From the NCBI GenBank assembly GCA_947475735.1, contig CANJLQ010000014.1, positions 51,751 through 115,750 on the forward strand: a stretch of DNA of 64,000 bases, given 5' to 3'. A model generated the notes under the pieces. That model was given only the letters and a program-made list of their open reading frames with translations. It had not been told where the DNA came from and did no database searches. Below are positions 1-64,000 of the stretch, piece after piece. Position numbers and translations under genes: made by a program. The DNA comes from Caulobacteraceae bacterium (lineage in GTDB: Bacteria; Pseudomonadota; Alphaproteobacteria; Caulobacterales; Caulobacteraceae). Within the stretch, counting starts at the first letter, position 1. The number at the start of each line of letters is the position of its first letter.

Positions 1-129
1 CGTCAATTCGCCCTATCGGCCTAGCGGCTGCGACCGCAAAAAACTGGCGGGCGCCCCGCAATTCAATGTCGTTGCCCGGCCGATGATTCCCGCTCACCGT
101 GAATCCGGATCAACCGAACGGAGCTGTTC

Positions 130-384
130 ATGGAGCCCAGTCGCCACGCTGACCGCCGCCGGGCAGTGCATCTGAGCGGTCGGGAGGCCGAGTGCCTGCT
201 CTGGGTCAGTCGGGGAAAAAGCTCTTCGGACATCGGGCAAATCGTCGGGCTCTCCCCCCGGACCGTCGATAGCTATCTTGAAAAGGCGTGCGCCAAATTG
301 GGTGTGCGCACCCGCATTGAAGCCGTTGCGGTCGGAGTTCGAGCCGGCATTATTGACCCCGAAGATCCGATCTCGATCGAATGA
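130..384 (+). CDS. Small stand-alone LuxR/GerE-type HTH transcriptional regulator (84 aa)
   Basis: Translation has the typical LuxR C-terminal HTH pattern (REAECLLWVSRGKSSSDIGQIVGLSPRTVDSYLEKACAKLGVRTRIEAV). In-frame stop at 100-102 upstream. GGAG lies 8 nt before the ATG. No N-terminal receiver or autoinducer domain is possible. Confidence 0.75.
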   Translation: MEPSRHADRRRAVHLSGREAECLLWVSRGKSSSDIGQIVGLSPRTVDSYLEKACAKLGVRTRIEAVAVGVRAGIIDPEDPISIE

Positions 385-593
385 TGCAGTCTGCTGAAGG
401 GGAGGGGGCGGGCCTGGAACTTCTGTACAGAAGCCCGGAGGTTTCAGCCCTGACCGCCGCCGACGCATTGCGTCCCCTGGCTCAAGACCAGCGCCTGTCC
501 GTTCCGGAACCCGCCGTCGGCGATCCTACAACGCTTGGCGCGCGTCGCGCGAGTCAGGCTTGACCGGACCGCTCCGGGGAGGAAAACACCACG

Positions 594-893
594 ATGCCTA
601 AATACGCGCCCCTCGCAGCTTTCCTCCGACGCCAGAAGCGCGCCGAGGTGGATCTGACCTTCCGGGACATCGAACGGATCGTCGGCGGCATCCTGCCGAA
701 GGCCGCTGCCGTGGATGGATGGTGGAGAGCGGATCCGTCCGGGCCGATGATGCCCCAACATACCGCGTTCGCCGACGCCGGCTTCGTCGCCGAGCCCAGG
801 ATTCGAGCCGAGACGGTCCGCTTCGTTCGTCGGGAGGGCGGGAGATCGCCGGCCGGCGTTGCGCAGGTTGCCGCGAGGGACGGGGCGCTCTGA
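594..893 (+). CDS. Hypothetical small protein (99 aa)
   Basis: Intact ORF with non-shadow-like composition at its N-terminus (MPKYAPLAAFLRRQKRAEVDLTFRDIERIVGGILPKAA..WW). This resembles small proteins of unknown function often seen in accessory regions. Family not verifiable here. Confidence 0.45.
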   Translation: MPKYAPLAAFLRRQKRAEVDLTFRDIERIVGGILPKAAAVDGWWRADPSGPMMPQHTAFADAGFVAEPRIRAETVRFVRREGGRSPAGVAQVAARDGAL

Positions 894-1418
894 CCTCTGA
901 TCACCTCCGGCGGTTCGCTTGGAGAGGGGGCCGTTTCTCAAGTTATCTGCGGACTTGGCAAGGCCGGAACTCATGCACGAAACGTCAATGGCGCCCGCCA
1001 GTGATACCTCGATACGCTGAAGTTAGATGCTTTCACGAAGAGATGTTAGCTTGCGAAGAGAGTCGGGTTTTCCCTGCATCATATCGATTAGCGATATTAG
1101 CTGACTGAATAGGTCCAAAAAGATACCGACATCACGCAGATTTTATATTGTCGAAAACCTGTTTTATTTCAACATGCTTAGATTTGTGAGGTCTTCCAGT
1201 CGGTCCGATTGTCGGTCTTGCGCAGAAAAGCTAATATGAAACAGTTGGTTATGAATCATCAAGTAATCGAGTGGGAGTGACCGGGACCTTTCGGAGTCTT
1301 TCGGGTCGCTTCGACAGCCAAAGAACGGGAGCTGGCATTCGCTTGTTCCTTGTGACGCTTGGCAGCTACTAGTTTGAAGGTGTCAGAAACGGCATAGTGC
1401 TTCTGGCAGTGAGGTCGC

Positions 1419-1502
1419 ATGCGAGCACTCGCCGATCAGATCATGGAGCGCACCTCGACGCTGCCGGAAGGCGCGCCGATCGCTCAGGCGGCCTACGGCT
1501 GA
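1419..1502 (+). pseudogene. Fragment resembling the N-terminus of an AbiEi/DUF6088-type antitoxin (27 codons, then stop)
   Basis: MRALADQIMERTSTLPEGAPIAQAAYG* resembles the start of DUF6088/AbiEi-like antitoxins (I..R...LPEG.PF motif) but stops after 27 codons. Lies directly upstream of the AbiEii-like fragment. Confidence 0.3.
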
Positions 1503-1515
1503 CGTCTTCCTTTAG

Positions 1516-1629
1516 CTCTCCGCCGAGGACCGGGTCGAGGCGCTGGCGACCGCCGCCGCCCCATCCGGCCGTCCGGCCCACCTGCTGGAGAAGGACGTCT
1601 GGGTCGTCTGGGCTCTGCGGGGCTATGGT
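1516..1629 (+). pseudogene. Fragment resembling the N-terminus of a nucleotidyltransferase AbiEii/AbiGii-type toxin, truncated
   Basis: The frame opening after the TAG at 1513-1515 reads LSAEDRVEALATAAAPSGRPAHLLEKDVWVVWALRG. The (I/L)EKD(F/V)WV.W.L motif after an ER-containing helix is characteristic of AbiEii N-termini. There is no start codon, and the frame runs straight into the 3-prime end of the opposite-strand gene at 1630. Confidence 0.4.
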
Positions 1630-2607
1630 TCAGGGTGCGGTTGTCGATTCGGCGATCAACGTCTGTGCCTGTTCGATCGCAGCCTGAGTGGTCACCGCGC
1701 CGTCTCGGATCTGGTCGGCGAGGTTCATCAGCACCGGCCCGGTGATGGCTCCGGCCTGAGGCTCTTCTTCGAGGCCGATGCCGCCGTGGCGCGTGATGGC
1801 CTCGTCCCAGGCCGCTCGCACGGCAGCCCAGTAGTCCGCCGTCTCAGCCCAGTAGGCGTCGCCCGGCGCAGGGTCATAGTCGGTCGAGACGCGATAGGTG
1901 TTGACCACGTCCTCGTGCACCACGGTCGTCACGCCCGTGTCGTCGCCCTCGGCCGCCGCCAGCTTCAGATTGTCCTGGATGTGCACCCAGCCGCCCGGCA
2001 TCAGGGCGTGGCGGTTGACCCCGACATAGCGGTCATAGGGCCGCTCCCGGATCGCGTCGCGGCGCGCCAGGGGACGGGCTGTGTCGTCGCTGGTCCACTG
2101 AACCAGGCCGTTGTCGTGGCTCCAGCGCCCCACGCCGCCATAGCGGGGGCTGTCGTCGGTCTGCCAGACCGTCTGGGACCAGGCCCCGGCGCGATCCTCG
2201 GCCGAGACCGGGCTCAGCACCCAGCGGTTCGGTCCGGCGTAGGTCAGGACCGTCTCCGGCTCATAGGTCCAGTCCTGGCGCCAATGCTTGACGATGACGG
2301 TCTGGCCTTCGTGCGTCATGACCAGGGTGTGCTGGAGAACGATCCGGTCGCCGGTGTCCTCCAGCACCCGCACGTTCTCGAACCCGCCCGAGGTCTTGGG
2401 CTCCAGCGGTGAATACCCGGGCAGGAAGGAGACGGTCTCGCGCATGTCGAAGCGGACGCGGTAGTTGCCGACCTGACCCAGGATGGCCTGACGGTCGCGC
2501 TCGAAGGCGGCGGCCTCGGCCTGGACCGGGACGGGCTCGGCCACGGCGGCATAGGCGGGCAGGGTGCCGGCGGTCATCAGGACGGCGGCGATCACAAGGG
2601 TGCGCAT
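1630..2607 (-). CDS. Secreted protein of unknown function (possibly DUF6607-like), downstream partner of the TonB-dependent receptor
   Basis: Start taken at the internal MRTLVIAAVLMTAGTLPAYAAVA signal peptide (residue 46 of the 370-aa ORF). Lies 35 nt downstream of the receptor stop on the same strand. The KHWRQDWTYEP-type motif recalls DUF6607, unverified. Confidence 0.6.
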   Translation of the reverse strand: MRTLVIAAVLMTAGTLPAYAAVAEPVPVQAEAAAFERDRQAILGQVGNYRVRFDMRETVSFLPGYSPLEPKTSGGFENVRVLEDTGDRIVLQHTLVMTHEGQTVIVKHWRQDWTYEPETVLTYAGPNRWVLSPVSAEDRAGAWSQTVWQTDDSPRYGGVGRWSHDNGLVQWTSDDTARPLARRDAIRERPYDRYVGVNRHALMPGGWVHIQDNLKLAAAEGDDTGVTTVVHEDVVNTYRVSTDYDPAPGDAYWAETADYWAAVRAAWDEAITRHGGIGLEEEPQAGAITGPVLMNLADQIRDGAVTTQAAIEQAQTLIAESTTAP

Positions 2608-2642
2608 CGGAACCTCATTCATTTGGGTGGGGAAGGGGCGCG

Positions 2643-4859
2643 TCACAGACGCAGCGAAAGCGACAGGCCGACGTTGCGGCCCGGCTGGGTGTAGGCGTCG
2701 ACCACCGCCGAGGTGTTGGCCACCCCGCGCACGTCGCTCCACCAGCTGTAGGTCTCGTCGAACAGGTTGAAGACGCCGACGCGGGCGGTGACCTGCTCGG
2801 TCACGTTCCAGTATCCGGTCACATCGACCAGCCGGAAGCTGTCGCCGACGTAGCAGCCGTTGTTCGGCACGGCGTTGAAACAGGCCAGCCCATCAGTGTC
2901 GCGCGCCTTCTTGGCGTCCGACCAGGTGACGATGACCTCGGCCCCGAACCGCCCCTGCGGATCGTCCCAGCCCAGACCGCCGACCAGCTTGATGGGGTCG
3001 ATGGAGGGCAGGGCCGTGGTCGCGCCGGCGGTCGTCTGCTCGCCGTCGGCCCAGGCGCCGGACAGGTTCAGCCGCCAGCCGTTGTCCCAGTCGATGCGCG
3101 CCCGGCTCTCCAGCCCCTTCACCTCCACGTCGGTGAAGTTGACGAACTGGAACACGGCCGGGTTCTGCGGCGTGAAGGCGCCGGAGACCACCTGCTGGCT
3201 GATGAAGTTCTCATAGTCCGACTGGAAGGCGACCAACTGGACGGCCATCGCCCCGCCAGCGAAATCGATATCCCTCAGACGCAGGCCCGCCTCGATGCTG
3301 CGGCTCGTCTCGGGCTCCAGGTCCGGGTTGGGGATGGAGACGTAGCCCGACGGCGCGTTGGAGAAGCCGTTGTTCACCTGGCTCGGCGTCGGCGCCTTGA
3401 AGCCCTCGGCCCAGTTGGCGAACAGCTGGAAGGTCGGGGTCGCCTGCCAGACCACGCCCAGCTTGGGCGAGATGCGGCTGTCCGACTGGTCCGCGCGCGC
3501 GCCGACATACAGCGGATCGGCGTCGGTCGAGAGCTCATAGGCGTCGTAGCGCAGGGCCGGGATGATCTTCAGCCGGTCGTCCAGCAAGGCGATCTCATCC
3601 TGCACGAAGACGCCCGCCAGGGTGTAGTCGGTGATCGGGAACGGGCTGGTCGGGAAGGTCTCTCCGAACGGCGGCACCGTGCCGTCGCGCACGCCCTGCT
3701 GGCGCGTCTCGGACCAGTCGCCGCCGAAGGTCAGGCGATGCGCGACCCCGACCAGGCTCAGGGTGGTCCGGGCGTCGGCGGCGAGGCCAAAGACCCGGTT
3801 GTCGAAGGTGTTGTCGCGCGTGCGGTCCACCGCCGGCGTGCGGTCCTCGAAGGTGAACTGCCGCGTCTCGGCCTCCTGCCAGTAGGCGGCGATCTGGGCG
3901 CGCTCCAGGCCGAAGACGTCGGTCCCGCGCCAGTCCAGGCTGACCCGATCGCGCGTCGTCTCATCGTTCGCCGTCAGGTTCAGCACCGTCGCCGTGCGCC
4001 CGCTCAGCACATCGGCGAACACCTCGCTGTCATAGTGGTCATACGTCAGCCGCAGCGCATGGCCCGGCGCGACGTCCCAGACGATCTTGCCCAAGACGGC
4101 GTTGGACTGGATGTCCTGGGGGTTGGCCGTGGTCCGCAGCGGCCCGACCACGTCGTTGTCGCCTCTCGTTTCCGTCTCCTGGGCGTCCCGGCGGGTGTAG
4201 GCCAGCAGACCCGACCACGCCCCGGCCCGGCCGGCGAGCGCCAGGCCCTCGGTCCAGCTCTCGTCGGCGGAGTTGTAAGCCAGGCGGCCCCTTGCACCGA
4301 AATCGCGCCCGCCCGGCAGCAGGTCGGCGGGGTCCTTGGTCGTGAAGCTGACCGCGCCCGCCACTCCGTCCGAGCCATAAAGCGCCGAGGCCGGACCACG
4401 CAGGATCTCGACCGAGCGCATCAGGTCCAGATCGGAATAGCCGCCGCGGCCCACGCTCTGGGCACCGAAGGTGAAGCCGTCGGGGCTGCGCACGCCGTCC
4501 ACGACGATCAGAACCCGGTCACCGCCCAGGCCCCGGATGGTGAAGCCCTCATTGCCCGCCCGGCCGGTGGTGCCCAAGGCCGCGCCGAAGCGCGCTGGCT
4601 GGCTGACGACGCTGACGCCGGGCTCATAACGGACCAGGTCCTTGATGTCGGTGAACAGCAGCCGCTCGATCTGCTCAGCGGTGAACACGGTGACCGTGGC
4701 CGGTGCTTCATCCACGCGGGTCTCGCTGCGCGTCGCCACGACCGTGACGGGCGGCAGTTGGGTCGCGTCGCCCGGATCGCCCTCGCCCGGCTCGGCCAGA
4801 GTCGGCAGGGCCAGCCCGAGGGCCAGAACGGACGTGGACAAGGCGAGGAGGGGACGCAT
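2643..4859 (-). CDS. TonB-dependent outer-membrane receptor
   Basis: Signal peptide MRPLLALSTSVLALGLALPTLA. Plug-domain motifs (VTVFTAEQIE..DIKDLVRYEPGVSV, FTIRGLGGDRVLIVVDG) and a long beta-barrel ending in the aromatic-terminal pattern ..GLSLSLRL. Start at the internal ATG at 4859. Confidence 0.9.
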   Translation of the reverse strand: MRPLLALSTSVLALGLALPTLAEPGEGDPGDATQLPPVTVVATRSETRVDEAPATVTVFTAEQIERLLFTDIKDLVRYEPGVSVVSQPARFGAALGTTGRAGNEGFTIRGLGGDRVLIVVDGVRSPDGFTFGAQSVGRGGYSDLDLMRSVEILRGPASALYGSDGVAGAVSFTTKDPADLLPGGRDFGARGRLAYNSADESWTEGLALAGRAGAWSGLLAYTRRDAQETETRGDNDVVGPLRTTANPQDIQSNAVLGKIVWDVAPGHALRLTYDHYDSEVFADVLSGRTATVLNLTANDETTRDRVSLDWRGTDVFGLERAQIAAYWQEAETRQFTFEDRTPAVDRTRDNTFDNRVFGLAADARTTLSLVGVAHRLTFGGDWSETRQQGVRDGTVPPFGETFPTSPFPITDYTLAGVFVQDEIALLDDRLKIIPALRYDAYELSTDADPLYVGARADQSDSRISPKLGVVWQATPTFQLFANWAEGFKAPTPSQVNNGFSNAPSGYVSIPNPDLEPETSRSIEAGLRLRDIDFAGGAMAVQLVAFQSDYENFISQQVVSGAFTPQNPAVFQFVNFTDVEVKGLESRARIDWDNGWRLNLSGAWADGEQTTAGATTALPSIDPIKLVGGLGWDDPQGRFGAEVIVTWSDAKKARDTDGLACFNAVPNNGCYVGDSFRLVDVTGYWNVTEQVTARVGVFNLFDETYSWWSDVRGVANTSAVVDAYTQPGRNVGLSLSLRL

Positions 4860-4889
4860 GACGAGGGCTCCGCTTGAGGACGGCGGACC

Positions 4890-4908
4890 AATAATGAGAA
4901 TGCTTCTG
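4890..4908. promoter_or_regulatory. Fur-box-like sequence upstream of the TonB-dependent receptor
   Basis: AATAATGAGAATGCTTCTG matches 13/19 positions of GATAATGATAATCATTATC by my alignment. Lies 31-49 nt upstream of the receptor ATG (4859, minus strand), in the gap shared with the divergent Fe(3+) ABC operon. Confidence 0.35.
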
Positions 4909-5169
4909 CAATTCAATCTCAATTAGCGGGCGAGCTGGTTTTCTCAAGTCGTGTACCGGGAGTCCGATGTCGACCCAGAAGAGACCGGCCCGCGTCAGCT
5001 GCACGGCTTGACCGACGCCGAACGGCATCGCCGGGAGCATCGGTGACAGGCAGGCCTGCGGCGAAGAAGTCGCGCACGCGCCATCAGTGTTGCGACTGCT
5101 TCGCAAGTTCACTATACCGAAGCTGCATCATCATGGCCGACCTGCGGCCCCAGTCCCGGAACCTTTACC

Positions 5170-6219
5170 ATGTCCCTTCGTAACACCCTGATGCTGGCGG
5201 TCGCCGCTGCCCTTGTGCTCGCCGGCTGCGGCCAGTCCCCCGAGACCAAGACCGACGCGGCGGACGCCGGCGTCGTGAACCTCTACACGGCGCGCCACTA
5301 CGACGCCGATCTCAAGCTCTATGAGCGCTTCACGGAGCTGACGGGCATTCGGGTCAACCGCATCGAGGGCAACGCCGATCAGCTGATCGCCCGCATGCAG
5401 GCCGAGGGCGAGGCCAGCCCCGCCGACGTCTTCGTGGTGTCGGACGCGGGGGCGCTGTGGCGGGTCCAGAACGCCGGCCTGTTCCAGCCCATCCAGAGCC
5501 AGACCCTGGACGCGGCCATCCCAGCCAACCTGCGCGACCCGGAGGGCCGTTGGTTCGGCTTCACCCGCCGCGCTCGGGTGGTCGCCTACGATCCCGCAAA
5601 GGTGCGCCCCGAAGAGGTCGACACCTACGAGGAGATCGCCTCGCCCCGTTTCCGCGGCCGGCTTTGCGTCCGCTCAGCGGACAATCCCTACAACCTGTCG
5701 CTGGTCGGGGCCCTGATCGAGGCCTGGGGCCCGGAGAAGGCGGCGGAATGGACGCGCGGCGTCGCCGCCAACCTGGCCCGGCCACCCGAGGGCGGCGACC
5801 GCGACCAGATCCGCGCCGTCGGCGCCGGTGTCTGCGAGATCGCGCTGACCAACACATACTACTATGTCCTGCTGGGTCAGGGTGACGACGCTGGCGACCG
5901 CGCCCTGGTCGAGCGCATCAAGCTGTCCTTCCCGTCGCTGGACGGGCAGGGAACCCATGTGAACGTCTCGGGCGGCGGCGTCGTCGCGGGCGCGCCGAAC
6001 CGTGGAAACGCCATCCGCCTGGTCGAATTCCTTGGCTCGGCCGAGGCCCAGACGATGGTCGCCGCCTCGAACGGCGAATACCCCGCCAGCCCCTCGGTCC
6101 CGGCCCCGTCGCCGGTCAATGCGATCGCCGACTTCACCGCCCATCCGATGTCCGTGGCCGCCTATGGCCCCCGCACGGCCCAGGCGCTGGAGCTGATGAC
6201 CGCCGCGGGCTGGCGGTGA
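5170..6219 (+). CDS. Fe(3+) ABC transporter periplasmic substrate-binding (lipo)protein, FbpA/AfuA-like
   Basis: Lipobox LAGCGQS. VVNLYTARHYDADLKLYERFTELTGIRVN..ADVFVVSDAGALWR is typical of ferric-binding proteins. Confidence 0.85.
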   Translation: MSLRNTLMLAVAAALVLAGCGQSPETKTDAADAGVVNLYTARHYDADLKLYERFTELTGIRVNRIEGNADQLIARMQAEGEASPADVFVVSDAGALWRVQNAGLFQPIQSQTLDAAIPANLRDPEGRWFGFTRRARVVAYDPAKVRPEEVDTYEEIASPRFRGRLCVRSADNPYNLSLVGALIEAWGPEKAAEWTRGVAANLARPPEGGDRDQIRAVGAGVCEIALTNTYYYVLLGQGDDAGDRALVERIKLSFPSLDGQGTHVNVSGGGVVAGAPNRGNAIRLVEFLGSAEAQTMVAASNGEYPASPSVPAPSPVNAIADFTAHPMSVAAYGPRTAQALELMTAAGWR

Positions 6220-7832
6220 TCGAGACAGCGGTCCTTCCGGCCCGGCCGGGTCTTCGGCTCCCGTCAACGCTGACCGGGATCGCCTGGGTCGCCATTCTGG
6301 TGGTTCTCGCGCCGTTGCTGGGGGTGGCTCTGGCGGCGGCGCGCGGCCCCTGGGCTGGGCTGTCGGCCGAGACGTTCACGGCCTATGCGACCTCCTCGGC
6401 CATCCTCGCGGTCGGCGTCGGCGTCCTGGCTTCAGTGCTTGGGCTCGGTTCGGCCTGGCTGGTGGCTCAATACCGGTTCCCGGGGCGGGGGACCTTCAGC
6501 TGGTTGCTGATTTTGCCGCTGGCCGCGCCAACCTTCGCCCTGGCCTATGGCTATGCCGATCTCTTGGACGTAGCCGGGCCGATCCGGACCTGGCTGCGTC
6601 AGGATTTCGACATCGAGGTGCCGGGCACGGTGCGCAGTCTGCCGGGCGCGGTCCTCATCCTGTCGTTGGCGTTCTATCCCTACGTCTATCTGGCGGTTCG
6701 CGACGCCCTGCTGAACCAGTCCAGTTCGGCGCACGAAGCGGCGCGGGCCCTCGGAGCGTCTCCGGCGCGTGTGTTCTGGCGCGTCACCCTGCCTATGGCG
6801 CGACCCGCCCTTGCGGCGGGCCTTGCGCTGACCCTGATGGAGACACTGGCCGACTATGGAGCCGTGAGTTTTCTCAGCGTCCAGACCCTGACAACCGGGG
6901 TCGTCCGCGTCTGGTCTGTGAACGGTTCGCCCGCCTCGGCGGCGCTCCTCGGCCTGCCGCTGATCGGCACCGCCGCGGCTCTTCTGATCCTCGAACGATG
7001 GAGTCGGTCGCATCGGGCCTACGGCGTCCACGCGAGCGGATGGCGCGCCCTTCCCGCTCGGTCGCTGACCGGCTGGCGCGCGATCCTGGCGACCTCGGCG
7101 TGCGGCCTCCTGCTCGTCGTCGCCTTCATCCTGCCGCTGGGCTGGCTGGGCTGGAACGGGCTTCAGGCGACGCCCGAGTGGCCGCGTCTGGCGGCGGCGG
7201 CCGGACGCGTCGCGGCGCTGGGCGTCGCAGGGGCGCTGGTGGCGACCGCCCTCGCGCTCGCCCTAGCGCTGGCGGGGCGGGGGCGGCCGTTGCTGACCCG
7301 TCTCGCCGGCCTCGGCTACGCCACCCCGGGTGCCGTCATGGCGATCGGGCTCCTGGTCCCGGCCGGGTTGTTATGGCGCGCCATGCCCGGCCCGGGCCTC
7401 ATGTTCGCCAGCGGTCTCATCTTGCTGATCTCTGCCTATGCTTCCCGACTGATGGCGGCCGCGTTGGAGCCGATCGCCTCGGCCCTGACCCGCGCCCGTC
7501 CGTCGATGAGCGACGCCGCTCGCGCCTTGGGCCGGACCCCGTTCGGCGCCGCGTGGTCGGTTCAGGTCCCGCTGGCCAGCGGCGGCCTGCTGACGGCGGG
7601 GCTGATTGTCTTCATCGACGTGGTCAAGGAGCTGCCCGCGACCCTGATTTTGCGTCCTTTCAACTTCGACACCCTGGCCGTGCTCGCCGACGCCTATGCC
7701 CGCGACGAGCGCATCGGCCAGGCTGCCTGGCCCGCCCTGATGATCGTCGCGGTGGCCTTGCCCGCCTGTCTGTGGTTGACCCGCCGCATCTCGGGCGCGC
7801 GGCCGGGAGGGAGCTTTGAAGGTGACAACTGA
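6216..7832 (+). CDS. Iron ABC transporter permease (fused two-domain, FbpB-like)
   Basis: 538-aa polytopic membrane protein with two permease repeats. GTGA start/stop overlap with the binding-protein gene. Confidence 0.85.
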   Translation: MIETAVLPARPGLRLPSTLTGIAWVAILVVLAPLLGVALAAARGPWAGLSAETFTAYATSSAILAVGVGVLASVLGLGSAWLVAQYRFPGRGTFSWLLILPLAAPTFALAYGYADLLDVAGPIRTWLRQDFDIEVPGTVRSLPGAVLILSLAFYPYVYLAVRDALLNQSSSAHEAARALGASPARVFWRVTLPMARPALAAGLALTLMETLADYGAVSFLSVQTLTTGVVRVWSVNGSPASAALLGLPLIGTAAALLILERWSRSHRAYGVHASGWRALPARSLTGWRAILATSACGLLLVVAFILPLGWLGWNGLQATPEWPRLAAAAGRVAALGVAGALVATALALALALAGRGRPLLTRLAGLGYATPGAVMAIGLLVPAGLLWRAMPGPGLMFASGLILLISAYASRLMAAALEPIASALTRARPSMSDAARALGRTPFGAAWSVQVPLASGGLLTAGLIVFIDVVKELPATLILRPFNFDTLAVLADAYARDERIGQAAWPALMIVAVALPACLWLTRRISGARPGGSFEGDN

Positions 7833-8862
7833 TCCCGTTCTGTCCGTCGAAGGCCTGAGCTTTGCCTATGGAGCGCGCGCGATCCTCTCGGACATCGATC
7901 TGACCGTCGTCCCGGGCGAACTCGTCGCGATCCTTGGGCCGTCGGGCAGCGGCAAAAGCACCTTGCTGCGCCTGATCGCGGGACTGGAACGCCCCGCCGG
8001 CGGCCGCATCACGATCGGCGGGACGATCGTCGCCGATGCCCGCTCCAGCCTGCCGGCCGAGCGTCGAGGTCTTGGGCTGATCTTCCAGGAAGACGCCCTG
8101 TTCCCGCACCTCACCATTCTCGACAACGTCGCCTTCGGTCTCCAGCGCCTGGGGCGGTCCGAGCGGCGAGCCCGGGCGCTGGAAACCCTGGATCGCTTCG
8201 GCCTCGCCGACCGCGCCGACGACTGGCCCCATCGGCTGTCGGGGGGCGAGCAACAGCGCGTTGCCGTGGCCCGTGCCTTGGCTCCGCGGCCGCCGCTCAT
8301 CCTGATGGACGAGCCGTTTTCGCGGCTGGATTCTGCGCTACGGCAACATATCCGCGAGGACGTTGTCGCCGTGCTGCGTGACACCGGCGTCGCCGTCGTC
8401 GTCGTCACCCACGATGCCGAGGAAGCCATGTCCACCGCCGATCAACTGGTGCTCATGGCCGACGGCCGCGTGCTTCAGACCGGAACGCCAGAGGCCTGCT
8501 ACCACCGGCCCGTCTCCGTTCAGGCGGGGCGGCTCCTGGGTCCTCTGAACGTTGTCTCCGTCGAGAGCGGACCGGATGGCGTGGTGACGCCCTTTGGTCT
8601 GATGGTTGTCGAAGGCGCGTTCGCCGGTTCGGCCGAGATGGTCTTTCGACCCGAGACAGTCGTTCCCTCTGCAGAAGGCATCGAGGCGCGAGTCGTATCC
8701 CGCATCTTCGCAGGCCCAGTGACACGATACATCTTGTCGGTCGGCGATCTCCGCCTTGAGACGAAGGGCTTCGGTACCGATCCTGTTCTTGTTGAAGGGC
8801 AGGCCGTCCGGGTCACTCTGGCGAGACTGGAGAATCGCGCGACAATTCTCAGCGGGCTCTGA
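7822..8862 (+). CDS. ABC transporter ATP-binding protein (FbpC-like)
   Basis: Walker A GPSGSGKST, signature LSGGEQQRVAVARAL, Walker B LILMDEPFS, and a C-terminal TOBE-like domain. The ORF track starts at TTG 7816. I prefer GTG 7822, which sits 8 nt after GGGAGGGAG. Confidence 0.88.
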   Translation: MTTDPVLSVEGLSFAYGARAILSDIDLTVVPGELVAILGPSGSGKSTLLRLIAGLERPAGGRITIGGTIVADARSSLPAERRGLGLIFQEDALFPHLTILDNVAFGLQRLGRSERRARALETLDRFGLADRADDWPHRLSGGEQQRVAVARALAPRPPLILMDEPFSRLDSALRQHIREDVVAVLRDTGVAVVVVTHDAEEAMSTADQLVLMADGRVLQTGTPEACYHRPVSVQAGRLLGPLNVVSVESGPDGVVTPFGLMVVEGAFAGSAEMVFRPETVVPSAEGIEARVVSRIFAGPVTRYILSVGDLRLETKGFGTDPVLVEGQAVRVTLARLENRATILSGL

Positions 8863-9235
8863 TCAATCAAGGAAGCGACTGACGATGCCACAAGATAAGA
8901 GCTGGACGCTCGAAGAGGGCGGGCTCTGGGATTGCGTACTCGTCGCCTACTCCAGCAACGAAACGCTCACGAGCGTGTCAGCTGGCGCTGTTTCGCCGCA
9001 GATGACGCGGTGCGCGATGCCTCAGCGGGAAAGTCTGTGGCAGCCGAATGGGTCGTGTGTCGCACCACCAAGCGTTTAGACTTCATTAATGACGCCGGCC
9101 CGCTCGTAGTGGCCGTAACCGTCATCGGCTCCTTGCGCGGCGAGGCCGCCCGGTGCTGGGTCGTTCCGACCTTTGCTTGTGACTCAGAGCAAAGCTCTGT
9201 GGATCTGGACGTGAGAGTGATCGAGAGGGAATGAA

Positions 9236-9571
9236 GTGATGATCGCCGCGGCGCTCATTTTGAACGTGGTGGTTCTGGTACCGGTCTGTTTCGGGCTTCT
9301 GACTTCGGCGGGATGGACGGCACCGGCCTATGGGCCGGCAGCGCCGGCGCGGGGTATCCTGCTGTCGATCTACTTGGCGATCCTGGGCGGTTCAGCGGCC
9401 CTGCTGATGGTCGATCGGTCCGAAATGGCGGTCGCCCTGCTGGCGGTGCAGGTCGTCTACAAGGTGACGACGCCCTTCACCGTGGGATCGCTTCGCAATC
9501 CGGTCGTGGTCAGCAATCTGCTCATCGCGGCCTTTCACACAGCGGCGATCGGGTCCGTCTGGGCGGTCTGA
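9236..9571 (+). CDS. Small integral membrane protein, unknown function
   Basis: 111 aa with about 3 hydrophobic helices. GAGAGGGA lies just upstream of the GTG start. Confidence 0.5.
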   Translation: MMIAAALILNVVVLVPVCFGLLTSAGWTAPAYGPAAPARGILLSIYLAILGGSAALLMVDRSEMAVALLAVQVVYKVTTPFTVGSLRNPVVVSNLLIAAFHTAAIGSVWAV

Positions 9572-9590
9572 CCCGACAAACGGGGCAGCC

Positions 9591-10070
9591 TCAGCCCCTC
9601 GCCGCCGATTCCAGCGCGGCCATGTCCAGCCGCTTCATCTCCATCATCGCCTCGAACACGCGTGTGCGCACCGCCGCGTCGGGATGGTTCATCAGGGCGA
9701 TGAAGGGTTTGGGCACCAGCTGCCAGCTCAGGCCATAGCGGTCCTTCAGCCATCCGCACTGCTCGGCCTCAGGTACCGCGGACAAGGCAGCGTAAAGGCG
9801 GTCCATCGCGGCCTGGTCCTCGATCTCGATCTGCAGCGAGATCGCCTCGTTGAACTTGAAGAAGGGCCCGCCGTTCAGCGCCGTGAATCGTGTACCGCCC
9901 AAGGAGAATTCGACCATCAGCACGGCCCCGGCCTTGCCGGCGGGATAGTCGCCGGGCGCGCGCTGCACCGCGTCAATGCGCGAGTTCGGGATGACCGAAA
10001 CGTAGAATTCCGCAGCCTCCTCGGCCTGGGTGTCGAACCACAGGCAGGGGGTGATGAGTGAGGTGGTCAT
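9591..10070 (-). CDS. VOC-superfamily / PhnB-like protein (3-demethylubiquinone-9 methyltransferase-domain type)
   Basis: N-terminus ITPCLWFDTQAEEAAEFYVSVIPNSRI and C-terminus LKDRYGLSWQLVP are hallmark motifs of this family. Confidence 0.8.
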   Translation of the reverse strand: MTTSLITPCLWFDTQAEEAAEFYVSVIPNSRIDAVQRAPGDYPAGKAGAVLMVEFSLGGTRFTALNGGPFFKFNEAISLQIEIEDQAAMDRLYAALSAVPEAEQCGWLKDRYGLSWQLVPKPFIALMNHPDAAVRTRVFEAMMEMKRLDMAALESAARG

Positions 10071-10175
10071 GGGGTGCTTCCTCTATGGAACCACTGCCTA
10101 CTGTATATAACCGAACGGTTAAACGCAACCCTGTCACACTCTTCACCCAGGCGCCCCAATCCCGCCCCAATCCGC

Positions 10176-10202
10176 TACAAATGTAACGCTACATATGTAG
10201 CG
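10176..10202. promoter_or_regulatory. Two adjacent BlaI/MecI-type operators (TACA-N2-TGTA dyads)
   Basis: TACAAATGTA at 10176-10185, and the perfect 16-bp palindrome CGCTACATATGTAGCG at 10187-10202, which ends 9 nt before the blaI-like ATG (10212). TACA/TGTA dyads are the known BlaI/MecI operator core. Confidence 0.6.
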
Positions 10203-10211
10203 GAGAGTGGG

Positions 10212-10586
10212 ATGATCGAGGGGTTACCCAGGCGAGAGCGCGAGGTCTTCGAGGTTCTCTGTGGTCAGGGGGAGGCGACGGCGGCGTCGGTTCGCGCCGC
10301 CCTGTCCGATCCGCTCAGCGACTCGGCCGTCCGCACCCTTCTGAGGCGGCTGGACGAGAGGGGGCTGGTGGCCCGTGACAGCGGCCCGGACGGCTTTGTC
10401 TACCGGCCCGTGCCGCGCGCCGCGACCGTCGCGGCAGGGGCGCTGCGGCGGATGGTCGATACCTTCTTCGCAGGCTCCGCCGCCGGCGCCGCCACGGCCC
10501 TTCTGGGCATGAGCGGACCGTTGAAGCCCGACGAGATCAAGGCCCTCGAAGCCCTTCTCGACGCCGCGAAGGAGGCGGAGCAGTGA
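10212..10586 (+). CDS. BlaI/MecI/CopY-family transcriptional repressor
   Basis: Winged-helix pattern MIEGLPRREREVFEVLCGQGEATAASVRAAL..SAVRTLLRRLDERGLV. Start/stop overlap with the downstream M56 peptidase gene. Confidence 0.85.
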   Translation: MIEGLPRREREVFEVLCGQGEATAASVRAALSDPLSDSAVRTLLRRLDERGLVARDSGPDGFVYRPVPRAATVAAGALRRMVDTFFAGSAAGAATALLGMSGPLKPDEIKALEALLDAAKEAEQ

Positions 10587-12280
10587 CCGCCCTTTTGATC
10601 GCGCTCCTCGTCAAGTCCGCCCTGATCGCGGGCGCTGGCCTGACGCTTTCGACGCTGGTCGCGCGTCGGGCGCTGGACCGGGCCGACATCCTGCGGGCCA
10701 CTGTGGTCCTTCTGCTGGTCCTGCCGCTCTTGATGGCCTTCGGGCCGGCCCTTCGCCTCGCGCTGCTGCCGCCGATCGAGATCGCCGCCGCCGCGCAGCT
10801 TCCGCTGTGGAGCGGCACGGTCCGGGCGACCGATCAGCTCAGCTTGTCCGGCTCGGTGTTCGCGCCGTCCGTGTCCGAGAGTCTCGCTGTGGCCTGGTCG
10901 CTGGGCGCCGTTCTGGTCGCCGGGCGGTTCGCCCTCGGCATCTGGACCCTGATGCGGTGGACCGCCGCCGCGCGTCCGATCGAGGCCGCCGCCTGGACCC
11001 AGGCCCTGACCCGTCACGTCCGAAGCGGTCGTCGTCCCATCCTGCGCGCCAGCGACCGCGCGCCGGGTCCGCTCAGCTGGGGTCTTCCACCCGGGGTGGT
11101 CCTTCTGGATCAGGCGACCCTGGCCCGGCCCGACACCGCCCCGGCGGTCATGGCACACGAGACGGCCCACCTCAGGCGGCCGGACTGGCTGTTCCTGGTC
11201 TTGTCCCGCCTCGCCGTGGCCGTGTTCTGGTTCAACCCGCTCGTCTGGGTCCTGCACCGCGCGCTCATCGACCGGTCCGAGGAGGCCGCTGACGCCGTCG
11301 CCCTCGCTCAGGTCGACCGCCAGACCTACGCCCGCGCTCTTGTGGGTCTCGCCGCCCGCGCCTCGACCACCCCGCTCGCCGCCACCGCCATGGCCGCCCC
11401 TGGCCCCGCCCTCAAGCAAAGGATCGCCCGCATCATGTCCGACACGCCCACCCGCCGCCGTCCCGCGGTGATCGTCGCCGCCGTCGCCGGCCTCGTCGCC
11501 GTCGCCACGCCCATCGCCGCCCTGGAACTGGCCAGCCGCACGCCCCGTCCTTCCTTCGCGGCCCTGGCGCCCATGGCCCCGACCAAGACCCAGATCGCCG
11601 ACCTGCCCGCGCCTCCCGCCCCGCCCGCGCCTCCGGCCCCTCCGGCTCCGATGATCGGCGAGGCTCCGCCGGCACCGCCTTCACCCCCGGCACCCCCCGT
11701 GCCGCCTGCTCCGCCCATCGACGGTCGAGGCACCTACATCTATCGGAGCAGCCAGGGCTGGGACCAGGCTGCGCGCGAAGAGGCCTACCGCGCGCGTCAG
11801 GCCGCCCATGAGGCCAGCCAGCAGGCGCGACAGGTCGCCGCCGAAGTCCGCCAGCAGGCCGCACAGGCCCGCGCCGAGGCTCGTCGGCATGCGGATCAGG
11901 TCCGTCTCGAAGCGGACCGGGATCGCCGCACGGCTGACGCCGTGCGCGTCTCAGCCGACGCCGCCCGCGTCGCCGGCGAACGCGCCCGCGCTCGCGCACA
12001 GGTCGCGGTCCGGGGCGCCGAGCAGGCCGTGCGCCAGGCGCGCGTGAGCATGCGTGAGGGGGCCGAGACCATGCGGCGCGGCGCCGACGAGATGCGTCAG
12101 GAAGGCCGCCGCCTCGCCGACCCCGCCTATCGCGCGCGCCAGATCGAGGAGAACCGTGTGCGCGGCCACACCGTCACCGACGCCGAACTGCGCGCTTTGG
12201 GACCCCGGCTGATCGCTCAGGCCGCCGACCTCGAGGCCCAGGCCGATCGCCTCGCGGCGCAGGCCTCGGACGCGGGCTGA
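10583..12280 (+). CDS. M56-family (BlaR1-like) membrane metallopeptidase/signal transducer with atypical Pro-rich plus coiled-coil C-terminal region
   Basis: Four N-terminal TM helices and the zinc motif HETAHLRRPDW. Instead of a penicillin-binding sensor domain, the C-terminal half is APPAPPAPPAPP.. followed by about 170 aa rich in A/R/Q/E heptad-like sequence. Confidence 0.8.
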   Translation: MTALLIALLVKSALIAGAGLTLSTLVARRALDRADILRATVVLLLVLPLLMAFGPALRLALLPPIEIAAAAQLPLWSGTVRATDQLSLSGSVFAPSVSESLAVAWSLGAVLVAGRFALGIWTLMRWTAAARPIEAAAWTQALTRHVRSGRRPILRASDRAPGPLSWGLPPGVVLLDQATLARPDTAPAVMAHETAHLRRPDWLFLVLSRLAVAVFWFNPLVWVLHRALIDRSEEAADAVALAQVDRQTYARALVGLAARASTTPLAATAMAAPGPALKQRIARIMSDTPTRRRPAVIVAAVAGLVAVATPIAALELASRTPRPSFAALAPMAPTKTQIADLPAPPAPPAPPAPPAPMIGEAPPAPPSPPAPPVPPAPPIDGRGTYIYRSSQGWDQAAREEAYRARQAAHEASQQARQVAAEVRQQAAQARAEARRHADQVRLEADRDRRTADAVRVSADAARVAGERARARAQVAVRGAEQAVRQARVSMREGAETMRRGADEMRQEGRRLADPAYRARQIEENRVRGHTVTDAELRALGPRLIAQAADLEAQADRLAAQASDAG

Positions 12281-12286
12281 CCCGGC

Positions 12287-13048
12287 TCAGCGGCCCTCGA
12301 GGAGCGCCACTCGCTCCTCGGGGGTCAGCCGCCGCCAGCGGCCTTCGGGCACGCCGTCCAGCCGGATCGGCCCGATCCGCACCCGCATCAGGTCGGTGAC
12401 CTCAAGGTCCACCCGCTCGCACATCCGCCGGATCTGGCGGTTGCGCCCCTCGGTCAGGACGAAGCGCAGGCGATTCTGCTCCATGCGCGTGACCTTGGCC
12501 CGCTTCAGCTGACGCCCATCCAGCATGATGCCGAACCGCAGCGTCGCCAGCTTCTTCTCGGTCACGTCGCCCGCGACCCGGACAACATATTCCTTGTCCA
12601 GCGTCGACGCCGGCCCGATCACGGCCTTGGCCACCACGCCGTCTGACGACAGCAGCAGCAGCCCGCGAGAATCCTCGTCCAGCCGGCCGATGGGGGGCAG
12701 GGAGGCGTCGGCCGCGGGGACCTCGCCCTCGCCGAGCCGGTTTTCGGCCGTCAGCAGTCGCACGGCGGGGATCTTGCCGGGCTCGGGCTGGCCCGAGACG
12801 TAGCCCACCGGCTTGTTCATCACGATGGTGACGCCCTCGGCCAAAGCGGCTTCGGCCCGGTCGGCCAGCGTCAGGGTCTGCCCGGGCTCGAGCTTCCGCC
12901 CCGCGTCCGTGACCACCTCGCCGTCGATGGAGACCAGGCCGTCGGCGATCAGGGCATCGGCCTCGCGCCGCGAGCAGACCCCGGTCTGGCCCAGCCATTT
13001 GTTGATCCGGACCGGCTCGGGGCCGTCATACAGGCGGGCGAAGGCCAA
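12287..13048 (-). CDS. rRNA pseudouridine synthase (RsuA/RluB/RluF family)
   Basis: S4 domain [33 protein letters not shown] and catalytic motif [19 protein letters not shown]. Confidence 0.88.
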
Positions 13049-13054
13049 GGCGGA

Positions 13055-13555
13055 TCAGTCGGCCGGCAGGCTGGCCAGGGCGGCCAGCGCCGTCTCGTCG
13101 TCCTGGGCCGCGGTCACGCCAGATACGCCGATCGCGCCGACGATGCGACCCGCGACGACGATCGGGCGGCCGCCGGCGATGGGCAGGGCGTCCCCGTTGC
13201 CCAGGCTCACGATCCGGCCGCCCTGGACACGCTCTTCCATGGTCGCCGTCGGCAGACGATAGCGGGCCGCGGTCGTGGCCTTTCTCTGGGCGATCCCGAT
13301 GGAGCCATACTGGGTGTCGTCCAGCCGGGCGAAAGCCACCAGTTCGCCGGACGGCTCGACAACGGCGACGGCCACGCGCCACCCGTTCGCACGCCCGTGC
13401 TCCAGCGCCGCGTCAATCAGAGCCTGGGCCGTCTCCAACGACACAGGTGCGCCGTAGGCCGGGGCAGGCGCGGGCGGTAGGGCTGGCGCGGTCTGCGCCA
13501 GGGCAGCCGGCGCCGCCGAGGCGAGAGCAAGAGCAAGGATCAAGGCTTTCATGGT
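13055..13555 (-). CDS. Secreted GlcG/HbpS-like (DUF336) haem-binding-type protein
   Basis: Signal peptide [19 protein letters not shown]. Motifs [27 protein letters not shown] and GAIGVSGV are typical of DUF336. Confidence 0.75.
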
Positions 13556-13566
13556 CGATCTCCGGA

Positions 13567-14208
13567 TCAGGTCACGCGGCGGAACAGAAGCATCAGATTG
13601 TTGGCCGGCATATCGACCCGCCGGGTCAGATGCAGCCCGTTCGCCCGGGCGCAGGCCACCACCGCGTCCCGGTCGCGCAGGCCCCAAGCCGGATCGCGGC
13701 TCTTCAGGCTGTCGTCGAAGGCGGCGTTGGAGGAGGCCAGCGGCACGTCCGCCTCGCGGAAGGGTCCATACAGCGCCAGCAGGCCGCCGGGATCTGGAAG
13801 CGTGCGCCCGGCTCCGACCATCAGGCCTTCGGTCGCTGCCCAGGGGCTGATGTGGATCATGTTGATGCAGACGATGGCCTGTACGTCCAGCGGCGGCCAG
13901 CCGTCCGGATCAGCGGCGTCCAGCGCCAGCGGCCGGTTCAGGTTCGACAGCGCCGCCTCGGCCGACCATGCGGCGATGCTGGCCCGCGCCTCGGCCGACG
14001 GGTCGCTGGGGGTCCAGGTCGTGCGGGGCAGGGCACGGGCGAAGGCGACGGCATGCTCGCCCGAGCCCGAGGCGATCTCGAGCACCCGGCCCGCCGCAGG
14101 CAGATGGGCGCGCAGGACGTCGAGTATCGCCTCGGTGTTCCGCGCCACGGCGGGCGAGGCCAAGGCACCGGGCGGGGCACCCGTCTGGATAGGATCGAGG
14201 GTCTGCAC
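13567..14208 (-). CDS. DUF938-family class I SAM-dependent methyltransferase-like protein
   Basis: [19 protein letters not shown]-binding loop, NMIHISPW motif, YGPF..D..SN..FD.SL; typical of DUF938. Confidence 0.75.
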
Positions 14209-14424
14209 GGGTCCGGGATACAGCGCCTTCCACCTGTGTGCGACTGGATTCCGCTGTCTCGGTCCGGGGCGATCGCTTCCCTGAGGTCAAATCTTGCGTC
14301 GGTTGACGTCGGGGCGGCCGGGGTGTCATTGCGCCTGAAACAGGCCGTGAGGCGCTGTTACAATTCAGGAAGATTGCCACGGCGGGCGTCAGATCGGCCG
14401 GGCGGGACGTTCAGGAGCGAGTGC

Positions 14425-16281
14425 GTGCAATCCAACTCCATCGTACCGGGCCTCAAGCCCGCGCCGACCCGTCACGCCGGGCTGATCGCCTGGGTCGAGC
14501 AGATCGCGGCCCTCACCAAACCTGCGCGGGTCCACTGGTGCGATGGCTCAGAAGTCGAGAAGGCCGCCATCGTCGCCGACCTGATCGACAAAGGCACGCT
14601 GCGGGCGCTCGACGCCGACAAGCGTCCCGGCAGCTACTACGCCGCCTCCGACCCGAAGGACGTCGCCCGCGTCGAGAGCCGCACCTTCATCTGCTCCGAG
14701 GACGAGATCGACGCCGGCCCGACCAACAACTGGGCCGATCCCATCGAGATGCGCGAGCGGCTGGGCGGGCTGTTCGACGGCTGCATGGCGGGCCGGACGA
14801 TGTATGTCGTGCCCTTCTCCATGGGCCCGATCGGATCGACGATCAGCGCGCTGGGCGTCGAGATCACCGACAGCGGCTACGTCGCCGTCTCCATGGGCAT
14901 CATGACCCGGATGGGGTCGGCGGCGCTGGAAGCGTTGGGCGATGACGGTGTCTTCGTCCCTTGCGTTCACACCCTGGGCGCGCCCTTGGCCGAGGGGCAG
15001 GCCGACGTGGCCTGGCCGTGCAACGAGGAGAAGTGGATCGTCCACTTCCCCGAGACGCGCGAGATCTGGTCCTATGGCTCCGGCTATGGCGGCAACGCCC
15101 TGCTGGGTAAGAAATGCTACGCGTTGAGGATCGCCTCGGTCATGGCCCGTGACGAGGGCTGGCTGGCCGAGCATATGCTGATCCTGAAACTCACCAGCCC
15201 TCAGGGCCGGGTGAAATACATGGCCGCCGCCTTCCCCTCAGCCTGCGGAAAGACCAACCTGGCCATGCTCCAGCCCAGCCTGCCGGGCTGGAAAGCCGAG
15301 ACGGTCGGCGACGACATCGCCTGGATGCGCTTCGGCGACGACGGCCGCCTGTACGCCGTGAACCCCGAGGCGGGCTTCTTCGGCGTGGCGCCGGGCACGA
15401 GCCGGAACACCAACCAGAACGCGCTGGAGACCCTCAGCCGCAACACCGTCTTCACCAACACCGCCCTGACCGCCGACGGCGACGTCTGGTGGGAGGGTCT
15501 GAGCAAGACGCCTCCCGAAGGCCTGACCAACTGGAAGGGTCAGTCGCACGACCCGGCCTCGGGCGAGCCCGCCGCCCACCCGAATGCCCGCTTCGCCGCC
15601 CCCGCCGGCCAGTGCCCGACCATCGCGCCGGAGTGGGAAGACCCCAAGGGCGTGCCGATCGACGCCATCCTGTTCGGCGGTCGCCGCGCCTCGGCTGTGC
15701 CTCTCGTGACTGAGGCCTTCGACTGGGAACACGGCGTCTTCATGGGCTCGACCGTGGCGTCCGAGGGCACGGCGGCGGCCGAGAACGCCATCGGCGAACT
15801 GCGCCGCGATCCCTTCGCCATGCTGCCGTTCTGCGGCTACAACATGGGGGACTATTTCGCCCACTGGCTGGCGCTCGGCGATCAGGCCGATGCCGCCGAT
15901 CTGCCCCGCATCTTCTTCGTCAACTGGTTCAGGAAGGATGACCAAGGTCGGTTCGTCTGGCCGGGCTTCGGCGAGAACGCGCGGGTTCTGAAGTGGATCG
16001 CCGAACGCATCGACGGCGAGGCCGAGGCTCTCGACACCCCCGTCGGTCGCGTCCCGACGCGCGAGGCCCTGGACCTCGACGGCCTCGACCTGACCGCCGC
16101 CCAGCTCTCGACCCTGCTCGAGGTAGACGCCGACGTCTGGTCCGAGGAGGCTGCTCTGATCCCCGACTTCTACGCCCAGTTTGGCGACCGTCTGCCCGAG
16201 CGCCTGTGGTCCCAGCATGCCGCCCTCACCGGCCGCCTCGCCGCCGTACGCTGCGAACCCACGGTGCTGGCGGCGGAGTAG
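14425..16281 (+). CDS. pckG: Phosphoenolpyruvate carboxykinase (GTP)
   Basis: Diagnostic motifs: [34 protein letters not shown] and others. Start set at GTG 14425 (VQSNSIVPG). The upstream part of the 944-aa ORF overlaps the opposite-strand DUF938 gene and is compositional shadow. Confidence 0.93.
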
Positions 16282-16329
16282 ACGCCTTCCCGGCTTGCAA
16301 AGCCCGTCCACCCGGTCGAAGGACCGGCC

Positions 16330-17352
16330 GTGGCCGAGCTCTCTTGCGATATTGTCATCCTCGGCGCGGGCGTGCTGGGCCTAGCCGTCGCGACGGAGCT
16401 TGCTGCGCGCGGCGCCGACGTTCGCGTCATCGACCCGGGCGATCCGAACGCCTCGGCCGTCGCCGCCGGAATGATCGCCCCCGCCTTCGAGAGCCTGCTG
16501 GACGGCGCCGATGCCGCCCGCGCCGCTTTGCTGCGTGACGCCGCCGCCCTGTGGCCCGACGTCGCGGCGGCGCGCGGCCTGAGCCTCGACAGCACGCCCG
16601 CCCAGTGGCGAGGCCCCGATCGCGAGGGCATCACCGACCGCCTGCGTGCCCTCGGCTTCCGGGCTGACCTGTCCAGCGAAGGCGTCTCCGCGCCCGACGA
16701 CATCCGCATCGACCCGGCCGAGGCACTGGTTCGTCTCCGCGACCGCCTCGGTGACCGGCCGTCTCCCGCCTCCGCGACCGCCGTCGAACAGGTTGCCGAC
16801 GGGTGGCTCGTCCACACGACCGCGGGCCGAGCGCGCTGTCGAACATTCGTCCTCGCCACTGGCGCGACCGCGCCGCTGCTGAGCCTTCCCCCGCCCGCCG
16901 CCAGCGTAGCCTCAGTCGTGCGCCCCATCGCCGGCCAGATCGGTTTCGTCGCTCGCCCCCTGACCGACCGCGTCCTGCGAGGATCTGACGGCTACGTCGT
17001 TCCCGCCGGGCAGGGGACGCTGATCGGCGCGACGATGGTCGAAGGACAGGCACCGGCCGAGGTCGACCCTGCCGCCTCCGCCCGCCTGATCGCGATGGCA
17101 GCGACCTTGCTTGGCCACTCCATCGACGCGCCGGTGAACTGGCGCGCCGCCGTCAGGGGCGCGACGCCCGACGGCCTGCCTCTGGCCGGGCCGGCGGGGG
17201 AGGGCGTTCACCTTGCCCTCGCCCCCCGCCGCAACGGCTGGCTGATGGCCCCGCTGGTCGCCCGCATGGTCGCCAACGGGATCGAGGGACGGCCGCGCGG
17301 AGCCCATGCCGCCGCCCTCGACCCGCTCAGGTTCACTCGTCCGGAAGATTGA
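16330..17352 (+). CDS. FAD-dependent oxidoreductase (glycine oxidase ThiO / DAO family)
   Basis: Rossmann motif [29 protein letters not shown]. Size about 340 aa. Confidence 0.75.
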
Positions 17353-18079
17353 ACCGCAGGGCGATGGTCACTCGCGCCCCATCGACCGCTTGTCCGTCGA
17401 CGGTCTGAGGGCTCATCCGGAAGTAGCGGCTCAGCCCTTGGGCCGCCCGACCGAAGCCGTATCCTCCCGGCGTCTCCGACACCACGCCACAAGCCGAGAC
17501 CGTGCCATTGGCATTAACGGTGCAGCTCAGGCTCGCTGTGCCCTCGACCTCCCGATCGATCGCCCGGTCGGGATAGGCCCTCGCCAGCTGATCGCCGCTG
17601 GGCCGACTGATCCACTGGGGCGAGGTGATCACCGACGGCCCGCGCGGGGTCTCACCGACCGGATCGCCCGCCGTGCCGGTCGCGGGATCGGGCAAGACCT
17701 CGGTCGTCAGGTTCAGGATCGGGCCTGTGTTTCTGACCGCCGCATCGTTGACCACGGCGGTGATCGTGTCTGTCGACGGGGTCGGTCGCGGCGTGTCGTT
17801 CAGGCGCGGATTGGGGGCCGGAGGCGTCACGCTGGGTTCTGGCGGCCGGGGGCGAGGCGTCAGGGTGATCACGTCGAACGTCGGCGCGTCCGGCGTCTCC
17901 GCGACCGGAGCCAGCTCGAACCGCTGAGAGTAGAGCGCCGCTCCCAGCCCGACATGAGCCAGGGCCACCACGCCCACCGCGATCCATGTCGCGCGCGACA
18001 CCGGGCGCTTGCGCTCGCCATAGTCCATGGGGTGGGTCAACCGGGGCCCGCCCGCCGCTAGCATCATCATGGCCGTCAC
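17333..18079 (-). CDS. tonB: Energy transducer TonB-family protein
   Basis: N-terminal anchor helix, Pro-rich spacer ([17 protein letters not shown]), and a C-terminal TonB domain ([42 protein letters not shown]). Confidence 0.75.
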
Positions 18080-18176
18080 TCCCTCTCTTCAGGCCCTCCC
18101 CAGCGCCCTTGACGGGAATGACGCGCTCGCCTCGTGGCGGGATTGCGGCGAACGGTCCAGCCGCCGTTAACGGACA

Positions 18177-18192
18177 TTAACGCTCGCTTAAC
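18177..18192. promoter_or_regulatory. CtrA-box-like site (TTAA-N7-TTAAC) upstream of the lytic transglycosylase gene
   Basis: TTAACGCTCGCTTAAC at 18177-18192, 24 nt upstream of the ATG at 18216. A third TTAA at 18167-18170 gives three half-sites at 10-11-bp phasing. Confidence 0.4.
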
Positions 18193-18215
18193 CACGTTCT
18201 CGCAGCCTCTGGCCC

Positions 18216-19019
18216 ATGACGGTCAGGGCGATTCCCGCATCCGGAGGTGTAGAGGCCGCGATCCGTCGCGCGTCCCACTCGACCGGCGTCGATTTCGACT
18301 TCTTGATGAAGACCGCTCGCCGCGAGAGCGCCTTCAACCCAAACGCCCGCGCCCCGACATCCTCCGCTTCCGGCCTGTTCCAGTTTATCGACCAGACCTG
18401 GCTGGCGACGGTGAAACAGCACGGGGCCAAGCACGGCTATGGCCAGTACGCCGACCTGATCCACCGGGGCACCGACGGCCGCTGGCGGGTCGAGGGCTCG
18501 GCGCGAAACGTCGTGCTGGATCTGCGCTTCGATCCCCAGGCCGCGTCGCTCATGGCCGGCGAGCTGACGGCTCAGAACGCCGCCTATCTGCGCGGACGCA
18601 CGGGTCGCGACCCCGGTGCGGGCGACCTGTATGCCGCCCATTTCCTCGGCCCGGCGGGGGCCGCGCGCATCATGGAGGCCATGGCGACCCGGCCGGGCGC
18701 CAGCGCCGTCGCCATGTTCCCCGAAGCCGCCTCGGCGAACCGCTCGATCTTTTACCGCAACGGCCGCCCGGCGACGGTGGCCGAGGTCCATGCCAATCTG
18801 CAGAGCACGGCGGGCGGTGCCGCGCCTGTCGTCGAGCCATCCACCACCGCCCCCCTGCTGGACGAGCGGGAGATGGCCATCGCCGCCCGGATGGACCGAC
18901 TGAAGCAGGATCAGAGCCTGCTGTCCTTGCTGCTCGGCCAGGACGGCGACGGCAAGTCTGGTGGCTTCGGCGGCGCCTTCGGACCCGAGCCAAAATCGTC
19001 GTCCGACGGCGCTTGGTAA
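18216..19019 (+). CDS. Lytic transglycosylase (SLT) domain protein
   Basis: SLT core FLMKTARRESAFNPNA..SSASGLFQFIDQTW with the catalytic E-S motif. Confidence 0.75.
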   Translation: MTVRAIPASGGVEAAIRRASHSTGVDFDFLMKTARRESAFNPNARAPTSSASGLFQFIDQTWLATVKQHGAKHGYGQYADLIHRGTDGRWRVEGSARNVVLDLRFDPQAASLMAGELTAQNAAYLRGRTGRDPGAGDLYAAHFLGPAGAARIMEAMATRPGASAVAMFPEAASANRSIFYRNGRPATVAEVHANLQSTAGGAAPVVEPSTTAPLLDEREMAIAARMDRLKQDQSLLSLLLGQDGDGKSGGFGGAFGPEPKSSSDGAW

Positions 19020-19080
19020 ACCGGGCGTTAAGCCTGACGGCTCACGCTCCGGCCCGACTCAGGAGATGCTCCGTCCCACC

Positions 19081-20226
19081 ATGACCGCTCACCGCGCCCG
19101 CCTGACCGAGTTCGACATTCGCCGCCTGATCAAGGCGTCCGACGACGACGACCGGGCCGCCGCCGCGCACAAGCTGTGCCGCAGCATGGACCGCATCGAC
19201 CTGACCGACGAGGACCGCCAGGCCGCGCACAAGATCATGCGACTGCTCGCTGAGGACGCCGCCGAACTGGTTCGCCGCGCCTTGGCCGTGACGCTGAAGA
19301 GCTCCGACCTCCTGCCCCACGACGTGGCGCGGAAACTGGCGATGGACGTCGATTCCATCGCCCTCCCGATCATCGGCTCGTCCCCCGTCTTCGCCGACGA
19401 GGACCTGATCGAGATCGTCCGCGCCGGATCCGCCGCGCGTCAGGTCGCCGTCGCGGCCCGCCCCCGCGTCTCCCGCGACGTCGCCGATGTGATCGCGGCC
19501 GAGGGCACCGAACCCGCCGTCCGGACCCTGGCGTCGAACGACAACGCCGACATGTCCGAACGCGCGCTTGGCCGGGCCGTCGATCGTTTCGGGTCGTCGC
19601 CCGAGGTCGTGGCCGCCCTGGCTTATCGCCAGGTCCTGCCGCTGGACATCACCGAACGCCTGGTCGCCCTGGCGTCCGAGGCTGTGCGCGACCACCTGGT
19701 CAGCCGCCACGCCATCGCGCCCGAAACCGCTATCCGCCTGTCGACCTATGCCCGCGAGCGTGCGACCCTCGACCTGATCGACCAGGCCCCTGGCGACGCT
19801 GACCTGCCCACCTTCGTCGCCCAGCTGAATGCGCGCAAAGTCCTGACGGCCTCGCTGCTTCTGCGGGCGCTCGCGCGCGGCAAGATGGCGCTGTTCGAGC
19901 ATGGGGTCGCCGAGCTGTCCTCGACGCCCCACCACCGCGCCTGGCTCATGGTGCACGACGCCGGTCCGCTGGGCTTGCGGGCCATCTATGATCGCGCTGG
20001 TCTGCCGCCCCGGCTGTTTCAGGCCTTCCGCGCCGGTGTCGACACCTGGCGTCAGCTGTCGCAGGAAGGGGCCGACACCTCGGGCGAGGCCTTCCGCGAG
20101 CGCATGCTGGAACGCTTCCTGACCCAGCGCCCGAACGCCCCGCGCGACGACGTCGCCTATCTGATGGAACGCCTCGACAAGCCGGCCGAGGGGCCGGTCC
20201 GCCTCGTGGCGGCAAACGCGGCGTAA
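19081..20226 (+). CDS. DUF2336 domain-containing protein (paralog 1)
   Basis: Helical-repeat protein. LAEDAAELVRRALAVTLKSSDLLPHDVARKLAMD and the ..LARGKMALFEHGVAELS.. pattern are shared with the second copy at 26500. Start at MTAHR (19081). Confidence 0.75.
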   Translation: MTAHRARLTEFDIRRLIKASDDDDRAAAAHKLCRSMDRIDLTDEDRQAAHKIMRLLAEDAAELVRRALAVTLKSSDLLPHDVARKLAMDVDSIALPIIGSSPVFADEDLIEIVRAGSAARQVAVAARPRVSRDVADVIAAEGTEPAVRTLASNDNADMSERALGRAVDRFGSSPEVVAALAYRQVLPLDITERLVALASEAVRDHLVSRHAIAPETAIRLSTYARERATLDLIDQAPGDADLPTFVAQLNARKVLTASLLLRALARGKMALFEHGVAELSSTPHHRAWLMVHDAGPLGLRAIYDRAGLPPRLFQAFRAGVDTWRQLSQEGADTSGEAFRERMLERFLTQRPNAPRDDVAYLMERLDKPAEGPVRLVAANAA

Positions 20227-20228
20227 GT

Positions 20229-20255
20229 TTCCTTCTCCCGCAAGGAGAGAAGGAA
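20229..20255. terminator. Stable hairpin between convergent genes (possible bidirectional terminator or 3-prime stabiliser)
   Basis: TTCCTTCTC / GAGAAGGAA 9-bp perfect stem, plus 2 further bp (one bulged A) closing a GCAA tetraloop. Starts 3 nt after the DUF2336 stop. No U-tract on either side, so not a canonical intrinsic terminator. Confidence 0.3.
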
Positions 20256-20269
20256 CGCGTCCGACTCCA

Positions 20270-23200
20270 TCACTCCGCCGCGATGGGCTGGGCGTCGTTG
20301 GCCGTCTGCTCTTGGGCTTCCCACTCTTCGATCTTGCGCGCCGTGTATTCGGGCGAGCGGGTGAAGCGGGCCAGGGCCCCATAGATCACCGGAACGACGA
20401 ACAGGGTCAGCAGGGTCGCGAACATGGCTCCGGTGAAAATCACCACGCCGATGGTCTGGCGGCTGCCTGCCCCCGCCCCCTGCCACAGCATCAGGGGCAG
20501 GGCCCCGAAGGCCGTGGCGATGGAGGTCATTATGATCGGGCGCAGACGCAGGCTGGAGCTTTCGACGATGGCTTCCTTGATGGAGCGGCCCTGGTCACGC
20601 AGCTGGTTGGCGAACTCCACGATCAGGATGCCGTTCTTGGCCGCGACCCCGATCAGGATGATCAGGCCGATCTGGGAATAGATGTTCAGGCTAGACCCCG
20701 CCATCAGCAGGCCGAACAGACCGCCGGCCGCGGCGAGCGGCACCGTCAGCATGATAACCGCCGGGGTGATCCAGCTCTCGAACTGCGCCGCCAGCACCAG
20801 GAACACGAGCAGCAGCGCCAGACCGAAGGCCGCCAGCACCGCGCCGCCCGCCTCCTGCTGATCGCGCGCCGCGCCGCCATACTGGATGTTGACGATGCCC
20901 TGAGGTTGCTGCGCGACCTGCTCCTCCATGAAGGCGACCGCGTCGGCGATGGTGGTGCCGGGATTCAGATCGGCTTGCAGGGTGATGGCCCGCTGGCGAT
21001 CCAGCCGGCGGCGATCCGGCGTCGCGCCCGTCGTTTCGGTCGAGACGACCGACGACAGCGGCACCAGAGCCCCGCCGCCCGTGCCGACGTACAGAGTGTT
21101 CAGATCGGCCAGGGAAGACCGGTCCTCGCGCTCGGTCTGCAGGATGACGTCGTATTCCTGACCACCGCGCAGATAGGTCGTGGCCCGGCGAGAGCCGAAC
21201 ATCGTCTCCAGCGTCCGGCCGATCTCCTGAGAGGAGACCCCCAGAGCCGCGGCCCGTTGAGGATCGACCTCGACCAGCAGACGCGGCGAGTTGGGCTCAT
21301 AGTTCAGGCGCGGGCGCGAGAAGCCGGGGTTCTCCTGTGACGCCGCCAGGATGGGCTGCAGCCACTGGAATATCTCGTTGTAGTCCGACCCCGTCACGAC
21401 CAGGTCGATGGAGTTACCGCCACCACCCCCGCCGCCGCGCTGGAAGGCACCGGGCGTCGAGGCATTGACCTGGGCATCGACCTGGCCGCGCAGCTTGCCG
21501 TTGATCTCCTGAGAGATTTCGTCGGCCGACCGCGTGCGCTCGGACCAGTCCTTCAGCACCATGACGGCATTGCCGGAGTTGAAGCTGCCGCCGCCGAACC
21601 CGGGTGCGGAGACCAAGAAGCTCTCGACCTCGCCTGCCTCGCGGTATTCGGCCAGGATGGGTTCCAGGCCCAGCATGATCTCTCGGGTGTAGTCGAAGCC
21701 GGCGCCCTCCGGCCCCTGAACCCGGACGGTGACGCGACCACGGTCCTCGGGCGGCACCAGCTCGCTTGGCAGGTTGAGGAACATCAGCCCCGCCCCGCCG
21801 CCGACCAGCAGAACGAGAGCGGACACGCCGATCACGGCGATCCGCCGGCCCACCAGCATATCCAGCGAGTTGGCGTAGGAGTTCTTCAGCTTGTCCATGG
21901 CCGAGTCGACGCGACGAGCGACCCAGCCGGAGCCTGAGGCGGGCTTCAGCAGCTTGGACGCCAGCATGGGCGACAGGCTGAGCGCCAGGAAGGCCGAGAA
22001 GGCGATCGAGGCCGCGATGGCCGCCGCCAGTTCGACGAACAGCCGGCCGACGTAGCCGGGCAGGAACATCAGCGGCGCGAACACCGACAACAGGACCACC
22101 GTCGTGGCGACCACGGCGAAGAACACCTGGCGCGTGCCCCGCTCGGCGGCGACCAGCGGCGGCTCGCCGTGATCCAGACGGCGCTGGATGTTCTCGGTCA
22201 CCACGATGGCGTCGTCCACCACCAGGCCGATGGCCAGCACCAGGGCCAGCAGCGTCAGCAGGTTCAGCGAAAAGCCCAGCGGGGCCAACACGATGAAGGT
22301 GGCCAAGAGGCAGATCGGGGCCACGATCGACGGAATGATCGCCGCGCGCAGGCTGCCCAGGAAGATGAAGTTGACCAGCGCCACCAGCACCATCGAAATG
22401 CCGATGGTGATCCAGACTTCCTCGATGGCGTGTTTGGTGAAGACCGAGTTGTCGGATCCGACGACCAGTTCGGTGCCCGGCGGCAGGCTGGACTGGATCT
22501 CCTCGGCCAGGGCCGTGACGCCCTTGGAGATTTCCAGATCGTTGGCCTGGGCCTGGCGGGTCACGGCCAGACCGATCTGATCCAGCCCGTTGCCGCGGAA
22601 CAGGCGACGGGTTTCCTCGGGGGCCTCTTCGACGCGGGCGATGTCGCCCAGGCGAGTGACATAGACAGGACGGCCCTGCAGGGCACCGGATGCGCCCGAT
22701 CCCGTCGGCTGGGCCCCGGTGGACACGGCGCCCGAGGCCCCGGCCGATGTCTGGGACGCGTTGCCTGTCGCGCTGATCGGCAACTGGGCGAAGTCCTCGG
22801 CGCGGGCATAGGTGCGGTCGACGCGGATCGTATAATCCTTGTCCGTCGACTCCAGCGAACCGGCCGGCAGTTCGACGTTCTGGCGAGTCAGGGCGGCTTC
22901 GACCTGGGTCACCGTCAGGCCCCGCGCCGCCATGGCGTCGGGGTCCAGCCAGATGCGCATGGCATAGCGCTGCTCGCCGTAGATCTGCACCTGAGCCACG
23001 CCGGGCACGGTGGCCAGGCGGTCCAGCAGATAGCGGTCGGCGTAGTCGGTCAGCTCCAGCCGGTCCATCGAGGACGAGCGCAGGAACAGGATCATGATCG
23101 GCTGGGAGTCCGAGTCGGCCTTGGCCACCTCGGGCGGATTGGCCTGGTCGGGCAGGGCGCCCTGCACCCGGCTGACCCGGTCGCGCACGTCCGACGCGGC

Positions 23201-23509
23201 CACGTCGATGTCGCGGTCCAGGGCGAACTCGATGGTGACGTTCGACCGGCCGTCACGGCTGGTCGAGTTGATGCGCTCGATGCCCTGGATGCCGGCGACC
23301 TGCTGCTCGATCGGCTCGGTGATCTGGTTCTCGATGACCTCTGCCGAAGCCCCCGGATAGCTGGTCGAGACCGACACGACCGGCGGATCGACGTCCGGAA
23401 GTTCTCGCACGGGCAGGAAGAAGAACGAGGCCGCGCCGATGACGCAAAGCACGATGGCCGCGACCGCCGCGAACACCGGCCTCCTGACCGAGACGTCGGA
23501 AAGCATCAT
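20270..23509 (-). CDS. RND-family efflux transporter permease (AcrB/HAE1-like)
   Basis: 1079 aa, 12-TM/2-loop architecture. N-terminus MMLSDVSVRRPVFAAVAAIVL and typical AcrB motifs. Confidence 0.93.
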   Translation of the reverse strand: MMLSDVSVRRPVFAAVAAIVLCVIGAASFFFLPVRELPDVDPPVVSVSTSYPGASAEVIENQITEPIEQQVAGIQGIERINSTSRDGRSNVTIEFALDRDIDVAASDVRDRVSRVQGALPDQANPPEVAKADSDSQPIMILFLRSSSMDRLELTDYADRYLLDRLATVPGVAQVQIYGEQRYAMRIWLDPDAMAARGLTVTQVEAALTRQNVELPAGSLESTDKDYTIRVDRTYARAEDFAQLPISATGNASQTSAGASGAVSTGAQPTGSGASGALQGRPVYVTRLGDIARVEEAPEETRRLFRGNGLDQIGLAVTRQAQANDLEISKGVTALAEEIQSSLPPGTELVVGSDNSVFTKHAIEEVWITIGISMVLVALVNFIFLGSLRAAIIPSIVAPICLLATFIVLAPLGFSLNLLTLLALVLAIGLVVDDAIVVTENIQRRLDHGEPPLVAAERGTRQVFFAVVATTVVLLSVFAPLMFLPGYVGRLFVELAAAIAASIAFSAFLALSLSPMLASKLLKPASGSGWVARRVDSAMDKLKNSYANSLDMLVGRRIAVIGVSALVLLVGGGAGLMFLNLPSELVPPEDRGRVTVRVQGPEGAGFDYTREIMLGLEPILAEYREAGEVESFLVSAPGFGGGSFNSGNAVMVLKDWSERTRSADEISQEINGKLRGQVDAQVNASTPGAFQRGGGGGGGNSIDLVVTGSDYNEIFQWLQPILAASQENPGFSRPRLNYEPNSPRLLVEVDPQRAAALGVSSQEIGRTLETMFGSRRATTYLRGGQEYDVILQTEREDRSSLADLNTLYVGTGGGALVPLSSVVSTETTGATPDRRRLDRQRAITLQADLNPGTTIADAVAFMEEQVAQQPQGIVNIQYGGAARDQQEAGGAVLAAFGLALLLVFLVLAAQFESWITPAVIMLTVPLAAAGGLFGLLMAGSSLNIYSQIGLIILIGVAAKNGILIVEFANQLRDQGRSIKEAIVESSSLRLRPIIMTSIATAFGALPLMLWQGAGAGSRQTIGVVIFTGAMFATLLTLFVVPVIYGALARFTRSPEYTARKIEEWEAQEQTANDAQPIAAE

Positions 23510-24660
23510 CGGGCTGATCCCTGGGCTGCAGGTGCGGCCGACCGGGTCGCAGTGCCCCGGCCACCTTCTCCACCGGCGCCCGCGACGCGGATCGGGGCAT
23601 TCGGCTGGATGCGGTTCAGGCCCGATCCGACTACGCGGTCATTGGCGCTGAGGCCAGAGACGATCTCGACGAAACCGCCCTCGACCGCGCCTGGCTGGAC
23701 CTCGACCCGCTGGGCCGTCGAGCCGTTCTCGCCGGGGGCGATCCGATAGACGAAGGCCCCTTCGCCTTCATACTGGACCGCGGACTCCGGCACCGCCGGG
23801 CTCTGGCGCTGACCCTCCTGGATGCCGACGCGCATCAGCATGCCGGGCCGGATGCGACCGCCGGGATTGGGGAACTCAGCCCGCGCGGTCACGGCGCGGG
23901 TCGTTTCATTGATGCGCGTGTCGATAAGGGCGATCCGACCCGCGAAGCTGTCGTCGCCATAGGCGTCGGCGGTGGCGGTGATCGGCAGGCCTTCGCGCAG
24001 CACGCTAAGGTAACGCTCCGGCACCGGGAAATCGACGCGGATCACGCTGACGTCGTCCAGGGTCGTGATGACGGCACCGGGGCTGATCAGGGTGCCAGCC
24101 GTCACGGTCGAGAGGCCCAGCACGCCTGCGAACGGCGCGCGGATGACGCGGTCGCCCTGGCGCGCCTGGGCGGCGGTCAGGGTGGCGCGGGCGGTTTCGA
24201 CGGCGGTCAAGGCGTCCTCAACCGAGACACGCGGCGCGACGCCGCGTTCGGCCAGGGTGCTGAACCGTTCGTACTCGCGCTGGGCCTGGGCCAGGTTGGC
24301 GCGGGCCTGGATGATAGAGGCTTCTTCTTCGCCCGCCTGAAGGCGAACGAGCGGCGCGCCGGCCCCGACCCTCTGACCGTCCTGGAACAGGACCGCGGTC
24401 ACCAGCTCCGACGTCGCCGAGGTGATGTTGACCGACCGCCGGCCCCGCGCGACGCCCAGAACGTCGATCTGGTCGCTGAACGGACGCAGAGCCACGACGG
24501 CCTCGGACACCGCCTGGCCGCGTCCGCCGCCGGGTCCGCCCGGACCGCCCGGGCCGCCACCGCCCTCATCTTCGGCGAACGCGACGCGCAGCACGGCGGC
24601 CACGATCATCAGACCGAGCACGACCGCAGCGGCGACGAGGAAGAAGTGTCGTTTGATCAC
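23506..24660 (-). CDS. RND efflux periplasmic adaptor (membrane fusion protein)
   Basis: Anchor helix VIKRHFFLVAAAVVLGLMIVAAV, coiled-coil hairpin and barrel motifs (RAPFAGVLG). ATGA overlap with the RND gene. Start placed at GTG 24660; the longer ORF extension is Arg/Gly-rich shadow. Confidence 0.85.
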   Translation of the reverse strand: MIKRHFFLVAAAVVLGLMIVAAVLRVAFAEDEGGGGPGGPGGPGGGRGQAVSEAVVALRPFSDQIDVLGVARGRRSVNITSATSELVTAVLFQDGQRVGAGAPLVRLQAGEEEASIIQARANLAQAQREYERFSTLAERGVAPRVSVEDALTAVETARATLTAAQARQGDRVIRAPFAGVLGLSTVTAGTLISPGAVITTLDDVSVIRVDFPVPERYLSVLREGLPITATADAYGDDSFAGRIALIDTRINETTRAVTARAEFPNPGGRIRPGMLMRVGIQEGQRQSPAVPESAVQYEGEGAFVYRIAPGENGSTAQRVEVQPGAVEGGFVEIVSGLSANDRVVGSGLNRIQPNAPIRVAGAGGEGGRGTATRSAAPAAQGSAR

Positions 24661-24778
24661 GCTGGTAATTCTCGAAGTCTGAAGGGCAGTTGGCCATAAC
24701 GTTTCCGCCGCGTCAGGCAACCTAAACAGTTTGTAACGTTGACCGTTCCCGTTTCCGTCGCGGGTCGATGCAACTTGG

Positions 24779-25561
24779 CTAGAACCGACGCCACACGGCC
24801 AGGATAGGGCCTTCGGCCAGCGGCGTCTCCCGCCCTGCGACGGTTCGCCGCCAGCCCGCCTGCAGGCTCCAGCGACCCAGGTGCCGGACGACCGACGTCT
24901 CGGCTGACAGCCATCTTGCCCCATCGTCGTCCGTCACGCCACCAAAGGCCTGGGCCAGCATCATCCAGTCCTCACCGAAATGGGCCCCCAGGGTCAGGTC
25001 GGCCCGCACCTCGTCCGGTAGGCCGTCGCGCATCCGCCGCGCCGCCTGAATCTCGACGAACATCCGGTCCGCGCCCCAGCGGCCCGCGACGGCGGCGGGC
25101 GCGCCAAAGCCCCGCCCGGCCGAGACCCGCACCTCCCAGTCCTGCTCGCCGACGCCTGGCGCGGCATAGCCAGCGTTGCGACCTTCGCCCGCGACCGCGT
25201 AGCCGGCATACAGGCTGACGGCGCCGTGATCGTCCCGCCATGCCTGCCAGGTCACCCCGACCTCGACCGGACCCCGGCCGGAATAGTCGACGAAGGCGTC
25301 CTCGCCCGACTGCCAGTCGCCCTTGAGCTGAAGCGTCAGCCGGTCGGTAAGGCCGTATTCGGCGAGCATGCCCGTCGCTAAATCCTCGCGCGGAGCGGGC
25401 AGGGGTCGGGCCGTGCCGGTCGAGTCGTAACCGCGGGTCGCCCGCATCGCCTCGGCCTTGGCGATGACCTGACCCTGTCCCTTCTTTTGGGCCCAGGCGC
25501 TGGCCTCGGCCGACGAGGCCGCCGCCGCGAGCATCATGCCCGCGATGACGGCCAGACGCAT
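24779..25561 (-). CDS. Small outer-membrane beta-barrel protein, unknown function
   Basis: Signal peptide MRLAVIAGMMLAAAASSAEASA. Alternating amphipathic strands and a C-terminal ..ILAVWRRF aromatic terminus. Confidence 0.6.
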   Translation of the reverse strand: MRLAVIAGMMLAAAASSAEASAWAQKKGQGQVIAKAEAMRATRGYDSTGTARPLPAPREDLATGMLAEYGLTDRLTLQLKGDWQSGEDAFVDYSGRGPVEVGVTWQAWRDDHGAVSLYAGYAVAGEGRNAGYAAPGVGEQDWEVRVSAGRGFGAPAAVAGRWGADRMFVEIQAARRMRDGLPDEVRADLTLGAHFGEDWMMLAQAFGGVTDDDGARWLSAETSVVRHLGRWSLQAGWRRTVAGRETPLAEGPILAVWRRF

Positions 25562-26325
25562 CAGGCGTCGTAGCCCGGCGATTTCCGATCCAGCAGCCTA
25601 AGCGCGCCCGGCCAGGCCAGACCGGAGATGAAGCCGATGCCCTTGCCCTGTTCCTTGGTCTCGGCCTGGGCCGCGTCGGGCGCCATCAGAACATGCTCTC
25701 GTCCGCCGGACAGGGCCGCCACCTGCTGGGCGCAGGCCCGCTCCAGGAAGAACATCCCGACCCAGGCCGCCGCCGCCGTCTGGCCGACCGCCAGGGTGCC
25801 GTGGTTGCGAAGGAGCATCAGTGGCTTGTCGCCCAGGTCCGCGACCAGCCGCTCGCGCTCCTCGTGGTTCAGCGCCAGCCCCTCATAGCCGTGATAGGCG
25901 ACCTGATGCTGCAGCAGGCAGGCGTTCTGACCGATCGGCAGCAGCCCCTCCTTTTGCGCCGCCACGCCCACGCCCGCCACAGTGTGCAGGTGGATGACGT
26001 AATGGGCGTCCTCGCGCGCGGCGTGGATGGCCGAGTGGATGGTGAAGCCGGCCGGATTGATGAAGCTCTGGGTCTCCTGGACGATCTTGCCGTCCAGATC
26101 GACCTTCACCAGCGACGAGGCGGTGATCTCCTCGAAGTAGTAGCCGTAGGGGTTGATTAGGAAGTGATGCTCGGGCCCCGGCACGCGGGCCGAGATGTGG
26201 GTGAAGATCATGTCATCCCAGCCGTGCAGAGCGACCAGCCGGTACAACGCCGCCAGATCCACCCGCGCCTGCCATTCCTCGGCCGAGACGCGCGATTTCA
26301 GCGAGGGGGTCGAGCCGTCGGCCAT
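25561..26325 (-). CDS. Class II aldolase/adducin-family protein
   Basis: EEWQARVDLAALYRLVALHGWDDMIFTHISARVP and HLHT..GVGVAAQ motifs. ATG 26325 is preferred over the TTG at 26388. Confidence 0.82.
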   Translation of the reverse strand: MADGSTPSLKSRVSAEEWQARVDLAALYRLVALHGWDDMIFTHISARVPGPEHHFLINPYGYYFEEITASSLVKVDLDGKIVQETQSFINPAGFTIHSAIHAAREDAHYVIHLHTVAGVGVAAQKEGLLPIGQNACLLQHQVAYHGYEGLALNHEERERLVADLGDKPLMLLRNHGTLAVGQTAAAAWVGMFFLERACAQQVAALSGGREHVLMAPDAAQAETKEQGKGIGFISGLAWPGALRLLDRKSPGYDA

Positions 26326-26499
26326 GGGCGCATCCTGAAAGAGTTTCGCGGGGTCGGCGACCGTCGCGCCAACCTGCGGTGGGGTCAAGAACGCCGTGGG
26401 ATTCAGGCTTCGTTAACCGAGTTTTCACGACCCAAGGCCAAGCTGGACCGTGTTCAGACCCTCTCCGACCGGAGCCGCCCTGTGACCGCTGTCGTGCAG

Positions 26500-27621
26500 A
26501 TGCAGACCTATCGCGCCGAAGAACCCGGCCTGGCGTCGTCCGCCGCGCGCTTGCTGGACCTTGCGCGGTCCAAGTCGACCGAGGATCGCCGGCGTCTCCT
26601 GCTCGGGATCACCGCTCTTTGCGACGCGACCCCGCCGGGGGCCGAGGCCTCGCCGTTGCTCGGCGACATCTTCATGATCCTGGCGCGCCAGGCGGAACGG
26701 GATATCCGTAAGGCGCTGTCCGAAAGCCTGGCCAAGGCCGAATGGGCCCCGCCCGCCCTGGTCGCCATGCTGGCCCTGGACGAGATCGAGATCGCGCGGC
26801 CGGTCATCGCCAACAGTCTGTTGCTGAAGGATCAGGATCTGCTGCGCGTGCTAGTCGAGGCCACGCTCGAACACCAGATCGAAGTCGCCCGGCGACCCCA
26901 CATCTCCAGCCAGATCGCCGATGCCATCATTGACAAGGGCGACCCCACGACCCTGACGGCCCTGGCCGGCAACCGCACGGCCGAGGTTTCAGAATCCGCG
27001 CTGGAGCGGCTGATCGATCACTCTCGCCGCATCGCCGCGCTGCGGGCGCCTCTGACGCGCCACCCTCGGCTCAACGACACTCTGGCGACCCAGCTCTATC
27101 AGTATGTCGGCCAGGCCCTGCGAGAGGCCATTGGCGAGCGGTTTCGCGTCGACGAATCCAAACTGGCCTCAGCGATCGACGCGGCGACCCGGCGCGTGGA
27201 GCCCCAGAAGGCCGAGCCAAAGGGCATCGAGGAGGCCGCCAGCGTCGTCGAGCGCGACGAGATGGAACGACGTCTGGTTGCCAAGCTGCAGGCGGGAGGC
27301 CAGCTCCGCGCCGGTTTCCTGATCCGGGCCGTGCGTGAAAAGCGTCTCAGCCTGTTCGAACACGGCATCGCCGCCCTTTCCGGCTTCACTCTGACCCAGG
27401 TTCGCGCGGCGATCCTGCGTCCCGGCTCGGACGCCCTGTTTCTGCTGTGCGCCTCGGTCGGCATCGATCGCGCGGTCTTCCCCGCCATTCTCGACGAGAT
27501 CCGCCTTTTGTCCGACGGCTGGCCCGGTGACGCCGACACCGGCATGCAGGGCCGCATGTCGTTGCCGCCCTCGGCCGCGGCGCGAGAGTTCCGGGCTCTG
27601 ATGGGGCATCTGGGGGACTGA
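26500..27621 (+). CDS. DUF2336 domain-containing protein (paralog 2)
   Basis: Same helical-repeat pattern as 19081-20226 (..[19 protein letters not shown].. versus ..LARGKMALFEHGVAELSST..). Start at ATG 26500 (alternative GTG 26482). Confidence 0.75.
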
Positions 27622-27691
27622 CGCCTCCCGAACCGACGAGGTCGGCGGGCATCGTTTGACTTCGCCGGCGGGCTCGGGCCACCTCGCCGTC

Positions 27692-28471
27692 GTGAACCCG
27701 CTCCCGCCTTCTCCCCGTATCGCCATCTGCGCCAGCGACCGGCCCGAGGCCGTGGCCGCGCGCGACCGGCTGATCGCCCTCTACGGCTCCGTGCCGGAGG
27801 CCGACGCCGAGGTGATCGTTGCCCTGGGCGGCGACGGTTTCATGCTGGAGACCCTGCACGCCAACATGGGCCGACGCACGCCGGTCTACGGGATGAACCG
27901 CGGCTCGGTCGGCTTTCTGATGAACGACTATCAGGAGGAGGGCCTGCCCGAACGGGTCGCCGCCGCCGGTCGCGCGGTCATCCATCCGCTGCAGATGGAC
28001 GCCTGGACAGAGAGCGGCGCGGCCCATTCCGGACTGGCCATCAACGAAGTCTCCCTGCTGCGCCAGACCCGCCAGTCGGCCAAGTTGCGGATCAGCATCG
28101 ACGGCAAGGTGCGGCTGGAGGAACTCACCTGCGACGGCTGCATGGTGGCGACCCCGGCAGGGTCGACGGCCTACAACCTGTCGGCGCACGGGCCGATCAT
28201 CCCGCTCGACGCGCGGATGCTGGCCTTGACGCCCATCAGCGCCTTTCGCCCCCGCCGCTGGCGCGGAGCCATGCTGTCCCACCGCGCCAAGGTCGAGTTC
28301 GAGGTCCTGGAAGCCGACAAGCGCCCGGTCAGCGCCGTGGCCGACGGTCTTGAGATCCGGCGGGTCGTCCGGGTCGCGGTCAAGGAGCGCCGGGACGTGG
28401 CCCTGACGATGCTGTTCGACGCCGGTCGATCGTTCGAAGAGCGCGTCCTGGCCGAGCAGTTCATGGCCTAG
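27692..28471 (+). CDS. nadK: NAD(+) kinase
   Basis: GGDGFML motif ([16 protein letters not shown]), [22 protein letters not shown]. Start is GTG 27692 or TTG 27656. Confidence 0.9.
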
Positions 28472-28538
28472 CTTGTTGAAGTCACGGCTTCTTAAGGCCC
28501 TTCGTGCATCATGAAAGCGAACGTCCAAGGAGCATGCT

Positions 28539-29018
28539 GTGAGCAACCCGGCTCAAGTCATCCGCCCGCCCAATGTCCTGCGCGCCAAGGTCGGCGGCGG
28601 GTTCGGCGGCATCAATGCCGATGCCATCGCCAAGGCCGAGGAGGCCCTGAAGGCGATGTCCGGTCAGTTCGGGCAGTGGCTGCAGGACGAGATCACCAAG
28701 CTGGACGCCGCCCAGGCGAAGATCCGGGCCGAGGGCTATACGCCCCAGACCGCCGAGGGGCTCTATTTTCGCGCTCATGACCTGAAGGGCCTGGGCACCA
28801 CCTATCAGTATCCGCTGGTCACGCGGCTGGCTGGATCGCTGTGCAAGCTGATGGACGATCCGGTCAGGCGCATGGACGCCCCGATGGTTCTCATCGACGC
28901 CCATATCGACGCCATCCGCGCCGTCGTTCGCGACCAGATCCAGACCGACGACCACCCCACTGGCCGCGTGCTGTCCGAAACGCTCGAAGCCAAGGTCGCC
29001 GCCCACCGCGAAGGCTAG
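28539..29018 (+). CDS. Stand-alone Hpt (histidine phosphotransfer) domain protein
   Basis: Phospho-accepting motif FRAHDLKGLGTTYQYPLV in a four-helix-bundle-sized protein. AAGGAG lies upstream of the GTG start. Confidence 0.65.
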   Translation: MSNPAQVIRPPNVLRAKVGGGFGGINADAIAKAEEALKAMSGQFGQWLQDEITKLDAAQAKIRAEGYTPQTAEGLYFRAHDLKGLGTTYQYPLVTRLAGSLCKLMDDPVRRMDAPMVLIDAHIDAIRAVVRDQIQTDDHPTGRVLSETLEAKVAAHREG

Positions 29019-29072
29019 GGGAGACGCCTCCACCGCCGGCTGCTAATCAGGCCGGACGCGGGGAGGAATCGC

Positions 29073-29555
29073 ATGCGCATCGGGCTCTACCCCGGCACCT
29101 TCGATCCGGTGACGAACGGCCATATGGACATCATCGGCCGGGCGGTGAAGCTGGTCGATCGGCTGGTCATCGGCGTGGCCCAGAACGACGACAAGGGCCC
29201 GCTGTTCACCACGGCGGAGCGCGTCGAGATGGTCCGGGCCGAGGTCGCGGTGCTGGGGGCCGACATCGAGGTCCTGCCGTTCTCGACCCTGCTGATGCAT
29301 TTCGCCGAGCATCTGAACGCCAATGTCATCGTGCGCGGCCTGCGCGCCGTCGCGGACTTCGAATACGAGTTCCAAATGACGGCGATGAACCAGCGCCTCA
29401 ATGACGACATCGAGACCGTCTTTCTGATGGCCGACCCGCGCCATCAGGCGATCGCCTCGCGGCTGGTCAAGGAGATCGCCCGCTTGAACGGCTCCATCGA
29501 CAGTTTCGTCAGCCCCGCCGTCGCCGCCGCCGTGCGCGCCCGCGTCCATTCCTGA
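29073..29555 (+). CDS. coaD: Phosphopantetheine adenylyltransferase
   Basis: MRIGLYPGTFDPVTNGHMDIIGRA and ..VRGLRAVADFEYEFQMA-type motifs. Confidence 0.95.
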   Translation: MRIGLYPGTFDPVTNGHMDIIGRAVKLVDRLVIGVAQNDDKGPLFTTAERVEMVRAEVAVLGADIEVLPFSTLLMHFAEHLNANVIVRGLRAVADFEYEFQMTAMNQRLNDDIETVFLMADPRHQAIASRLVKEIARLNGSIDSFVSPAVAAAVRARVHS

Positions 29556-29570
29556 TATCGGATACCCGCC

Positions 29571-30431
29571 TTGAAGCCTGTTCTCGTCGCTCTCCTCGCC
29601 GCCCTGACCGTCTCGCCCGCGACATCGTTCGCCCAGACAGCGGCCCCTGCCGCCGGCGACTGGCGCACGGTCGCGCCCGAGAACCTGCTGGTCATCGACA
29701 GTTCCAAGGGTCGCATCCTGGTCGAACTGGAGCCCCGGGCGGCCCCGCGCCACGCCGAGCGCATCCGCACCCTGGCGGATCAGGGCTTCTACGACGGCCA
29801 CAAGTTTCACCGCGTCCTGACCGGCTTCATGGCCCAGACGGGCGATCCGCTGGGCACGGGACAGGGTGGGTCCGAGCTGCCGGACCTCGCCGCCGAGTTC
29901 ACCTTCCGGCGCGGCCGCGACGCCGGCTTCGCGGCCATCGAGGGCGGAATGCCCAATGCGGTGTCCGGCCTGGTGGGCTCGCTCCCGGTCCAGACCCAGC
30001 CGGACGCCCAGATGATGGTCACCGCCGATTTCCGCACCGACGCATCGGGCCTGTTCTGCACCGGCGTGCTCGGCATGGCGCGCGCGGGCGACCCGAACAG
30101 CGCCAACAGCCAGTTCTTCCTCATGATGGGCGACAACGCGGTGCTTAACGGCAACTACACCGCCTTCGGCCGCATTCTGGAGGGCCTCGAGGTCGTTCGG
30201 TCACTCAAGGCCGGACCCGAGGCCGAGGACGGCCGTGTTCTCGACAGCCCCGACACCATGACCCGCGTCCGCACCGCCGCCGCCCTGCCGGAAGCTGAAC
30301 GCCCCGTGGTCCGCGTGCTGGACGCCCGATCCGCGACCTATCAGGCCCGGATCGCCGAGCTCCGCACCTCGCGCGGCCGGCAGTTCAGCGTCTGCGATGC
30401 CCAGCCGGTCGTGGAGGTCACCGGAGCATGA
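29571..30431 (+). CDS. Secreted cyclophilin-type peptidyl-prolyl isomerase with C-terminal extension (copy 1)
   Basis: Signal peptide; FYDGHKFHRVLTGFMAQTGDP, NSANSQFFLM. Confidence 0.88.
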   Translation: MKPVLVALLAALTVSPATSFAQTAAPAAGDWRTVAPENLLVIDSSKGRILVELEPRAAPRHAERIRTLADQGFYDGHKFHRVLTGFMAQTGDPLGTGQGGSELPDLAAEFTFRRGRDAGFAAIEGGMPNAVSGLVGSLPVQTQPDAQMMVTADFRTDASGLFCTGVLGMARAGDPNSANSQFFLMMGDNAVLNGNYTAFGRILEGLEVVRSLKAGPEAEDGRVLDSPDTMTRVRTAAALPEAERPVVRVLDARSATYQARIAELRTSRGRQFSVCDAQPVVEVTGA

Positions 30432-31327
30432 GCCGGATGCGCGTCCTCGCCGCCGCCGCCGCCGCCGTCGCCGCCCTGATCGCCGGGCCGGGCCTGGCTC
30501 AGGAGTCAGCGGCCGCGCCCCTGCCTCAGGTCGCCGCCTCCGACTGGCGCACGGTGCCCGCCGACGCTCTTCTGGTCATCGACACCAATCGCGGCCGCAT
30601 CCTGGTCGAGATGGCTCCCGAAGCCGCGCCCCTGCATGTCGAGCGGATGCGGGTCTTGGCCCGCCGGGCCTTCTTCGACGGCATCGTCTTTCACCGGGTC
30701 ATCGACTTGTTCATGGCCCAGACCGGCGACCCCCTGGGCAACGGCGAGGGCCAGAGCCCCTATCCCGACCTGGTCGGCGAGTTCACCTTCCGCCGGGGCC
30801 CCGCGACGCCCTTCACCCCGGTCGCCGAGCCCGCCGGCTCCATGCTGGGCTTCCTCAACAGCCTGCCGATCCAGACCCAGCCCACCGGCCTGATGCCGAC
30901 CACCGCCGACGGAAAGGTCCACGGCTGGGGCGTCTACTGCCCTGGCGTCGCCGGCATGGCGCGCGACGAGGCGCCCAACAGCGCCAACAGCCAGTTCTTC
31001 CTGATGCGCCAACCCTATCCGGCGCTGGACAAGCGCTACACGGTCTGGGGCCGCGTGGTCTCCGGGCTGGACGTCGTGCGCGCCATCAAGACGGGCGACG
31101 CGGCCAACAACGGCATGGTGCCCTCCGACCCCGACATCATGACCCGCGTCCGCGTCGCCACCGACCTGCCCGAGGACGAGCGCCCGGTGGTTCAGGTTCT
31201 GGACACGGCCTCCGGGACCTTCCGGACCCTGGCGGACACGGCGCGTTCCGCGCGCGGCGCGGATTTCTCGATCTGCGACATCGACCTGCCGGTTCAGGTT
31301 TCGGGACCACCCGCTCCGACCGCCTGA
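30428..31327 (+). CDS. Secreted cyclophilin-type peptidyl-prolyl isomerase with C-terminal extension (copy 2)
   Basis: ATGA overlap with copy 1. FFDGIVFHRVIDLFMAQTGDP, NSANSQFFLM. Collinear with copy 1 along the whole length. Confidence 0.88.
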   Translation: MSRMRVLAAAAAAVAALIAGPGLAQESAAAPLPQVAASDWRTVPADALLVIDTNRGRILVEMAPEAAPLHVERMRVLARRAFFDGIVFHRVIDLFMAQTGDPLGNGEGQSPYPDLVGEFTFRRGPATPFTPVAEPAGSMLGFLNSLPIQTQPTGLMPTTADGKVHGWGVYCPGVAGMARDEAPNSANSQFFLMRQPYPALDKRYTVWGRVVSGLDVVRAIKTGDAANNGMVPSDPDIMTRVRVATDLPEDERPVVQVLDTASGTFRTLADTARSARGADFSICDIDLPVQVSGPPAPTA

Positions 31328-32415
31328 GGCCGCCCACGCCCGCGGCCTCGCCTCCGCCTCGCGGGCGCTTTTGCCGCGCGCATCTGTTCCAGCAGCAGCC
31401 CCTCGCGCAGGCCTCGGTCGGCGACCCGCACCCGTTCGCTGGGCCAGGCCCGCTGAACGGCCTCCAGGATCGCGGCCCCGGCCAGCACCAGGTCGGCGCG
31501 GTCCGGCCCGATGCAGGCCTCGCTCGATCGCCCCTTGGGCCCGAGCGCCTTCAGCCGCGCCGCCGCGGCCTCGCACTCCGCCCGCGTCATCCACAGCCCA
31601 TCGACGCGGTCGCGCTGGTACCGTTTCAGGTTCAGATGCACACCCGCCAGTGACGTGATCGCGCCCGAGGTCCCGACCAGATGGCCGCGCCCCTCGGCGA
31701 ACAGCCGTCGGAACTCCGCGTCCTCGAACCCGCCCGCCGCCAGGGCCGCGCCCATGTCGGCGACCATGGCCTCGAACCACGCATCGCCGGCGCCCTCCGG
31801 TTCAGGATGACGTTCCGCCAGGGTGACCACGCCCAGCGGGGCGGACATCCAGCCGATCGTCTTCATCTCGCCGTCCAACCGCCTAAGCCACGACAGTTCG
31901 GTCGATCCTCCGCCGACATCGATGACCAGCACAGCCTCCGCCTTGGGGTCGATCAGGTTCAGGCAGCCCTCGACCGAGAGCCGCGCCTCCTCGATCGGGT
32001 CGATGATCCGCAGCCGCAGACCGGTGCCCAGCCGCACCCGTTCGATGAACGCGGTCCCATTCTCGGCCTGACGACAGGCTTGGGTCGCGACGGCGCTCAG
32101 CCGCGCTGAATCGACCCCGCGTCGCACCACCCGCTCGGCACAAAGGGCCAGCGCTTCATAGGCCCGGTTCATAGCTGTGTCGTCCAGCCGCCCGGTGCGC
32201 GACAGGCCCTCGCCCAGCCTGACGATCCGGCTGAAGCTGTCGACCACGCGGAACCCGTCGCGCGTCGGGCGCGCGATCAGCAGGCGGCAGTTATTGGTCC
32301 CCAGATCGAGCGCGCCGTAGGCGGGACCGTCGCGCCCTGGCGCGGCTCCGCTTTGGTTGCGCTGACCCCGGGACCGCGCGTCGCGCCTCGCGGGCGCGCC
32401 GTCGGGTTCCGGCAT
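31294..32415 (-). CDS. Ppx/GppA-family phosphatase
   Basis: YGALDLGTNNCRLLIA, IDVGGGSTELSW. Start at ATG 32415 (MPEPDG). Confidence 0.85.
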   Translation of the reverse strand: MPEPDGAPARRDARSRGQRNQSGAAPGRDGPAYGALDLGTNNCRLLIARPTRDGFRVVDSFSRIVRLGEGLSRTGRLDDTAMNRAYEALALCAERVVRRGVDSARLSAVATQACRQAENGTAFIERVRLGTGLRLRIIDPIEEARLSVEGCLNLIDPKAEAVLVIDVGGGSTELSWLRRLDGEMKTIGWMSAPLGVVTLAERHPEPEGAGDAWFEAMVADMGAALAAGGFEDAEFRRLFAEGRGHLVGTSGAITSLAGVHLNLKRYQRDRVDGLWMTRAECEAAAARLKALGPKGRSSEACIGPDRADLVLAGAAILEAVQRAWPSERVRVADRGLREGLLLEQMRAAKAPARRRRGRGRGRPQAVGAGGPET

Positions 32416-32562
32416 GGGCCGAACTTTCGTTTGGGCGCAACCGAGACGGGCGCCCGTCCCCATGACCCTAGACCCGCCCGGCCGCCCCCGCCAAGCCCAC
32501 CTGTCAGGAAGATGAACGGACCATACGGCCAAGGCTCACAAGCCAGGCCTTATCCACGTCTC

Positions 32563-32877
32563 ATGACCCAGTCCCGCAATGCCAAATTCGCCCTCGGCCA
32601 GATCGTTCGTCACCGCAACGCCGAGTTCCACGGCGTCGTCGTCGATGTCGACCTCGCCTACGCCGGCCCCGCCGATGCGCCGGGCCCGGACCGGCGCGAC
32701 CAGCCTTTCTATCGCGTGCTGGCGATCGGCGTGGACGCGGGGTTCCTGATCTATGCCGCCGAGACCGTTCTGGAACACGATCCCAACGTCTCGCCCCTGT
32801 CCGCGTCCGACCACGCCGCCTGGTTCAACGTCGATGCTCTGGGCCGACTGGCCCCTCGAAGCCAGCCCATGCATTGA
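32563..32877 (+). CDS. hspQ: Heat-shock protein HspQ / hemimethylated-DNA-binding YccV-like protein
   Basis: MTQSRNAKFALGQIVRHRNAEFHGVVVDVD...PFYRVLA...YAAE..LE. Confidence 0.8.
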   Translation: MTQSRNAKFALGQIVRHRNAEFHGVVVDVDLAYAGPADAPGPDRRDQPFYRVLAIGVDAGFLIYAAETVLEHDPNVSPLSASDHAAWFNVDALGRLAPRSQPMH

Positions 32878-32935
32878 TCCCCGTGGATTGAGCAAGCCGA
32901 CCGGCGCGCGTAGACAGTCGGCAAGGGAGTTCGCC

Positions 32936-33811
32936 ATGGCCGATTTCGAACACGTCTTCACCGAGCCGCCGGAAGGGGCCGCCGCCGACTGGACCATTTC
33001 CCAGAACTGGCGCGCCTATACCGAGGTCGAGCATCGCACCTGGGACACCCTGTACGCCCGCCAGATGGAGATCCTGCCCGGCCGCGCATCGGAGGCTTTC
33101 CTGAAAGGGCTCGGCGCGCTGGATCTGAACACCGGCGGCATCCCCGACTTCGCCCTGATGAACCCCAAGCTGAAAGCCCTGACCGGCTGGACCGTGGTTT
33201 GCGTGCCCGGACTCGTTCCCGACGAGGTGTTTTTCGACCATCTGGCGAACCGACGCTTCCCGTCGGGCCAGTTCATTCGCAAGCCCGACCAGCTGGACTA
33301 TCTGCAAGAACCCGACATCTTCCACGATGTGTTCGGTCACGTCCCCATGCTGACCGATCCGACCTTCGCCGACTATATGCAGGCCTACGGCAAGGGCGGG
33401 CAGCGGGCGCAGTCGCTGGGCATGCTGAAGAACCTGGCGCGTCTGTACTGGTACACCGTCGAGTTCGGCCTGATGCAGGACCCGGACGGCCTGCGCATCT
33501 ATGGGGCTGGCATCGTGTCTTCGGCCACCGAGACGGTGTTCGCCGTCGAGGATCCGTCGCCCAACCGCATAGCCTTCGATCTGGAGCGGATCATGCGGAC
33601 CGACTATCGGATCGACGATTTCCAACAGGTCTATTTTGTCATCCCCTCTATCGAGGCCCTCAACGATGCGACCTATGAGGACTTCGGCCCGATCTACGAA
33701 CGGCTGAAGGGCAAGTCGACGATCGCGGTCGATGCCATCGAACCCTACGACCGCGTGCTGACGCGCGGCACCCAGTGCTATGCCCAGAAGGGCGGGAGAT
33801 TCGCGGCATGA
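32936..33811 (+). CDS. phhA: Phenylalanine 4-monooxygenase
   Basis: Biopterin-dependent aromatic amino-acid hydroxylase motifs: EPDIFHDVFGHVPML, YWYTVEFGL, YGAGI.SS..E. Confidence 0.92.
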   Translation: MADFEHVFTEPPEGAAADWTISQNWRAYTEVEHRTWDTLYARQMEILPGRASEAFLKGLGALDLNTGGIPDFALMNPKLKALTGWTVVCVPGLVPDEVFFDHLANRRFPSGQFIRKPDQLDYLQEPDIFHDVFGHVPMLTDPTFADYMQAYGKGGQRAQSLGMLKNLARLYWYTVEFGLMQDPDGLRIYGAGIVSSATETVFAVEDPSPNRIAFDLERIMRTDYRIDDFQQVYFVIPSIEALNDATYEDFGPIYERLKGKSTIAVDAIEPYDRVLTRGTQCYAQKGGRFAA

Positions 33812-34149
33812 TGCGTATGACCAGGATCCTCCTTCTCGTTGGCCTGATCGCGGCGACGACCGCCTGCACAGATGCGAAACGGGCCCGGAACGCGGCCACG
33901 TTCGGGGACCGGCCGGCGGACATCACCTGTTGGACCTATGGCACCGAGACCTTCTCGGGCCGATCGACGGGCAAGGTTGAATACAACGACGGCGGGCGTA
34001 TCGCTTTCGTCGATGCCGCCAACGGCCGCTACACGACCATCGATGGCGAATGCCGCGTCGTCTATCGGACCGAAGGCGAACCGGAAGCGGCCCTGCCAGG
34101 GGATCCGGATGGCCCGATCCAGCCGCCGCCCGCGGTGCCTGAAGCCTAA
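33808..34149 (+). CDS. Small putative lipoprotein, unknown function
   Basis: MMRMTRILLLVGLIAATTAC lipobox-like signal. ATGA overlap with the phhA stop. Confidence 0.5.
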   Translation: MMRMTRILLLVGLIAATTACTDAKRARNAATFGDRPADITCWTYGTETFSGRSTGKVEYNDGGRIAFVDAANGRYTTIDGECRVVYRTEGEPEAALPGDPDGPIQPPPAVPEA

Positions 34150-35429
34150 TCCTCCCGGATGAGGCTCTTTTCCTTGGTATCGCGCATGGTCACATAGGTG
34201 ATCAGCGAGATGCCAATCATGGCCGTGACGTACCAGAAGTACAGGCTCTCGCGCCCGTCCAACTTGAACCACAGGGCGACGTATTCCGCCGTGCCACCAA
34301 ACAGGGCATTGGCGATCGCATAGGGCAGGGCGACGCCCAGCGCCCGGATGTGCGCCGGAAACAGCTCAGCCTTCACCACCGCGTTGATGGCGGTGTAGCC
34401 GGACACGATCACCAGGGCCGACAGGGCCAGCAGGAAGGCCGTGAAGGGCTGATCGGTCACCGCCAGGCTGGACATGATCGGCACGGTGCAGAAGACGCCC
34501 AGGATCCCGAAACAGATCATCACGGGCTTGCGTCCCACGTGGTCCGAAAGGGCCCCCACTGCCGGCTGCATCAGCATGAAGATCAGCAGGGCCGCCGCGC
34601 TGATTTCGGTGGCCTGGGCCTTGGTGAAGCCCGAGGTGTTGACCAGGAATTTCTGCAGATAGGTCGTGTAGGTATAGAAGGCCAGCGTGCCCCCGGCGGT
34701 CAGGCCGATGACCATCAACGCCTCCTTCGGGTGGCGCAGGATCAGCTCCAGCGCGCTGGACTTAGGGCCCTCGCGCGTCTCGAAGGCGCGGGTTTCGTCC
34801 AGGCCCCGCCGCAGCCAGAAGACCACGACGGCCAGACCGGCTCCCACGAAGAAGGGAACGCGCCAGGCCCATGCCAACAGCGCCTCCTCTCCCAGCGTTC
34901 GCTGCAGAACGATCAGCAGGGCGAGAGCCAGCAGCTGGCCGGAGATCAGGGTGACGTACTGAAAGCTGGACCAGAAGCCGCGATGCTTGGCCGTCGCCAT
35001 CTCCGACAGATAGGTGGCGCTGGAGCCGTATTCGCCGCCGACGCTGAGGCCCTGCATCATGCGCGCGAGCAGCAGGAGCGCGGGGGCGGCCACGCCAATC
35101 GTCGCGTAGCCCGGGGTTAGGGCGATGATCAGCGACCCGGCGCACATCAGGCTGACCGACAGGGTCAGGCCGGCCTTGCGTCCCCTGCGGTCGGAGTAGA
35201 CGCCCATGACCCACGCCCCGACCGGGCGCATCAGGAAGCCGACGGCGAAGATGGCGGCGACCGACAGCAGCTGGGCTGTCGACGACCCCTCGGGAAAGAA
35301 GACCGGCGCGAAATAGACGGTGAAGGCCGCATAGGCGAACCAGTCGAACCACTCGACCAGATTGCCCGCGGAGCCTCCGACGATGTTCTTCAGGCGGCGG
35401 GCGGGGGTCATGGCGACGGCGTCTGTCAT
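34146..35429 (-). CDS. MFS metabolite:H+ symporter (KgtP/ProP-like)
   Basis: GNLVEWFDWFAYA, D..GRK motif (SDRRGRKAG), 12 TM. Confidence 0.85.
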   Translation of the reverse strand: MTDAVAMTPARRLKNIVGGSAGNLVEWFDWFAYAAFTVYFAPVFFPEGSSTAQLLSVAAIFAVGFLMRPVGAWVMGVYSDRRGRKAGLTLSVSLMCAGSLIIALTPGYATIGVAAPALLLLARMMQGLSVGGEYGSSATYLSEMATAKHRGFWSSFQYVTLISGQLLALALLIVLQRTLGEEALLAWAWRVPFFVGAGLAVVVFWLRRGLDETRAFETREGPKSSALELILRHPKEALMVIGLTAGGTLAFYTYTTYLQKFLVNTSGFTKAQATEISAAALLIFMLMQPAVGALSDHVGRKPVMICFGILGVFCTVPIMSSLAVTDQPFTAFLLALSALVIVSGYTAINAVVKAELFPAHIRALGVALPYAIANALFGGTAEYVALWFKLDGRESLYFWYVTAMIGISLITYVTMRDTKEKSLIRED

Positions 35430-35494
35430 GCCCCTTGGCTATCAGGCGATCAGCGACTTGCCCATCCGCGCGACCGCCATCCGGTAGGCCAGGC

Positions 35495-35929
35495 TCATCG
35501 CGCCGAAAGTCCGGGCCAGGCGATCCAGGTCCCGACCGCATAGGCGACGCCGTAGACCAGGACGATCAGCGAGCTCCACAGCACGAAGGGCATCACGCCG
35601 CCGGGATTGACGATGAAGGCCGGGATCAGGACGAGGCCCCGCAGGAGATAGATCGCCGAGATCAGCACCAGCGCCGTCCGCATCAGAGGCAGGCGTGGGA
35701 TCAGGCCCGCGCCCGCGAAGGCATAGGCCGACCAGACCGCCAGGACGCCGGCGATGCCGATGGTGACCACGGTTGGATAGATCGAGCCCCGCTCGGCCAT
35801 GCGTGCCATGCCTTCGCCGGCTCCGAAGAAGCGGTACCAGGACGGGCCGCCGACGATCACCGCGAGATGCAGCAGGGACGCGAGGGCGCTGAGCACGCCG
35901 CCGACGATCAGGAACGGGTTCTGCGGCAT
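35495..35929 (-). CDS. Integral membrane protein, unknown function
   Basis: 144 aa with four hydrophobic helices and no recognisable motif. Confidence 0.5.
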   Translation of the reverse strand: MPQNPFLIVGGVLSALASLLHLAVIVGGPSWYRFFGAGEGMARMAERGSIYPTVVTIGIAGVLAVWSAYAFAGAGLIPRLPLMRTALVLISAIYLLRGLVLIPAFIVNPGGVMPFVLWSSLIVLVYGVAYAVGTWIAWPGLSAR

Positions 35930-35942
35930 CGGCGGCGTCCGG

Positions 35943-37277
35943 TCAGGTCCGCTGGAAAGGATAGAAGCCTGACCCGAGATTCAGGAGTGCGGTCAAGTCA
36001 TCCAGTGCCGCCCGGCTCTCGTCGATCATGCCCGGGTCGGCGAGGTCGGCGGGGGTCAGGCGGTCGCGGTAGTGGCGCTCGGCCCAGGCGGACAGGCGGG
36101 CGTGGAGGTCGTCCGTCAGGCGCATGGCGGGGTTGGTCGCGGCCAGCTCGGCCTCGGTCAGGACGACGCGCAGGCGCAGGCAGGCGGGGCCGCCGCCGTT
36201 CCGCATCGACTGGCGCACGTCGACGTACTCGACCCGGCCGATGGGGCCGTTGGAAGCGACCAGGCTCTGCGCGACAGCGTGGCTGCGCGGGTTGTCTCGT
36301 GTCTCGGTCGGGCAGATCAGGGTCAGGCGGTCCTCGCCCGGCAGACTGACCAGCATGGAGTTGAACAGATAGCTGGAGATGGCGTCGGCCAGCGGCAGGT
36401 CGGCGGAGGAGACCTCGACGAAGATCGGGTCGAAGCCTTGCGCGGCCTCGCGGATGGCGGCGTGGGTGGCGGCCGTATCCTCGAAGGCGAGGTCATGGTG
36501 GAACAGGGTGTCCAGCGCGCCGACGCAGACCACGTCATTGTGGAAGGTGCCGCCGGCGATGGCGGCGCGGGATTGCTGGGCCAGGACCGCGCCCGATGCG
36601 CCGTGGCGGCGGGCGACGGCCTCGCTGGCCTGGCGCGTCTGGCGGGCGGGGAAGGGGCCGTCCCAGGCCTCGAAGGCATCGCGGCCCCAGACCAGCAGGT
36701 TGACGCCAGGCGCACCATGATCCGCGCATAGCCGGACGTGGTTGGCCGCGCCTTCGTCGGCGAGGTGGGCGACCGGCGACAACGCGTCGTGGACGGCGAA
36801 ACGACCGGCGTCCGGAAACAGGGCGTCCAGCGACCGCTGCGTCTGGGCGTGCTCCAGGCTGCGGTGCAGGTTGGTGACGAGGTTGGCGGGCGTGAAGTGG
36901 ACGCGGCCGTCGGCTGAGTCGGCGCTCGGCGTCACGGTCGCGGCGTTGGCAGCCCACATGGGACTGGCCGAGCAGGCGGCGGCGGCGAAGCTGGGGGCGT
37001 CCTTCCAGGCGCGCTCCAGCACGGCGGCGTCCGAGCCGGTGAAGCCGAGCGAGCGCAGGAAGGGGATGTTCGGCCGCTCGTGCGGGGGCAGAACGAACTG
37101 GGGCAGGCCCAGGTCCGACAGCCGCTTCATCTTGTCGAGCCCCTGAAGCACCGCCGCGCGCGGGTTCGACGCCTCGCCCTTGTTCAGGCTCGAGGCCAGG
37201 TTGCCGGGGCTGAGACCGGCGTAGGAATGCGTCGGCCCGATCAGGCCATCGGCGTTGGCTTCCACGGCGGGGGTCAT
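35943..37277 (-). CDS. astB: N-succinylarginine dihydrolase
   Basis: N-terminus EANADGLIGPTHSYAGLSPGNLAS and C-terminal GGGPACLRLRVVL are diagnostic. ATGA overlap with astD. Confidence 0.92.
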   Translation of the reverse strand: MTPAVEANADGLIGPTHSYAGLSPGNLASSLNKGEASNPRAAVLQGLDKMKRLSDLGLPQFVLPPHERPNIPFLRSLGFTGSDAAVLERAWKDAPSFAAAACSASPMWAANAATVTPSADSADGRVHFTPANLVTNLHRSLEHAQTQRSLDALFPDAGRFAVHDALSPVAHLADEGAANHVRLCADHGAPGVNLLVWGRDAFEAWDGPFPARQTRQASEAVARRHGASGAVLAQQSRAAIAGGTFHNDVVCVGALDTLFHHDLAFEDTAATHAAIREAAQGFDPIFVEVSSADLPLADAISSYLFNSMLVSLPGEDRLTLICPTETRDNPRSHAVAQSLVASNGPIGRVEYVDVRQSMRNGGGPACLRLRVVLTEAELAATNPAMRLTDDLHARLSAWAERHYRDRLTPADLADPGMIDESRAALDDLTALLNLGSGFYPFQRT

Positions 37278-38737
37278 CGCAGCCCCTTCATCTCGCCCTC
37301 GATGTTCTTCACCGCTCCCGTCTCGAAGCTTGCGACCGGATAGGCGCAGTAGTCGGCGGCGTAGTAGGCGCTGGGCCGGTGGTTGCCGCTGGCCCCCAGG
37401 CCGCCGAAGGGCATGTCACCTGCGGCCCCGGTGGTCGGGCGGTTGAAGTTCACGACGCCCGCCCGGATGCGGCGGATGAAGCGGTCCCAGTTCGCCGGGT
37501 CGTCGCTGATCAGACCGGCGCTCAGGCCGTAGCGGGTTGCGTTCGCGGCGGCGATCGCGTCCTCGAAAGACGCGACACGCGTCACCGACAGAAAGGGGGC
37601 GAACATCTCCTCATCCGGCACGTCGACGCCGGTCACGTCGAGGATGGCGGGGCGGACGAAGGCTCCGGGCAGGTTGTCGACAGGGCCCGACGCCCGGATC
37701 ACCTTCGCGCCCAGGCCGATCCGTTGCTGCAGCGCGCCCAGCGCCTGTTCCGCCGCGCGCTTGGAGATCAGCGGCCCGCCATAAGGCTCTGGCGTCGAGT
37801 CCCAGGGGGCGAAAATCAACCGATCAACCAGGCTGTTGACGGCCTCGATGATGGCGTCCCCCGCCGCGCCCTCGGGCACGATCAGCCGCCGCGCGCAGCT
37901 GCAGCGCTGGCCGGTGGTGACGAAGGCCGATTGCACCACGATCCCCGCGACGGCCTCGGCATCCGCCGCGTCCCACACCACCAGCGGATTGTTGCCGCCC
38001 AGCTCCAGCGCCAGGATCACATGCGGATCGTCGGCGAACTTCCGGCGGAAATGTGCGCCCGCAGCGCCCGAGCCGGTGAACATCAGGGCGTCGATCGGTT
38101 GATCCAGCAGGGCCGCGCCGACGTCGCGCCCGCCCTGGACCAGGTTGAACACCCCGGTCGGCAGATCGGCCTCTTCCAGGCATTCGGCGATCAGCTGACC
38201 CGCGTGCGGCGTCTCTTCCGACGGCTTGAACACGACCGTGTCACCGGCCAGCAGGGCTGGGACGATGTGGCCGTTCGGAAGGTGTCCGGGGAAGTTGAAC
38301 GGCCCCAACACCGCCGCGACGCCATGCGGCCGGTGACGCAGGGTGGCGTGGCCGAAGGCGGTCTCCGCCGTGCGTTCGCCGGTTCGTTCGTCATAGGCGC
38401 GGATGGAGATATCGACCTTGCCGGCCATGGCGCCCAGTTCGGCGGTGGTCTCCCACAGAGCCTTGCCGGTCTCGCGGCTGATGGCTTCGGCGAAGGCGGG
38501 GGCGCGGGCCTTGAGCGCGGCCTGATAACGCTTCATCGCTGCGATCCGCTCGTCGCGCGATCGGTCGGCCCAGCCGGGGAAGGCGGCGCGGGCGGCGGCG
38601 ACGGCCTCAGCCACCTGAGCGGTCGAGGCTTCGTTGCCGCGCCAGACGGGCGCCTCCGTCGCCGGGTCGAAGGAGGCGAAGCCGTCGCCGCGTCCCCCGG
38701 TCCATCGACCATTGATGTAGAGATGTCCGTCGGTCAT
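37274..38737 (-). CDS. astD: Succinylglutamate-semialdehyde dehydrogenase
   Basis: Aldehyde dehydrogenase motifs (FKPSE.TP, LELGGNNP, QRCSCARR) in the context of astA and astB. Confidence 0.88.
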   Translation of the reverse strand: MTDGHLYINGRWTGGRGDGFASFDPATEAPVWRGNEASTAQVAEAVAAARAAFPGWADRSRDERIAAMKRYQAALKARAPAFAEAISRETGKALWETTAELGAMAGKVDISIRAYDERTGERTAETAFGHATLRHRPHGVAAVLGPFNFPGHLPNGHIVPALLAGDTVVFKPSEETPHAGQLIAECLEEADLPTGVFNLVQGGRDVGAALLDQPIDALMFTGSGAAGAHFRRKFADDPHVILALELGGNNPLVVWDAADAEAVAGIVVQSAFVTTGQRCSCARRLIVPEGAAGDAIIEAVNSLVDRLIFAPWDSTPEPYGGPLISKRAAEQALGALQQRIGLGAKVIRASGPVDNLPGAFVRPAILDVTGVDVPDEEMFAPFLSVTRVASFEDAIAAANATRYGLSAGLISDDPANWDRFIRRIRAGVVNFNRPTTGAAGDMPFGGLGASGNHRPSAYYAADYCAYPVASFETGAVKNIEGEMKGLR

Positions 38738-38744
38738 GCCGTCC

Positions 38745-39752
38745 TCACGTCTTGACCCGCGCGATCTCGCCGTCGCGCAGCCTTAGCGCCGCCGCCGTTT
38801 CCGGGGTCAGGCGCACGGTTTCGCCTTCGATCTGGGCCTTGGCCCGAACCGCGCGGAAGGCGGAGACGCTGTCGGTCGAAATCAGGGCGGGCAGTTCGGC
38901 GTCCACGTCCTCGGTGACGCGAACGGTCAGCCGCCGCGCGTCGCGGACAGTGCGGATGTTGTCGCGCTGACAGGCCACGGTCGGCCCCGCGTCGAAGATG
39001 TCGACCAGGCCGTTGGGGCGAAAGCCCTCGCTCTCCAGCAGGGCCATCGCCGCCACGCCTTGTGGATGGACCTTGCCGATCACGGCGCGCGCGGGCTCGG
39101 GCAGCAGGTCGACATAGATCGGGTGGCGCGGGGCCAGATCGAGGATGAACTGCTTGTCCGTCGAGCCGGTCATCATGTCGGCCTGATCGAACTCCATCGG
39201 AAAGAACTTGTGCGCGACGTGGTCCCAGAACGGGCAGGCCCCGTCCGGCGTGAAGACGCCGCGCAATTCGGCCAGCACATTGTCCGAGAACAGCTCCGGC
39301 TCGGCCCCTATCAGCATGTATCGCGACTGGCTCAGCAGCCGCCCCGCGCCGCCCTTGCGCCGATCCGACTTCAGGAACAGCGACCCCACCTCGGTCCAGC
39401 CGGTGCATTCGTTGACCAGCTGCAGCGTCTGGTGATCCAGGCGAATGTCCAGCGAGGGCGACTGCGCCGCCTGATTGACCAGCCGGAACGAGAAGAACGG
39501 CCGCTTCAAACCGACCGCCGCCTTGACCGAGGCGATGCCGTCGACGTCGCCGGTGTCGGTCTCCTCCATCATCAGGGTGTACCAGCGCGCCTGGGGTTCC
39601 AGTGTGCCGGCGAAGCTGTCGCGGCTTATGTCCAGCCGTTCGACCAGCTGATCCGGGTCCTCGGGCAGGCTGGTGAACCCCGGCCCCGACAGGATGGCCA
39701 GCTCCAGCAGATGATCCAGGTCCGATGGACCGGCGGGGCGGATGACAAGCAT
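38745..39752 (-). CDS. astA: Arginine N-succinyltransferase
   Basis: MLVIRPAGPSDLDHLLELA..SGPGFTSLP and RKGG.GRLLS motifs. Start at the internal ATG 39752, overlapping the upstream stop by 1 nt. Confidence 0.88.
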   Translation of the reverse strand: MLVIRPAGPSDLDHLLELAILSGPGFTSLPEDPDQLVERLDISRDSFAGTLEPQARWYTLMMEETDTGDVDGIASVKAAVGLKRPFFSFRLVNQAAQSPSLDIRLDHQTLQLVNECTGWTEVGSLFLKSDRRKGGAGRLLSQSRYMLIGAEPELFSDNVLAELRGVFTPDGACPFWDHVAHKFFPMEFDQADMMTGSTDKQFILDLAPRHPIYVDLLPEPARAVIGKVHPQGVAAMALLESEGFRPNGLVDIFDAGPTVACQRDNIRTVRDARRLTVRVTEDVDAELPALISTDSVSAFRAVRAKAQIEGETVRLTPETAAALRLRDGEIARVKT

Positions 39753-41002
39753 CAGGGCGTCTCCAGGCGGAGACGTTTCAGCGCGAGCGCGTCGATCTCG
39801 CCCGAGGCGATCTTGCACAGCATCAGCAGCGACAGCTGCGCCCGCTCGACGAAACTGTCGGGCCAGGCGAACTCCTGTGGCGAATGGATCAGCCCACCCC
39901 GGACCCCCAGCGTGTCGATGTTGGGCAGGCCCGCCGCGTGCAGGTTGTTGCCCTCGCACACACCGCCCGATGGCGACCAGGCGATGGTCTGGCCCAGCAG
40001 GGCGCCGGTCTCGCGCACAGCCTCGAACAGGGCCGTCTGGGCGGCGTCCATCGGCTTGGGCGGACGGGTAAAGCCGCCGTGCAGATCAAGCGTCAGCCCC
40101 TCGAACGGCGGCGAAACGGCGATCTGGGCGATGGCCGCCGTGATCCAGTCGGCGGCGTCGAGGTCAGGCACCCGCACGTTGAACCGGACCACGGCGTTGT
40201 CGGCCACGACGTTCAGCGCCCCGCCGCCGGAAATGCGCGCGACGTTCACGGTCACGCCCTCGCGCTGACCGTTCAGGGCGTGCAGAGACGCAGCGACCAG
40301 GGCGGCACCCGCGACGGCGTTGCGCCCTTCGTCGAAGGCGCGGCCGGCATGGGCCGCCTTGCCCGTCACGACCATATGGAAATTGCCGCTGCCCTTGCGC
40401 GCCCCCGCCAGCGTCCCGTCGGCCAGCGCCGGCTCGTAGGTCATACCGACGTGGCCGCGCGCGCCGAGCTCGGCCAGCAGGGGCGCGGAGGCCGGCGACC
40501 CGATTTCTTCGTCAGGCGACAGCAGAACGCTCCAGCCGACCCGCTCCCGCTCCGGATGGGTCTCGAACGCCTCCAGCGCGCCGAGCATGACCGAGATGCC
40601 GCCCTTCATGTCTGCGATGCCGGGACCGTTCAGAGCCCCGTCCGGACGGGGCGTCACGGTCTGAAAAGCGCTGGAGGCCGAATAGACGGTGTCATAGTGG
40701 CCGGTCAGAACGACCTGAATCTCGGCCTCGGGCCGGGCTGTGATCCGCAGGGCGTCCGCGCGCGCCTGGGGCACCAGCGTCCCGTCGTCAGCCACGGTGG
40801 AGAACGCTTGCGTCGGTATGCGGCGGACCTCGGCCGGCAGGCGGCGGGCCTCGGCCTCGAGCAGCGCCAGCGTGGTTTCAAGGCCCTCGGCGTGATCGCT
40901 GCCGGAGTTGACGTTCGCCCAAGCCACCGCGCGATCGACAAGGACCGCGCCCCCCCGCCCGACCAGGTCGAGGGCGGCATGATCCTGATCTAGAATCCGC
41001 AT
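39752..41002 (-). CDS. M20/M25/M40-family metallo-amidohydrolase (carboxypeptidase/deacylase-like), first gene of the ast operon
   Basis: VLTGHYDTVY, LLSPDEEIGSP, and the overall M20 two-domain pattern. Confidence 0.75.
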   Translation of the reverse strand: MRILDQDHAALDLVGRGGAVLVDRAVAWANVNSGSDHAEGLETTLALLEAEARRLPAEVRRIPTQAFSTVADDGTLVPQARADALRITARPEAEIQVVLTGHYDTVYSASSAFQTVTPRPDGALNGPGIADMKGGISVMLGALEAFETHPERERVGWSVLLSPDEEIGSPASAPLLAELGARGHVGMTYEPALADGTLAGARKGSGNFHMVVTGKAAHAGRAFDEGRNAVAGAALVAASLHALNGQREGVTVNVARISGGGALNVVADNAVVRFNVRVPDLDAADWITAAIAQIAVSPPFEGLTLDLHGGFTRPPKPMDAAQTALFEAVRETGALLGQTIAWSPSGGVCEGNNLHAAGLPNIDTLGVRGGLIHSPQEFAWPDSFVERAQLSLLMLCKIASGEIDALALKRLRLETP

Positions 41003-41118
41003 CGGCCGCTTCTAGCCCGCGCGGCGACAAAGGTGAACCCCGCGCAAAAACACCGGAGCCACTTGTGTAAGGTGTCCTTGTCATGTAAAGGACCATTGTC
41101 ATTTCAGGGAGGACACGA

Positions 41119-41634
41119 ATGGCCAGCGTGATCACCGGCATGAACCCGACGGCTCCGATCCGGACCGAAGCCGAGGCCGAAGCAGCCACCAAGGCGAGCG
41201 CGATCTCGATCTTCATCGGCGTGATCGCAGCGGGGGTCAGCATCGCCTGGTCGCTGGCCAATCCGGCGGCCATGCAGGATGCGGTCGCCTCGGCCGCCGG
41301 TAGCGACGTCAATGCCGAAGCCGCGGCCATGGGGGCCCAGTTCGCGATCTACCTCACCGGCGGCCTCGCCGTGGTTCAGCTGATCTTCGGCATCGTCCAG
41401 TGGCGCAACCCCGGCAAGTGGATCGCCATCCTGTTCCTCGTGTTGCTCGCCTACGGGATCCTGTCGACGGCGGCGACGCCTCTGCTGGCGAGCTCCGTTC
41501 CCAACATGCCCGTGATCCCGACGTGGCAGATCGCCGTGTCGCTGGTCGTCATGGTGGTGCAGGTCGTCCTGCACGCCGCGGGCCTGCGCGGCATCAACAA
41601 ACTGGACAAATTCCAGATGGAGTCCGCCCGCTAG
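41119..41634 (+). CDS. Integral membrane protein, unknown function
   Basis: 171 aa with about 4 TM helices. GGGAGGA lies upstream of the ATG. Confidence 0.5.
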   Translation: MASVITGMNPTAPIRTEAEAEAATKASAISIFIGVIAAGVSIAWSLANPAAMQDAVASAAGSDVNAEAAAMGAQFAIYLTGGLAVVQLIFGIVQWRNPGKWIAILFLVLLAYGILSTAATPLLASSVPNMPVIPTWQIAVSLVVMVVQVVLHAAGLRGINKLDKFQMESAR

Positions 41635-44600
41635 TCGGACGCCGCCGCCTGGGCATTGGGTCGCCGGTCCTGGCGGCCCGTGCCGGGCACACGGGACTGT
41701 CGCCGCCAGCGGATCGACAGGGTCGCGTCGCCTTCGCCGCCGAACTGGCTTGAGATCGCCAGGTTCCGGCGGACCTGCCACTCGACGTTGACCGCTGCGC
41801 CGCCTTCGCCGCCGCCGATGATCTCGAGATAGACGTCGTCGGTGATGTAGCGCCCGCCGGCGACCGTCAGGGCTGAGGCCTCTCCGCCGAACGACAGCCG
41901 GTCCAGACCCGCCAGCTCGCGCAGATTGCCGATCACATCGAAGCCGCCGCCGCCGGCCAGCGAGGCCACGCCCGCCGCCAGCTGGGCCGCCTCGAACGGT
42001 GACAGCTGCGACGCCGAACGCCCGAACAGGACCTGGGACAGGATCTCGTCCTGGGGCAGGGCGGGGGTCGAGGTCAGCACGATCTCGGGCCGGGCGGCCG
42101 TGCCCGTCACGCGGATGGTGGCGGTCAGCGCCGGGTCCTCGCGCACGGCGGTCAGGTTCAGGCGGATCCGCGACGGATCGGTCGAGAGCGAGACCGAGCC
42201 CCGGTCGTCCAGGACGAACCGCTTGCCGGCGAAATCATAGTCGCCGCGGACGATATTGGCCGTGCCGGAAAGCTGGGGCTGGCTGACAGTGCCGCCGACG
42301 CGGGCGTTGACGTTCAGGAGAACGTTCAGGCCCCGACCGGCCACGATGACCTCCCCACCGCGTGAGCGCAGCCGGATATCGAGGCCGATCTGAGGACCCC
42401 GTGACGCCGTGGTGTCCTCGTCCTCGACAGGATCGCCCCCCGGGCGATTGATCTCGACCACGTCCATGCGCACGATGCCGCTGGAGCCGGGCGGATTGGC
42501 CTCGATCCGGGCCTCGTCGACGTTGATCTCGCCGGCCAAGGTCACGTTGCCGTCGGCGGCGCGCACGACCGTCAGAGGGCCTGATGCCCGCGCCTCGGCG
42601 ATGTCGTTGTCGATGATGCGGAACCGGGTCAGGGCCAGTTCGAAACTGGAGCCCGAGCCCTGGCGCAGCCCGATGCGGCCGTCGCCCGCCACCGTGCCGC
42701 CGCCGCCGTCCGTCGCGGTGAAGGTCTGGATCAGGGCCGTGGCGTCGTCGAACCTGGCCGCCAGCGTCATGTCGGCCAGCACCAGACCCGAGCCGTTATC
42801 ACGGAACCGGCCCTCGGCCAGCGCCAGCTGTCCGTTGATCAGAGGGGCCGCCAGGGTTCCGCCCAGGGTGGCGCGGCCGTCGACCTGGCCGGCCAGGGAC
42901 CGCTCGCCGCCGAAGAAGACGTCCCAGATCGGTTGGATCTGTCCATCGACCTCGACCTCGCCCGACATCGGCCGGGTCCGGGCGACGGCGAGGCGCAGCG
43001 GCGCGGCCGAGGCCTCGACCGGCAGGGTCACGTCGGCCGTGGCCATGACAGCATCGGTGCCTGAGGCGTTGGCCTGGATCCGCAGGGTGTTGTTGACGAG
43101 CGTCGCGGTGACGGCCCCGTCCACCGACAGGCCACGTGGTGCGTCGGTGCTGCGCAGCTGGGCCAGGCGCACATTGGCCGAGCCGGACAGGTCGTCGCCC
43201 GATCCGCGCAATGATATTCGCCCCGTCACCTGTCCGCGCAGGTCCGGCGCGATGGACCCCAGCTCGACACTGGTCAGGTCGGCCTGGATGACGGCGGCGT
43301 CGGAATCCTGACGCAGCTCGCCCAGCAGCACCCCGCCGCCGATCGACAGGTCGACCCGGGCGACCCTGCCGTCGCCGGCCAGGGCGATGACCGCTGGATT
43401 GCGGGTCGAAAAGGCGACTTCGCGCACCCGGCCGTCGCCGCTCAACGTCAGGCTCTGAGCCTCGCCCTGGCGCGAGTAGACGCCCGACCCGTCGAAGGCG
43501 ACGGGGTTCGCGCCGCCCACGTCGGCGACCACGGAGAAGGGTAACCGGTCCAGGGTGCCACGCCCGTTCAGCTCCAGCGTCCGCAGCGTCCAGCTCGCGT
43601 TGGACAGACGCACGTTGCGGCCCGTCACATCCAGGATGGCGGTCTCGGATTCCGCGCCCTCGGTCAGGCGGATGCGACCGTCGGCGGTGCCGGAAGCCAG
43701 GAAGGCGCCGGGACGCGCAGTGAACGTCAGGTCGGCGCTGGAGGGGGTGTTGTTCGCCAGGGCGATCGACCCCTGGGCCGTGACACCGCCTGCGTCCAGA
43801 TCGACCTGCGACAGCCGGATCCGCTCGCCGCCGAGGAAGAAGGTCCCCGCCGCGCGCGCCGGGCCATAGTTCGAGCCGGCCGTCACGACGACCCGCCCAT
43901 CGGACGCGTCCGCGCCCCGCCGGAAGCTGAGCGTCAGATCCGCGTCGGTCAGGGTCAGGGGCCCGGCGGCGACCTTGTCAAAGGCGGCCGTCAGGTCGGC
44001 GCGCGGCTGGGCCAGGGTGCCGGTCAGGGCCCCGTTGCCGGTCATGGTGCCGTCGATGGCGACAGGGCCGATACCGAACGGTCCGCGCGCGTTCCAGTCC
44101 AGCGCCAGCCTCAGGCGGCCTTCGGGTTCGATCAGGCCGCGCGCCGAGGCGGTCCCGGCCGCGCCCGTCAGCAGGGCGCGCTCGACCGCGATCTGGCCGC
44201 CGCGCAGGTTGCCCGAAAGCTGCAGCCGAGGAGCCGCGCCCAACAGACGATCCAGCTCGGCCATCCCGCTGGCCAGGCGCGTGCCGCGCCCGTCGAAGGT
44301 TACGGTCCAGGGCGCTCCAGACCGGGCCGAGGTCGCGGTCAGAGGCCCGCCGAACGCGCCCCGGGCTCCCGGCCGGAGCCGACCGACATCGGTGATCTCG
44401 GCGCGCCCTCGAAAGCCCAGGCCGCCGAGCAGGTTTCGCCCGCCTGACCCGGTTAGCGTCAGGGCCTGGCCGCGGGCATCGATCCGCTCCAGCAGCAGGG
44501 CCCCGTCGGCCAGCCGCGCCGCCTCGAACCGGACGCGCGGTGACGCCCCCAGCAAGCCACCGACGATCCCCGCGCTGCGGCCACCCGCCGCCGTCAGGTC

Positions 44601-45866
44601 GCCGGAGATCGAATAGCGCCCGCCGTCGGCCGCGATGTCCAGCGGGCCCGAAAGGCTGGCGGCCGAGTAGCTGGCGAGGTTGGCCCGCTCCAGCCGCACC
44701 GCCCCGTCCAGGGCCCACTGCTCCGCGTCGCCGGTGAAGGTGGCCTCATACCGCGCCGGCCCTCCGGTCTCCGTTCCGACCAGGCGGGTTAAAGAGCCTG
44801 TCGACACGGTCAGGTCGATTCCATCCGGCGCGCTGCGATCGTCCAGCCGGACGTTTCCCTGGGCACTGGATTGCAGATTGTCGGTGATCAACCGCCACGC
44901 CACGCCGTGGACCCCGTCCTCCTCGCGGTCCGGCACCGACGCGAAGCCAAAGCGGGCGGTCCGTCCGATGCGCTGCACGAACGGCTCCAGCAGGTCTGAC
45001 CCGCTGAAGTCGAAGTATCCCGAGATGCGGGAGCCCGCCGCGCCATATCGGCCGCGCACCGTCACCGGCGTGAGGTCACCGGTCCGGACCGTGGCGTTGA
45101 CGATCTCGCCGTTGATCACCGCCGAGGCGAAGAAGGGCTGGTCGGGCGAATAGCCCAGCGAACCCGCCAGCGGCCCGCCCTGGGCCTCGCTGGCGCGCAC
45201 GATCAGCCGCAGATCCTCCGGCCCGGCCCCCAGCGTCGCCGCGACGCGCAGAAAGTCCCCGGGACGATTGAGGCTGTAGGCCCCGATCCGGGCCGTCTTG
45301 TCGCCCCGCCGGGGCACGTTGGCATCGCCCGTCAAACGCCAACGGCCGTATTCCTTGGAGAAGCCCTCCAGCAGTTCCACGTCGGCCCGCAGACTGTCGA
45401 TGTCGATGTCGAGCGGGAGGGGACGGGGCGGGCGACCGTCGGGCGGCTCGACCTCGGGCCGGCGCAGCAGGCGGACCTGGCCCGCCGTGATCTGGGTGGC
45501 GTGGAACCGGCGGCTGACCAGCGGCCAGTAGGACCAGTCCACCCGGACCTGATCGGCCTCCAGCCAGACCCCCTGCGCGTCCGTCACCGTCACGCGGCGG
45601 ATGGTGAAGTCGTCGAACAGATCGCCGGACAGGCCTTCGACATTGATCCGGCCGTAGCGCCCGATCTTCTGACCGGTCACGAAACTGGTGACCAGCTCAC
45701 GCCCGGGTCCCGAGACCAAGTACATCCGCCCGCCGACCGCCAGGATCAGGACCAGGGCGATCAGGCCCACGACGGCGGTCCCGCCGAAGAAGGCAAGAGC
45801 CTGGAGCCGCGTCCGGCGACGCTTCTCGGCCTTGACCGGCTCGGATGTCTCCTGCTCCTCGGTCAA
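41631..45866 (-). CDS. tamB: Translocation and assembly module protein TamB
   Basis: 1411 aa with an N-terminal anchor, a long beta-rich body and a C-terminal DUF490-like region. Overlaps the tamA stop by 4 nt. Confidence 0.88.
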   Translation of the reverse strand: MTEEQETSEPVKAEKRRRTRLQALAFFGGTAVVGLIALVLILAVGGRMYLVSGPGRELVTSFVTGQKIGRYGRINVEGLSGDLFDDFTIRRVTVTDAQGVWLEADQVRVDWSYWPLVSRRFHATQITAGQVRLLRRPEVEPPDGRPPRPLPLDIDIDSLRADVELLEGFSKEYGRWRLTGDANVPRRGDKTARIGAYSLNRPGDFLRVAATLGAGPEDLRLIVRASEAQGGPLAGSLGYSPDQPFFASAVINGEIVNATVRTGDLTPVTVRGRYGAAGSRISGYFDFSGSDLLEPFVQRIGRTARFGFASVPDREEDGVHGVAWRLITDNLQSSAQGNVRLDDRSAPDGIDLTVSTGSLTRLVGTETGGPARYEATFTGDAEQWALDGAVRLERANLASYSAASLSGPLDIAADGGRYSISGDLTAAGGRSAGIVGGLLGASPRVRFEAARLADGALLLERIDARGQALTLTGSGGRNLLGGLGFRGRAEITDVGRLRPGARGAFGGPLTATSARSGAPWTVTFDGRGTRLASGMAELDRLLGAAPRLQLSGNLRGGQIAVERALLTGAAGTASARGLIEPEGRLRLALDWNARGPFGIGPVAIDGTMTGNGALTGTLAQPRADLTAAFDKVAAGPLTLTDADLTLSFRRGADASDGRVVVTAGSNYGPARAAGTFFLGGERIRLSQVDLDAGGVTAQGSIALANNTPSSADLTFTARPGAFLASGTADGRIRLTEGAESETAILDVTGRNVRLSNASWTLRTLELNGRGTLDRLPFSVVADVGGANPVAFDGSGVYSRQGEAQSLTLSGDGRVREVAFSTRNPAVIALAGDGRVARVDLSIGGGVLLGELRQDSDAAVIQADLTSVELGSIAPDLRGQVTGRISLRGSGDDLSGSANVRLAQLRSTDAPRGLSVDGAVTATLVNNTLRIQANASGTDAVMATADVTLPVEASAAPLRLAVARTRPMSGEVEVDGQIQPIWDVFFGGERSLAGQVDGRATLGGTLAAPLINGQLALAEGRFRDNGSGLVLADMTLAARFDDATALIQTFTATDGGGGTVAGDGRIGLRQGSGSSFELALTRFRIIDNDIAEARASGPLTVVRAADGNVTLAGEINVDEARIEANPPGSSGIVRMDVVEINRPGGDPVEDEDTTASRGPQIGLDIRLRSRGGEVIVAGRGLNVLLNVNARVGGTVSQPQLSGTANIVRGDYDFAGKRFVLDDRGSVSLSTDPSRIRLNLTAVREDPALTATIRVTGTAARPEIVLTSTPALPQDEILSQVLFGRSASQLSPFEAAQLAAGVASLAGGGGFDVIGNLRELAGLDRLSFGGEASALTVAGGRYITDDVYLEIIGGGEGGAAVNVEWQVRRNLAISSQFGGEGDATLSIRWRRQSRVPGTGRQDRRPNAQAAASD

Positions 45867-47728
45867 AACGCCTGACCGATGCTGACGTAGATCTGGAAGT
45901 CGGCGTCGCCCTCGCGCTTGTCCAGCGGGAAGGCGATGTCGGCCCGGATCGGGCCGAACGACAGATTGTAGCGCGCCCCGATTCCCACGGCGTATCGCAG
46001 ATTCGAAAAGTCGGGTGTTTCCGCGAACCCCACGGACCCCGCGTCGACGAAGCCGACGATCCCTATGTTCCGCCCAAGGTCACGCCGGATTTCGGCCGAC
46101 ACCTCGAACAGCGACAGGCCACCGCGCGGGGTGTTGTCGGGCAGGCGGGGGGCCACGCCCTGGTATTCGAAGCCCCGCACCGAGCCCCCGCCACCGGAAT
46201 AGAACAGCCGGTCGGCCGGGATGGTCAGTTCATCACCGCCCAGGATCGACCCCAGGCGGATCCGTCCCGCCGCGACGGTCTTCGCCCCGGCCTGAAGCGG
46301 TCTGTAGGCCGTCAGCTGGGCCTCGGTCCGCAGGAACAAGATGGTGTCCTCGCCCGCCACGGCCGTCGGCTGGACGTTCAGCGACGCGCGCCATCCCGTC
46401 GTCGGATTGAGCGGATCGTTCGACTGGTCGAGATAGGCCGATCCCCTGGCGGTCAGCAGGGCCAGATCGCGGCTGATCGACAGGGGAACCTGGGTCAGAG
46501 GATCAAACCGGTTCTCGTCATACCGGCCGGCGTCCAGGCCCAGGCCATAGCTGAACCACGACGTCTTGCCGATGCGTTGGCGGATATCGGCGGCCAGCAC
46601 CCCGGCGGTCCGGCGATAGGCGTCGGTGTCTTCGTTCACCACCGCCGCTGACAGCGCCAGCGTCTGCCCCGGGCGGCGCCAGTGGGGCAGAGACAGGTCC
46701 GCGCCGATCCGGCTGTCGATGTCGGCCAGCCTCGCCTGGAACCTGAGCGTGTCAGCGCGGCCGAACCGATTGTACCAGGTCCACAGACCCTCGACGCCCG
46801 ACCCGTCGGCGGTGGAGAAGGTCGCCCCGGCCTCCAGGATGCGGCGGGGACGATCGGTCAGGGTCACGACCACAGGCCGTGTGCCGGCGGGCGTCGCCTG
46901 ATCCGCCGCCGTCAGGGCGACGCCGACGCCGTCGTAGACGCCGGTTTCGAGCAGGCGGCGCTCCAGTTCCGCGACCTGTTCGGGGTCATACCGGTCGCCG
47001 TCCTGCCACGGAGCGAGCGCGGCCACCCAGGCGGGGTTTGTCGGGCCCGCGGTCTCGACCCGCACCCCGTCGAGCCGGACCAGGGACCCGGAGGCGATCC
47101 GGAAGGTCGGAGCGACCGTGAAGGCCGCGTGATCGACCACGACCCGGCGCGGCTGCACGGCGGCGTCGGGATAGCCCTGTCGCGTCAGGCTCGCGATGAT
47201 CCGGCCCTCAGCGGCGACGACCTCGGCGGTCCGGCCGGGGTCTCCCGGGATCAGGGCCGTCTCTCCCGCGGCGGTCTCGATGACCTCGGGCGTCGGCTCC
47301 GGCGTCGACCACACGATGGTCTGCTCCGCCAGGACGAACCGGCGACCCGGGTCGATCGACACGACGGCGATGGGTGTCTCTTCGCCCTCGACGATGTCCT
47401 CCAGCACCGGCTGGTAATAGCCCTCTGACCTCAGCAGTGCCTCGGCCGAAGCCAGGGCGGCCCGGGCGCGCCTGCGGGCTTCGAAGCGGTTGGACGATGG
47501 TCCGTCGGTCTCGCCGATCGCTCGCTCGATCTGGCTCCGCAGCTCGGCCGGCATATCGCCGCGAATGGACGCTCTCGGGTCGGCCCAGGCGTCGCTCGCG
47601 ACCGTGCCCGCCGTCGTCACGGCGATGGCGATGGCGACCAGCGGGCGGGAGCGAAAGAACAAGCGTGGGCCTCGGGCACAGCTGACCGTCGGCAGGCGGG
47701 CCGACACCGATCCCCCGAGAACAGGCAA
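45863..47728 (-). CDS. tamA: Outer-membrane protein assembly factor TamA (Omp85/BamA family)
   Basis: POTRA region plus an Omp85 barrel (GGGGSVRGF.YQ, ..VSIGQAF aromatic terminus). Confidence 0.88.
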   Translation of the reverse strand: MPVLGGSVSARLPTVSCARGPRLFFRSRPLVAIAIAVTTAGTVASDAWADPRASIRGDMPAELRSQIERAIGETDGPSSNRFEARRRARAALASAEALLRSEGYYQPVLEDIVEGEETPIAVVSIDPGRRFVLAEQTIVWSTPEPTPEVIETAAGETALIPGDPGRTAEVVAAEGRIIASLTRQGYPDAAVQPRRVVVDHAAFTVAPTFRIASGSLVRLDGVRVETAGPTNPAWVAALAPWQDGDRYDPEQVAELERRLLETGVYDGVGVALTAADQATPAGTRPVVVTLTDRPRRILEAGATFSTADGSGVEGLWTWYNRFGRADTLRFQARLADIDSRIGADLSLPHWRRPGQTLALSAAVVNEDTDAYRRTAGVLAADIRQRIGKTSWFSYGLGLDAGRYDENRFDPLTQVPLSISRDLALLTARGSAYLDQSNDPLNPTTGWRASLNVQPTAVAGEDTILFLRTEAQLTAYRPLQAGAKTVAAGRIRLGSILGGDELTIPADRLFYSGGGGSVRGFEYQGVAPRLPDNTPRGGLSLFEVSAEIRRDLGRNIGIVGFVDAGSVGFAETPDFSNLRYAVGIGARYNLSFGPIRADIAFPLDKREGDADFQIYVSIGQAF

Positions 47729-47751
47729 AGACGACCGTCGTGAGGCGGCGA

Positions 47752-48012
47752 TCAGTAGAACAGGGTCTCGCTTTCAGGCTGGACCGATTCTGCCGACGAG
47801 GGGTTGGCGGGCGGCAGGCTGCCGTCGGTGGGCAAGGGCGGCTGGTCGGTCGGCGCGGTGGTGTCCGCTGCGGGCTGGGCGGCGTCCTCGGCGGCGGACG
47901 CGATCGGAACTTCGATCGGCTGCCCCATCTCGGCCTCGCGCGACATCGGTTCCTCGCAGGCGGCCAACGCGAGGGCAAAGGCAGAAGCTGCCAGCGGAAT
48001 CAGAGACTTCAT
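47752..48012 (-). CDS. Small Pro/Ala-rich putative lipoprotein
   Basis: MKSLIPLAASAFALALAAC lipobox. Start at the internal ATG 48012. Confidence 0.5.
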   Translation of the reverse strand: MKSLIPLAASAFALALAACEEPMSREAEMGQPIEVPIASAAEDAAQPAADTTAPTDQPPLPTDGSLPPANPSSAESVQPESETLFY

Positions 48013-48149
48013 CGGTGTGATCCTTCCCCCTTTGACCGCGCTGGAACGCGCCGTTCGGTATGCCGTTCCATACCGTGACCCTGACCGGACGTCACGGGGT
48101 TTGGGCGGTTTCAACCCTTCCTTCGCACTCTTCGTGCAAGGGTCCCGGC

Positions 48150-49910
48150 ATGGGTGGGGCTATCGACACATCGGCCAACGGCTGGGCCATGATCGCTCAG
48201 GTCCGGTTCCGGGAGCTGAAGACCCGGATCGGCATGGCGTGTTTCATCGCGCTCACGGCCTGGTTTCTCACCCGTGGCAACTGGCCGGCGGTCTGGCTCG
48301 GCATCGTGCTGGCCAGCCAACTTCTGGACTGGTTGGTGTTTCGCTCGCTTCGTCTCAAGCCCGACCAGGTCCCATCGAGAGCCTACAAGGCGGCCTTGTG
48401 CGCGATGGCGGCGCTCAACGTCCTGGTCTATTCGAGTATCGCGGCCTACCTCTGGATGGCTGGCGGCGACGAGGGCCGTGTGTTCGCCATGATCCAGGTG
48501 GCCGGCGGATTGCTGCACGTCAGTCTGCACATGCACCATGTCCGGCCGCTGCTTTTCTCGGCCGTGGTCCCTCACAGCCTTTATTTCCTGGGCCTGCCGA
48601 TCATCGACGCCATCGCCACGCGGCGGCCCGAGGGCGCGCTGATCGCCATCGGCGGCGTGCTCTACATGATGCATCTGGTCGTCGCGGTCCGTCAGAGTTC
48701 GTCCACGACCAAGGCCCTGCAGGACGCCAATGACGAGGCCCAGGCCCAGCGTGCCAAGGCCGAGATCGCCAGCGCCGCCAAATCGGACTTCCTGGCGGTC
48801 ATCAGTCACGAGATTCGCACGCCGATGAACGCCGTGATCTCGGCGGCCAATCTGCTCCGCCGCACCCGTCTGGACCGCGAGCAACGCGAACACGTCTCCA
48901 TGCTGCTGGACGCGGGCGACGTCCTGGTCGGCCTGCTGAACGACGTGCTGGACCTGTCCAAGATCGAGGCCGGCAAGATGCAGCTGGAGGCGTCCGAGGT
49001 CGATCTGCGCGACAAGCTGACCTCGCTCGGCCGACTGTGGCAGCCCAAGGCCGAGGCCAACGGCGTGCGCCTGAATATCGAGGTGGACCCGACCGTCCCC
49101 GCCTGCATCCGCACCGACCCGCTGCGGTTCCAGCAGATGCTGTTCAACCTGCTGTCCAATGCGGTCAAGTTCACCGAAGTGGGCACGATCACCGTTTCGG
49201 TCGACTGGCACGCGCCGGACGACCGCCTGATCGTCGCGGTCTCGGACACGGGCTGCGGCATCCCGCCCGAGCGCCTGGCCCGCATCTTCGACAGCTTCGA
49301 GCAGGCCGACATCGGCACCACGCGCAAGTACGGCGGGACCGGGCTGGGTCTGGCCATCAGCCGCCGGCTGGCCGAGATGATGGGGGGGCGTCTGACGGCG
49401 GAAAGCACCGTGGGCGAAGGGTCGGTCTTCACCCTCAGCCTGCCGGTCCAGCCGGTGGTCAAGGCGGTGCCCGCGCCCCGGAACACTTCGATCGACGAGA
49501 CCAGCCTGCGCGGACGTGTGATCCTGGCGGCGGACGATCACGCCGTGAACCGTCGTATCCTGTCGCTGCTGCTGGAGCCGCACGGCTGCACCCTGGTGCT
49601 GGTCGAGAACGGGGCCGAGGCGGTCGAGGCCGCCATGACCCAGGCGTTCGACGCCGTCTTGATGGACATGCAGATGCCGGTCATGGATGGGCTGACGGCG
49701 GCGGCGCGTATCCGGGCCGAGGGGCAGAACCGCCGCACTCCGGTGATCGCCCTGACCGCCAATGCCATGGACGTGCACCGGGCGGCGTGGGACGCGCTGG
49801 GCGTGCATGCCTTCCTGACCAAGCCGATCGACCCGACGCTGCTGGCCGCCACCCTGGCTGAGGCCTGCGCGGTCGTCGAAGCGAACGTGGCCTCGGCGGC
49901 CGTCGCCTAG
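48150..49910 (+). CDS. Membrane-bound hybrid sensor histidine kinase/response regulator
   Basis: Multi-TM N-terminus, HisKA H-box [18 protein letters not shown], HATPase G-boxes (DTGCGI, GGTGLGL), and a REC domain ([14 protein letters not shown]...DMQMPVMDG). No Hpt domain. Confidence 0.88.
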
Positions 49911-50977
49911 GCCCACAGCGCCGACGCGGCCTTCAGATCGATCACCGTCGCGGGCGCGGGGTTCCCGACCACGCCGTCGAACCGGGGCGCCGGGGCGGGC
50001 TGGACCGGATCACCGCTCAGCGTCTGGCGCGCCAGGTTGTGCGGGTGACCGGCCGCTTCTTCGAAGCTCAGAACCGGCGTGACGCAGGCCTCCGTGCCGC
50101 GAAACCGATCCTCCCATTCGCCGCGTGAGCGTTCCGCGAACGCGCGTTCGAATCTCAGGTGCAGGGCCGGCCAGCCGCTGGGCGGGAACTGGGGCGCTTC
50201 GACCGGATCGATGCCCAGCCCGGCCAGCAAGGCCGCATAGAAGCGCGGCTCCAGCGCTCCGACCGCGACGAAACCCCCGTCAGCGCAGGCATAGCAGCGA
50301 TAGAAGGGTGCGCCGCCGTCCAGCAGGTTCGTTCCCCGCTCTGCCGACCACAGGCCGCTGGCTCCGAGCGCATGGAACAGGCTGGACAGGAGCGAGGTCC
50401 CATCGGTCATGGCGGCGTCCACGACCCGGCCCAGGCCCGTGCGTCGGGCCTCGATCACGCCCGCCAGGACGCCGGTGACCAGCATCATCGCCCCGCCTCC
50501 ATAGTCCCCGACCAGGTTCAGCGGCGGGCGCGGCGGGCGGTCGGGCTCGCCCATGGCATGAAGCGCCCCGGTCAGCGCGATGTAGTTGATGTCGTGGCCG
50601 ACGGTAGAGGCGAGCGGCCCGGTCTGGCCCCAGCCGGTGACCCGGCCGAAAACCAGGCGGGGGTTGCGGGCCTGACAGTCCTCGGGCCCGAGACCCAGCC
50701 GCTCCAGCACGCCCGGCCGAAAGCCCTCGATCACCGCATCGGCGCGGGCGACCAGGTCGAGGACCGTGGTCCGGTCCTCGGGCGATTTCAGATCGACCGG
50801 AACCGCCGTCCGGCCGCGATGCAGCACCGCTCCGCCGACGTCGCCGAAGGCCGACGCCTGGTCCGCGCGGGTCAGACGCAGCACCTCGGCCCCCAGGTCG
50901 GCCAGCATCATGCCGGCCAGGGTCACCGGACCCAGACCGTCGAACTCGACGATGCGCACCCCTGCCAGTGGCTTCAT
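49907..50977 (-). CDS. Family III CoA-transferase (CaiB/BaiF; alpha-methylacyl-CoA racemase-like)
   Basis: MKPLAGVRIVEFDGLGPV..AGMMLADLGAEVLRL, GHDINYIA. Confidence 0.85.
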   Translation of the reverse strand: MKPLAGVRIVEFDGLGPVTLAGMMLADLGAEVLRLTRADQASAFGDVGGAVLHRGRTAVPVDLKSPEDRTTVLDLVARADAVIEGFRPGVLERLGLGPEDCQARNPRLVFGRVTGWGQTGPLASTVGHDINYIALTGALHAMGEPDRPPRPPLNLVGDYGGGAMMLVTGVLAGVIEARRTGLGRVVDAAMTDGTSLLSSLFHALGASGLWSAERGTNLLDGGAPFYRCYACADGGFVAVGALEPRFYAALLAGLGIDPVEAPQFPPSGWPALHLRFERAFAERSRGEWEDRFRGTEACVTPVLSFEEAAGHPHNLARQTLSGDPVQPAPAPRFDGVVGNPAPATVIDLKAASALWA

Positions 50978-51074
50978 TCGTCCTGCCTTCTTGATCCGCG
51001 GGGTTGACCCCGGACCGGTGATGAACCAGAAGGCGCAACCGCGAAACAGCCAGTCCGTTTCCCGGTCGTGGTGC

Positions 51075-51151
51075 GCGTCCTTAGCTCAGTTGGTTAGAGC
51101 ATCTGACTTTTAATCAGAGGGTCCTCGGTTCGAGCCCGAGAGGACGTACCA
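51075..51151 (+). tRNA. tRNA-Lys (anticodon UUU)
   Basis: Hand-folded cloverleaf. Acceptor GCGTCCT/AGGACGT, D-arm GCTC-AGTTGGTTA-GAGC, anticodon arm TCTGA-CTTTTAA-TCAGA, variable GGGTC, T-arm CTCGG-TTCGAGC-CCGAG, discriminator A and encoded CCA. Confidence 0.93.
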
Positions 51152-51201
51152 CCGGTCCGCGATTCGTGGACATCCGCCCTGGGCGGCCTATGATCCGCGT
51201 C

Positions 51202-51753
51202 ATGAACCTTCGTCTTCCCGCTGGGATTTTACTCGGCATCCTGGGTCTGTCGGCCCTGACGGGCGGCTGTTCGGCGGCGCGGCAGATCGGCGGCGGGTTC
51301 GGCGAAGCCGCGTCCCAGCCCCTGGTCGATCTGAACGTGCGGCGCGAGCAGATTCCCACCGTCCTGTTGCAGGCCCAGGCCAACCCTTACGATCGGCGAA
51401 ACCTCAGCCAGTGCGCCCCCATTCGGGCGGAGGTCATCCGGCTCGATGAGGCGCTGGGCCCCGACCGGGACGAGCCGCCGGCGCCCGACAGCCCGACCCT
51501 GAACGAACGCGCGCAGGACGCCCTGGCCGAGGCCGCGCTGGACGCGATCCGCGACGCGACCACCGACTTCATCCCCTATCGCAGCTGGGTCCGACAGCTG
51601 TCGGGTGCCCAGGCGCGGTCGCGGGCGGTGCAGGACGCGGTCGAGGCCGGCCGGCTGCGTCGGGCCTATCTGAAGGGATTGGGCATGCGGGCCAACTGTC
51701 CGCCGCCGGCCTCTCCCGCCTGGTTCCGGCCGACAGGGGCGTCGCGGCGCTAG
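51202..51753 (+). CDS. Putative lipoprotein, unknown function
   Basis: [23 protein letters not shown] lipobox. Start at the internal ATG 51202. Confidence 0.55.
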
Positions 51754-52862
51754 TTCGACTGGTGCCGGGCGTGGAAGTCACGGCGGAATTGCTCGAACCG
51801 ACCGGCCCCGATCGCCTCGCGCATCGCCGCCGTCAGGGCCTGGAAGAAGGCGATGTTGTGCCAGCTCAGCAGGGTCTTGCCCAGGATCTCGTCGGCGCGG
51901 ATCAGGTGGTGCAGATAGGCCTTGGAATGCTGCGATGACGCCGGGCAGGGGATCGTCGGGTCCAGCGGCTCGGCATCCTCGGCGAAGCGCGCGTTCTTCA
52001 GGTTGATCGGCCCGTCCCAGGTCCAGGCCTGGCCGTGGCGGCCGGCGCGGGTCGGCAGGACGCAGTCGAACATGTCCACGCCGCGCCAGACGGCCTCGAC
52101 AAGGTCGATGGGCTTGCCCACGCCCATCAGATAGCGCGGACGGTCGGCGGGCAGCATGTCGGGGGCGTAGTCGAGGACCTCGCACATCGCCTGGTGGCCC
52201 TCGCCGACGGCCAGGCCGCCGATGGCATATCCGTCGAAGCCGATCTCGATCAGGCGCTCGGACGACTCGCGGCGCAGGCCCTCGTAGGTCGAGCCCTGCT
52301 GGATGCCGAACAGGGCCTGGGTATCGCGCGTGCCGAAAGCGGCCTTGGAGCGGGCACCCCAGCGGGCGGACAGCTCCATCGCGGCGCGCGCGCGAGGCTC
52401 CTCCGCGGGCCAGGACACGCATTCGTCCAGCTGCATGACGATGTCGGCGCCGATCCGGTCGGCCTGGATCTCGATCGACCGTTCCGGCGACAGGATGTGT
52501 TTGGAGCCGTCGATGTGGCTGGAGAAGGTGACCGCGTCTTCCTTGACCTTGGAGATGCCGGCCAGCGACATGACCTGGAAGCCTCCGCTGTCCGTCAGGA
52601 TCGGCCTGTCCCAACCCATGAAGCGGTGCAGTCCACCCAGACGCTCCATCCGCTCCGGGCCGGGGCGCAGCATCAGGTGATAGGTGTTGCCCAGCAGGAT
52701 GTCGGCGCCGGTCGAAGCGACCTGATCGACGGTCATGGCCTTGACCGTCGCGGCCGTCCCCACAGGCATGAAGGCAGGCGTACGGATGTCGCCGCGCGGC
52801 GTCCGCAGCACGGCGGAGCGGGCACGGCCGTCTGTGGCGGTGATGTCGAAAGGGAAGGGCAT
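51750..52862 (-). CDS. tgt: tRNA-guanosine(34) transglycosylase
   Basis: [28 protein letters not shown], and the zinc site CDC..C... motifs. Confidence 0.95.
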
Positions 52863-52921
52863 GGGCGGCGGGTTCTAGAGGGTGGCGGGCGGCGAGTCTC
52901 CTCCGGAGCCCTGGCCGACCC

Positions 52922-53428
52922 CTACTTCACCTCGATCAGCTCGACCTTGAACAGCAAGGTGGAGTTGGGCGGCAGTTCGTCGCCGCCGACCCAGCGGTCG
53001 CCGTATCCCAGGGTCGCGGGAATTGCGAAATGGAAGGTCTCGCCCTCGCGCATCAGGGCCACGCCCTCGGTCCAGCCGCGAATGACGCGGTTCAGGGGAA
53101 ACTCGGCCGGCTCGCCCCGGTCGTAGGAGCTGTCGAACTTGCGGCCGTCGATGAAGGTGCCCTCGTAGTGGACACGGACGGTGTCGGTCGCCGTGGGCTG
53201 GCGACCCGACGGATTGGCGCGACCCTCGCGCCGGTACTGCAGGCCCGACGCGGTGGTGGTCCAGCCGCGGCGCGCGCCGTTCCATTCAAGGTATGCGGCC
53301 TGGCCGGCGACATAGGCTTCGGGGGTGGAGTACTGGGCGGGCGCGACCACGGGAGCAGGCGCGGACGCGCATGCGGTGCCGAGGACGAGCAGGGGGGCGA
53401 ATAGAGCGAGGGAAAGGGATCGGGTCAT
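52922..53428 (-). CDS. Secreted FKBP-type peptidyl-prolyl isomerase
   Basis: Signal peptide/lipobox LGTAC. VHYEGTFIDGRKFDSSYDRGEPAEFPLN.VI.GW.EG, IP..LGYG. Confidence 0.9.
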   Translation of the reverse strand: MTRSLSLALFAPLLVLGTACASAPAPVVAPAQYSTPEAYVAGQAAYLEWNGARRGWTTTASGLQYRREGRANPSGRQPTATDTVRVHYEGTFIDGRKFDSSYDRGEPAEFPLNRVIRGWTEGVALMREGETFHFAIPATLGYGDRWVGGDELPPNSTLLFKVELIEVK

Positions 53429-53468
53429 GCCGACAGGCTTAGCAGCGCGCCGGCCCCATGCGAAGCGG

Positions 53469-55094
53469 TCAGGCGGCGCGTCGATGCGAGGACTTGGGAG
53501 CGACCTTTTCAGCGCCCGGCTCCAGAGCCAGGGCGGCGTTCATGGCCATGCGCAGGCGTTCCGGCTTGATCGGCTTTTCCACCACGGCGGCCATGCCGAT
53601 CGACAGATAGTGTTTGGCGTCGTCCGGGTCGGCGTTGGCCGTCAGGGCGACGATGGGGATGGCGCTTTCCGGCCCGGTCAGGGCGCGGATGGCCTGGGTT
53701 GCCTGGACGCCGTCCATGCGGGGCATCTTGATGTCCATCAGGATCAGATCGAACGGCCGGGCCTGGACGGCCTCCAGCGCCTCCAGGCCATCCTCGGCGG
53801 TCTCGGAGGTGCAGCCGAACATCTCGCACAGGGCCTGGGCCACGACGCGGTTGGTGGCGTTGTCGTCGACGATCAGGACGTGCGGCGTCGCCTGGAGTTC
53901 CCAGTCGGGCAGGGACGAGACGTTGGTTGCCGCCTCAGCCGGGGCCATCGACAAGGGCGCGGTCAGGTCGAAGGCGAAGGTCGCCCCGCGGCCCTCGTTG
54001 TTTTCGGCCCAGATCCGTCCTTCCAGGCGCTCGATGATCTGGCGACAGATCGACAGCCCCAGCCCGGCCCCGTCGGGCCCCGAGCCGTGGACGAAGGGTT
54101 CGAAAATGGCGTCCACGCGATCGGCGTCCACGCCCGGGCCATCGTCGCGCACGCGCGCCTGCAAGTGCACCTTGCCGTTGTCCGACCAGGCCCGCAGGCT
54201 GGCCTCGACGACGCCGTTCCGGGCGAACTTCAGCGCATTGCCGATCAGGTTGTTGAACACCTGCTTCAGGCGGACGCCGTCGATCTCGGCGGCCAGTTCG
54301 GTGTCGCCTTCATAGCCGACCATCAGCCGGACCTGATCCTGTGATGCGCGCGGCGTCCACAGCTGCTCGATGTCGTCCATCAGCGACCGGAGCGGCGTCG
54401 ATGCCGGGTTCATCTCCAGCTCGCCGGCCTCGGCCCGCGACAGGTCCAGCGCGTCCTGGAGGATGCGCAGCAGGGTCTCGGAACTGTCGACGATGGTCTG
54501 GACGTGGGCGTGGGCGGCGTCGTTCAGCGGCTGGCGGCGCAGCAGTTCGGCGACGGCGAGCACGCCGTTCATGGGCGTGCGCAGTTCGTGGCTCATGATG
54601 GCCAGGAACTGGCTCTTGGCACGGGCGGAAGCGAGGGCCTGGGTGCGGCTGTCGGTAAGCTCGCGGGCCTGGTCGGCGAGTTCCTGATTGCGGTTGCGCT
54701 GCTCGGCGTTGACGGCCTGGAGCAGGCTGACGGCGGTACCGACGCCGCGATACCGCCCGTCGCGCGTGACGATGAAGCCCCGCATCAGGGTGCCGGGACC
54801 GCTCTTGACCAGGATGTCGCAGAAGGCGTCGATGCGGACGCCCGCGTCCACCACGGCGGGCTCGGTGTCCATGATCATGGACACCGGTCGATTGGCATAT
54901 AGCGCATGGCCGAAGGGACCGGCGATCTTTAGCAGGAAGGCATTGCGTTCGACGAGACCGATCGGACGGCCATCCTCGACGACCGGGATCACCAAAGTAT
55001 CGGGCTCAGCCTGGAACCGCGCGAAAATCTGGCCGGCGTTCGCCGAGGGGGCGACGGGCTCGGCACGTTCCGTCAGGATCTCGATGGTCGGCAT
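53469..55094 (-). CDS. Cytoplasmic hybrid sensor histidine kinase/response regulator with N-terminal CBS-like module
   Basis: CBS-like N-terminus (LVIPVVEDGRPIGLVERNAFL), H-box SQFLAIMSHELRTPMNGV, HATPase G-boxes, and REC (VLIVDDNATNR..DIKMPRMDG). No Hpt domain. Start at ATG 55094. Confidence 0.85.
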   Translation of the reverse strand: MPTIEILTERAEPVAPSANAGQIFARFQAEPDTLVIPVVEDGRPIGLVERNAFLLKIAGPFGHALYANRPVSMIMDTEPAVVDAGVRIDAFCDILVKSGPGTLMRGFIVTRDGRYRGVGTAVSLLQAVNAEQRNRNQELADQARELTDSRTQALASARAKSQFLAIMSHELRTPMNGVLAVAELLRRQPLNDAAHAHVQTIVDSSETLLRILQDALDLSRAEAGELEMNPASTPLRSLMDDIEQLWTPRASQDQVRLMVGYEGDTELAAEIDGVRLKQVFNNLIGNALKFARNGVVEASLRAWSDNGKVHLQARVRDDGPGVDADRVDAIFEPFVHGSGPDGAGLGLSICRQIIERLEGRIWAENNEGRGATFAFDLTAPLSMAPAEAATNVSSLPDWELQATPHVLIVDDNATNRVVAQALCEMFGCTSETAEDGLEALEAVQARPFDLILMDIKMPRMDGVQATQAIRALTGPESAIPIVALTANADPDDAKHYLSIGMAAVVEKPIKPERLRMAMNAALALEPGAEKVAPKSSHRRAA

Positions 55095-55245
55095 ACTGGG
55101 CCGAAACTCCCTGCTACTGTAGGACCTTAGACCACGACCGTTTTCAGAAAGGTTAAGTCGGCCCGCAGGGAATCCGAGCCCTTTGCCGCCTGTCACAAAA
55201 TCCTAGCGAACGAGGTTCAGCCTGGGTCAACGAGGGAGGTCACCA

Positions 55246-56013
55246 ATGATCCGTCTTCTGGCTCGACTGAGCGCGCCGGTGCTGGCCGCAGCCACCCTCG
55301 GCATGGCCACAGCGGCGCAGGCCCAGGATCGCCCCACCGTCGTGCTGGTGCACGGGGCCTGGGCCGATGGTTCCTGCTGGAGCGAGGTGATTCCCCATCT
55401 GCTGAGCGCCGGTCTGAAGGTCGTCGCGGTCCAGAACCCGCTGTCCAGCCTCGAAGCCGACGCGGCGACCGTCACGCGCGCCATCGAGGACCAGTCCGGT
55501 GACGTCGTTCTGGTCGGGCATTCCTACGGCGGGGTGGTGATCTCCGAGGCCGGAAACCATACGAAAGTCCAGTCCCTGGTCTATGTGGCGGCCTTCGCGC
55601 CCGGGCCGAACCAGTCGGTGAATACGATCCTGTCGGCCTTTCCTCAGCCTGAGTGGTTCAGCAGCCTGCACGCGGACGCTGGCGGCTGGGTCACCTGGCC
55701 GGCCGAGCCGATGGCGCGCTGGTTCTCGGCCGGACTGCCTGCGGAGCAGCAGGCGGTCCTGGCGGCGACCCAGCACCCGACCTTCTTCGGCGTCAATGAC
55801 AACGCGATCGGGGCCACGGCCGCATGGTCGACCAAGCCCACCCACTATGTGATCGCCGACGGGGACCAGATCATCCCCGCGCCGCTCCAGACCCATTTCG
55901 CGACCACGATGAACGCGACGGTGACCCACGCCGACGGGGGTCACCTGATCATGCTGGCCCAGCCCCGGGTCGTGGCGGACGCCATCATCGCAGCGGTCGA
56001 GGCAGCGGACTGA
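55246..56013 (+). CDS. Secreted alpha/beta hydrolase (esterase-like)
   Basis: Signal peptide ending AAQAQ, VVLVHGAW, and the canonical nucleophile elbow GHSYGG. Confidence 0.8.
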   Translation: MIRLLARLSAPVLAAATLGMATAAQAQDRPTVVLVHGAWADGSCWSEVIPHLLSAGLKVVAVQNPLSSLEADAATVTRAIEDQSGDVVLVGHSYGGVVISEAGNHTKVQSLVYVAAFAPGPNQSVNTILSAFPQPEWFSSLHADAGGWVTWPAEPMARWFSAGLPAEQQAVLAATQHPTFFGVNDNAIGATAAWSTKPTHYVIADGDQIIPAPLQTHFATTMNATVTHADGGHLIMLAQPRVVADAIIAAVEAAD

Positions 56014-56020
56014 GGCCTGT

Positions 56021-56440
56021 TCAGCCGCCGTTGGCCCGGTGGGCGATGGAGGCGGCGTCGGCCCAGATCTTTCCGCCGACCCACAGGCCGATGGAGGGGG
56101 TGACGTCGGTCACCTCCACCTCGGCATACAGGTCCGAGGTGATATAGGGGTCGCCCTTCATCACGCTCCACGCCTCGTCCACGTCGCCGGCGCGGACCAG
56201 GAAGTAGGAGCCGCTGAGCGCGGTCTCGCCGGGGCGGCGCATCGGCCCGGCGACGACGTAGCGGCGCCAGTTCGCCTCGACGTGGGCCAGATGACCCTCC
56301 AGACGCTCGACCCGGCGGGCCGGGGCGTCGGGTCCGTCCTTGCACACGAACAGGAACAGCGGCGTCTGATCCTTGGGAACATGAGGCGGGCTGTCGTCGG
56401 GCTGGGGGGCGATCGGCTCTTGCATCGGTCGGGAATCCAT
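56021..56440 (-). CDS. YciI-family (dimeric alpha/beta-barrel) protein
   Basis: LFLFVCKDGPDA...R...HL.H......VVAGP..., DPY pattern. Start ATG 56440 (alternative 56425). Confidence 0.7.
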   Translation of the reverse strand: MDSRPMQEPIAPQPDDSPPHVPKDQTPLFLFVCKDGPDAPARRVERLEGHLAHVEANWRRYVVAGPMRRPGETALSGSYFLVRAGDVDEAWSVMKGDPYITSDLYAEVEVTDVTPSIGLWVGGKIWADAASIAHRANGG

Positions 56441-56447
56441 CGGCAAA

Positions 56448-56465
56448 TGGTATAGACTTATACCA
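56448..56465. promoter_or_regulatory. Perfect palindrome TGGTATA-GACT-TATACCA in the 41-bp YciI/MFS divergent gap (site 1 of 2)
   Basis: Read directly at 56448-56465. 16/18 identical, with an identical AAA 5-prime flank, to 61374-61391. Either an operator or a bidirectional extended -10 (TGnTATAGA / TGnTATAAG). Confidence 0.6.
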
Positions 56466-56481
56466 ACTGATCGGGACGGGC

Positions 56482-57795
56482 ATGCAAGCACAGTCTGGGG
56501 CGAAAGCCGGGTACGGCGAGTTCAAGCTGGGCTGGCCCGTGGTGCTGTCGGCCATGCTGGGCATCGGGCTCGGCCTGTCGCCCCTGCCGTTCTACACCAT
56601 CGGCATCCTGGCGCCCGAGCTGGCCAAGGAGTTCGGCTGGGGCTTCGCCGAGATCCTGGGCGGCCTGCCGATCATGACCTTCGCCGTGCTGATCGCCAGC
56701 CCCCTGGTCGGGCTGCTGGCGGACCGGATCGGCGTGCGAACGGTCGCGCTCGTGTCGCTGCTGCTGTTCGGCCTGGCCTTCGCGGGGTTCGCGGCCAACA
56801 CCGGCGACATCCGCATGTTCTATGCGACCTGGGGGATCATGGCCCTGGTCGGGGCGGGGACCCTGCCGGTGACCTGGACCCGGGCGGTGAACAACCGGTT
56901 CGACATCCACAAGGGCCTGGCGCTGGGTCTGTCCCTGGTCGGGACCGGCCTGTTCGGCTTCGCGTGCAAGCCCTACACCGCCTGGCTGGTCGAGGAATTC
57001 GGCTGGCGGGTGGCCTATCTGGGCGTCGCCGCCCTGCCGCTCTTGGTCGCCCTGCCGATCGCCTTCATCTTCTTCCACGACGTGGGCGGGCGCACGGTGA
57101 CGGCGGCCGAGCGGCGCGTGGCGGACGCCGAACGCAAGGCCGTGACGCCTGGCCTCAGCTTTGGGCAGGCGCTGAAAGACTGGCGCTTCTGGGTGCTGGC
57201 GGTGGCCTTCGTGCCGATCAGCTTCGCGGTCGGCGGGCCGATCCCGAACATCGAGAACATCCTTCGGTCCAACGGCTTCGAGGCGGGGGACGTGGTCACA
57301 CTGGCGTCGCTGATCGGCCTGTCCGTGATCGGAGGGCGGTTGTTGGGCGGCTGGCTGATCGACCGCATCTGGGCGCCCGGCGTCGCCTTCGTGCTGTTGA
57401 GCGCGCCGGCCGTGGCCTGCTGGCTGCTGGCTCAGGGGACGACCGACCCGGTCATCGCGGGCCTGTCGATCGTGCTGATCGGCTTCGCGGCGGGGGTCGA
57501 ATACGACCTTATGGCCTTCATGGTGGCGCGCTATTTCGGGCTGAAGAGCTACGGCGGCATCTATGGAGCGCTTTACGGCTTCTTCGCCCTGGGCGCGGGG
57601 ATCGGGCCGGTGATCTTCGGCCAGTATTTCGACCGGACCGGCAGCTATGAGACCATCCTGCTATATTCGGCCGTGGGGCTGGTGGCGGGGGCGGCGCTGC
57701 TCTTGCTGATGGGCAAGTATCGGACCTTCGGCGGCGACAGGACCGAGGCCGTCGCAGCGGCGGAGCGGACGGCGGACCCGGACTTCGCGGCCTGA
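56482..57795 (+). CDS. MFS transporter
   Basis: 437 aa, 12 TM, D-R-x-G-x-R-like loop (LADRIGVRT). Confidence 0.85.
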   Translation: MQAQSGAKAGYGEFKLGWPVVLSAMLGIGLGLSPLPFYTIGILAPELAKEFGWGFAEILGGLPIMTFAVLIASPLVGLLADRIGVRTVALVSLLLFGLAFAGFAANTGDIRMFYATWGIMALVGAGTLPVTWTRAVNNRFDIHKGLALGLSLVGTGLFGFACKPYTAWLVEEFGWRVAYLGVAALPLLVALPIAFIFFHDVGGRTVTAAERRVADAERKAVTPGLSFGQALKDWRFWVLAVAFVPISFAVGGPIPNIENILRSNGFEAGDVVTLASLIGLSVIGGRLLGGWLIDRIWAPGVAFVLLSAPAVACWLLAQGTTDPVIAGLSIVLIGFAAGVEYDLMAFMVARYFGLKSYGGIYGALYGFFALGAGIGPVIFGQYFDRTGSYETILLYSAVGLVAGAALLLLMGKYRTFGGDRTEAVAAAERTADPDFAA

Positions 57796-57819
57796 GCGGC
57801 GGTTGGGCCCGAAGCGTGT

Positions 57820-58054
57820 CATCACAGCGAGCACAGCGAGCACAGCGGGTTCACAGCGGACATGGCGGGACCGAGCGGACGGTCAGATCGCCGACCGCGA
57901 AACCGTGAACACGGAAAGAATGCGGCTGCGCCGCGATGATTGATCGACGCCTGGCGTCGATCCTGAAAACGCGAAAGGTGGGCGTCAAAGGCCGATGTGG
58001 ACCTGGGCGCGGTCCCGCCGTGTCCGCTGTGAACCCACTGTGGTCGCCGTGATG
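57820..58054. repeat. 235-bp structured intergenic element with 45-54-nt imperfect terminal inverted repeats (MITE/REP-like)
   Basis: The left arm 57820-57873 pairs with the right arm 58010-58054. The core 27 nt (57847-57873 versus 58010-58036) is 26/27 complementary. The extended arms are 41/45 complementary, with one extra 9-nt unit (AGCACAGCG) on the left. Nested perfect palindrome GATCGACGCC-T-GGCGTCGATC at 57942-57962. Confidence 0.7.
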
Positions 58055-58058
58055 AACC

Positions 58059-59474
58059 TTACTGGCCCAATCCGTCGCTGGCGTGTGCGTCTGCCCACGC
58101 TTCGAAATCGCTCCATCTTCGGTGGGCGAGAAGCAGGCTGACCGCGCGGCCGTGGGTGGCGGCGAGATCGGCGGGTCGGTCGATCCGGTGAGCCGGCTCG
58201 CGGCGATGCCAGGGGGCGAACAGCCTCTCCCATGACGCGATGCGGAAGGCGCGGACGAGGTGCGCCCCGTCCCACTCAGGTTCAAGCGAAGGCACAGCAT
58301 CTGGCAGGCCGAGGACGCGACCGGGATCGGCGGGCCCGCCGGTCAGGGCGCAGGCGAGGACGGCACCGGCGCCGACGCCGGCGACCTCGGCGTCCGACAG
58401 GTTCAGCGCATCGAGGGCGGCGCGGACCGAGCCGGGCCAGTCGATGGGGCCGGCCCAGCCCCCGGCGGAAAGGCCGTGGCCGGGCAGGTCCAGCGCGATG
58501 ACGGGGCGGTCCCGTGGCGCGGTCAGGTCGGCGGCGCAGCCTCCGGCGTCATGAAGCATGACGAGGGGGCGGCCGGGGCCACCCGACAGACGCTGAAAGG
58601 CCAGTCGCTCCTCGCCCAGCCAGACGAAGCCCTCCCCGATGCCGTCCAGGGCGATCGTCCCCGGATGGGCGGCCAGATGCTCGGCCGCACCCGCATGAAG
58701 CGCCGGTGCGTCGGCGAAGATCGTGCCGCGACCCGCCAGACCCGGGCGGTCCAGATGAGGGGTCAGGATATCCGCGGCGGTGCAGGCGATCAGGGCGGAT
58801 GCCGGCAGTCGGTCGGCGACGGCCTCGGCGCGGAAGGTGAAGGCGGCGTGGTAGACGGGGCGGTAGGCGTCGCCGGTCGCCAGCAGGTCCATCGCGTTGG
58901 CGTGGATGTGCTCAGGGCTGGAGACGGCCATCGCCATCCGCTCGGCCGGGTCGGTGGAATGCCAGGGGAAGAAGACGGTCTGGGCCTCCATCCGCGCCCA
59001 CAGCCAGGCCATGTGGGAGCCGTCCCAGCGGGGCTCGAACGGCGGGAGGTAGTCGGCGAGGAAGCGGGCGCGCTCGGCCTCGGTCCAGGCGGGCAGGCCG
59101 TCGCAGACCAGGGCGGCGGTGCTGTGCGGGAACAGGGTGGCGAAGGTCGCGGCGGTCGCGGCCCCGGTGTGGAAGCCGTACAGGCCGACGCGTGCGAGGC
59201 CGAGCGTCTCGGTGAGGCGATGCAGCGCGCGGGCGAAGTCGGCGCTGTCGGGATCGGCGATCGGCAGGGGGGTGGAGGTGCCTGCGCCGGGCGTGTCGGG
59301 AGCGAGGGCGGTCAGGCCGCGCGCGGCGATCGCCTGACAGACCGTCTCGACGGCGCGGGAAGACTGGGGCGAGCCGTGGACGACGAAGACCGCCGGGCCG
59401 CGACCGTAGCGGCGGATAAGGACGCGGCGGCCGTCGACGACGACGAAGGCGCGCTCTCCGCCTGGCCGGGTCAC
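58059..59474 (-). CDS. Internally duplicated alpha/beta-hydrolase-fold protein (two tandem modules), apparently without a canonical nucleophile
   Basis: Two HG-type modules (VFVVHGSPQSS..DTPGAGTS.. and LVMLHDAGG..DLPGHGLS..). Each is followed by the repeat EP.WDG.H...F.PWH. The elbows read GFHTG and GVGAG. Start at GTG 59474 with a GTGA overlap to the upstream stop; the longer ORF extension is Arg-rich shadow. Confidence 0.65.
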   Translation of the reverse strand: MTRPGGERAFVVVDGRRVLIRRYGRGPAVFVVHGSPQSSRAVETVCQAIAARGLTALAPDTPGAGTSTPLPIADPDSADFARALHRLTETLGLARVGLYGFHTGAATAATFATLFPHSTAALVCDGLPAWTEAERARFLADYLPPFEPRWDGSHMAWLWARMEAQTVFFPWHSTDPAERMAMAVSSPEHIHANAMDLLATGDAYRPVYHAAFTFRAEAVADRLPASALIACTAADILTPHLDRPGLAGRGTIFADAPALHAGAAEHLAAHPGTIALDGIGEGFVWLGEERLAFQRLSGGPGRPLVMLHDAGGCAADLTAPRDRPVIALDLPGHGLSAGGWAGPIDWPGSVRAALDALNLSDAEVAGVGAGAVLACALTGGPADPGRVLGLPDAVPSLEPEWDGAHLVRAFRIASWERLFAPWHRREPAHRIDRPADLAATHGRAVSLLLAHRRWSDFEAWADAHASDGLGQ

Positions 59475-60469
59475 ACCCGGACCAGGGTCTTGCCGACATT
59501 CTCGCCGCGCATGAGACGCTCCAGCTGGGCCCCGGCGGAGTCGAGGCCCTGACCGATGTCCTCGGCGATGGTCAGGCGGCCGTTCTTGACCCAGGGCTCG
59601 GCCAGCGCGGTCCACTCGGCCCAGCGCGGATAGAAGTCGTAGACGACCAGGCCGAAGACGGCGGCGCGCTTGCCGACCAGGGGGCCGATGGCGGTGACGG
59701 CCGGACCGGCATCGGCGTGGTAGTGGTCGGCGAGGCCGCACAGGACGACGCGGCCGTAGAGCTTGAGATTTCGGATGCCGACCGCCAGCTGGCCGGCGCC
59801 GACGTTCTCGAAATGGATGGTCGAGCCGGGCGCGACGGCGGTGGCTACCTGCGCCTCCCAGTCCTCAGCGCGGTAGTCGATGCAGGCCTCGAAGCCATAG
59901 CGGTCGACGACGAGGGCGCATTTCTCCGGCCCGCCCGCGATGCCGACGGCGCGGCCGCCGAGATTGCGGGCGATCTGGCCCGCGACCCCGCCGACCGTGC
60001 CCGCCGCCGCGTTGACGGTCAGAAGGTCACCCGCGCCGGTCTTCGCCAACTGGGTCATGCCGGCCCATGCTGTGAGGCCTGGCATGCCCAGCACGCTGAG
60101 ATGCAGCGACGGCGCGATTTCGGTCGAGACCTTGCGGGCGGTGTCAGAGCGGACCCAGGCCAGGTCGGTCCAGCCGGCCTCGACCACCACCCGGTCGCCT
60201 GGCGCGAAGGCGGGGTCATGGCTGGCTTCGACCTCGGCGACGCAGAAGCCGGGCAGGGGCTCGCCGGGGGCGGGGGCGGGCTCGCCCATGTGACGGCCCC
60301 GGATGCGCGCGCCGATGTAGGGGTCGAGCGAAAGGAACAGGGGGCGGACCCTCAGCCAGCCTTCGCCTTCCGGCGGGGTGCGGTCGCGGGTCACGACGGT
60401 GAAATCGTCGGCGACGGGGACGGCCTCGACGGGCCGGGTGAGGACGACTTCTCGGGCTCGATCGCTCAT
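59471..60469 (-). CDS. NADP-dependent MDR-superfamily oxidoreductase (YncB/CurA/alkenal-enone reductase type)
   Basis: LSLDPY.., GMPGLTAWAG, and the NADP loop AAGTVGGVAGQIAR. ATGA overlap with the upstream VOC gene. Confidence 0.82.
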   Translation of the reverse strand: MSDRAREVVLTRPVEAVPVADDFTVVTRDRTPPEGEGWLRVRPLFLSLDPYIGARIRGRHMGEPAPAPGEPLPGFCVAEVEASHDPAFAPGDRVVVEAGWTDLAWVRSDTARKVSTEIAPSLHLSVLGMPGLTAWAGMTQLAKTGAGDLLTVNAAAGTVGGVAGQIARNLGGRAVGIAGGPEKCALVVDRYGFEACIDYRAEDWEAQVATAVAPGSTIHFENVGAGQLAVGIRNLKLYGRVVLCGLADHYHADAGPAVTAIGPLVGKRAAVFGLVVYDFYPRWAEWTALAEPWVKNGRLTIAEDIGQGLDSAGAQLERLMRGENVGKTLVRV

Positions 60470-61344
60470 GCTTCCACGACCTCGACCAGGGTTCCGTCGG
60501 GAGCGCGCAGGGTCCCCGCGCGCTTGCCGCCATAGATGGTGCCGTCGCGGGCGACGGGTGGGGCGATCCAACCCTTCAGCGCGTCGAAGTCGGGGTGGCG
60601 GAAGGTGGTGATGGCAATGCCAGGGGGCAGGGCGCCGGGCTCGGTGGGGCGCGGCGTCGTCGCCTCCGGATACTGGTCCAGCTCCAGGAAGCAGTCGCGG
60701 CCGTGGACCATGGTGGCCAGGGTGTGTTTGGTGTCGGCGGGCAGGTCGAAGGCCGCGTTGATCATGGTGTAGACGAGATCCATCGAGCGGCCGGCCGACA
60801 GCTTCAGCTCCGTCTCGAACCAGTCCAGCGAGGCCTGAAGGTCGGAGCAGGCCAGGACGATGATGAACAGCTTGTCGATCACGCTGTCCGCGCGGGGCAG
60901 GTCGTAGGCGGGCAGGTTGTCCCGGATCTGGGTCAGATAGACGATCTCCTGATCCGGCCCCTTCACCTGCATGGGGAAGATGGCGGGCAGGCCGTCCAGT
61001 TCCTTCGGCGGGCCGATGATCTGGAAGGGGGACCGCTCCATGCGGGCGTTCACGGCGTGGGTGTCCTGGGTGCAGATCTCGATGGCCGCCCAGCCGTAGG
61101 TGCGGAGTGGCCTGTAGTCGGGAGGCGTCGCGCCTTCCACGAAGCGCAGGAAGACGTCCGCGTCGGAGGCCGGGCGGCAGACCACGAACGCACGCCCGGC
61201 CGAGGCGGGGCAGCCCCACCCGCCGGCGAGGTCGGAGGGGACGCGGCCGCGCTCCACCACCTCATAGTCCAGCCATTCGACATAGCGGGCCGCGGTCGCC
61301 TTCGGGTCGGCGACGGTCAGAGTGGCGGCGCGCAGGAGTTCCAT
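60466..61344 (-). CDS. Two-module VOC (glyoxalase/extradiol-dioxygenase-fold) protein, unknown substrate
   Basis: Two repeats of the beta-alpha-beta-beta-beta style N-termini (ATLTVADPKATAARYVEWLDYEVV and LFIIVLACSDLQASLDWFETELKL). Assignment is by pattern only. Confidence 0.5.
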   Translation of the reverse strand: MELLRAATLTVADPKATAARYVEWLDYEVVERGRVPSDLAGGWGCPASAGRAFVVCRPASDADVFLRFVEGATPPDYRPLRTYGWAAIEICTQDTHAVNARMERSPFQIIGPPKELDGLPAIFPMQVKGPDQEIVYLTQIRDNLPAYDLPRADSVIDKLFIIVLACSDLQASLDWFETELKLSAGRSMDLVYTMINAAFDLPADTKHTLATMVHGRDCFLELDQYPEATTPRPTEPGALPPGIAITTFRHPDFDALKGWIAPPVARDGTIYGGKRAGTLRAPDGTLVEVVEA

Positions 61345-61373
61345 GAGGTCGCGATTCCGGGCTCGGTTCGAAA

Positions 61374-61391
61374 TGGTATAGATTTATATCA
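61374..61391. promoter_or_regulatory. Palindrome TGGTATA-GATT-TATATCA in the VOC/DUF1330 divergent gap (site 2 of 2)
   Basis: Read directly at 61374-61391. Same motif as 56448-56465. Roughly centred in the 79-bp gap (30 nt from the VOC ATG, 33 nt from the DUF1330 GTG). Confidence 0.6.
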
Positions 61392-61423
61392 TTTGAGCGC
61401 GCTAGGGTGGGCATAGCAAGGGG

Positions 61424-61732
61424 GTGCGCGTGGCTGCCTATATGATCGTCCTGGCCGATATCGCGGATCGAGACGCCTTCATCGGCGGCTACGGCAAGGC
61501 GGCCGCGGCCCTGATCGAACAGCACGGCGGGCGCTATCTGGTGCGGGCACCGGGCGTCCAGCTGCTAGAGGGCGACTGGGGCGACGGATCGTCCGCCGTC
61601 ATCTCCGAATGGCCCGACATGACGGCGCTCCGCGCCTTCTGGGACAGCCCCGAATACGCCGAGATCAAAAAGCTGCGCGACGGCATCGCCGATTGCCGCG
61701 TCTGGGCCATCGAGGCCCCCAACCGACCCTGA
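61424..61732 (+). CDS. DUF1330 domain protein (dimeric alpha/beta-barrel fold)
   Basis: AAYMIVLADIADRDAF..Y...A...IEQHGGRYLVR......LEGDW......VISEWPDM.ALRAFWDSPEY is the typical DUF1330 pattern. Confidence 0.8.
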   Translation: MRVAAYMIVLADIADRDAFIGGYGKAAAALIEQHGGRYLVRAPGVQLLEGDWGDGSSAVISEWPDMTALRAFWDSPEYAEIKKLRDGIADCRVWAIEAPNRP

Positions 61733-61751
61733 ACCTGACTGGAGGAAGACG

Positions 61752-62645
61752 ATGATCCGCACCCTGACCGCCCTGGCCGCGCTCGCCGCCGCCGCCCTGC
61801 CGATCTCTGCGAGCGCGCAGAGCATCGACCTGTCGACCCCCGCCGGCGCGATCGCGGCGAACCGCAAGGTCCAGTGCTCGACCGTGGACGGCGAGCCGGT
61901 GGTCTATCACTGGTCCGGCCGGGTGTTCGCCCGTTCGCCAGGCGAGCCGGACCGCCATATCTTCAACGTCGAGGGCATGAACGTGCGCCAGTGCGGCACG
62001 GTCACCGACCCCGTACGAGGCACCGGCTATCGCCTCGTCTCGCGCGAGCTGATGCTCTACCTCGACCCGCGTACCAACCAGATCCTGCGCAGCTGGACCA
62101 ACCCCGTGACCGATCAGGTCGTCGAAGTGGTCCATGTCGCCAACGACCCGGTCAACTCGCGCCCGACCTATGAGCGCAACGCGGACGGCTCGCCCTTCAC
62201 GTTCAGTGGCCGGGTCAATCAGGGCAAGGTGTTCCTGAACTTCGAGGCCCCTTTGTTCTATGTGAACCCTCTGGGCGGCGACTATCAGGAGTATGTCGGC
62301 AACCAGTACCACGCGATGGAGATCTTCGACTTCTCCATGCAGGAGGCCGACCTGATCGACGCCTCGCGGCCCCGCGCCGACCCGGCCATCGCCTGGGTGC
62401 GGATGTCGCCCTGGCTGCCGTGGATGCGGATGGGCGGGCGGCCCGGCGGCCTGGTGTTCAACGCGGTCGGCCAGACCATGTCGAACGGCATCGACGGCCT
62501 GCCGCAGGTCCTGAGGGACGAGATCTCGGCCAACTACCCCGACTATGTCGCCCCGCCGCCCCTGACCGATACGCGGCCCAACGAGACCAGCTGGACCTAT
62601 TTCAAGAAGATCTTCGACGCCGAGCGAGCGGCGGCGGCGCAGTAG
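61752..62645 (+). CDS. Secreted DUF1838-family protein
   Basis: Signal peptide MIRTLTALAALAAAALPISASA. VVYHWSGRVF..., FNVEGMNVRQC pattern recalled from DUF1838. Confidence 0.65.
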   Translation: MIRTLTALAALAAAALPISASAQSIDLSTPAGAIAANRKVQCSTVDGEPVVYHWSGRVFARSPGEPDRHIFNVEGMNVRQCGTVTDPVRGTGYRLVSRELMLYLDPRTNQILRSWTNPVTDQVVEVVHVANDPVNSRPTYERNADGSPFTFSGRVNQGKVFLNFEAPLFYVNPLGGDYQEYVGNQYHAMEIFDFSMQEADLIDASRPRADPAIAWVRMSPWLPWMRMGGRPGGLVFNAVGQTMSNGIDGLPQVLRDEISANYPDYVAPPPLTDTRPNETSWTYFKKIFDAERAAAAQ

Positions 62646-62666
62646 CCGCCGGCATCCGGACAAACG

Positions 62667-62697
62667 AAAACGCCCGGCCGCGAGGCCGGGCGTTTTT
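62667..62697. terminator. Rho-independent, potentially bidirectional terminator
   Basis: AAAA-CGCCCGGCC-GCGA-GGCCGGGCG-TTTTT. Perfect 9-bp GC stem and 4-nt loop, with a T-run on the plus strand and an A-run (a T-run on the minus strand) upstream. Lies 22 nt after the DUF1838 stop. Confidence 0.9.
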
Positions 62698-63135
62698 GCG
62701 TTGGGGCGAGGAAGGTCGCCTTACTTGATCTTGCCCTCTTAATCGGCTCTTCTCTTTTTCGTGATGCCATCGTTTGCTCCTGATTGATCTCATACGCCTA
62801 AATACGACGATCCGCGACAGTCTTTGCTCAAGGTTGATCGGTCGTGTCGATCCTTGTCCGGCGTGCGAGTCCTGATGCGCCGTGCACTCTTCCGCGCTCA
62901 TCGACGGCGGGGTCTTGACCGACTGAGCGGTCCTGGATCCGTCGCGGCGCATGTCGGCATCGAAGTTGCGGGGCAGCATCACAGGCACTCCGGCGTGGTC
63001 CTGGCTCGCGCCGGCCACAGGCAAGATATCGTGCTTCCCGCATTTCTGGTCTGCATCAGTCCTCATCCGCTCGGGGCGGATCTCCATGACGCGATCAGCC
63101 GGGTCAGGACCTGGCGGTATCGCGCGCGTTCGGGG

Positions 63136-64000
63136 TCAGGCGTAGGCGCCCAGCAACTTGATCTCCTTGGCGGTGGCGGCGCCGCGGACGGCGTCATCGA
63201 CGTCGGGGCGATCGGCGTAACAGGTGCCGTCGCGCCACATGGCGTGCATCACGACGGCGAGCTTTCGGGCCACCGCCACGACCGCCTTCTTGTGGCAGCG
63301 TTTGGCGATCTTCTCACCCCAGGTCTTGAGCGCGGTCTTGCCTTTGTAGCGGGTCAGCATGGCGCTGGCGGCCTCGTAGAGCGCGCGCCGGACGTCGGGA
63401 TCGCCCGCCTTGCTGATGCGGCCCTGGATGTCGATCGAGGTGCCCGACTGCCATCGCTTCGAGGTCAGGCCGAAGTAGGCGCCGACGTCGCGCGACCGTT
63501 TGAACCGGGTCGGGTCATCGACGGCGGTAAGGAAGGTCATGGCCGTCACCGGGCCGACGCCGGGGATGGCCATGAAGCGCCGGCACACCTCGTCCTGGGC
63601 CACCCAGCGGACGACCAGATCGTGCAGCTTGAGGTATTCCTTCCACAGCGCGGCCCGGGCCGTCAGCATGCAGTCCATCAGCTCGGCGGTCAGGGCGTCG
63701 TCGTCGCAGGCGTCGCGCACGGCCCGGTCGAACGCCCCGCGTCCCACCTTGCCGAGCTTGATCCCGAAGCTCTTCAGCGAATGACGGATGCTGTTCTCCA
63801 GATCGAGGAATTTGCGCTTCAGGTTGCGGCGCTGGATCAACAGCAACCGCAGCCGGTAGGCCGCGTCGCTCTTCACATAAGCCTGTTTGAACCAGCCGGT
63901 CCGCATGATGTGCGCCAGGCCGAGCGCGTCGTTGGCGTCGGTCTTGTTGCGCTGGGCCGACATCGCCGCGCGGACGTTGCGGGTCTCCAGGCACACGGCC
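63136..64000 (-). mobile_element. IS110-family transposase gene, C-terminal about 288 codons (N-terminus beyond window end)
   Basis: Motifs KTDANDA, FMAIPGVGPVTAMTFLTAVDDPTRF, YFGLTSKRWQSGTSIDIQGRISKAGDPDVRRALYEAA and VAVARKLAVVMHAMWRDG are typical of the IS110/IS1111 DEDD transposase plus Transposase_20 domains. The ORF is open at 64000. Confidence 0.88.

Follow-up and report, generated by a model that had tools for sequence, protein, structure and literature searches.

A conserved gene module in a Caulobacteraceae bacterium, probably the uptake and early-transformation arm of a widespread catabolic regulon

Introduction

The closest described counterparts of the locus presented here are the maleamate pathway (nicotinate, nicotine and picolinate; NicC/NicX/NicD/NicF/NicE and their equivalents) and the itaconate or branched C5-dicarboxylate cluster, in which Ict, Ich and Ccl occur with Mcd, MmgE/PrpD and the VOC protein PA0880 (PMC9875883, PMC12290011). 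At the level of single proteins, the hydroquinone ring-cleaving dioxygenases PcpA, LinE and MhqO, the monomeric two-domain glyoxalase I and the HutC subfamily of GntR repressors (HutC, NagR/DasR, PhnF) offer further points of comparison.

In this study, we analyze positions 56021-62645 of a 64,000-nucleotide stretch of Caulobacteraceae DNA (hereafter, the window). We propose that this block is probably the uptake and early-transformation arm, under a shared operator, of a widespread uncharacterised catabolic regulon; to judge from its genes, it apparently takes up and breaks down a small carboxylated compound. A first-pass annotation knew of no characterised pathway with this combination of genes, and our search for a described one likewise found none, the literature mentioning DUF1838 or DUF1330 being irrelevant. 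Domains were called by Pfam and NCBIfam profile searches and structures were taken from AF2 models compared with Foldseek.

Organization of the locus

All of the genes and elements listed by the first-pass annotation are present in the sequence, and the genes fall into four transcription units: YciI, MFS, VOC-MDR-hydrolase and DUF1330-DUF1838. The YciI-like protein (56021-56425, minus strand; Pfam YCII, 34.5 bits) starts MQEPIAP and has 134 aa, the same length as called on L001, an identical contig. Divergent from it lies an MFS transporter of the monocarboxylate or oxalate-formate type (56482-57795, plus strand; Pfam MFS_1, 115.6 bits), whose best NCBIfam matches are lactate/oxalate-formate-type transporters (SfMCT, 141 bits; OFA, 102 bits), all below cut-off. 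The DUF1330 protein (61430-61732, plus strand; 100 aa; Pfam, 83.8 bits) is read from a GTG start that follows AAGGGGG and matches PDB entry 2fiu (E = 1.7e-5). Its partner is a secreted DUF1838 protein (61752-62645, plus strand; Pfam, 244.9 bits) with a signal-like N-terminal peptide (...ISASA|QS); the AF2 model (pLDDT 86, signal region disordered) predicts a soluble beta-barrel, a fold with no significant match in the PDB (TM < 0.3).

The VOC-MDR-hydrolase operon

The first gene of the operon (60466-61344, minus strand) encodes a VOC-superfamily protein of 292 aa that is assigned by structure: the Pfam Glyoxalase match is 17 bits, below cut-off, and a sequence search of the PDB gave no match, while the AF2 model (pLDDT 91.6) has a two-domain VOC fold. 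Foldseek aligned this model at TM 0.55-0.67 with two-domain glyoxalase I, GLOD4, MhqO-like proteins and PcpA. There are 1512 homologues, with identities of 64-93% among the best 120, and the alignment together with predicted secondary structure identifies the invariant residues H214, E221, H250 and E288 as candidate metal ligands. The resemblance to PcpA, LinE and MhqO extends from the overall fold, which is also that of monomeric two-domain glyoxalase I, to invariant His and Glu residues that, in the model, lie on C-terminal-domain strands matching the canonical metal-ligand positions. Identity to these enzymes is only 11-17%, however, and a His is missing from the first canonical ligand position. 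From the modelled fold, dioxygenase, isomerase, lactonase and glyoxalase chemistry cannot be told apart.

The second gene (59471-60469, minus strand; ADH_N_2 and ADH_zinc_N) encodes a predicted NADP-dependent MDR double-bond (alkenal/one) reductase of the LTB4DH/PTGR1/CurA-like family. Its assignment as a double-bond reductase, made from sequence, is solid, with full-length matches to PDB double-bond reductases at E = 1e-56 to 1e-45. As a rule, members of the family require a C=C bond activated by an aldehyde or ketone.

The third gene (58059-59474, minus strand; Pfam Abhydrolase_1) encodes an internally duplicated alpha/beta-hydrolase-fold protein of 471 aa. Residues 135-180 and 387-432 form the repeat (37% identity, E = 2e-8), whose C-terminal copy is degenerate and shortened by truncation. 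Among PDB sequences, those of epoxide hydrolases, fluoroacetate dehalogenases and Cif come closest. The protein carries an HGxP motif and an invariant G-x-H-T-G "nucleophile elbow", with His102 and Thr103 invariant in 42 homologues; because the nucleophile position holds no Ser, Asp or Cys in this alignment, "hydrolysis" by the protein is uncertain. The same G-x-H-T-G domain is naturally fused to an MDR reductase in six Caulobacter species. As reported by the first-pass annotation, stop/start overlaps join the genes (ATGA between VOC and MDR, GTGA between MDR and hydrolase), and these show the three to be, by prediction, translationally coupled.

One reading of these enzymes is defence against electrophile or quinone stress, in which a detoxifying CurA/YncB-type reductase, a glyoxalase-like VOC protein, YciI and the hydrolase would act with an efflux MFS. 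Reactive enones, quinones or aldehydes would induce such a set, which would not serve growth on a substrate. The membership of the MDR protein in the alkenal/one reductase family, to which CurA and YncB also belong, and the presence of glyoxalase I and GLOD4 among the best structural matches of the VOC protein are in its favor; the MDR protein nevertheless scores 237 bits against the NCBIfam CurA model, far under the cut-off of 440. Together with the genomic evidence given below, this leads us to regard stress defence as quite unlikely.

A shared palindrome as putative operator

An 18-bp palindrome, TGGTATA-N4-TATAyCA (TGGTATAGAnTTATAyCA), has only two matches in the 64 kb of the window, where none is expected by chance. 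The first-pass annotation described it as bracketing the block; both copies in fact sit in divergent intergenic regions. Palindrome 1, TGGTATAGACTTATACCA (56448-56465), is centred in the 56-nt region between YciI and MFS, and palindrome 2, TGGTATAGATTTATATCA (61374-61391), which is extended by AAATG..CATTT, lies in the 85-nt region between VOC and DUF1330. Relatives have the same palindrome at both divergent junctions, and the palindrome 2 block upstream of VOC is kept in Brevundimonas and Phenylobacterium relatives. Across 1.32 Mb of related loci there are 90 sites versus 2.6 in shuffles, concentrated upstream of cluster c3 (21/44 loci), VOC (17/80), DUF1330 (14/33), MFS (14/36), cluster c17 (11/21) and YciI (11/12, counting loci that have the clustered YciI family). 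Loci retrieved through DUF1838 alone also hold perfect sites. The palindrome therefore behaves, on this distribution, as a conserved putative operator.

The first-pass annotation considered the block to have no cis regulator, which stands only for a regulator gene, of which none was found in the 64-kb window; the palindrome is itself a putative operator, and other genomes have a HutC-type GntR gene within the regulon. A GntR+UTRA (HutC-type) protein is encoded inside the regulon in nine loci and on two sphingomonad plasmids, and palindrome-like sites adjoin the HutC-type gene in other genomes. The GT...AC half-sites and the position of the palindrome, centred in divergent promoters, are likewise those of HutC-subfamily operators; the window differs from the described HutC-subfamily systems in containing a putative operator and no regulator gene. 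We infer the pairing of a HutC-type repressor with the palindrome from position only.

Conservation of the module across species

Synteny was examined in loci anchored on the VOC gene in 80 other species, using ORF calling and clustering that are crude in related loci. Within 10 kb of VOC we found MDR in 43 loci, DUF1330 in 39, MFS in 37, hydrolase in 30 (45 once single-domain and fused forms are included), YciI in 17 and DUF1838 in 14, counts that overstate the number of independent events because the species sampled are phylogenetically related. At least one other gene of the block accompanies VOC in 68 of the 80 species, which argues against stress defence. In 41/75 loci MDR follows VOC immediately on the downstream side, in 24/76 DUF1330 is the divergent neighbour of VOC upstream, and in 17/80 YciI and MFS are divergently arranged. 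The genes that flank the block locally are not part of this synteny (ABH255 in one VOC-anchored locus, a histidine kinase in two). In three gammaproteobacterial loci without MDR, an OYE/FadH-type reductase takes its place, which, like the stop/start overlaps and the natural fusion, points to functional coupling.

The genes thus form a real co-conserved, and apparently co-regulated, set. The coherent transport-plus-transformation module postulated by the first-pass annotation is borne out by this co-conservation and by the shared cis element, and the gene-neighbourhood comparison that it called for shows that VOC and MDR are repeatedly adjacent, with DUF1330, MFS, YciI and hydrolase as recurrent neighbours across species.

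The wider regulon

The first-pass annotation called the block an island, but it is not self-contained: relatives have it as one arm of a regulon that spans roughly 20-30 kb and occurs in many water and soil bacteria. In other genomes, the regulon also comprises a methyltransferase-like pair; PuuE-like deacetylases, an isochorismatase-family amidase, a nitrilase-type amidase and hydantoinase A/B; FAD oxidases, a monooxygenase, an amine oxidase and TonB receptors; and LeuCD-like hydratases with HMG-CoA-lyase-like or ICL-like lyases, as well as CoA-transferase plus lyase modules. The window contains none of these additional genes. DUF1838 homologues anchored independently adjoin TonB receptors and LeuCD-like, ICL/HMGL-like and PuuE-like genes, and the palindrome is present there too; one homologue lies in an unrelated housekeeping context. 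The module is also carried as a 27-kb block on sphingomonad catabolic plasmids, where the annotated copies bear generic or hypothetical names only.

The usual company of VOC (CoA-transferases, lyases, amidases, TonB receptors and a HutC-type regulator) is typical of nutrient catabolism, and this, the placement of catabolic arms under the same putative operator and the carriage on catabolic plasmids all count against stress defence. What speaks for it here is that the amidase, LeuCD and Ccl arms were not found in the 64-kb window or beside the module in its closest relatives (L007 and L008); the arm in these genomes may therefore act alone or feed pathways out of view. The amidohydrolases, LeuCD-like enzymes and C4/C5-dicarboxylate CoA modules suggest that an unsaturated cyclic compound, probably one that contains nitrogen, is catabolised, and not that electrophiles are detoxified. 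The enone, quinone or aromatic chemistry suspected by the first-pass annotation accordingly holds for the double-bond reductase and fits less well with these conserved neighbours, which point to a cyclic enone or N-heterocycle converted to (methyl)maleate or methylsuccinate over a generic quinone detoxifier.

Comparison with the maleamate and itaconate systems

The wider regulon has an analogue of each step of the maleamate pathway: a FAD_binding_3 monooxygenase (in Caulobacter loci), a candidate ring-opening-type metalloenzyme (VOC) with an adjacent alpha/beta-fold enzyme, the isochorismatase-family amidase and a GST, present in regulon loci, that could serve as cis-trans isomerase. The PDB relatives of the amidase include 3ot4/3uao and 4l07/4l08, which we take to be the maleamate amidases NicF and Ami. 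In contrast to the maleamate pathway, the ring cleaver would be a VOC protein and not a NicX-type enzyme, the Ser nucleophile of the alpha/beta-fold protein is replaced by His, LeuCD-like hydratases and lyases replace maleate isomerase, and the MDR reductase is added; a molybdenum hydroxylase occurs in only one regulon locus, and the window has no amidase or hydratase genes.

The regulon of relatives also resembles the itaconate cluster, with homologues of RipC/Ccl (204 bits) and RipB/Ich (231 bits), an acyl-CoA dehydrogenase and a family III CoA-transferase, all matching below equivalog cut-offs; both systems have a VOC member, and MmgE/PrpD genes lie near the module in locus L083 and on plasmid pJE1. 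The differences are that genes of the Ict/Ich/Ccl/Mcd type are absent from the window and that the regulon adds transport, a reductase, an amidase and many unknown families. The module could be a peripheral branch in the metabolism of branched C5-dicarboxylates (the itaconate family), with VOC as a lactonase or isomerase, not an oxygenase, and would then convert lactones (e.g., of the paraconate type) or unsaturated compounds derived from itaconate, mesaconate or citraconate to substrates of Ict/Mcd/Ich/Ccl. In the Pseudomonas itaconate cluster, the small VOC protein PA0880 is a 2-hydroxyparaconate lactonase (PMC9875883), and PA0879 and PA0881 take the cluster on to methylsuccinate (PMC12290011). 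PA0880 has 127 aa (PMC9875883), however, and the window VOC protein, two-domain and much larger, is set apart from it by description, not by sequence. The carboxylate-carrier type of the MFS, the co-clustering of Ccl-, Ich-, Mcd- and Ict-like genes in 24/80 loci and the palindrome upstream of cluster c7, where their operon starts, in 3/36 loci are consistent with such an arm, as is a weak association of MDR with the Ccl/Ich/Mcd arm (17/42 loci with MDR versus 7/38 without; Fisher p = 0.05, phylogeny not corrected). We nonetheless hold it to be unlikely: many loci have the module without the Ccl arm but with amidases, hydantoinase, PuuE-like proteins and amine oxidase, nitrogen-releasing enzymes that itaconate derivatives would not need, and the activated C=C bond normally required by the MDR family also argues against it.

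Proposed function

For the module as the uptake and early-transformation arm of a catabolic regulon, we propose the following route. A HutC-type repressor encoded elsewhere in the genome would bind the palindromes and be released by the substrate or an intermediate. The MFS carrier would import an anionic (carboxylated) cyclic unsaturated compound; where a genome has TonB receptors, the DUF1838 barrel in the periplasm may contribute. The two-domain VOC protein would open or isomerise the ring at its C-terminal-domain metal site (candidate ligands as above), the NADPH-dependent MDR enzyme would saturate the activated C=C bond of the product, and the atypical His-elbow alpha/beta-fold enzyme would cleave an ester, amide or formyl bond, with DUF1330 and YciI, small alpha+beta-barrel proteins, as possible accessory isomerase- or tautomerase-type enzymes. 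The products would be (methyl)maleate-, maleamate- or methylsuccinate-type acids, whose breakdown the amidase, LeuCD/lyase and Ict-Mcd-Ich-Ccl modules of other genomes may complete.

Non-coding and mobile elements

An inverted-repeat element (57832-58051) lies between the convergent ends of the MFS and hydrolase genes, with arms of 59 nt each (57832-57890 and 57993-58051) that are 81% complementary and a fold z-score of -8.3. It is strain-specific, has a single copy in the window, is absent from the corresponding spacer of relatives and has no match in Rfam; it is probably outside the functional module. Past DUF1838, a G+C-rich hairpin, AAAACGCCCGGCC-GCGA-GGCCGGGCGTTTTT, with flanking A and T runs (62667-62697), is a predicted bidirectional terminator between DUF1838 and the convergent rpmG. 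The strong terminator of the first-pass annotation is visible in this hairpin, which is conserved in both closest relatives, although a simple terminator scan did not list it.

The IS110-family element (62736-64000, minus strand; Transposase_20 and DEDD_Tnp_IS110) consists of a transposase gene that runs off the window (63136-63996, minus strand) and a 3' non-coding tail (62736-63135). Its position 90 nt past DUF1838 and the strain-specific inverted repeat within the block might suggest that unrelated genes lie together by chance or that IS110 delivered a mobile island. We consider this extremely improbable: synteny in the VOC-anchored loci contradicts random juxtaposition, and gene order, overlaps and operator are kept in many species without any IS. 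The G+C content is moreover uniform over the region. The IS110 element is incidental and no part of the module, nor does it mark the module boundary; comparison with the uninterrupted rpmG, intact at the same position in both closest relatives, places its insertion four codons before the rpmG stop, at junction 62735|62736.

Organization of the module

The gene set at 56021-62645 probably belongs to a catabolic regulon controlled through a GntR-type operator, and it includes several uncharacterised enzyme families. Every gene named in the first-pass annotation was recovered when the ORFs were listed, their junctions inspected and the sequence scanned with HMMs. A minus-strand gene for a YciI-like protein (56021-56425) and a plus-strand gene for an MFS transporter (56482-57795) are followed by a minus-strand operon encoding a 471-aa alpha/beta-fold protein, here called the hydrolase (58059-59474), an MDR reductase (59471-60469) and a 292-aa VOC protein (60466-61344), whose ATGA and GTGA stop/start overlaps are confirmed in the sequence. 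Two plus-strand genes then encode a DUF1330 protein (61430-61732; Pfam PF07045) and a DUF1838 protein with a signal-like N-terminus (61752-62645; Pfam PF08894), and beyond them lie a G+C-rich hairpin terminator (62667-62697) and an IS110-family transposase gene running from 63136 to the window end. G+C content is high, at about 0.62-0.75 per 500-bp interval throughout the region from 50 to 64 kb. To the left of the module lie a gene for a secreted 255-aa alpha/beta hydrolase (55246-56013) and then a hybrid histidine kinase/response-regulator gene (53469-55196), neither of which carries the palindrome found in the module.

Conservation across species

The VOC homologues were aligned and 80 loci, one per species, were taken with 10-kb flanks; the window proteins were compared with these loci by tblastn, and matches within 10 kb of the VOC gene were counted. 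The MDR reductase is present at 43 of the 80 loci, DUF1330 at 39, the MFS transporter at 37, the long hydrolase at 30 (45 including single-domain and fused forms), the YciI-like protein at 17 and DUF1838 at 14. Of the six other families of the island, two or more accompany VOC at 48/80 loci and three or more at 27/80. The gene directly downstream of VOC encodes the MDR reductase at 41 of 75 loci, and its divergent upstream neighbour encodes DUF1330 at 24 of 76. The complete order—DUF1838-DUF1330 divergent from VOC-MDR-hydrolase, with MFS divergent from YciI—recurs in Brevundimonas, Phenylobacterium and other Caulobacterales, Hyphomonadaceae, Parvularculaceae and Hellea have shortened versions, and VOC-MFS pairs are found in Woeseiaceae and Steroidobacteraceae. 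Six Caulobacter species encode a 613-649 aa fusion of a G-x-H-T-G hydrolase domain to an MDR (PIG3/Zn-ADH-like) reductase, adjoining VOC and convergent to it (about 11050-13025 in loci L040, L044, L047, L049, L052 and L053), and an OYE/FadH-type reductase stands in place of the MDR reductase in three gammaproteobacterial loci. Given the synteny counts, the Caulobacter fusion and the OYE/FadH substitution, the gene set is co-conserved among the VOC-anchored loci, which supports the original inference of a coherent module. Chance juxtaposition is thus excluded, as is IS-borne mobility, since the IS110-family element sits inside rpmG (ribosomal protein L33), a gene that is uninterrupted at the same position in the two closest relatives (L007 and L008). 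The flanking alpha/beta hydrolase and histidine kinase genes (1/80 and 2/80 loci, respectively) were rejected as module members because they accompany it in none but the nearest relatives, which belong to Brevundimonas.

Proteins of the module

The VOC protein is 90-93% identical to its homologues in Brevundimonas spp., and protein identity assigns the window to a Brevundimonas-like alphaproteobacterium. The best 120 of 1512 homologues are at least 64% identical, a degree of similarity that marks the family as very conserved. It barely registers in Pfam (17 bits), and its profile has no significant match among PDB sequences. Its AF2 model (pLDDT 91.6) and secondary-structure pattern fit four beta-alpha-beta-beta-beta modules in two domains, and Foldseek matches it to two-domain VOC proteins with a probability of 1.0, so that the model assigns it to the two-domain type of the vicinal oxygen chelate superfamily. 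Its structural neighbours in Foldseek include two-domain glyoxalase I, GLOD4, MhqO-like proteins and the hydroquinone dioxygenase PcpA. In the alignment and the AF2 model, four invariant residues of the C-terminal domain (H214, E221, H250 and E288) fall on strands that match the canonical VOC ligand positions and are candidate metal ligands; the first of these positions has no His, and the N-terminal domain retains E89 only. As modelled, the fold alone leaves the chemistry of the protein unfixed; a small VOC protein, PA0880, is a lactonase (PMC9875883).

The MDR reductase scores over the Pfam cut-offs for both ADH_N_2 and the Rossmann domain ADH_zinc_N (64.9 and 49.1 bits) and matches allyl-alcohol dehydrogenases and double-bond reductases of the PDB over residues 6-331 (E = 2e-56). 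It is a bona fide member of the LTB4DH/PTGR1/alkenal-one subfamily of NADP-dependent double-bond reductases. Orthology to CurA, the NADPH-dependent curcumin reductase, was rejected, as the protein scores 237 bits against an equivalog cut-off of 440 bits (NCBIfam NF058644).

The hydrolase scores 51 bits against Abhydrolase_1 in Pfam, and the PDB sequences closest to it belong to epoxide hydrolases and fluoroacetate dehalogenases. With an HGSP motif of the HGxP oxyanion type, in which H33, S35 and P36 are invariant in the family, it carries the core of the alpha/beta-hydrolase fold in its epoxide hydrolase/haloacid dehalogenase-like branch. At the nucleophile elbow (Sm-x-Nu-x-Sm), a His takes the place of Ser, Asp or Cys: the motif reads G-x-H-T-G, and His102 and Thr103 are invariant in 42 homologues as well as in the Caulobacter fusion proteins. 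The protein lacks a hallmark of the classical alpha/beta hydrolases, and its chemistry may be different; the invariant His elbow and the other conserved residues (Y204, D235, W159 and R161) suggest non-canonical catalysis. The duplication noted earlier is confirmed as an internal repeat, the second copy of which is truncated and has lost the motifs, with G-V-G-A-G at the elbow position.

The MFS transporter is similar to monocarboxylate and oxalate-formate carriers (NCBIfam), a resemblance that suggests an anionic substrate. The DUF1330 and DUF1838 proteins both exceed their Pfam gathering thresholds (83.8 and 244.9 bits). DUF1838 is predicted to be a secreted beta-barrel; against the PDB, Foldseek returned no meaningful match (TM < 0.3) and there was no sequence match.

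A larger regulon in other genomes

The block had been described as an island, a view that needs revision where it implies a self-contained unit: when all ORFs from the 80 loci are clustered, the module emerges as a single arm of a larger regulon in other genomes. A 411-aa SAM-methyltransferase-like protein (c3) and its 121-aa helical partner (c1) are encoded at 43-44 loci and form the upstream neighbour of VOC at 21; at 11 loci the immediate upstream neighbour is instead a GlcD-like FAD oxidase (c34). Pairs resembling c3 and c1 also recur elsewhere within the gammaproteobacterial loci. The recurrent neighbours further comprise a HapK/REDY-like protein (c17), an SDR (c11), one or two copies of a PuuE-like deacetylase (c7), a GST (c31), RipC/Ccl-, RipB/Ich-, acyl-CoA-dehydrogenase- and family III CoA-transferase-like proteins, and LeuCD-like hydratases with an HMG-CoA-lyase-like or ICL/PEP-mutase-like lyase. 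Also recurrent are an isochorismatase-family amidase, a nitrilase-type amidase, hydantoinase A/B, a cyclic amidohydrolase, an aldehyde dehydrogenase, an amine oxidase, an FAD monooxygenase, small and secreted VOC proteins, several unknown families, TonB-dependent receptors and a GntR+UTRA (HutC-type) regulator (c44). DUF1838 is often encoded adjoining TonB receptors, and searching outward from its homologues led to the same regulon families in two of three cases.

Genes of the Ict/Ich/Ccl type lie in the syntenic clusters of 24 of 80 other species. The Ccl-, Ich-, Mcd- and CoA-transferase-like proteins of the relatives have no tblastn match in or near the island, and the module was rejected as an Ict/Ich/Ccl cluster for the degradation of itaconate or branched C5-dicarboxylates because those genes are missing from the window. 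The sole match in the window is a distantly related family III CoA-transferase gene (49907-51085), about 5 kb to the left of the module, with 32-35% identity to the CoA-transferases of the regulon and no palindrome nearby. None of the extra regulon genes is present in the window, nor beside the module in L007 and L008.

A near-identical 27-kb form of the regulon is found on two mobilizable or conjugative sphingomonad plasmids, pJE1 (L087; NZ_KM017071.1, 2023-30904) and pTomTYG65b (L088), and the pathway is thus horizontally mobile. This form contains two LeuCD pairs, PuuE-like genes and MFS carriers (two of each), one TonB receptor and the HutC-type regulator. Gene names on both plasmids are all generic or hypothetical, and we found no relevant literature on pJE1.

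The shared palindrome and its proposed regulator

The 64 kb contain exactly two copies of the 18-bp palindrome TGGTATAGAnTTATAyCA, where none is expected: one is centred in the 56-nt spacer between YciI and MFS, and the other lies within the 85-nt spacer between VOC and DUF1330. The palindrome had been reported to bracket and subdivide the block; it is indeed shared, and its positions in both divergent spacers mark two divergent promoter regions rather than the borders of the block. With two mismatches allowed, 1.32 Mb of related loci contain 90 palindromes as against 2.6 in shuffled sequences. Relative to the number of loci with each gene, an upstream site is present for YciI at 11/12, c17 at 11/21, c3 at 21/44, DUF1330 at 14/33, MFS at 14/36 and VOC at 17/80. 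Further sites lie between the divergent c7 and c8 genes and in the LeuC, TonB-receptor and c44 promoters, perfect copies occur in DUF1838-anchored loci, and pJE1 has weaker palindromes upstream of VOC and in the spacer between hydrolase and MFS. An extended form, AAATGrTATA-N4-TATAyCATTT, lies within a conserved block upstream of VOC.

The first-pass annotation had found no regulator, and the 64 kb indeed contain no GntR, HutC or LysR homologue, nor any tblastn match to the HutC-type, FadR-type and LysR regulators of the related loci; the shared palindrome and the HutC-type gene in the regulon of the relatives point to control all the same. In other genomes the regulator gene adjoins palindromes, and the plasmid GntR gene is an orthologue of c44, 60% identical to the gammaproteobacterial copies. 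From the position of the sites, we infer that a HutC-type repressor encoded elsewhere would bind both. A sigma-70 consensus scan found no promoter, a result that is uninformative because alphaproteobacterial promoters differ from this consensus. For this lineage, in which the adjacent downstream arms are missing, a stress-detoxification module is conceivable but improbable, as the catabolic neighbours, the shared operator and the plasmid carriage speak against it.

Proposed pathway

The evidence best supports a catabolic arm that is under repressor control and runs in three stages. First, a carboxylated cyclic unsaturated compound would be taken up; the VOC enzyme would open or isomerise the ring; and the MDR reductase would then reduce a C=C bond before the His-elbow enzyme cleaves a bond, with the small alpha+beta-barrel proteins as putative helpers. 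The products may enter (methyl)maleamate, (methyl)maleate or methylsuccinate modules. In the maleamate pathway, a monooxygenase, a ring-cleavage enzyme, a deformylase, an isochorismatase-type amidase and an isomerase act in that order, and this pathway fits most of the recurrent regulon neighbours. The neighbours also fit the Ict-Mcd-Ich-Ccl module, which has been characterised (PMC12290011, PMC9875883). The quinone or aromatic chemistry proposed earlier needs revision; the assignment of MDR to the double-bond reductases is upheld. Between MDR and the Ccl/Ich/Mcd arm there is a weak association (p = 0.05, by a statistic that ignores phylogeny). A purely itaconate-related role is plausible; it leaves the nitrogen-releasing enzymes unexplained.

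In a more specific version of the catabolic reading, which we consider rather unlikely, the module would form the entry to an undescribed pathway, widespread and under HutC control, for fragments of five- or six-membered unsaturated N-heterocyclic rings. A new VOC subfamily would replace NicX-type ring cleavage, the His-elbow enzyme and the MDR ene-reductase would process the ring-opened product, and carbon would pass to citraconate/methylsuccinate via LeuCD-type hydratases, HMGL-/ICL-type lyases and Ict-Mcd-Ich-Ccl. Candidate substrates are alkyl-substituted maleimides and maleamates of the kind released by tetrapyrrole breakdown, or dihydroxypyridines. Were this version true, DUF1838, DUF1330, the HapK-like protein and the methyltransferase-like pair would each be placed in a functional context for the first time.

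In line with the earlier remark that no characterised pathway with this gene combination is known, our literature searches gave no description of the gene set: papers on other subjects mention DUF1838 and DUF1330 merely in passing, and those retrieved on imidase/maleimide and maleamate/citraconate do not describe the cluster. Public annotations are generic. Under the catabolic reading, a first functional context would follow for DUF1838, DUF1330, a VOC subfamily missed by Pfam and the His-elbow alpha/beta-fold family. The analysis defines a testable regulon made up of an operator, transporters and a candidate regulator of the HutC type. Present in 80 or more species, from Caulobacterales, Hyphomonadaceae, Parvularculaceae, Niveispirillum, Sphingomonadales (on plasmids), Steroidobacteraceae and Woeseiaceae, the regulon points to a common unrecognised substrate in aquatic and soil carbon/nitrogen turnover. 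With the operator as a guide, the regulon can readily be predicted and inducers screened. The orphan pathway is well defined, widely distributed and tractable by experiment, and implies no surprising new principle.

Inverted repeat and insertion element

Between the convergent MFS and hydrolase genes lies a 220-nt inverted-repeat element (57832-58051) with 59-nt arms and inner hairpins (fold energy -145.8 kcal/mol, z = -8.3). Its proposed role as a shared element subdividing the block is contradicted by its restriction to this strain: none of the relatives has it in the corresponding spacer, and the window contains no second copy. We treat it as an incidental insertion or a terminator-like spacer. 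An Rfam search of 55000-64000 (E <= 1) gave insignificant matches around the terminator only and none for this element. The 400-nt non-coding 3' tail of the IS110-family element (62736-63135), downstream of the transposase stop, has no unusually stable fold (z = -1.75) and matches no Rfam family. In the interval 62720-62736 the element interrupts rpmG four codons before its stop, with the junction at 62735/62736; the window ends inside the transposase gene, and the rpmG remnant within it consists of the last 16 nt, CTTACTTGATCTTGCC, on the minus strand.

What the first reader, a model, noticed from the sequence alone, without database searches (positions are those of the whole stretch)
56448..61391. 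The same 18-bp palindrome occupies two divergent promoter gaps 4.9 kb apart
Seen in sequence:
- AAATGGTATAGACTTATACCA lies at 56445-56465, and AAATGGTATAGATTTATATCA at 61371-61391.
- Site 1 is a perfect TGGTATA-N4-TATACCA palindrome. Site 2 differs at 2 of 18 positions.
- I found no other copy while reading the window. In DNA this GC-rich, an AT-rich 18-mer recurring by chance is very unlikely.
- Both copies sit exactly in divergent intergenic gaps: YciI<->MFS (a 41-bp gap) and VOC-operon<->DUF1330-operon (a 79-bp gap).

Inference:
- One dimeric transcription factor may control all four transcription units.
- Alternatively, the palindrome is a bidirectional extended -10 promoter, reading TGGTATAGA on one strand and TGGTATAAG or TGATATAAA on the other.
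- Both could be true, with the operator overlapping the promoters.

No regulator gene lies inside the block, so the factor would act in trans.
Basis: partly seen in the sequence, partly recalled or inferred. Interest (0 to 1): 0.72.

Follow-up and report, generated by a model that had tools for sequence, protein, structure and literature searches.

The report
Two operators of one GntR regulon
The two matching AT-rich palindromes are real, and are best explained as binding sites for a single GntR/HutC-type repressor encoded elsewhere in the genome; this is an ordinary kind of bacterial switch, but it controls a large, conserved breakdown pathway whose function is still unknown.

Summary
TGGTATAGACTTATACCA (56448-56465) and TGGTATAGATTTATATCA (61374-61391) are the only two copies in 64 kb. 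A matrix scan scores them 38 and 49 bits, against -2.9 for the next best hit. Each sits in a short divergent gap: YciI<>MFS, and VOC-reductase-hydrolase<>DUF1330-DUF1838.

Orthologous gaps in Brevundimonas, Phenylobacterium and other Caulobacterales keep the dyad while the central 4 bp and the flanks drift. The consensus is aAATGRTMTA-N4-TAKAYCATTt.

A genome-wide pattern scan found the motif in at least 52 GC-rich loci, almost all alphaproteobacterial. Sites lie almost always in promoter gaps, next to a recurring set of about 25 gene families. These include amidohydrolases, PuuE-like ring-openers, aconitase/ICL-like enzymes, a CoA pathway, TonB receptors, HapK, DUF1330, DUF1838 and YciI.

The only recurrent transcription factor is a GntR+UTRA (HutC-subfamily) protein, which carries its own site. 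In one Brevundimonas MAG it lies in the same cluster as DUF1330<>VOC and MFS.

Verdict: this is an operator of an uncharacterised HutC-type repressor. It is a new member of a known kind, with atypically wide half-site spacing. The effector and the pathway remain unknown.

The parts
56445..56468 (.). Operator 1: AAATGGTATAGACTTATACCAACT. The core dyad TGGTATA-N4-TATACCA is at 56448-56465. It lies in the YciI<>MFS divergent gap.
   Evidence: Matrix score 37.6 bits. Conserved in the orthologous gaps of L003, L103, L076, L100, L120 and L070.
61371..61394 (.). Operator 2: AAATGGTATAGATTTATATCATTT. The core is at 61374-61391. It lies in the VOC-operon<>DUF1330-operon divergent gap.
   Evidence: Matrix score 49.4 bits. 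Conserved in L003, L005, L007, L070, L095, L097, L103, L126, L140 and L146.
56021..56425 (-). YciI-family protein (134 aa). It is transcribed leftward from operator 1.
   Evidence: Pfam YCII 2.2e-08. Public gene call of 134 aa. The start codon is conserved in L003.
56482..57795 (+). MFS transporter (437 aa). It is transcribed rightward from operator 1, and its ATG is 16 bp from the dyad.
   Evidence: Pfam MFS_1 3e-33. Orthologues carry a site upstream in 7 other loci. In L070 and L170 this gene lies next to CN_hydrolase<>GntR.
60466..61344 (-). VOC/glyoxalase-like protein (292 aa). It is the first gene of the leftward operon from operator 2.
   Evidence: Homologues are named VOC family protein. 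Public gene calls. Site upstream in orthologues.
59471..60469 (-). NADPH-dependent enone reductase-like oxidoreductase (332 aa). It is the second gene of that operon, with a 4-bp overlap to the VOC gene.
   Evidence: Pfam ADH_N_2 plus ADH_zinc_N. NCBIfam match to curcumin reductase is below cutoff.
58059..59474 (-). Alpha/beta hydrolase (471 aa). It is the third gene of that operon, with a 4-bp overlap to the reductase gene.
   Evidence: Pfam Abhydrolase_1. Public gene call of 471 aa.
61430..61732 (+). DUF1330 protein (100 aa). It is the first gene rightward from operator 2.
   Evidence: Pfam DUF1330 1.1e-23. Public gene call of 100 aa.
61752..62645 (+). DUF1838 protein with a signal-peptide-like N-terminus (297 aa). 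It is the second gene rightward from operator 2.
   Evidence: Pfam DUF1838 1.2e-72. DUF1838 genes carry their own site in Niveispirillum, Azospirillum and Rhizobium loci.

Best explanation
Each palindrome is the operator of a homodimeric GntR-family, HutC-subfamily (winged-helix plus UTRA domain) transcription factor encoded outside this 64-kb window. One monomer reads each half-site, aAATGRTMTA. The half-site centres are 11 bp apart, about one helical turn. The dyads sit 16-47 bp from the four start codons, in gaps of 56 and 85 bp. A bound dimer must therefore cover the core promoter or start region of both divergent units at once, and so represses YciI, MFS, VOC-reductase-hydrolase and DUF1330-DUF1838 together. 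By analogy with NagR, DasR and HutC, a small-molecule effector binds the UTRA domain and releases the repressor. That effector is most likely the substrate, or an early intermediate, of the catabolic pathway these genes belong to. The two sites are part of a much larger regulon: at least 9 operator-bearing gaps and about 25 gene families in relatives. Its enzymology suggests breakdown of a nitrogen-containing cyclic amide or imide compound down to C5-C6 branched dicarboxylates, pyruvate and acetyl-CoA. What is shown: the motif, its conservation, its promoter-gap location, its regulon, and its linkage to the GntR/UTRA gene. What is inferred: physical binding, repression rather than activation, effector release, and the nature of the pathway.
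For: (1) The sites are unique and highly significant in the window.
(2) Phylogenetic footprint: both orthologous gaps keep the dyad in relatives whose VOC protein is 70-93% identical, while the central N4 and the flanks change. Examples are GACT/AGTT/GGCT at site 1, and different flanks in the Brevundimonas-like and Phenylobacterium-like groups.
(3) The matrix from 93 non-redundant sites shows symmetric, nearly invariant half-sites and an uninformative spacer of 0.2-0.4 bit.
Of these, 52 are at GC>=0.55, where my arithmetic gives a chance expectation of about 3e-7 per 4-Mb genome. They are almost all Alphaproteobacteria.
(5) Of 85 sites in the GC-rich loci, 42 lie in divergent gaps, 35 in tandem upstream gaps, and 2 in convergent gaps. 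Two lie 'inside' ORFs only because my ORF starts were over-extended, and the remaining 4 lie at the edge of a locus. The median distance from site centre to start codon is 39.5 bp.
(6) The same gene families recur beside sites.
(7) The only recurrent transcription factor is a GntR (4e-21) plus UTRA (3e-36) protein. A six-frame HMM search finds it in 14 of 52 GC-rich loci and 4 of 17 mid-GC loci, against 1 of 48 AT-rich loci and 0 of 33 viral control loci.
(8) Its own upstream region, or that of its operon, carries a site or a recognisably degenerate one in nearly all of the 12 cases examined; the L051 and L070 matches have only one good half-site (also L160, L164, L165, L168 and L172).
(9) Direct linkage to the window's genes. 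In Brevundimonas sp. MAG GCA_019636155.1 the order is HapK operon <site> methyltransferase | DUF1330 <site> VOC | MFS-CN_hydrolase <> GntR [site] Aldedh-isochorismatase. In Phenylobacterium sp. Root700 the order is DUF1330 <site> VOC-reductase-hydrolase, MFS <site>, CN_hydrolase <> GntR.
(10) The nearest solved relatives of the regulator are the HutC-type repressors DasR and YvoA/NagR. The half-site TGGTATA equals the left half of the B. subtilis YvoA operator TGGTATAGATCA (PMC2853113), and the NanR/NagQ repeat units TGGTATAW/TGGTATT (PMC4494728).
Against: No regulator gene of this type is in the window, and I could not check the rest of the source genome. Its presence there is inferred from relatives and from the intact state of the sites.
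The motif does not fit the HutC-subfamily core GTMTAKAC: GT and AC are 10 nt apart instead of 4. The assignment therefore rests on genomic linkage, not on motif similarity.
In Caulobacterales the regulator's own site is weaker (TAGACCA or TAGGTCA right half), and in L170 the CN_hydrolase<>GntR gap has only a 3-mismatch match.
The flanks and core of many of the 93 sites were fixed by the search pattern, so the matrix partly reflects ascertainment.
There are no binding, expression or start-site data.
Confidence: 0.8

Rival explanations
1. The palindrome is simply a pair of back-to-back promoter -10 elements (extended -10 TGnTATAnn reading inward, or CTATAY-like reading outward) recognised by RNA polymerase, with no dedicated factor.
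For: The half-sites contain TATA preceded by TG. The gaps are so short that the promoters must overlap the dyad. An outward reading nTATAY resembles the alphaproteobacterial -10 CTATAT (my own knowledge).
Against: Only 2 of the roughly 55 genes' worth of promoters in the window carry the motif. For the inward extended -10 reading, the position equivalent to -7 T is T in only 26% of 93 sites and the -8 position is A in only 46%. By contrast, the outer AAA/TTT flanks and the G2/C17 positions, which a -10 element does not need, are 88-100% conserved. The motif occurs in one-directional gaps, for example between the GntR stop codon and the next gene. It co-occurs with one specific gene set and one regulator. 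A simple sigma-70 scan finds no promoter in either gap.
Confidence: 0.05
2. The dyad is bound by a transcription factor of another family (for example LysR, TetR, MarR or Rrf2), and the GntR/UTRA gene is merely one more regulated member of the regulon.
For: The motif spacing is atypical for HutC-type proteins. A LysR gene lies within a few genes of sites in the two Niveispirillum loci. The regulator was not found in the window.
Against: No other transcription factor family recurs next to sites. The LysR gene is seen only in Niveispirillum and is not adjacent to a site there, and one LacI-like fragment appears in a single locus. The GntR/UTRA gene abuts a site in 18 loci across several orders. 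The even-length dyad does not fit the LysR T-N11-A box. The half-site TGGTATA is a classic GntR-family recognition unit.
Confidence: 0.1
3. The two copies are a dispersed repeat (REP/MITE-like), or an RNA hairpin such as a terminator or 5'-UTR structure, rather than a protein-binding DNA site.
For: Any palindrome can fold. The gap transcripts fold at -9.6 to -13.8 kcal/mol for gap 1, with z about -2.
Against: Similarity ends at about 24 bp. There are only two copies in 64 kb, and none in coding or non-promoter DNA. There is no Rfam match, and no T-tract or terminator-like site. Conservation is sequence-specific rather than pairing-specific, and the stem is a weak 7-bp A/T-rich helix. The fold z-scores for gap 2 are -0.8 to -1.7.
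Confidence: 0.02
4. The same GntR/HutC factor binds, but acts as an activator, or as a dual regulator, of one or more of the four units rather than a pure repressor.
For: The direction of regulation was not tested. Site 2 is 38-47 bp from the start codons, which could be compatible with a class II-like position if the leaders are very short.
Against: Characterised HutC-subfamily proteins such as NagR, DasR and HutC are repressors released by effectors (PMC2853113; PDB names). Site 1 ends 16 bp from the MFS ATG. In Phenylobacterium-type gaps the dyad ends about 6 nt from the DUF1330 Shine-Dalgarno sequence, which places it over the start site or -10 region.
Confidence: 0.1

Closest known systems
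NagR (YvoA) of Bacillus subtilis and DasR of Streptomyces coelicolor with their dre operators (GntR/HutC subfamily)
   Same: The candidate regulator has the same two-domain architecture, GntR winged helix plus UTRA, and these are its nearest solved relatives. The operator is palindromic and lies in promoter regions of catabolic and transport genes. The half-site TGGTAT/ATACCA matches the outer halves of TGGTATAGATCA and TGGTCTAGACCA (PMC2853113).
   Different: The two halves are pushed 6 bp apart: TGGTAT-ANNNNT-ATACCA, so GT..AC is 10 nt instead of 4. The flanks AAA/TTT are conserved. The regulon has no GlcNAc or chitin genes, and the effector is unknown. No NCBIfam equivalog model reaches its cutoff; the best is PhnF at 118 bits against a cutoff of 157.
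NagQ (HutC subfamily; alphaproteobacteria and Xanthomonadales) and NanR (FadR subfamily; E. coli)
   Same: The recognition unit is practically identical: TGGTATT for NagQ and TGGTATAW for NanR (PMC4494728).
   Different: Those proteins bind direct repeats, whereas here the units form an inverted repeat with a 4-bp spacer. The regulated genes are unrelated to GlcNAc or sialic acid use.
HutC histidine-utilisation repressor and PhnF phosphonate regulator
   Same: Same subfamily. Both are autoregulated, effector-released repressors of a multi-operon catabolic regulon. The NCBIfam hits to both are weak and below cutoff.
   Different: Below the equivalog cutoffs. There are no hut or phn genes in the regulon. 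The operator consensus is different.
Comparative-genomics (RegPrecise-type) regulon reconstructions for GntR-family factors (Suvorova et al. 2015, PMC4494728)
   Same: The logic and the typical features match: a single site near the middle of a divergon spacer, and an autoregulated factor gene in a divergon with a structural operon.
   Different: I found no matching motif or orthologous group in that paper's text or in its stored supplements. RegPrecise itself could not be queried.

Membership tests
GntR-family operator/repressor system | Palindromic operator that fits the general consensus Ny-GT-Nx-AC-Ny | tested here: met
   TGGTATA-N4-TATACCA contains GT...AC in dyad symmetry. The symmetry holds over 93 sites. 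The consensus is as stated in PMC4494728.
GntR-family, HutC subfamily | Subfamily-typical operator core GTMTAKAC (GT and AC 4 nt apart) | tested here: not met
   GT and AC are 10 nt apart and the central 4 nt are not conserved. GTATAGAC in site 1 is not conserved in orthologues. The paper lists other HutC exceptions.
GntR-family, HutC subfamily | The regulator has an N-terminal GntR winged helix and a C-terminal UTRA effector domain | tested here: met
   For the candidate regulator in relatives: Pfam GntR 4e-21 and UTRA 3.2e-36. Precomputed Pfam on 120 homologues agrees. The nearest PDB relatives are DasR and YvoA.
GntR-family, HutC subfamily | The regulator gene is present in the same genome as the operators | not testable with these tools
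   It is absent from the 64-kb window (tblastn; HMM). The rest of the source genome could not be read. It is present in Brevundimonas relatives.
GntR-family, HutC subfamily | Autoregulation: a site lies in the regulator's own upstream region, typically in a divergon with a structural operon | tested here: met
   A site or a recognisably degenerate one lies upstream of nearly all of the 12 regulator genes or their operons; the L051 and L070 matches have only one good half-site. The CN_hydrolase<>GntR gaps of L160, L164, L165, L168 and L172 also carry one. Enrichment is 18 of 69 loci against 1 of 81 controls.
GntR-family, HutC subfamily | Sites lie in the promoter regions of regulated operons | tested here: met
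   77 of 85 sites lie in divergent or tandem upstream gaps, with a median of 39.5 bp to the start codon.
GntR-family, HutC subfamily | Specific protein-DNA binding that is relieved by a small-molecule effector | not testable with these tools
   This needs EMSA, footprinting or ITC with purified protein and candidate effectors.
Sigma-70 extended -10 promoter element | TGn followed by a TATAAT-like hexamer with conserved -11 A and -7 T | tested here: not met
   The -7-equivalent position is T in 26% of sites. The consensus scan finds no promoter in either gap.
Dispersed repeat (REP/MITE) or structured RNA | Many copies including non-promoter DNA, similarity extending beyond the stem, or a match to an RNA family | tested here: not met
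   There are two copies only, both in promoter gaps. Similarity is limited to about 24 bp. There is no Rfam hit.

The most novel reading that the evidence does not exclude
The dyad defines a previously undescribed regulon that is widespread in Alphaproteobacteria, with at least 9 operator-bearing gaps and about 25 gene families. It would encode an unknown catabolic pathway for a nitrogen-containing ring compound. One possibility is maleimide-type fragments of bilins or tetrapyrroles. The gene content points that way: TonB receptors; CpeT-like and other barrel proteins; HapK, DUF1330 and YciI small alpha+beta barrels; three PuuE-like ring-opening amidohydrolases; three kinds of amidase; aconitase-, PrpD- and methylisocitrate-lyase-like enzymes; and an itaconate/citramalyl-CoA-type module. 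The regulator would also be a HutC-type protein that docks on half-sites one full helical turn apart, a geometry not described for this subfamily.
Probability: 0.2. Interest if true: 0.7.

Novelty: new member of a known kind. Interest (0 to 1): 0.4.

Why it matters
On its own this is a textbook arrangement: one repressor, one palindromic operator shared by divergent promoters. Its value is as a handle.

The motif is sharp enough (about 40-50 bits) to delimit a whole regulon in hundreds of alphaproteobacterial genomes. That regulon ties together several families with no known function (DUF1330, DUF1838, YciI-like, HapK-like, a 120-aa and a 148-aa protein) with recognisable ring-opening amidohydrolases, amidases and a C5-dicarboxylate CoA pathway. 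None of these enzymes reaches an NCBIfam equivalog cutoff, so the substrate is open.

Finding the effector of the GntR/UTRA protein would name the pathway and give those DUFs a biochemical context.

The +6-bp half-site spacing is also a useful data point for how HutC-type dimers can dock on DNA.

Tried and rejected
- Looked for further or weaker copies in the window with mismatch searches, half-site searches and a 24-bp matrix. None was found.
- Looked for the regulator in the window by tblastn and HMM. None was found.
- Tried to locate the regulator in the source organism by tracing close homologues to their samples. All came from other genomes or samples, so its presence in the source genome stays inferred.
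- Cluster look-up of two window proteins gave no accession for the source genome.
- The sigma-70 and terminator scan of both gaps found nothing.
- The Rfam scan of the whole window found only a tRNA.
- Literature searches for the motif, and for the DUF combination, found no description of this regulon. The supplements of the GntR-motif paper hold no matching group.
- NCBIfam and PDB sequence searches of the regulon enzymes gave only sub-threshold or generic names, and DUF1838 has no solved relative.
- Considered reading site 1 as a canonical HutC core (GTATAGAC). Rejected, because the central bases are not conserved in orthologues.
- Considered LysR (adjacent in Niveispirillum). Rejected as lineage-specific and incompatible with an even-length dyad.
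- Fur/Zur/Irr, FNR/FixK, LexA and CtrA boxes were compared from memory only and do not fit the half-site or the spacing.
- A viral-contig scan served as a chance control: 33 hits, all without an adjacent GntR gene.

Full report
OBSERVATION. The two sequences are present exactly as described: TGGTATAGACTTATACCA at 56448-56465 and TGGTATAGATTTATATCA at 61374-61391, each preceded by AAA. The expected counts from dinucleotide shuffles are 0.01 and 0.07. The heptamer TGGTATA or its complement occurs three times in the window, all inside the two sites. The window is about 69% G+C, and the sites are two of only 16 A/T-rich stretches in it. Alignment of the two gaps shows that similarity stops at about 24 bp.

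GENE CONTEXT. Pfam and public gene calls give the following layout:
- an alpha/beta hydrolase at 55246-56013 (+);
- YciI at 56021-56425 (-) <operator 1> MFS at 56482-57795 (+);
- an alpha/beta hydrolase at 58059-59474 (-), an ADH_N_2 enone-reductase-like protein at 59471-60469 (-), and a VOC-like protein at 60466-61344 (-) <operator 2> DUF1330 at 61430-61732 (+) and DUF1838 at 61752-62645 (+);
- then an IS110-family transposase.
The conserved start at 56425 makes gap 1 56 bp long. Operator 1 ends 16 bp from the MFS ATG and starts 22 bp from the YciI ATG. Operator 2 lies 29 bp from the VOC ATG and 38 bp from the DUF1330 start. With gaps this short, any bound protein must overlap both core promoters or start regions. 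This last point is inference from geometry.

CONSERVATION. VOC homologues were traced to their contigs. The whole block, DUF1838-DUF1330 <> VOC-reductase(-hydrolase) ... MFS <> YciI, is syntenic in Brevundimonas-like metagenome contigs whose VOC protein is 80-90% identical. Both gaps keep the dyad while the central four bases change: AAATGGTATAAGTTTATACCAACT and AAATGGTATAGATTTATACCATTT in L003. Fourteen VOC and nine MFS upstream regions were examined. In more distant groups (Phenylobacterium-like loci; L007 at 71% identity) the flanks are unrelated but the dyad is intact. One locus, L067, shows a decayed left half. Relatives carry a third operator between a HapK-SDR-PuuE-like operon and a methyltransferase operon, immediately beyond DUF1838. 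Niveispirillum (Rhodospirillales) has TGATATA-N4-TATATCA upstream of HapK<>reductase-YciI, Aldedh<>CN_hydrolase and DUF1838.

GENOME-WIDE SCAN. The pattern WAATGRTATANNNNTATAYCATTW was run against one genome per GTDB species. Forty-eight are in AT-rich genomes, where such a 24-mer is expected by chance; a viral control scan gave 33 such hits. Fifty-two are in loci of at least 55% G+C, where by my arithmetic the expectation is about 3e-7 per 4-Mb genome. These are almost exclusively Alphaproteobacteria: Brevundimonas, Phenylobacterium, Caulobacteraceae, Niveispirillum, Azospirillum, Rhizobium, Mesorhizobium, Thalassobaculaceae, Paracoccaceae and others.

I called genes with a GC3-filtered ORF finder that reproduces the public calls for the window, and clustered the proteins. 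The map of sites against gene clusters shows the same families again and again beside sites:
- the window's families: VOC, reductase, hydrolase, MFS, YciI, DUF1330 and DUF1838;
- HapK, an SDR, PuuE-allantoinase-like proteins, a 409-aa methyltransferase with 120-aa and 161-aa partners, and a GST;
- HpcH/MaoC/acyl-CoA dehydrogenase/two CoA-transferases;
- CN_hydrolase, isochorismatase-like hydrolase, enoyl-CoA hydratase, FAD_binding_4 oxidase and aldehyde dehydrogenase;
- aconitase-like large and small subunits, a methylisocitrate-lyase-like protein and TonB-dependent receptors.
Of 85 sites, 42 lie in divergent gaps and 35 in tandem upstream gaps. Only two are convergent, four lie at the edge of a locus, and the two 'intragenic' ones are artefacts of my over-extended ORFs. 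The median distance from site centre to start codon is 39.5 bp.

THE MOTIF. Ninety-three non-redundant sites give aAATGRTMTA-N4-TAKAYCATTt. T1, G2, T6 and A7 and their mirror positions are 99-100% conserved, the outer AAA is 72-93% conserved, and the spacer is uninformative. Part of this is ascertainment, because the pattern fixed many positions. However, sites found independently in loci fetched through proteins show the same flanks and the M/K variants. Scanning the window with the matrix gives 49.4 bits for site 2, 37.6 bits for site 1, and -2.9 for the next best position.

THE REGULATOR. One cluster next to sites is a transcription factor with GntR (4e-21) and UTRA (3.2e-36) domains, which places it in the HutC subfamily. 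A profile built from it, searched against six-frame translations, finds it in 14 of 52 GC-rich and 4 of 17 mid-GC loci. It finds it in only 1 of 48 AT-rich loci and 0 of 33 viral control loci. In nearly all of the 12 loci first examined, its upstream region, or that of its operon, carries a site or a recognisably degenerate one; the L051 and L070 matches have only one good half-site. In Caulobacterales this is a somewhat degenerate TGGTATA-N4-TAGACCA/TAGGTCA in the CN_hydrolase<>GntR divergon.

Homologues are common and are annotated only as 'GntR family transcriptional regulator'. No NCBIfam equivalog model (PhnF, HutC, TreR and others) reaches its cutoff. The nearest solved structures are DasR and YvoA/NagR. 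Brevundimonas-type regulator loci hold five sites in 20 kb: ECH<>148-aa, upstream of TonB-CpeT-like, CN_hydrolase<>GntR, GntR->membrane protein-FAD oxidase-Aldedh, and TonB<>isochorismatase.

Two genomes link the regulator physically to the window's genes:
- Brevundimonas sp. MAG GCA_019636155.1 has ...HapK <site> methyltransferase | DUF1330 <site> VOC | MFS-CN_hydrolase <> GntR [site] Aldedh-isochorismatase.
- Phenylobacterium sp. Root700 has DUF1330 <site> VOC-reductase-hydrolase, MFS <site>, CN_hydrolase <> GntR.
A further genome has DUF1330-MFS <two sites> isochorismatase-PuuE-like x2-GntR-ECH.

The window itself has no homologue of the regulator, and apart from the 56-62.6 kb block it has no orthologues of the regulon. 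I could not read the rest of the source genome, so the presence of the regulator there is inferred.

MECHANISM. The best-supported mechanism (confidence about 0.8 for the factor, and about 0.75 for repression given the factor) is as follows. A HutC-type GntR dimer binds each dyad, one winged helix per half-site. It occludes the overlapping divergent promoters and is released when an effector binds the UTRA domain, as in NagR, DasR and HutC (established family knowledge; PMC2853113). The linkage, conservation and location are shown. Binding, the sign of regulation and the effector are inferred.

COMPARISON WITH THE KNOWN. The half-site TGGTATA is a classic GntR-family unit. The B. subtilis YvoA operator is TGGTATAGATCA and the dre consensus is TGGTCTAGACCA. 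NanR and NagQ bind repeats of TGGTATAW and TGGTATT (PMC4494728). The arrangement differs, however. HutC-type sites normally have GT and AC 4 nt apart (GTMTAKAC). Here they are 10 nt apart, which amounts to a 6-bp insertion between the canonical halves and puts the half-site centres 11 bp apart. The system therefore passes the general GntR tests (palindrome with GT..AC, promoter location, autoregulated GntR+UTRA gene) but fails the HutC-specific core test. It works like a HutC-type repressor/operator and is a new, atypically spaced member of that kind.

RIVALS.
- A factor-less bidirectional extended -10 is contradicted by the conservation pattern: the -7 T equivalent is only 26% T while the outer flanks are conserved. 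It is also contradicted by the motif's rarity among promoters, by sites in one-directional gaps, and by the failure of a consensus promoter scan. Overlap with real promoters remains likely.
- A different transcription factor family is not excluded, but none recurs.
- Repeat-element and RNA readings fail on copy number, location, extent of similarity, Rfam and weak folding statistics.

WHAT THE REGULON MAY DO (low confidence, inference). The gene content includes several ring-opening amidohydrolases (PuuE-like; in other orders hydantoinase/oxoprolinase-like) and three amidase types. It also includes FAD oxidases, aconitase-, PrpD- and methylisocitrate-lyase-like enzymes, and an itaconate/citramalyl-CoA-type module. 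Together these suggest catabolism of a nitrogen-containing cyclic amide or imide down to branched C5-C6 dicarboxylates and then to pyruvate and acetyl-CoA. TonB receptors, CpeT-like proteins and HapK make bilin- or tetrapyrrole-derived maleimides one speculative candidate. No enzyme reaches an equivalog cutoff, and no paper in the library describes the gene set or the motif.

VERDICT. This is a real, conserved regulatory site. It is ordinary in kind and useful as a regulon marker for a pathway of unknown function. Interest 0.4; novelty: new member of a known kind.

Noticed in passing
window 63136-63996 (-), running to the window end: An IS110/IS116-family transposase lies directly after DUF1838. 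In relatives (L003, L126, L083, L146) that position holds the 161-aa/120-aa/methyltransferase operon and the third operator facing HapK. No remnant of those genes is in the window, so the regulon island appears to have been split or rearranged here.
   Followed up: partly
L054, L160, L164, L165, L172, L075, L094 (CN_hydrolase<>GntR gaps): In Caulobacterales the regulator's own operator is systematically degenerate in one half (TGGTATA-N4-TAGACCA/TAGGTCA/TAGATCA). The structural-gene operators are near-perfect. This suggests weaker autoregulation than target repression.
   Followed up: partly
L067 4160-4177 (VOC<>DUF1330 gap of a Phenylobacterium MAG): The orthologous operator has a decayed left half (AGATGTC...TATACCA, 3 mismatches), although the genes are intact. 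This may be a loss of regulation in that lineage.
   Followed up: no
window 10104-10123 and 10176-10199: Two other A/T-rich stretches lie in GC-rich DNA: TATATAACCGAACGGTTAAA and TACAAATGTAACGCTACATATGTA, the latter containing the palindrome TACATATGTA. They may be operators of other factors. They are unrelated to the motif studied.
   Followed up: no
window 1078-1270: A cluster of A/T-rich stretches lies in the first 2 kb, which is the lowest-GC part of the window (0.62). It sits upstream of a TonB-dependent receptor gene (2643-4922, -) that has no copy of the dyad.
   Followed up: no
window 56433-56437 and 61352-61356: A GANTC (CcrM methylation) site lies 7 nt (GAATC) and 14 nt (GATTC) to the left of the two operators. 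The first is kept in L003 and the second is not, so this is probably chance.
   Followed up: partly
window 51075-51148 (+): A tRNA gene, the only Rfam hit in the window (70.9 bits).
   Followed up: no
window 53469-55196 (-): A hybrid histidine kinase with CBS, HisKA, HATPase and receiver domains lies 1.2 kb left of the regulated block. It carries no dyad and is not conserved next to the block in relatives.
   Followed up: no
L098, L121, L122, L135, L149, L053 (other alphaproteobacterial orders and one gammaproteobacterium): Regulator homologues 30-60% identical, with the same dyad, sit next to hydantoinase/oxoprolinase A/B, aconitase-like subunits, TauD-like dioxygenase and ABC or TRAP transporters instead of the Caulobacterales gene set. 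The operator type appears to be shared by a wider group of lactam/imide-related catabolic regulators.
   Followed up: no
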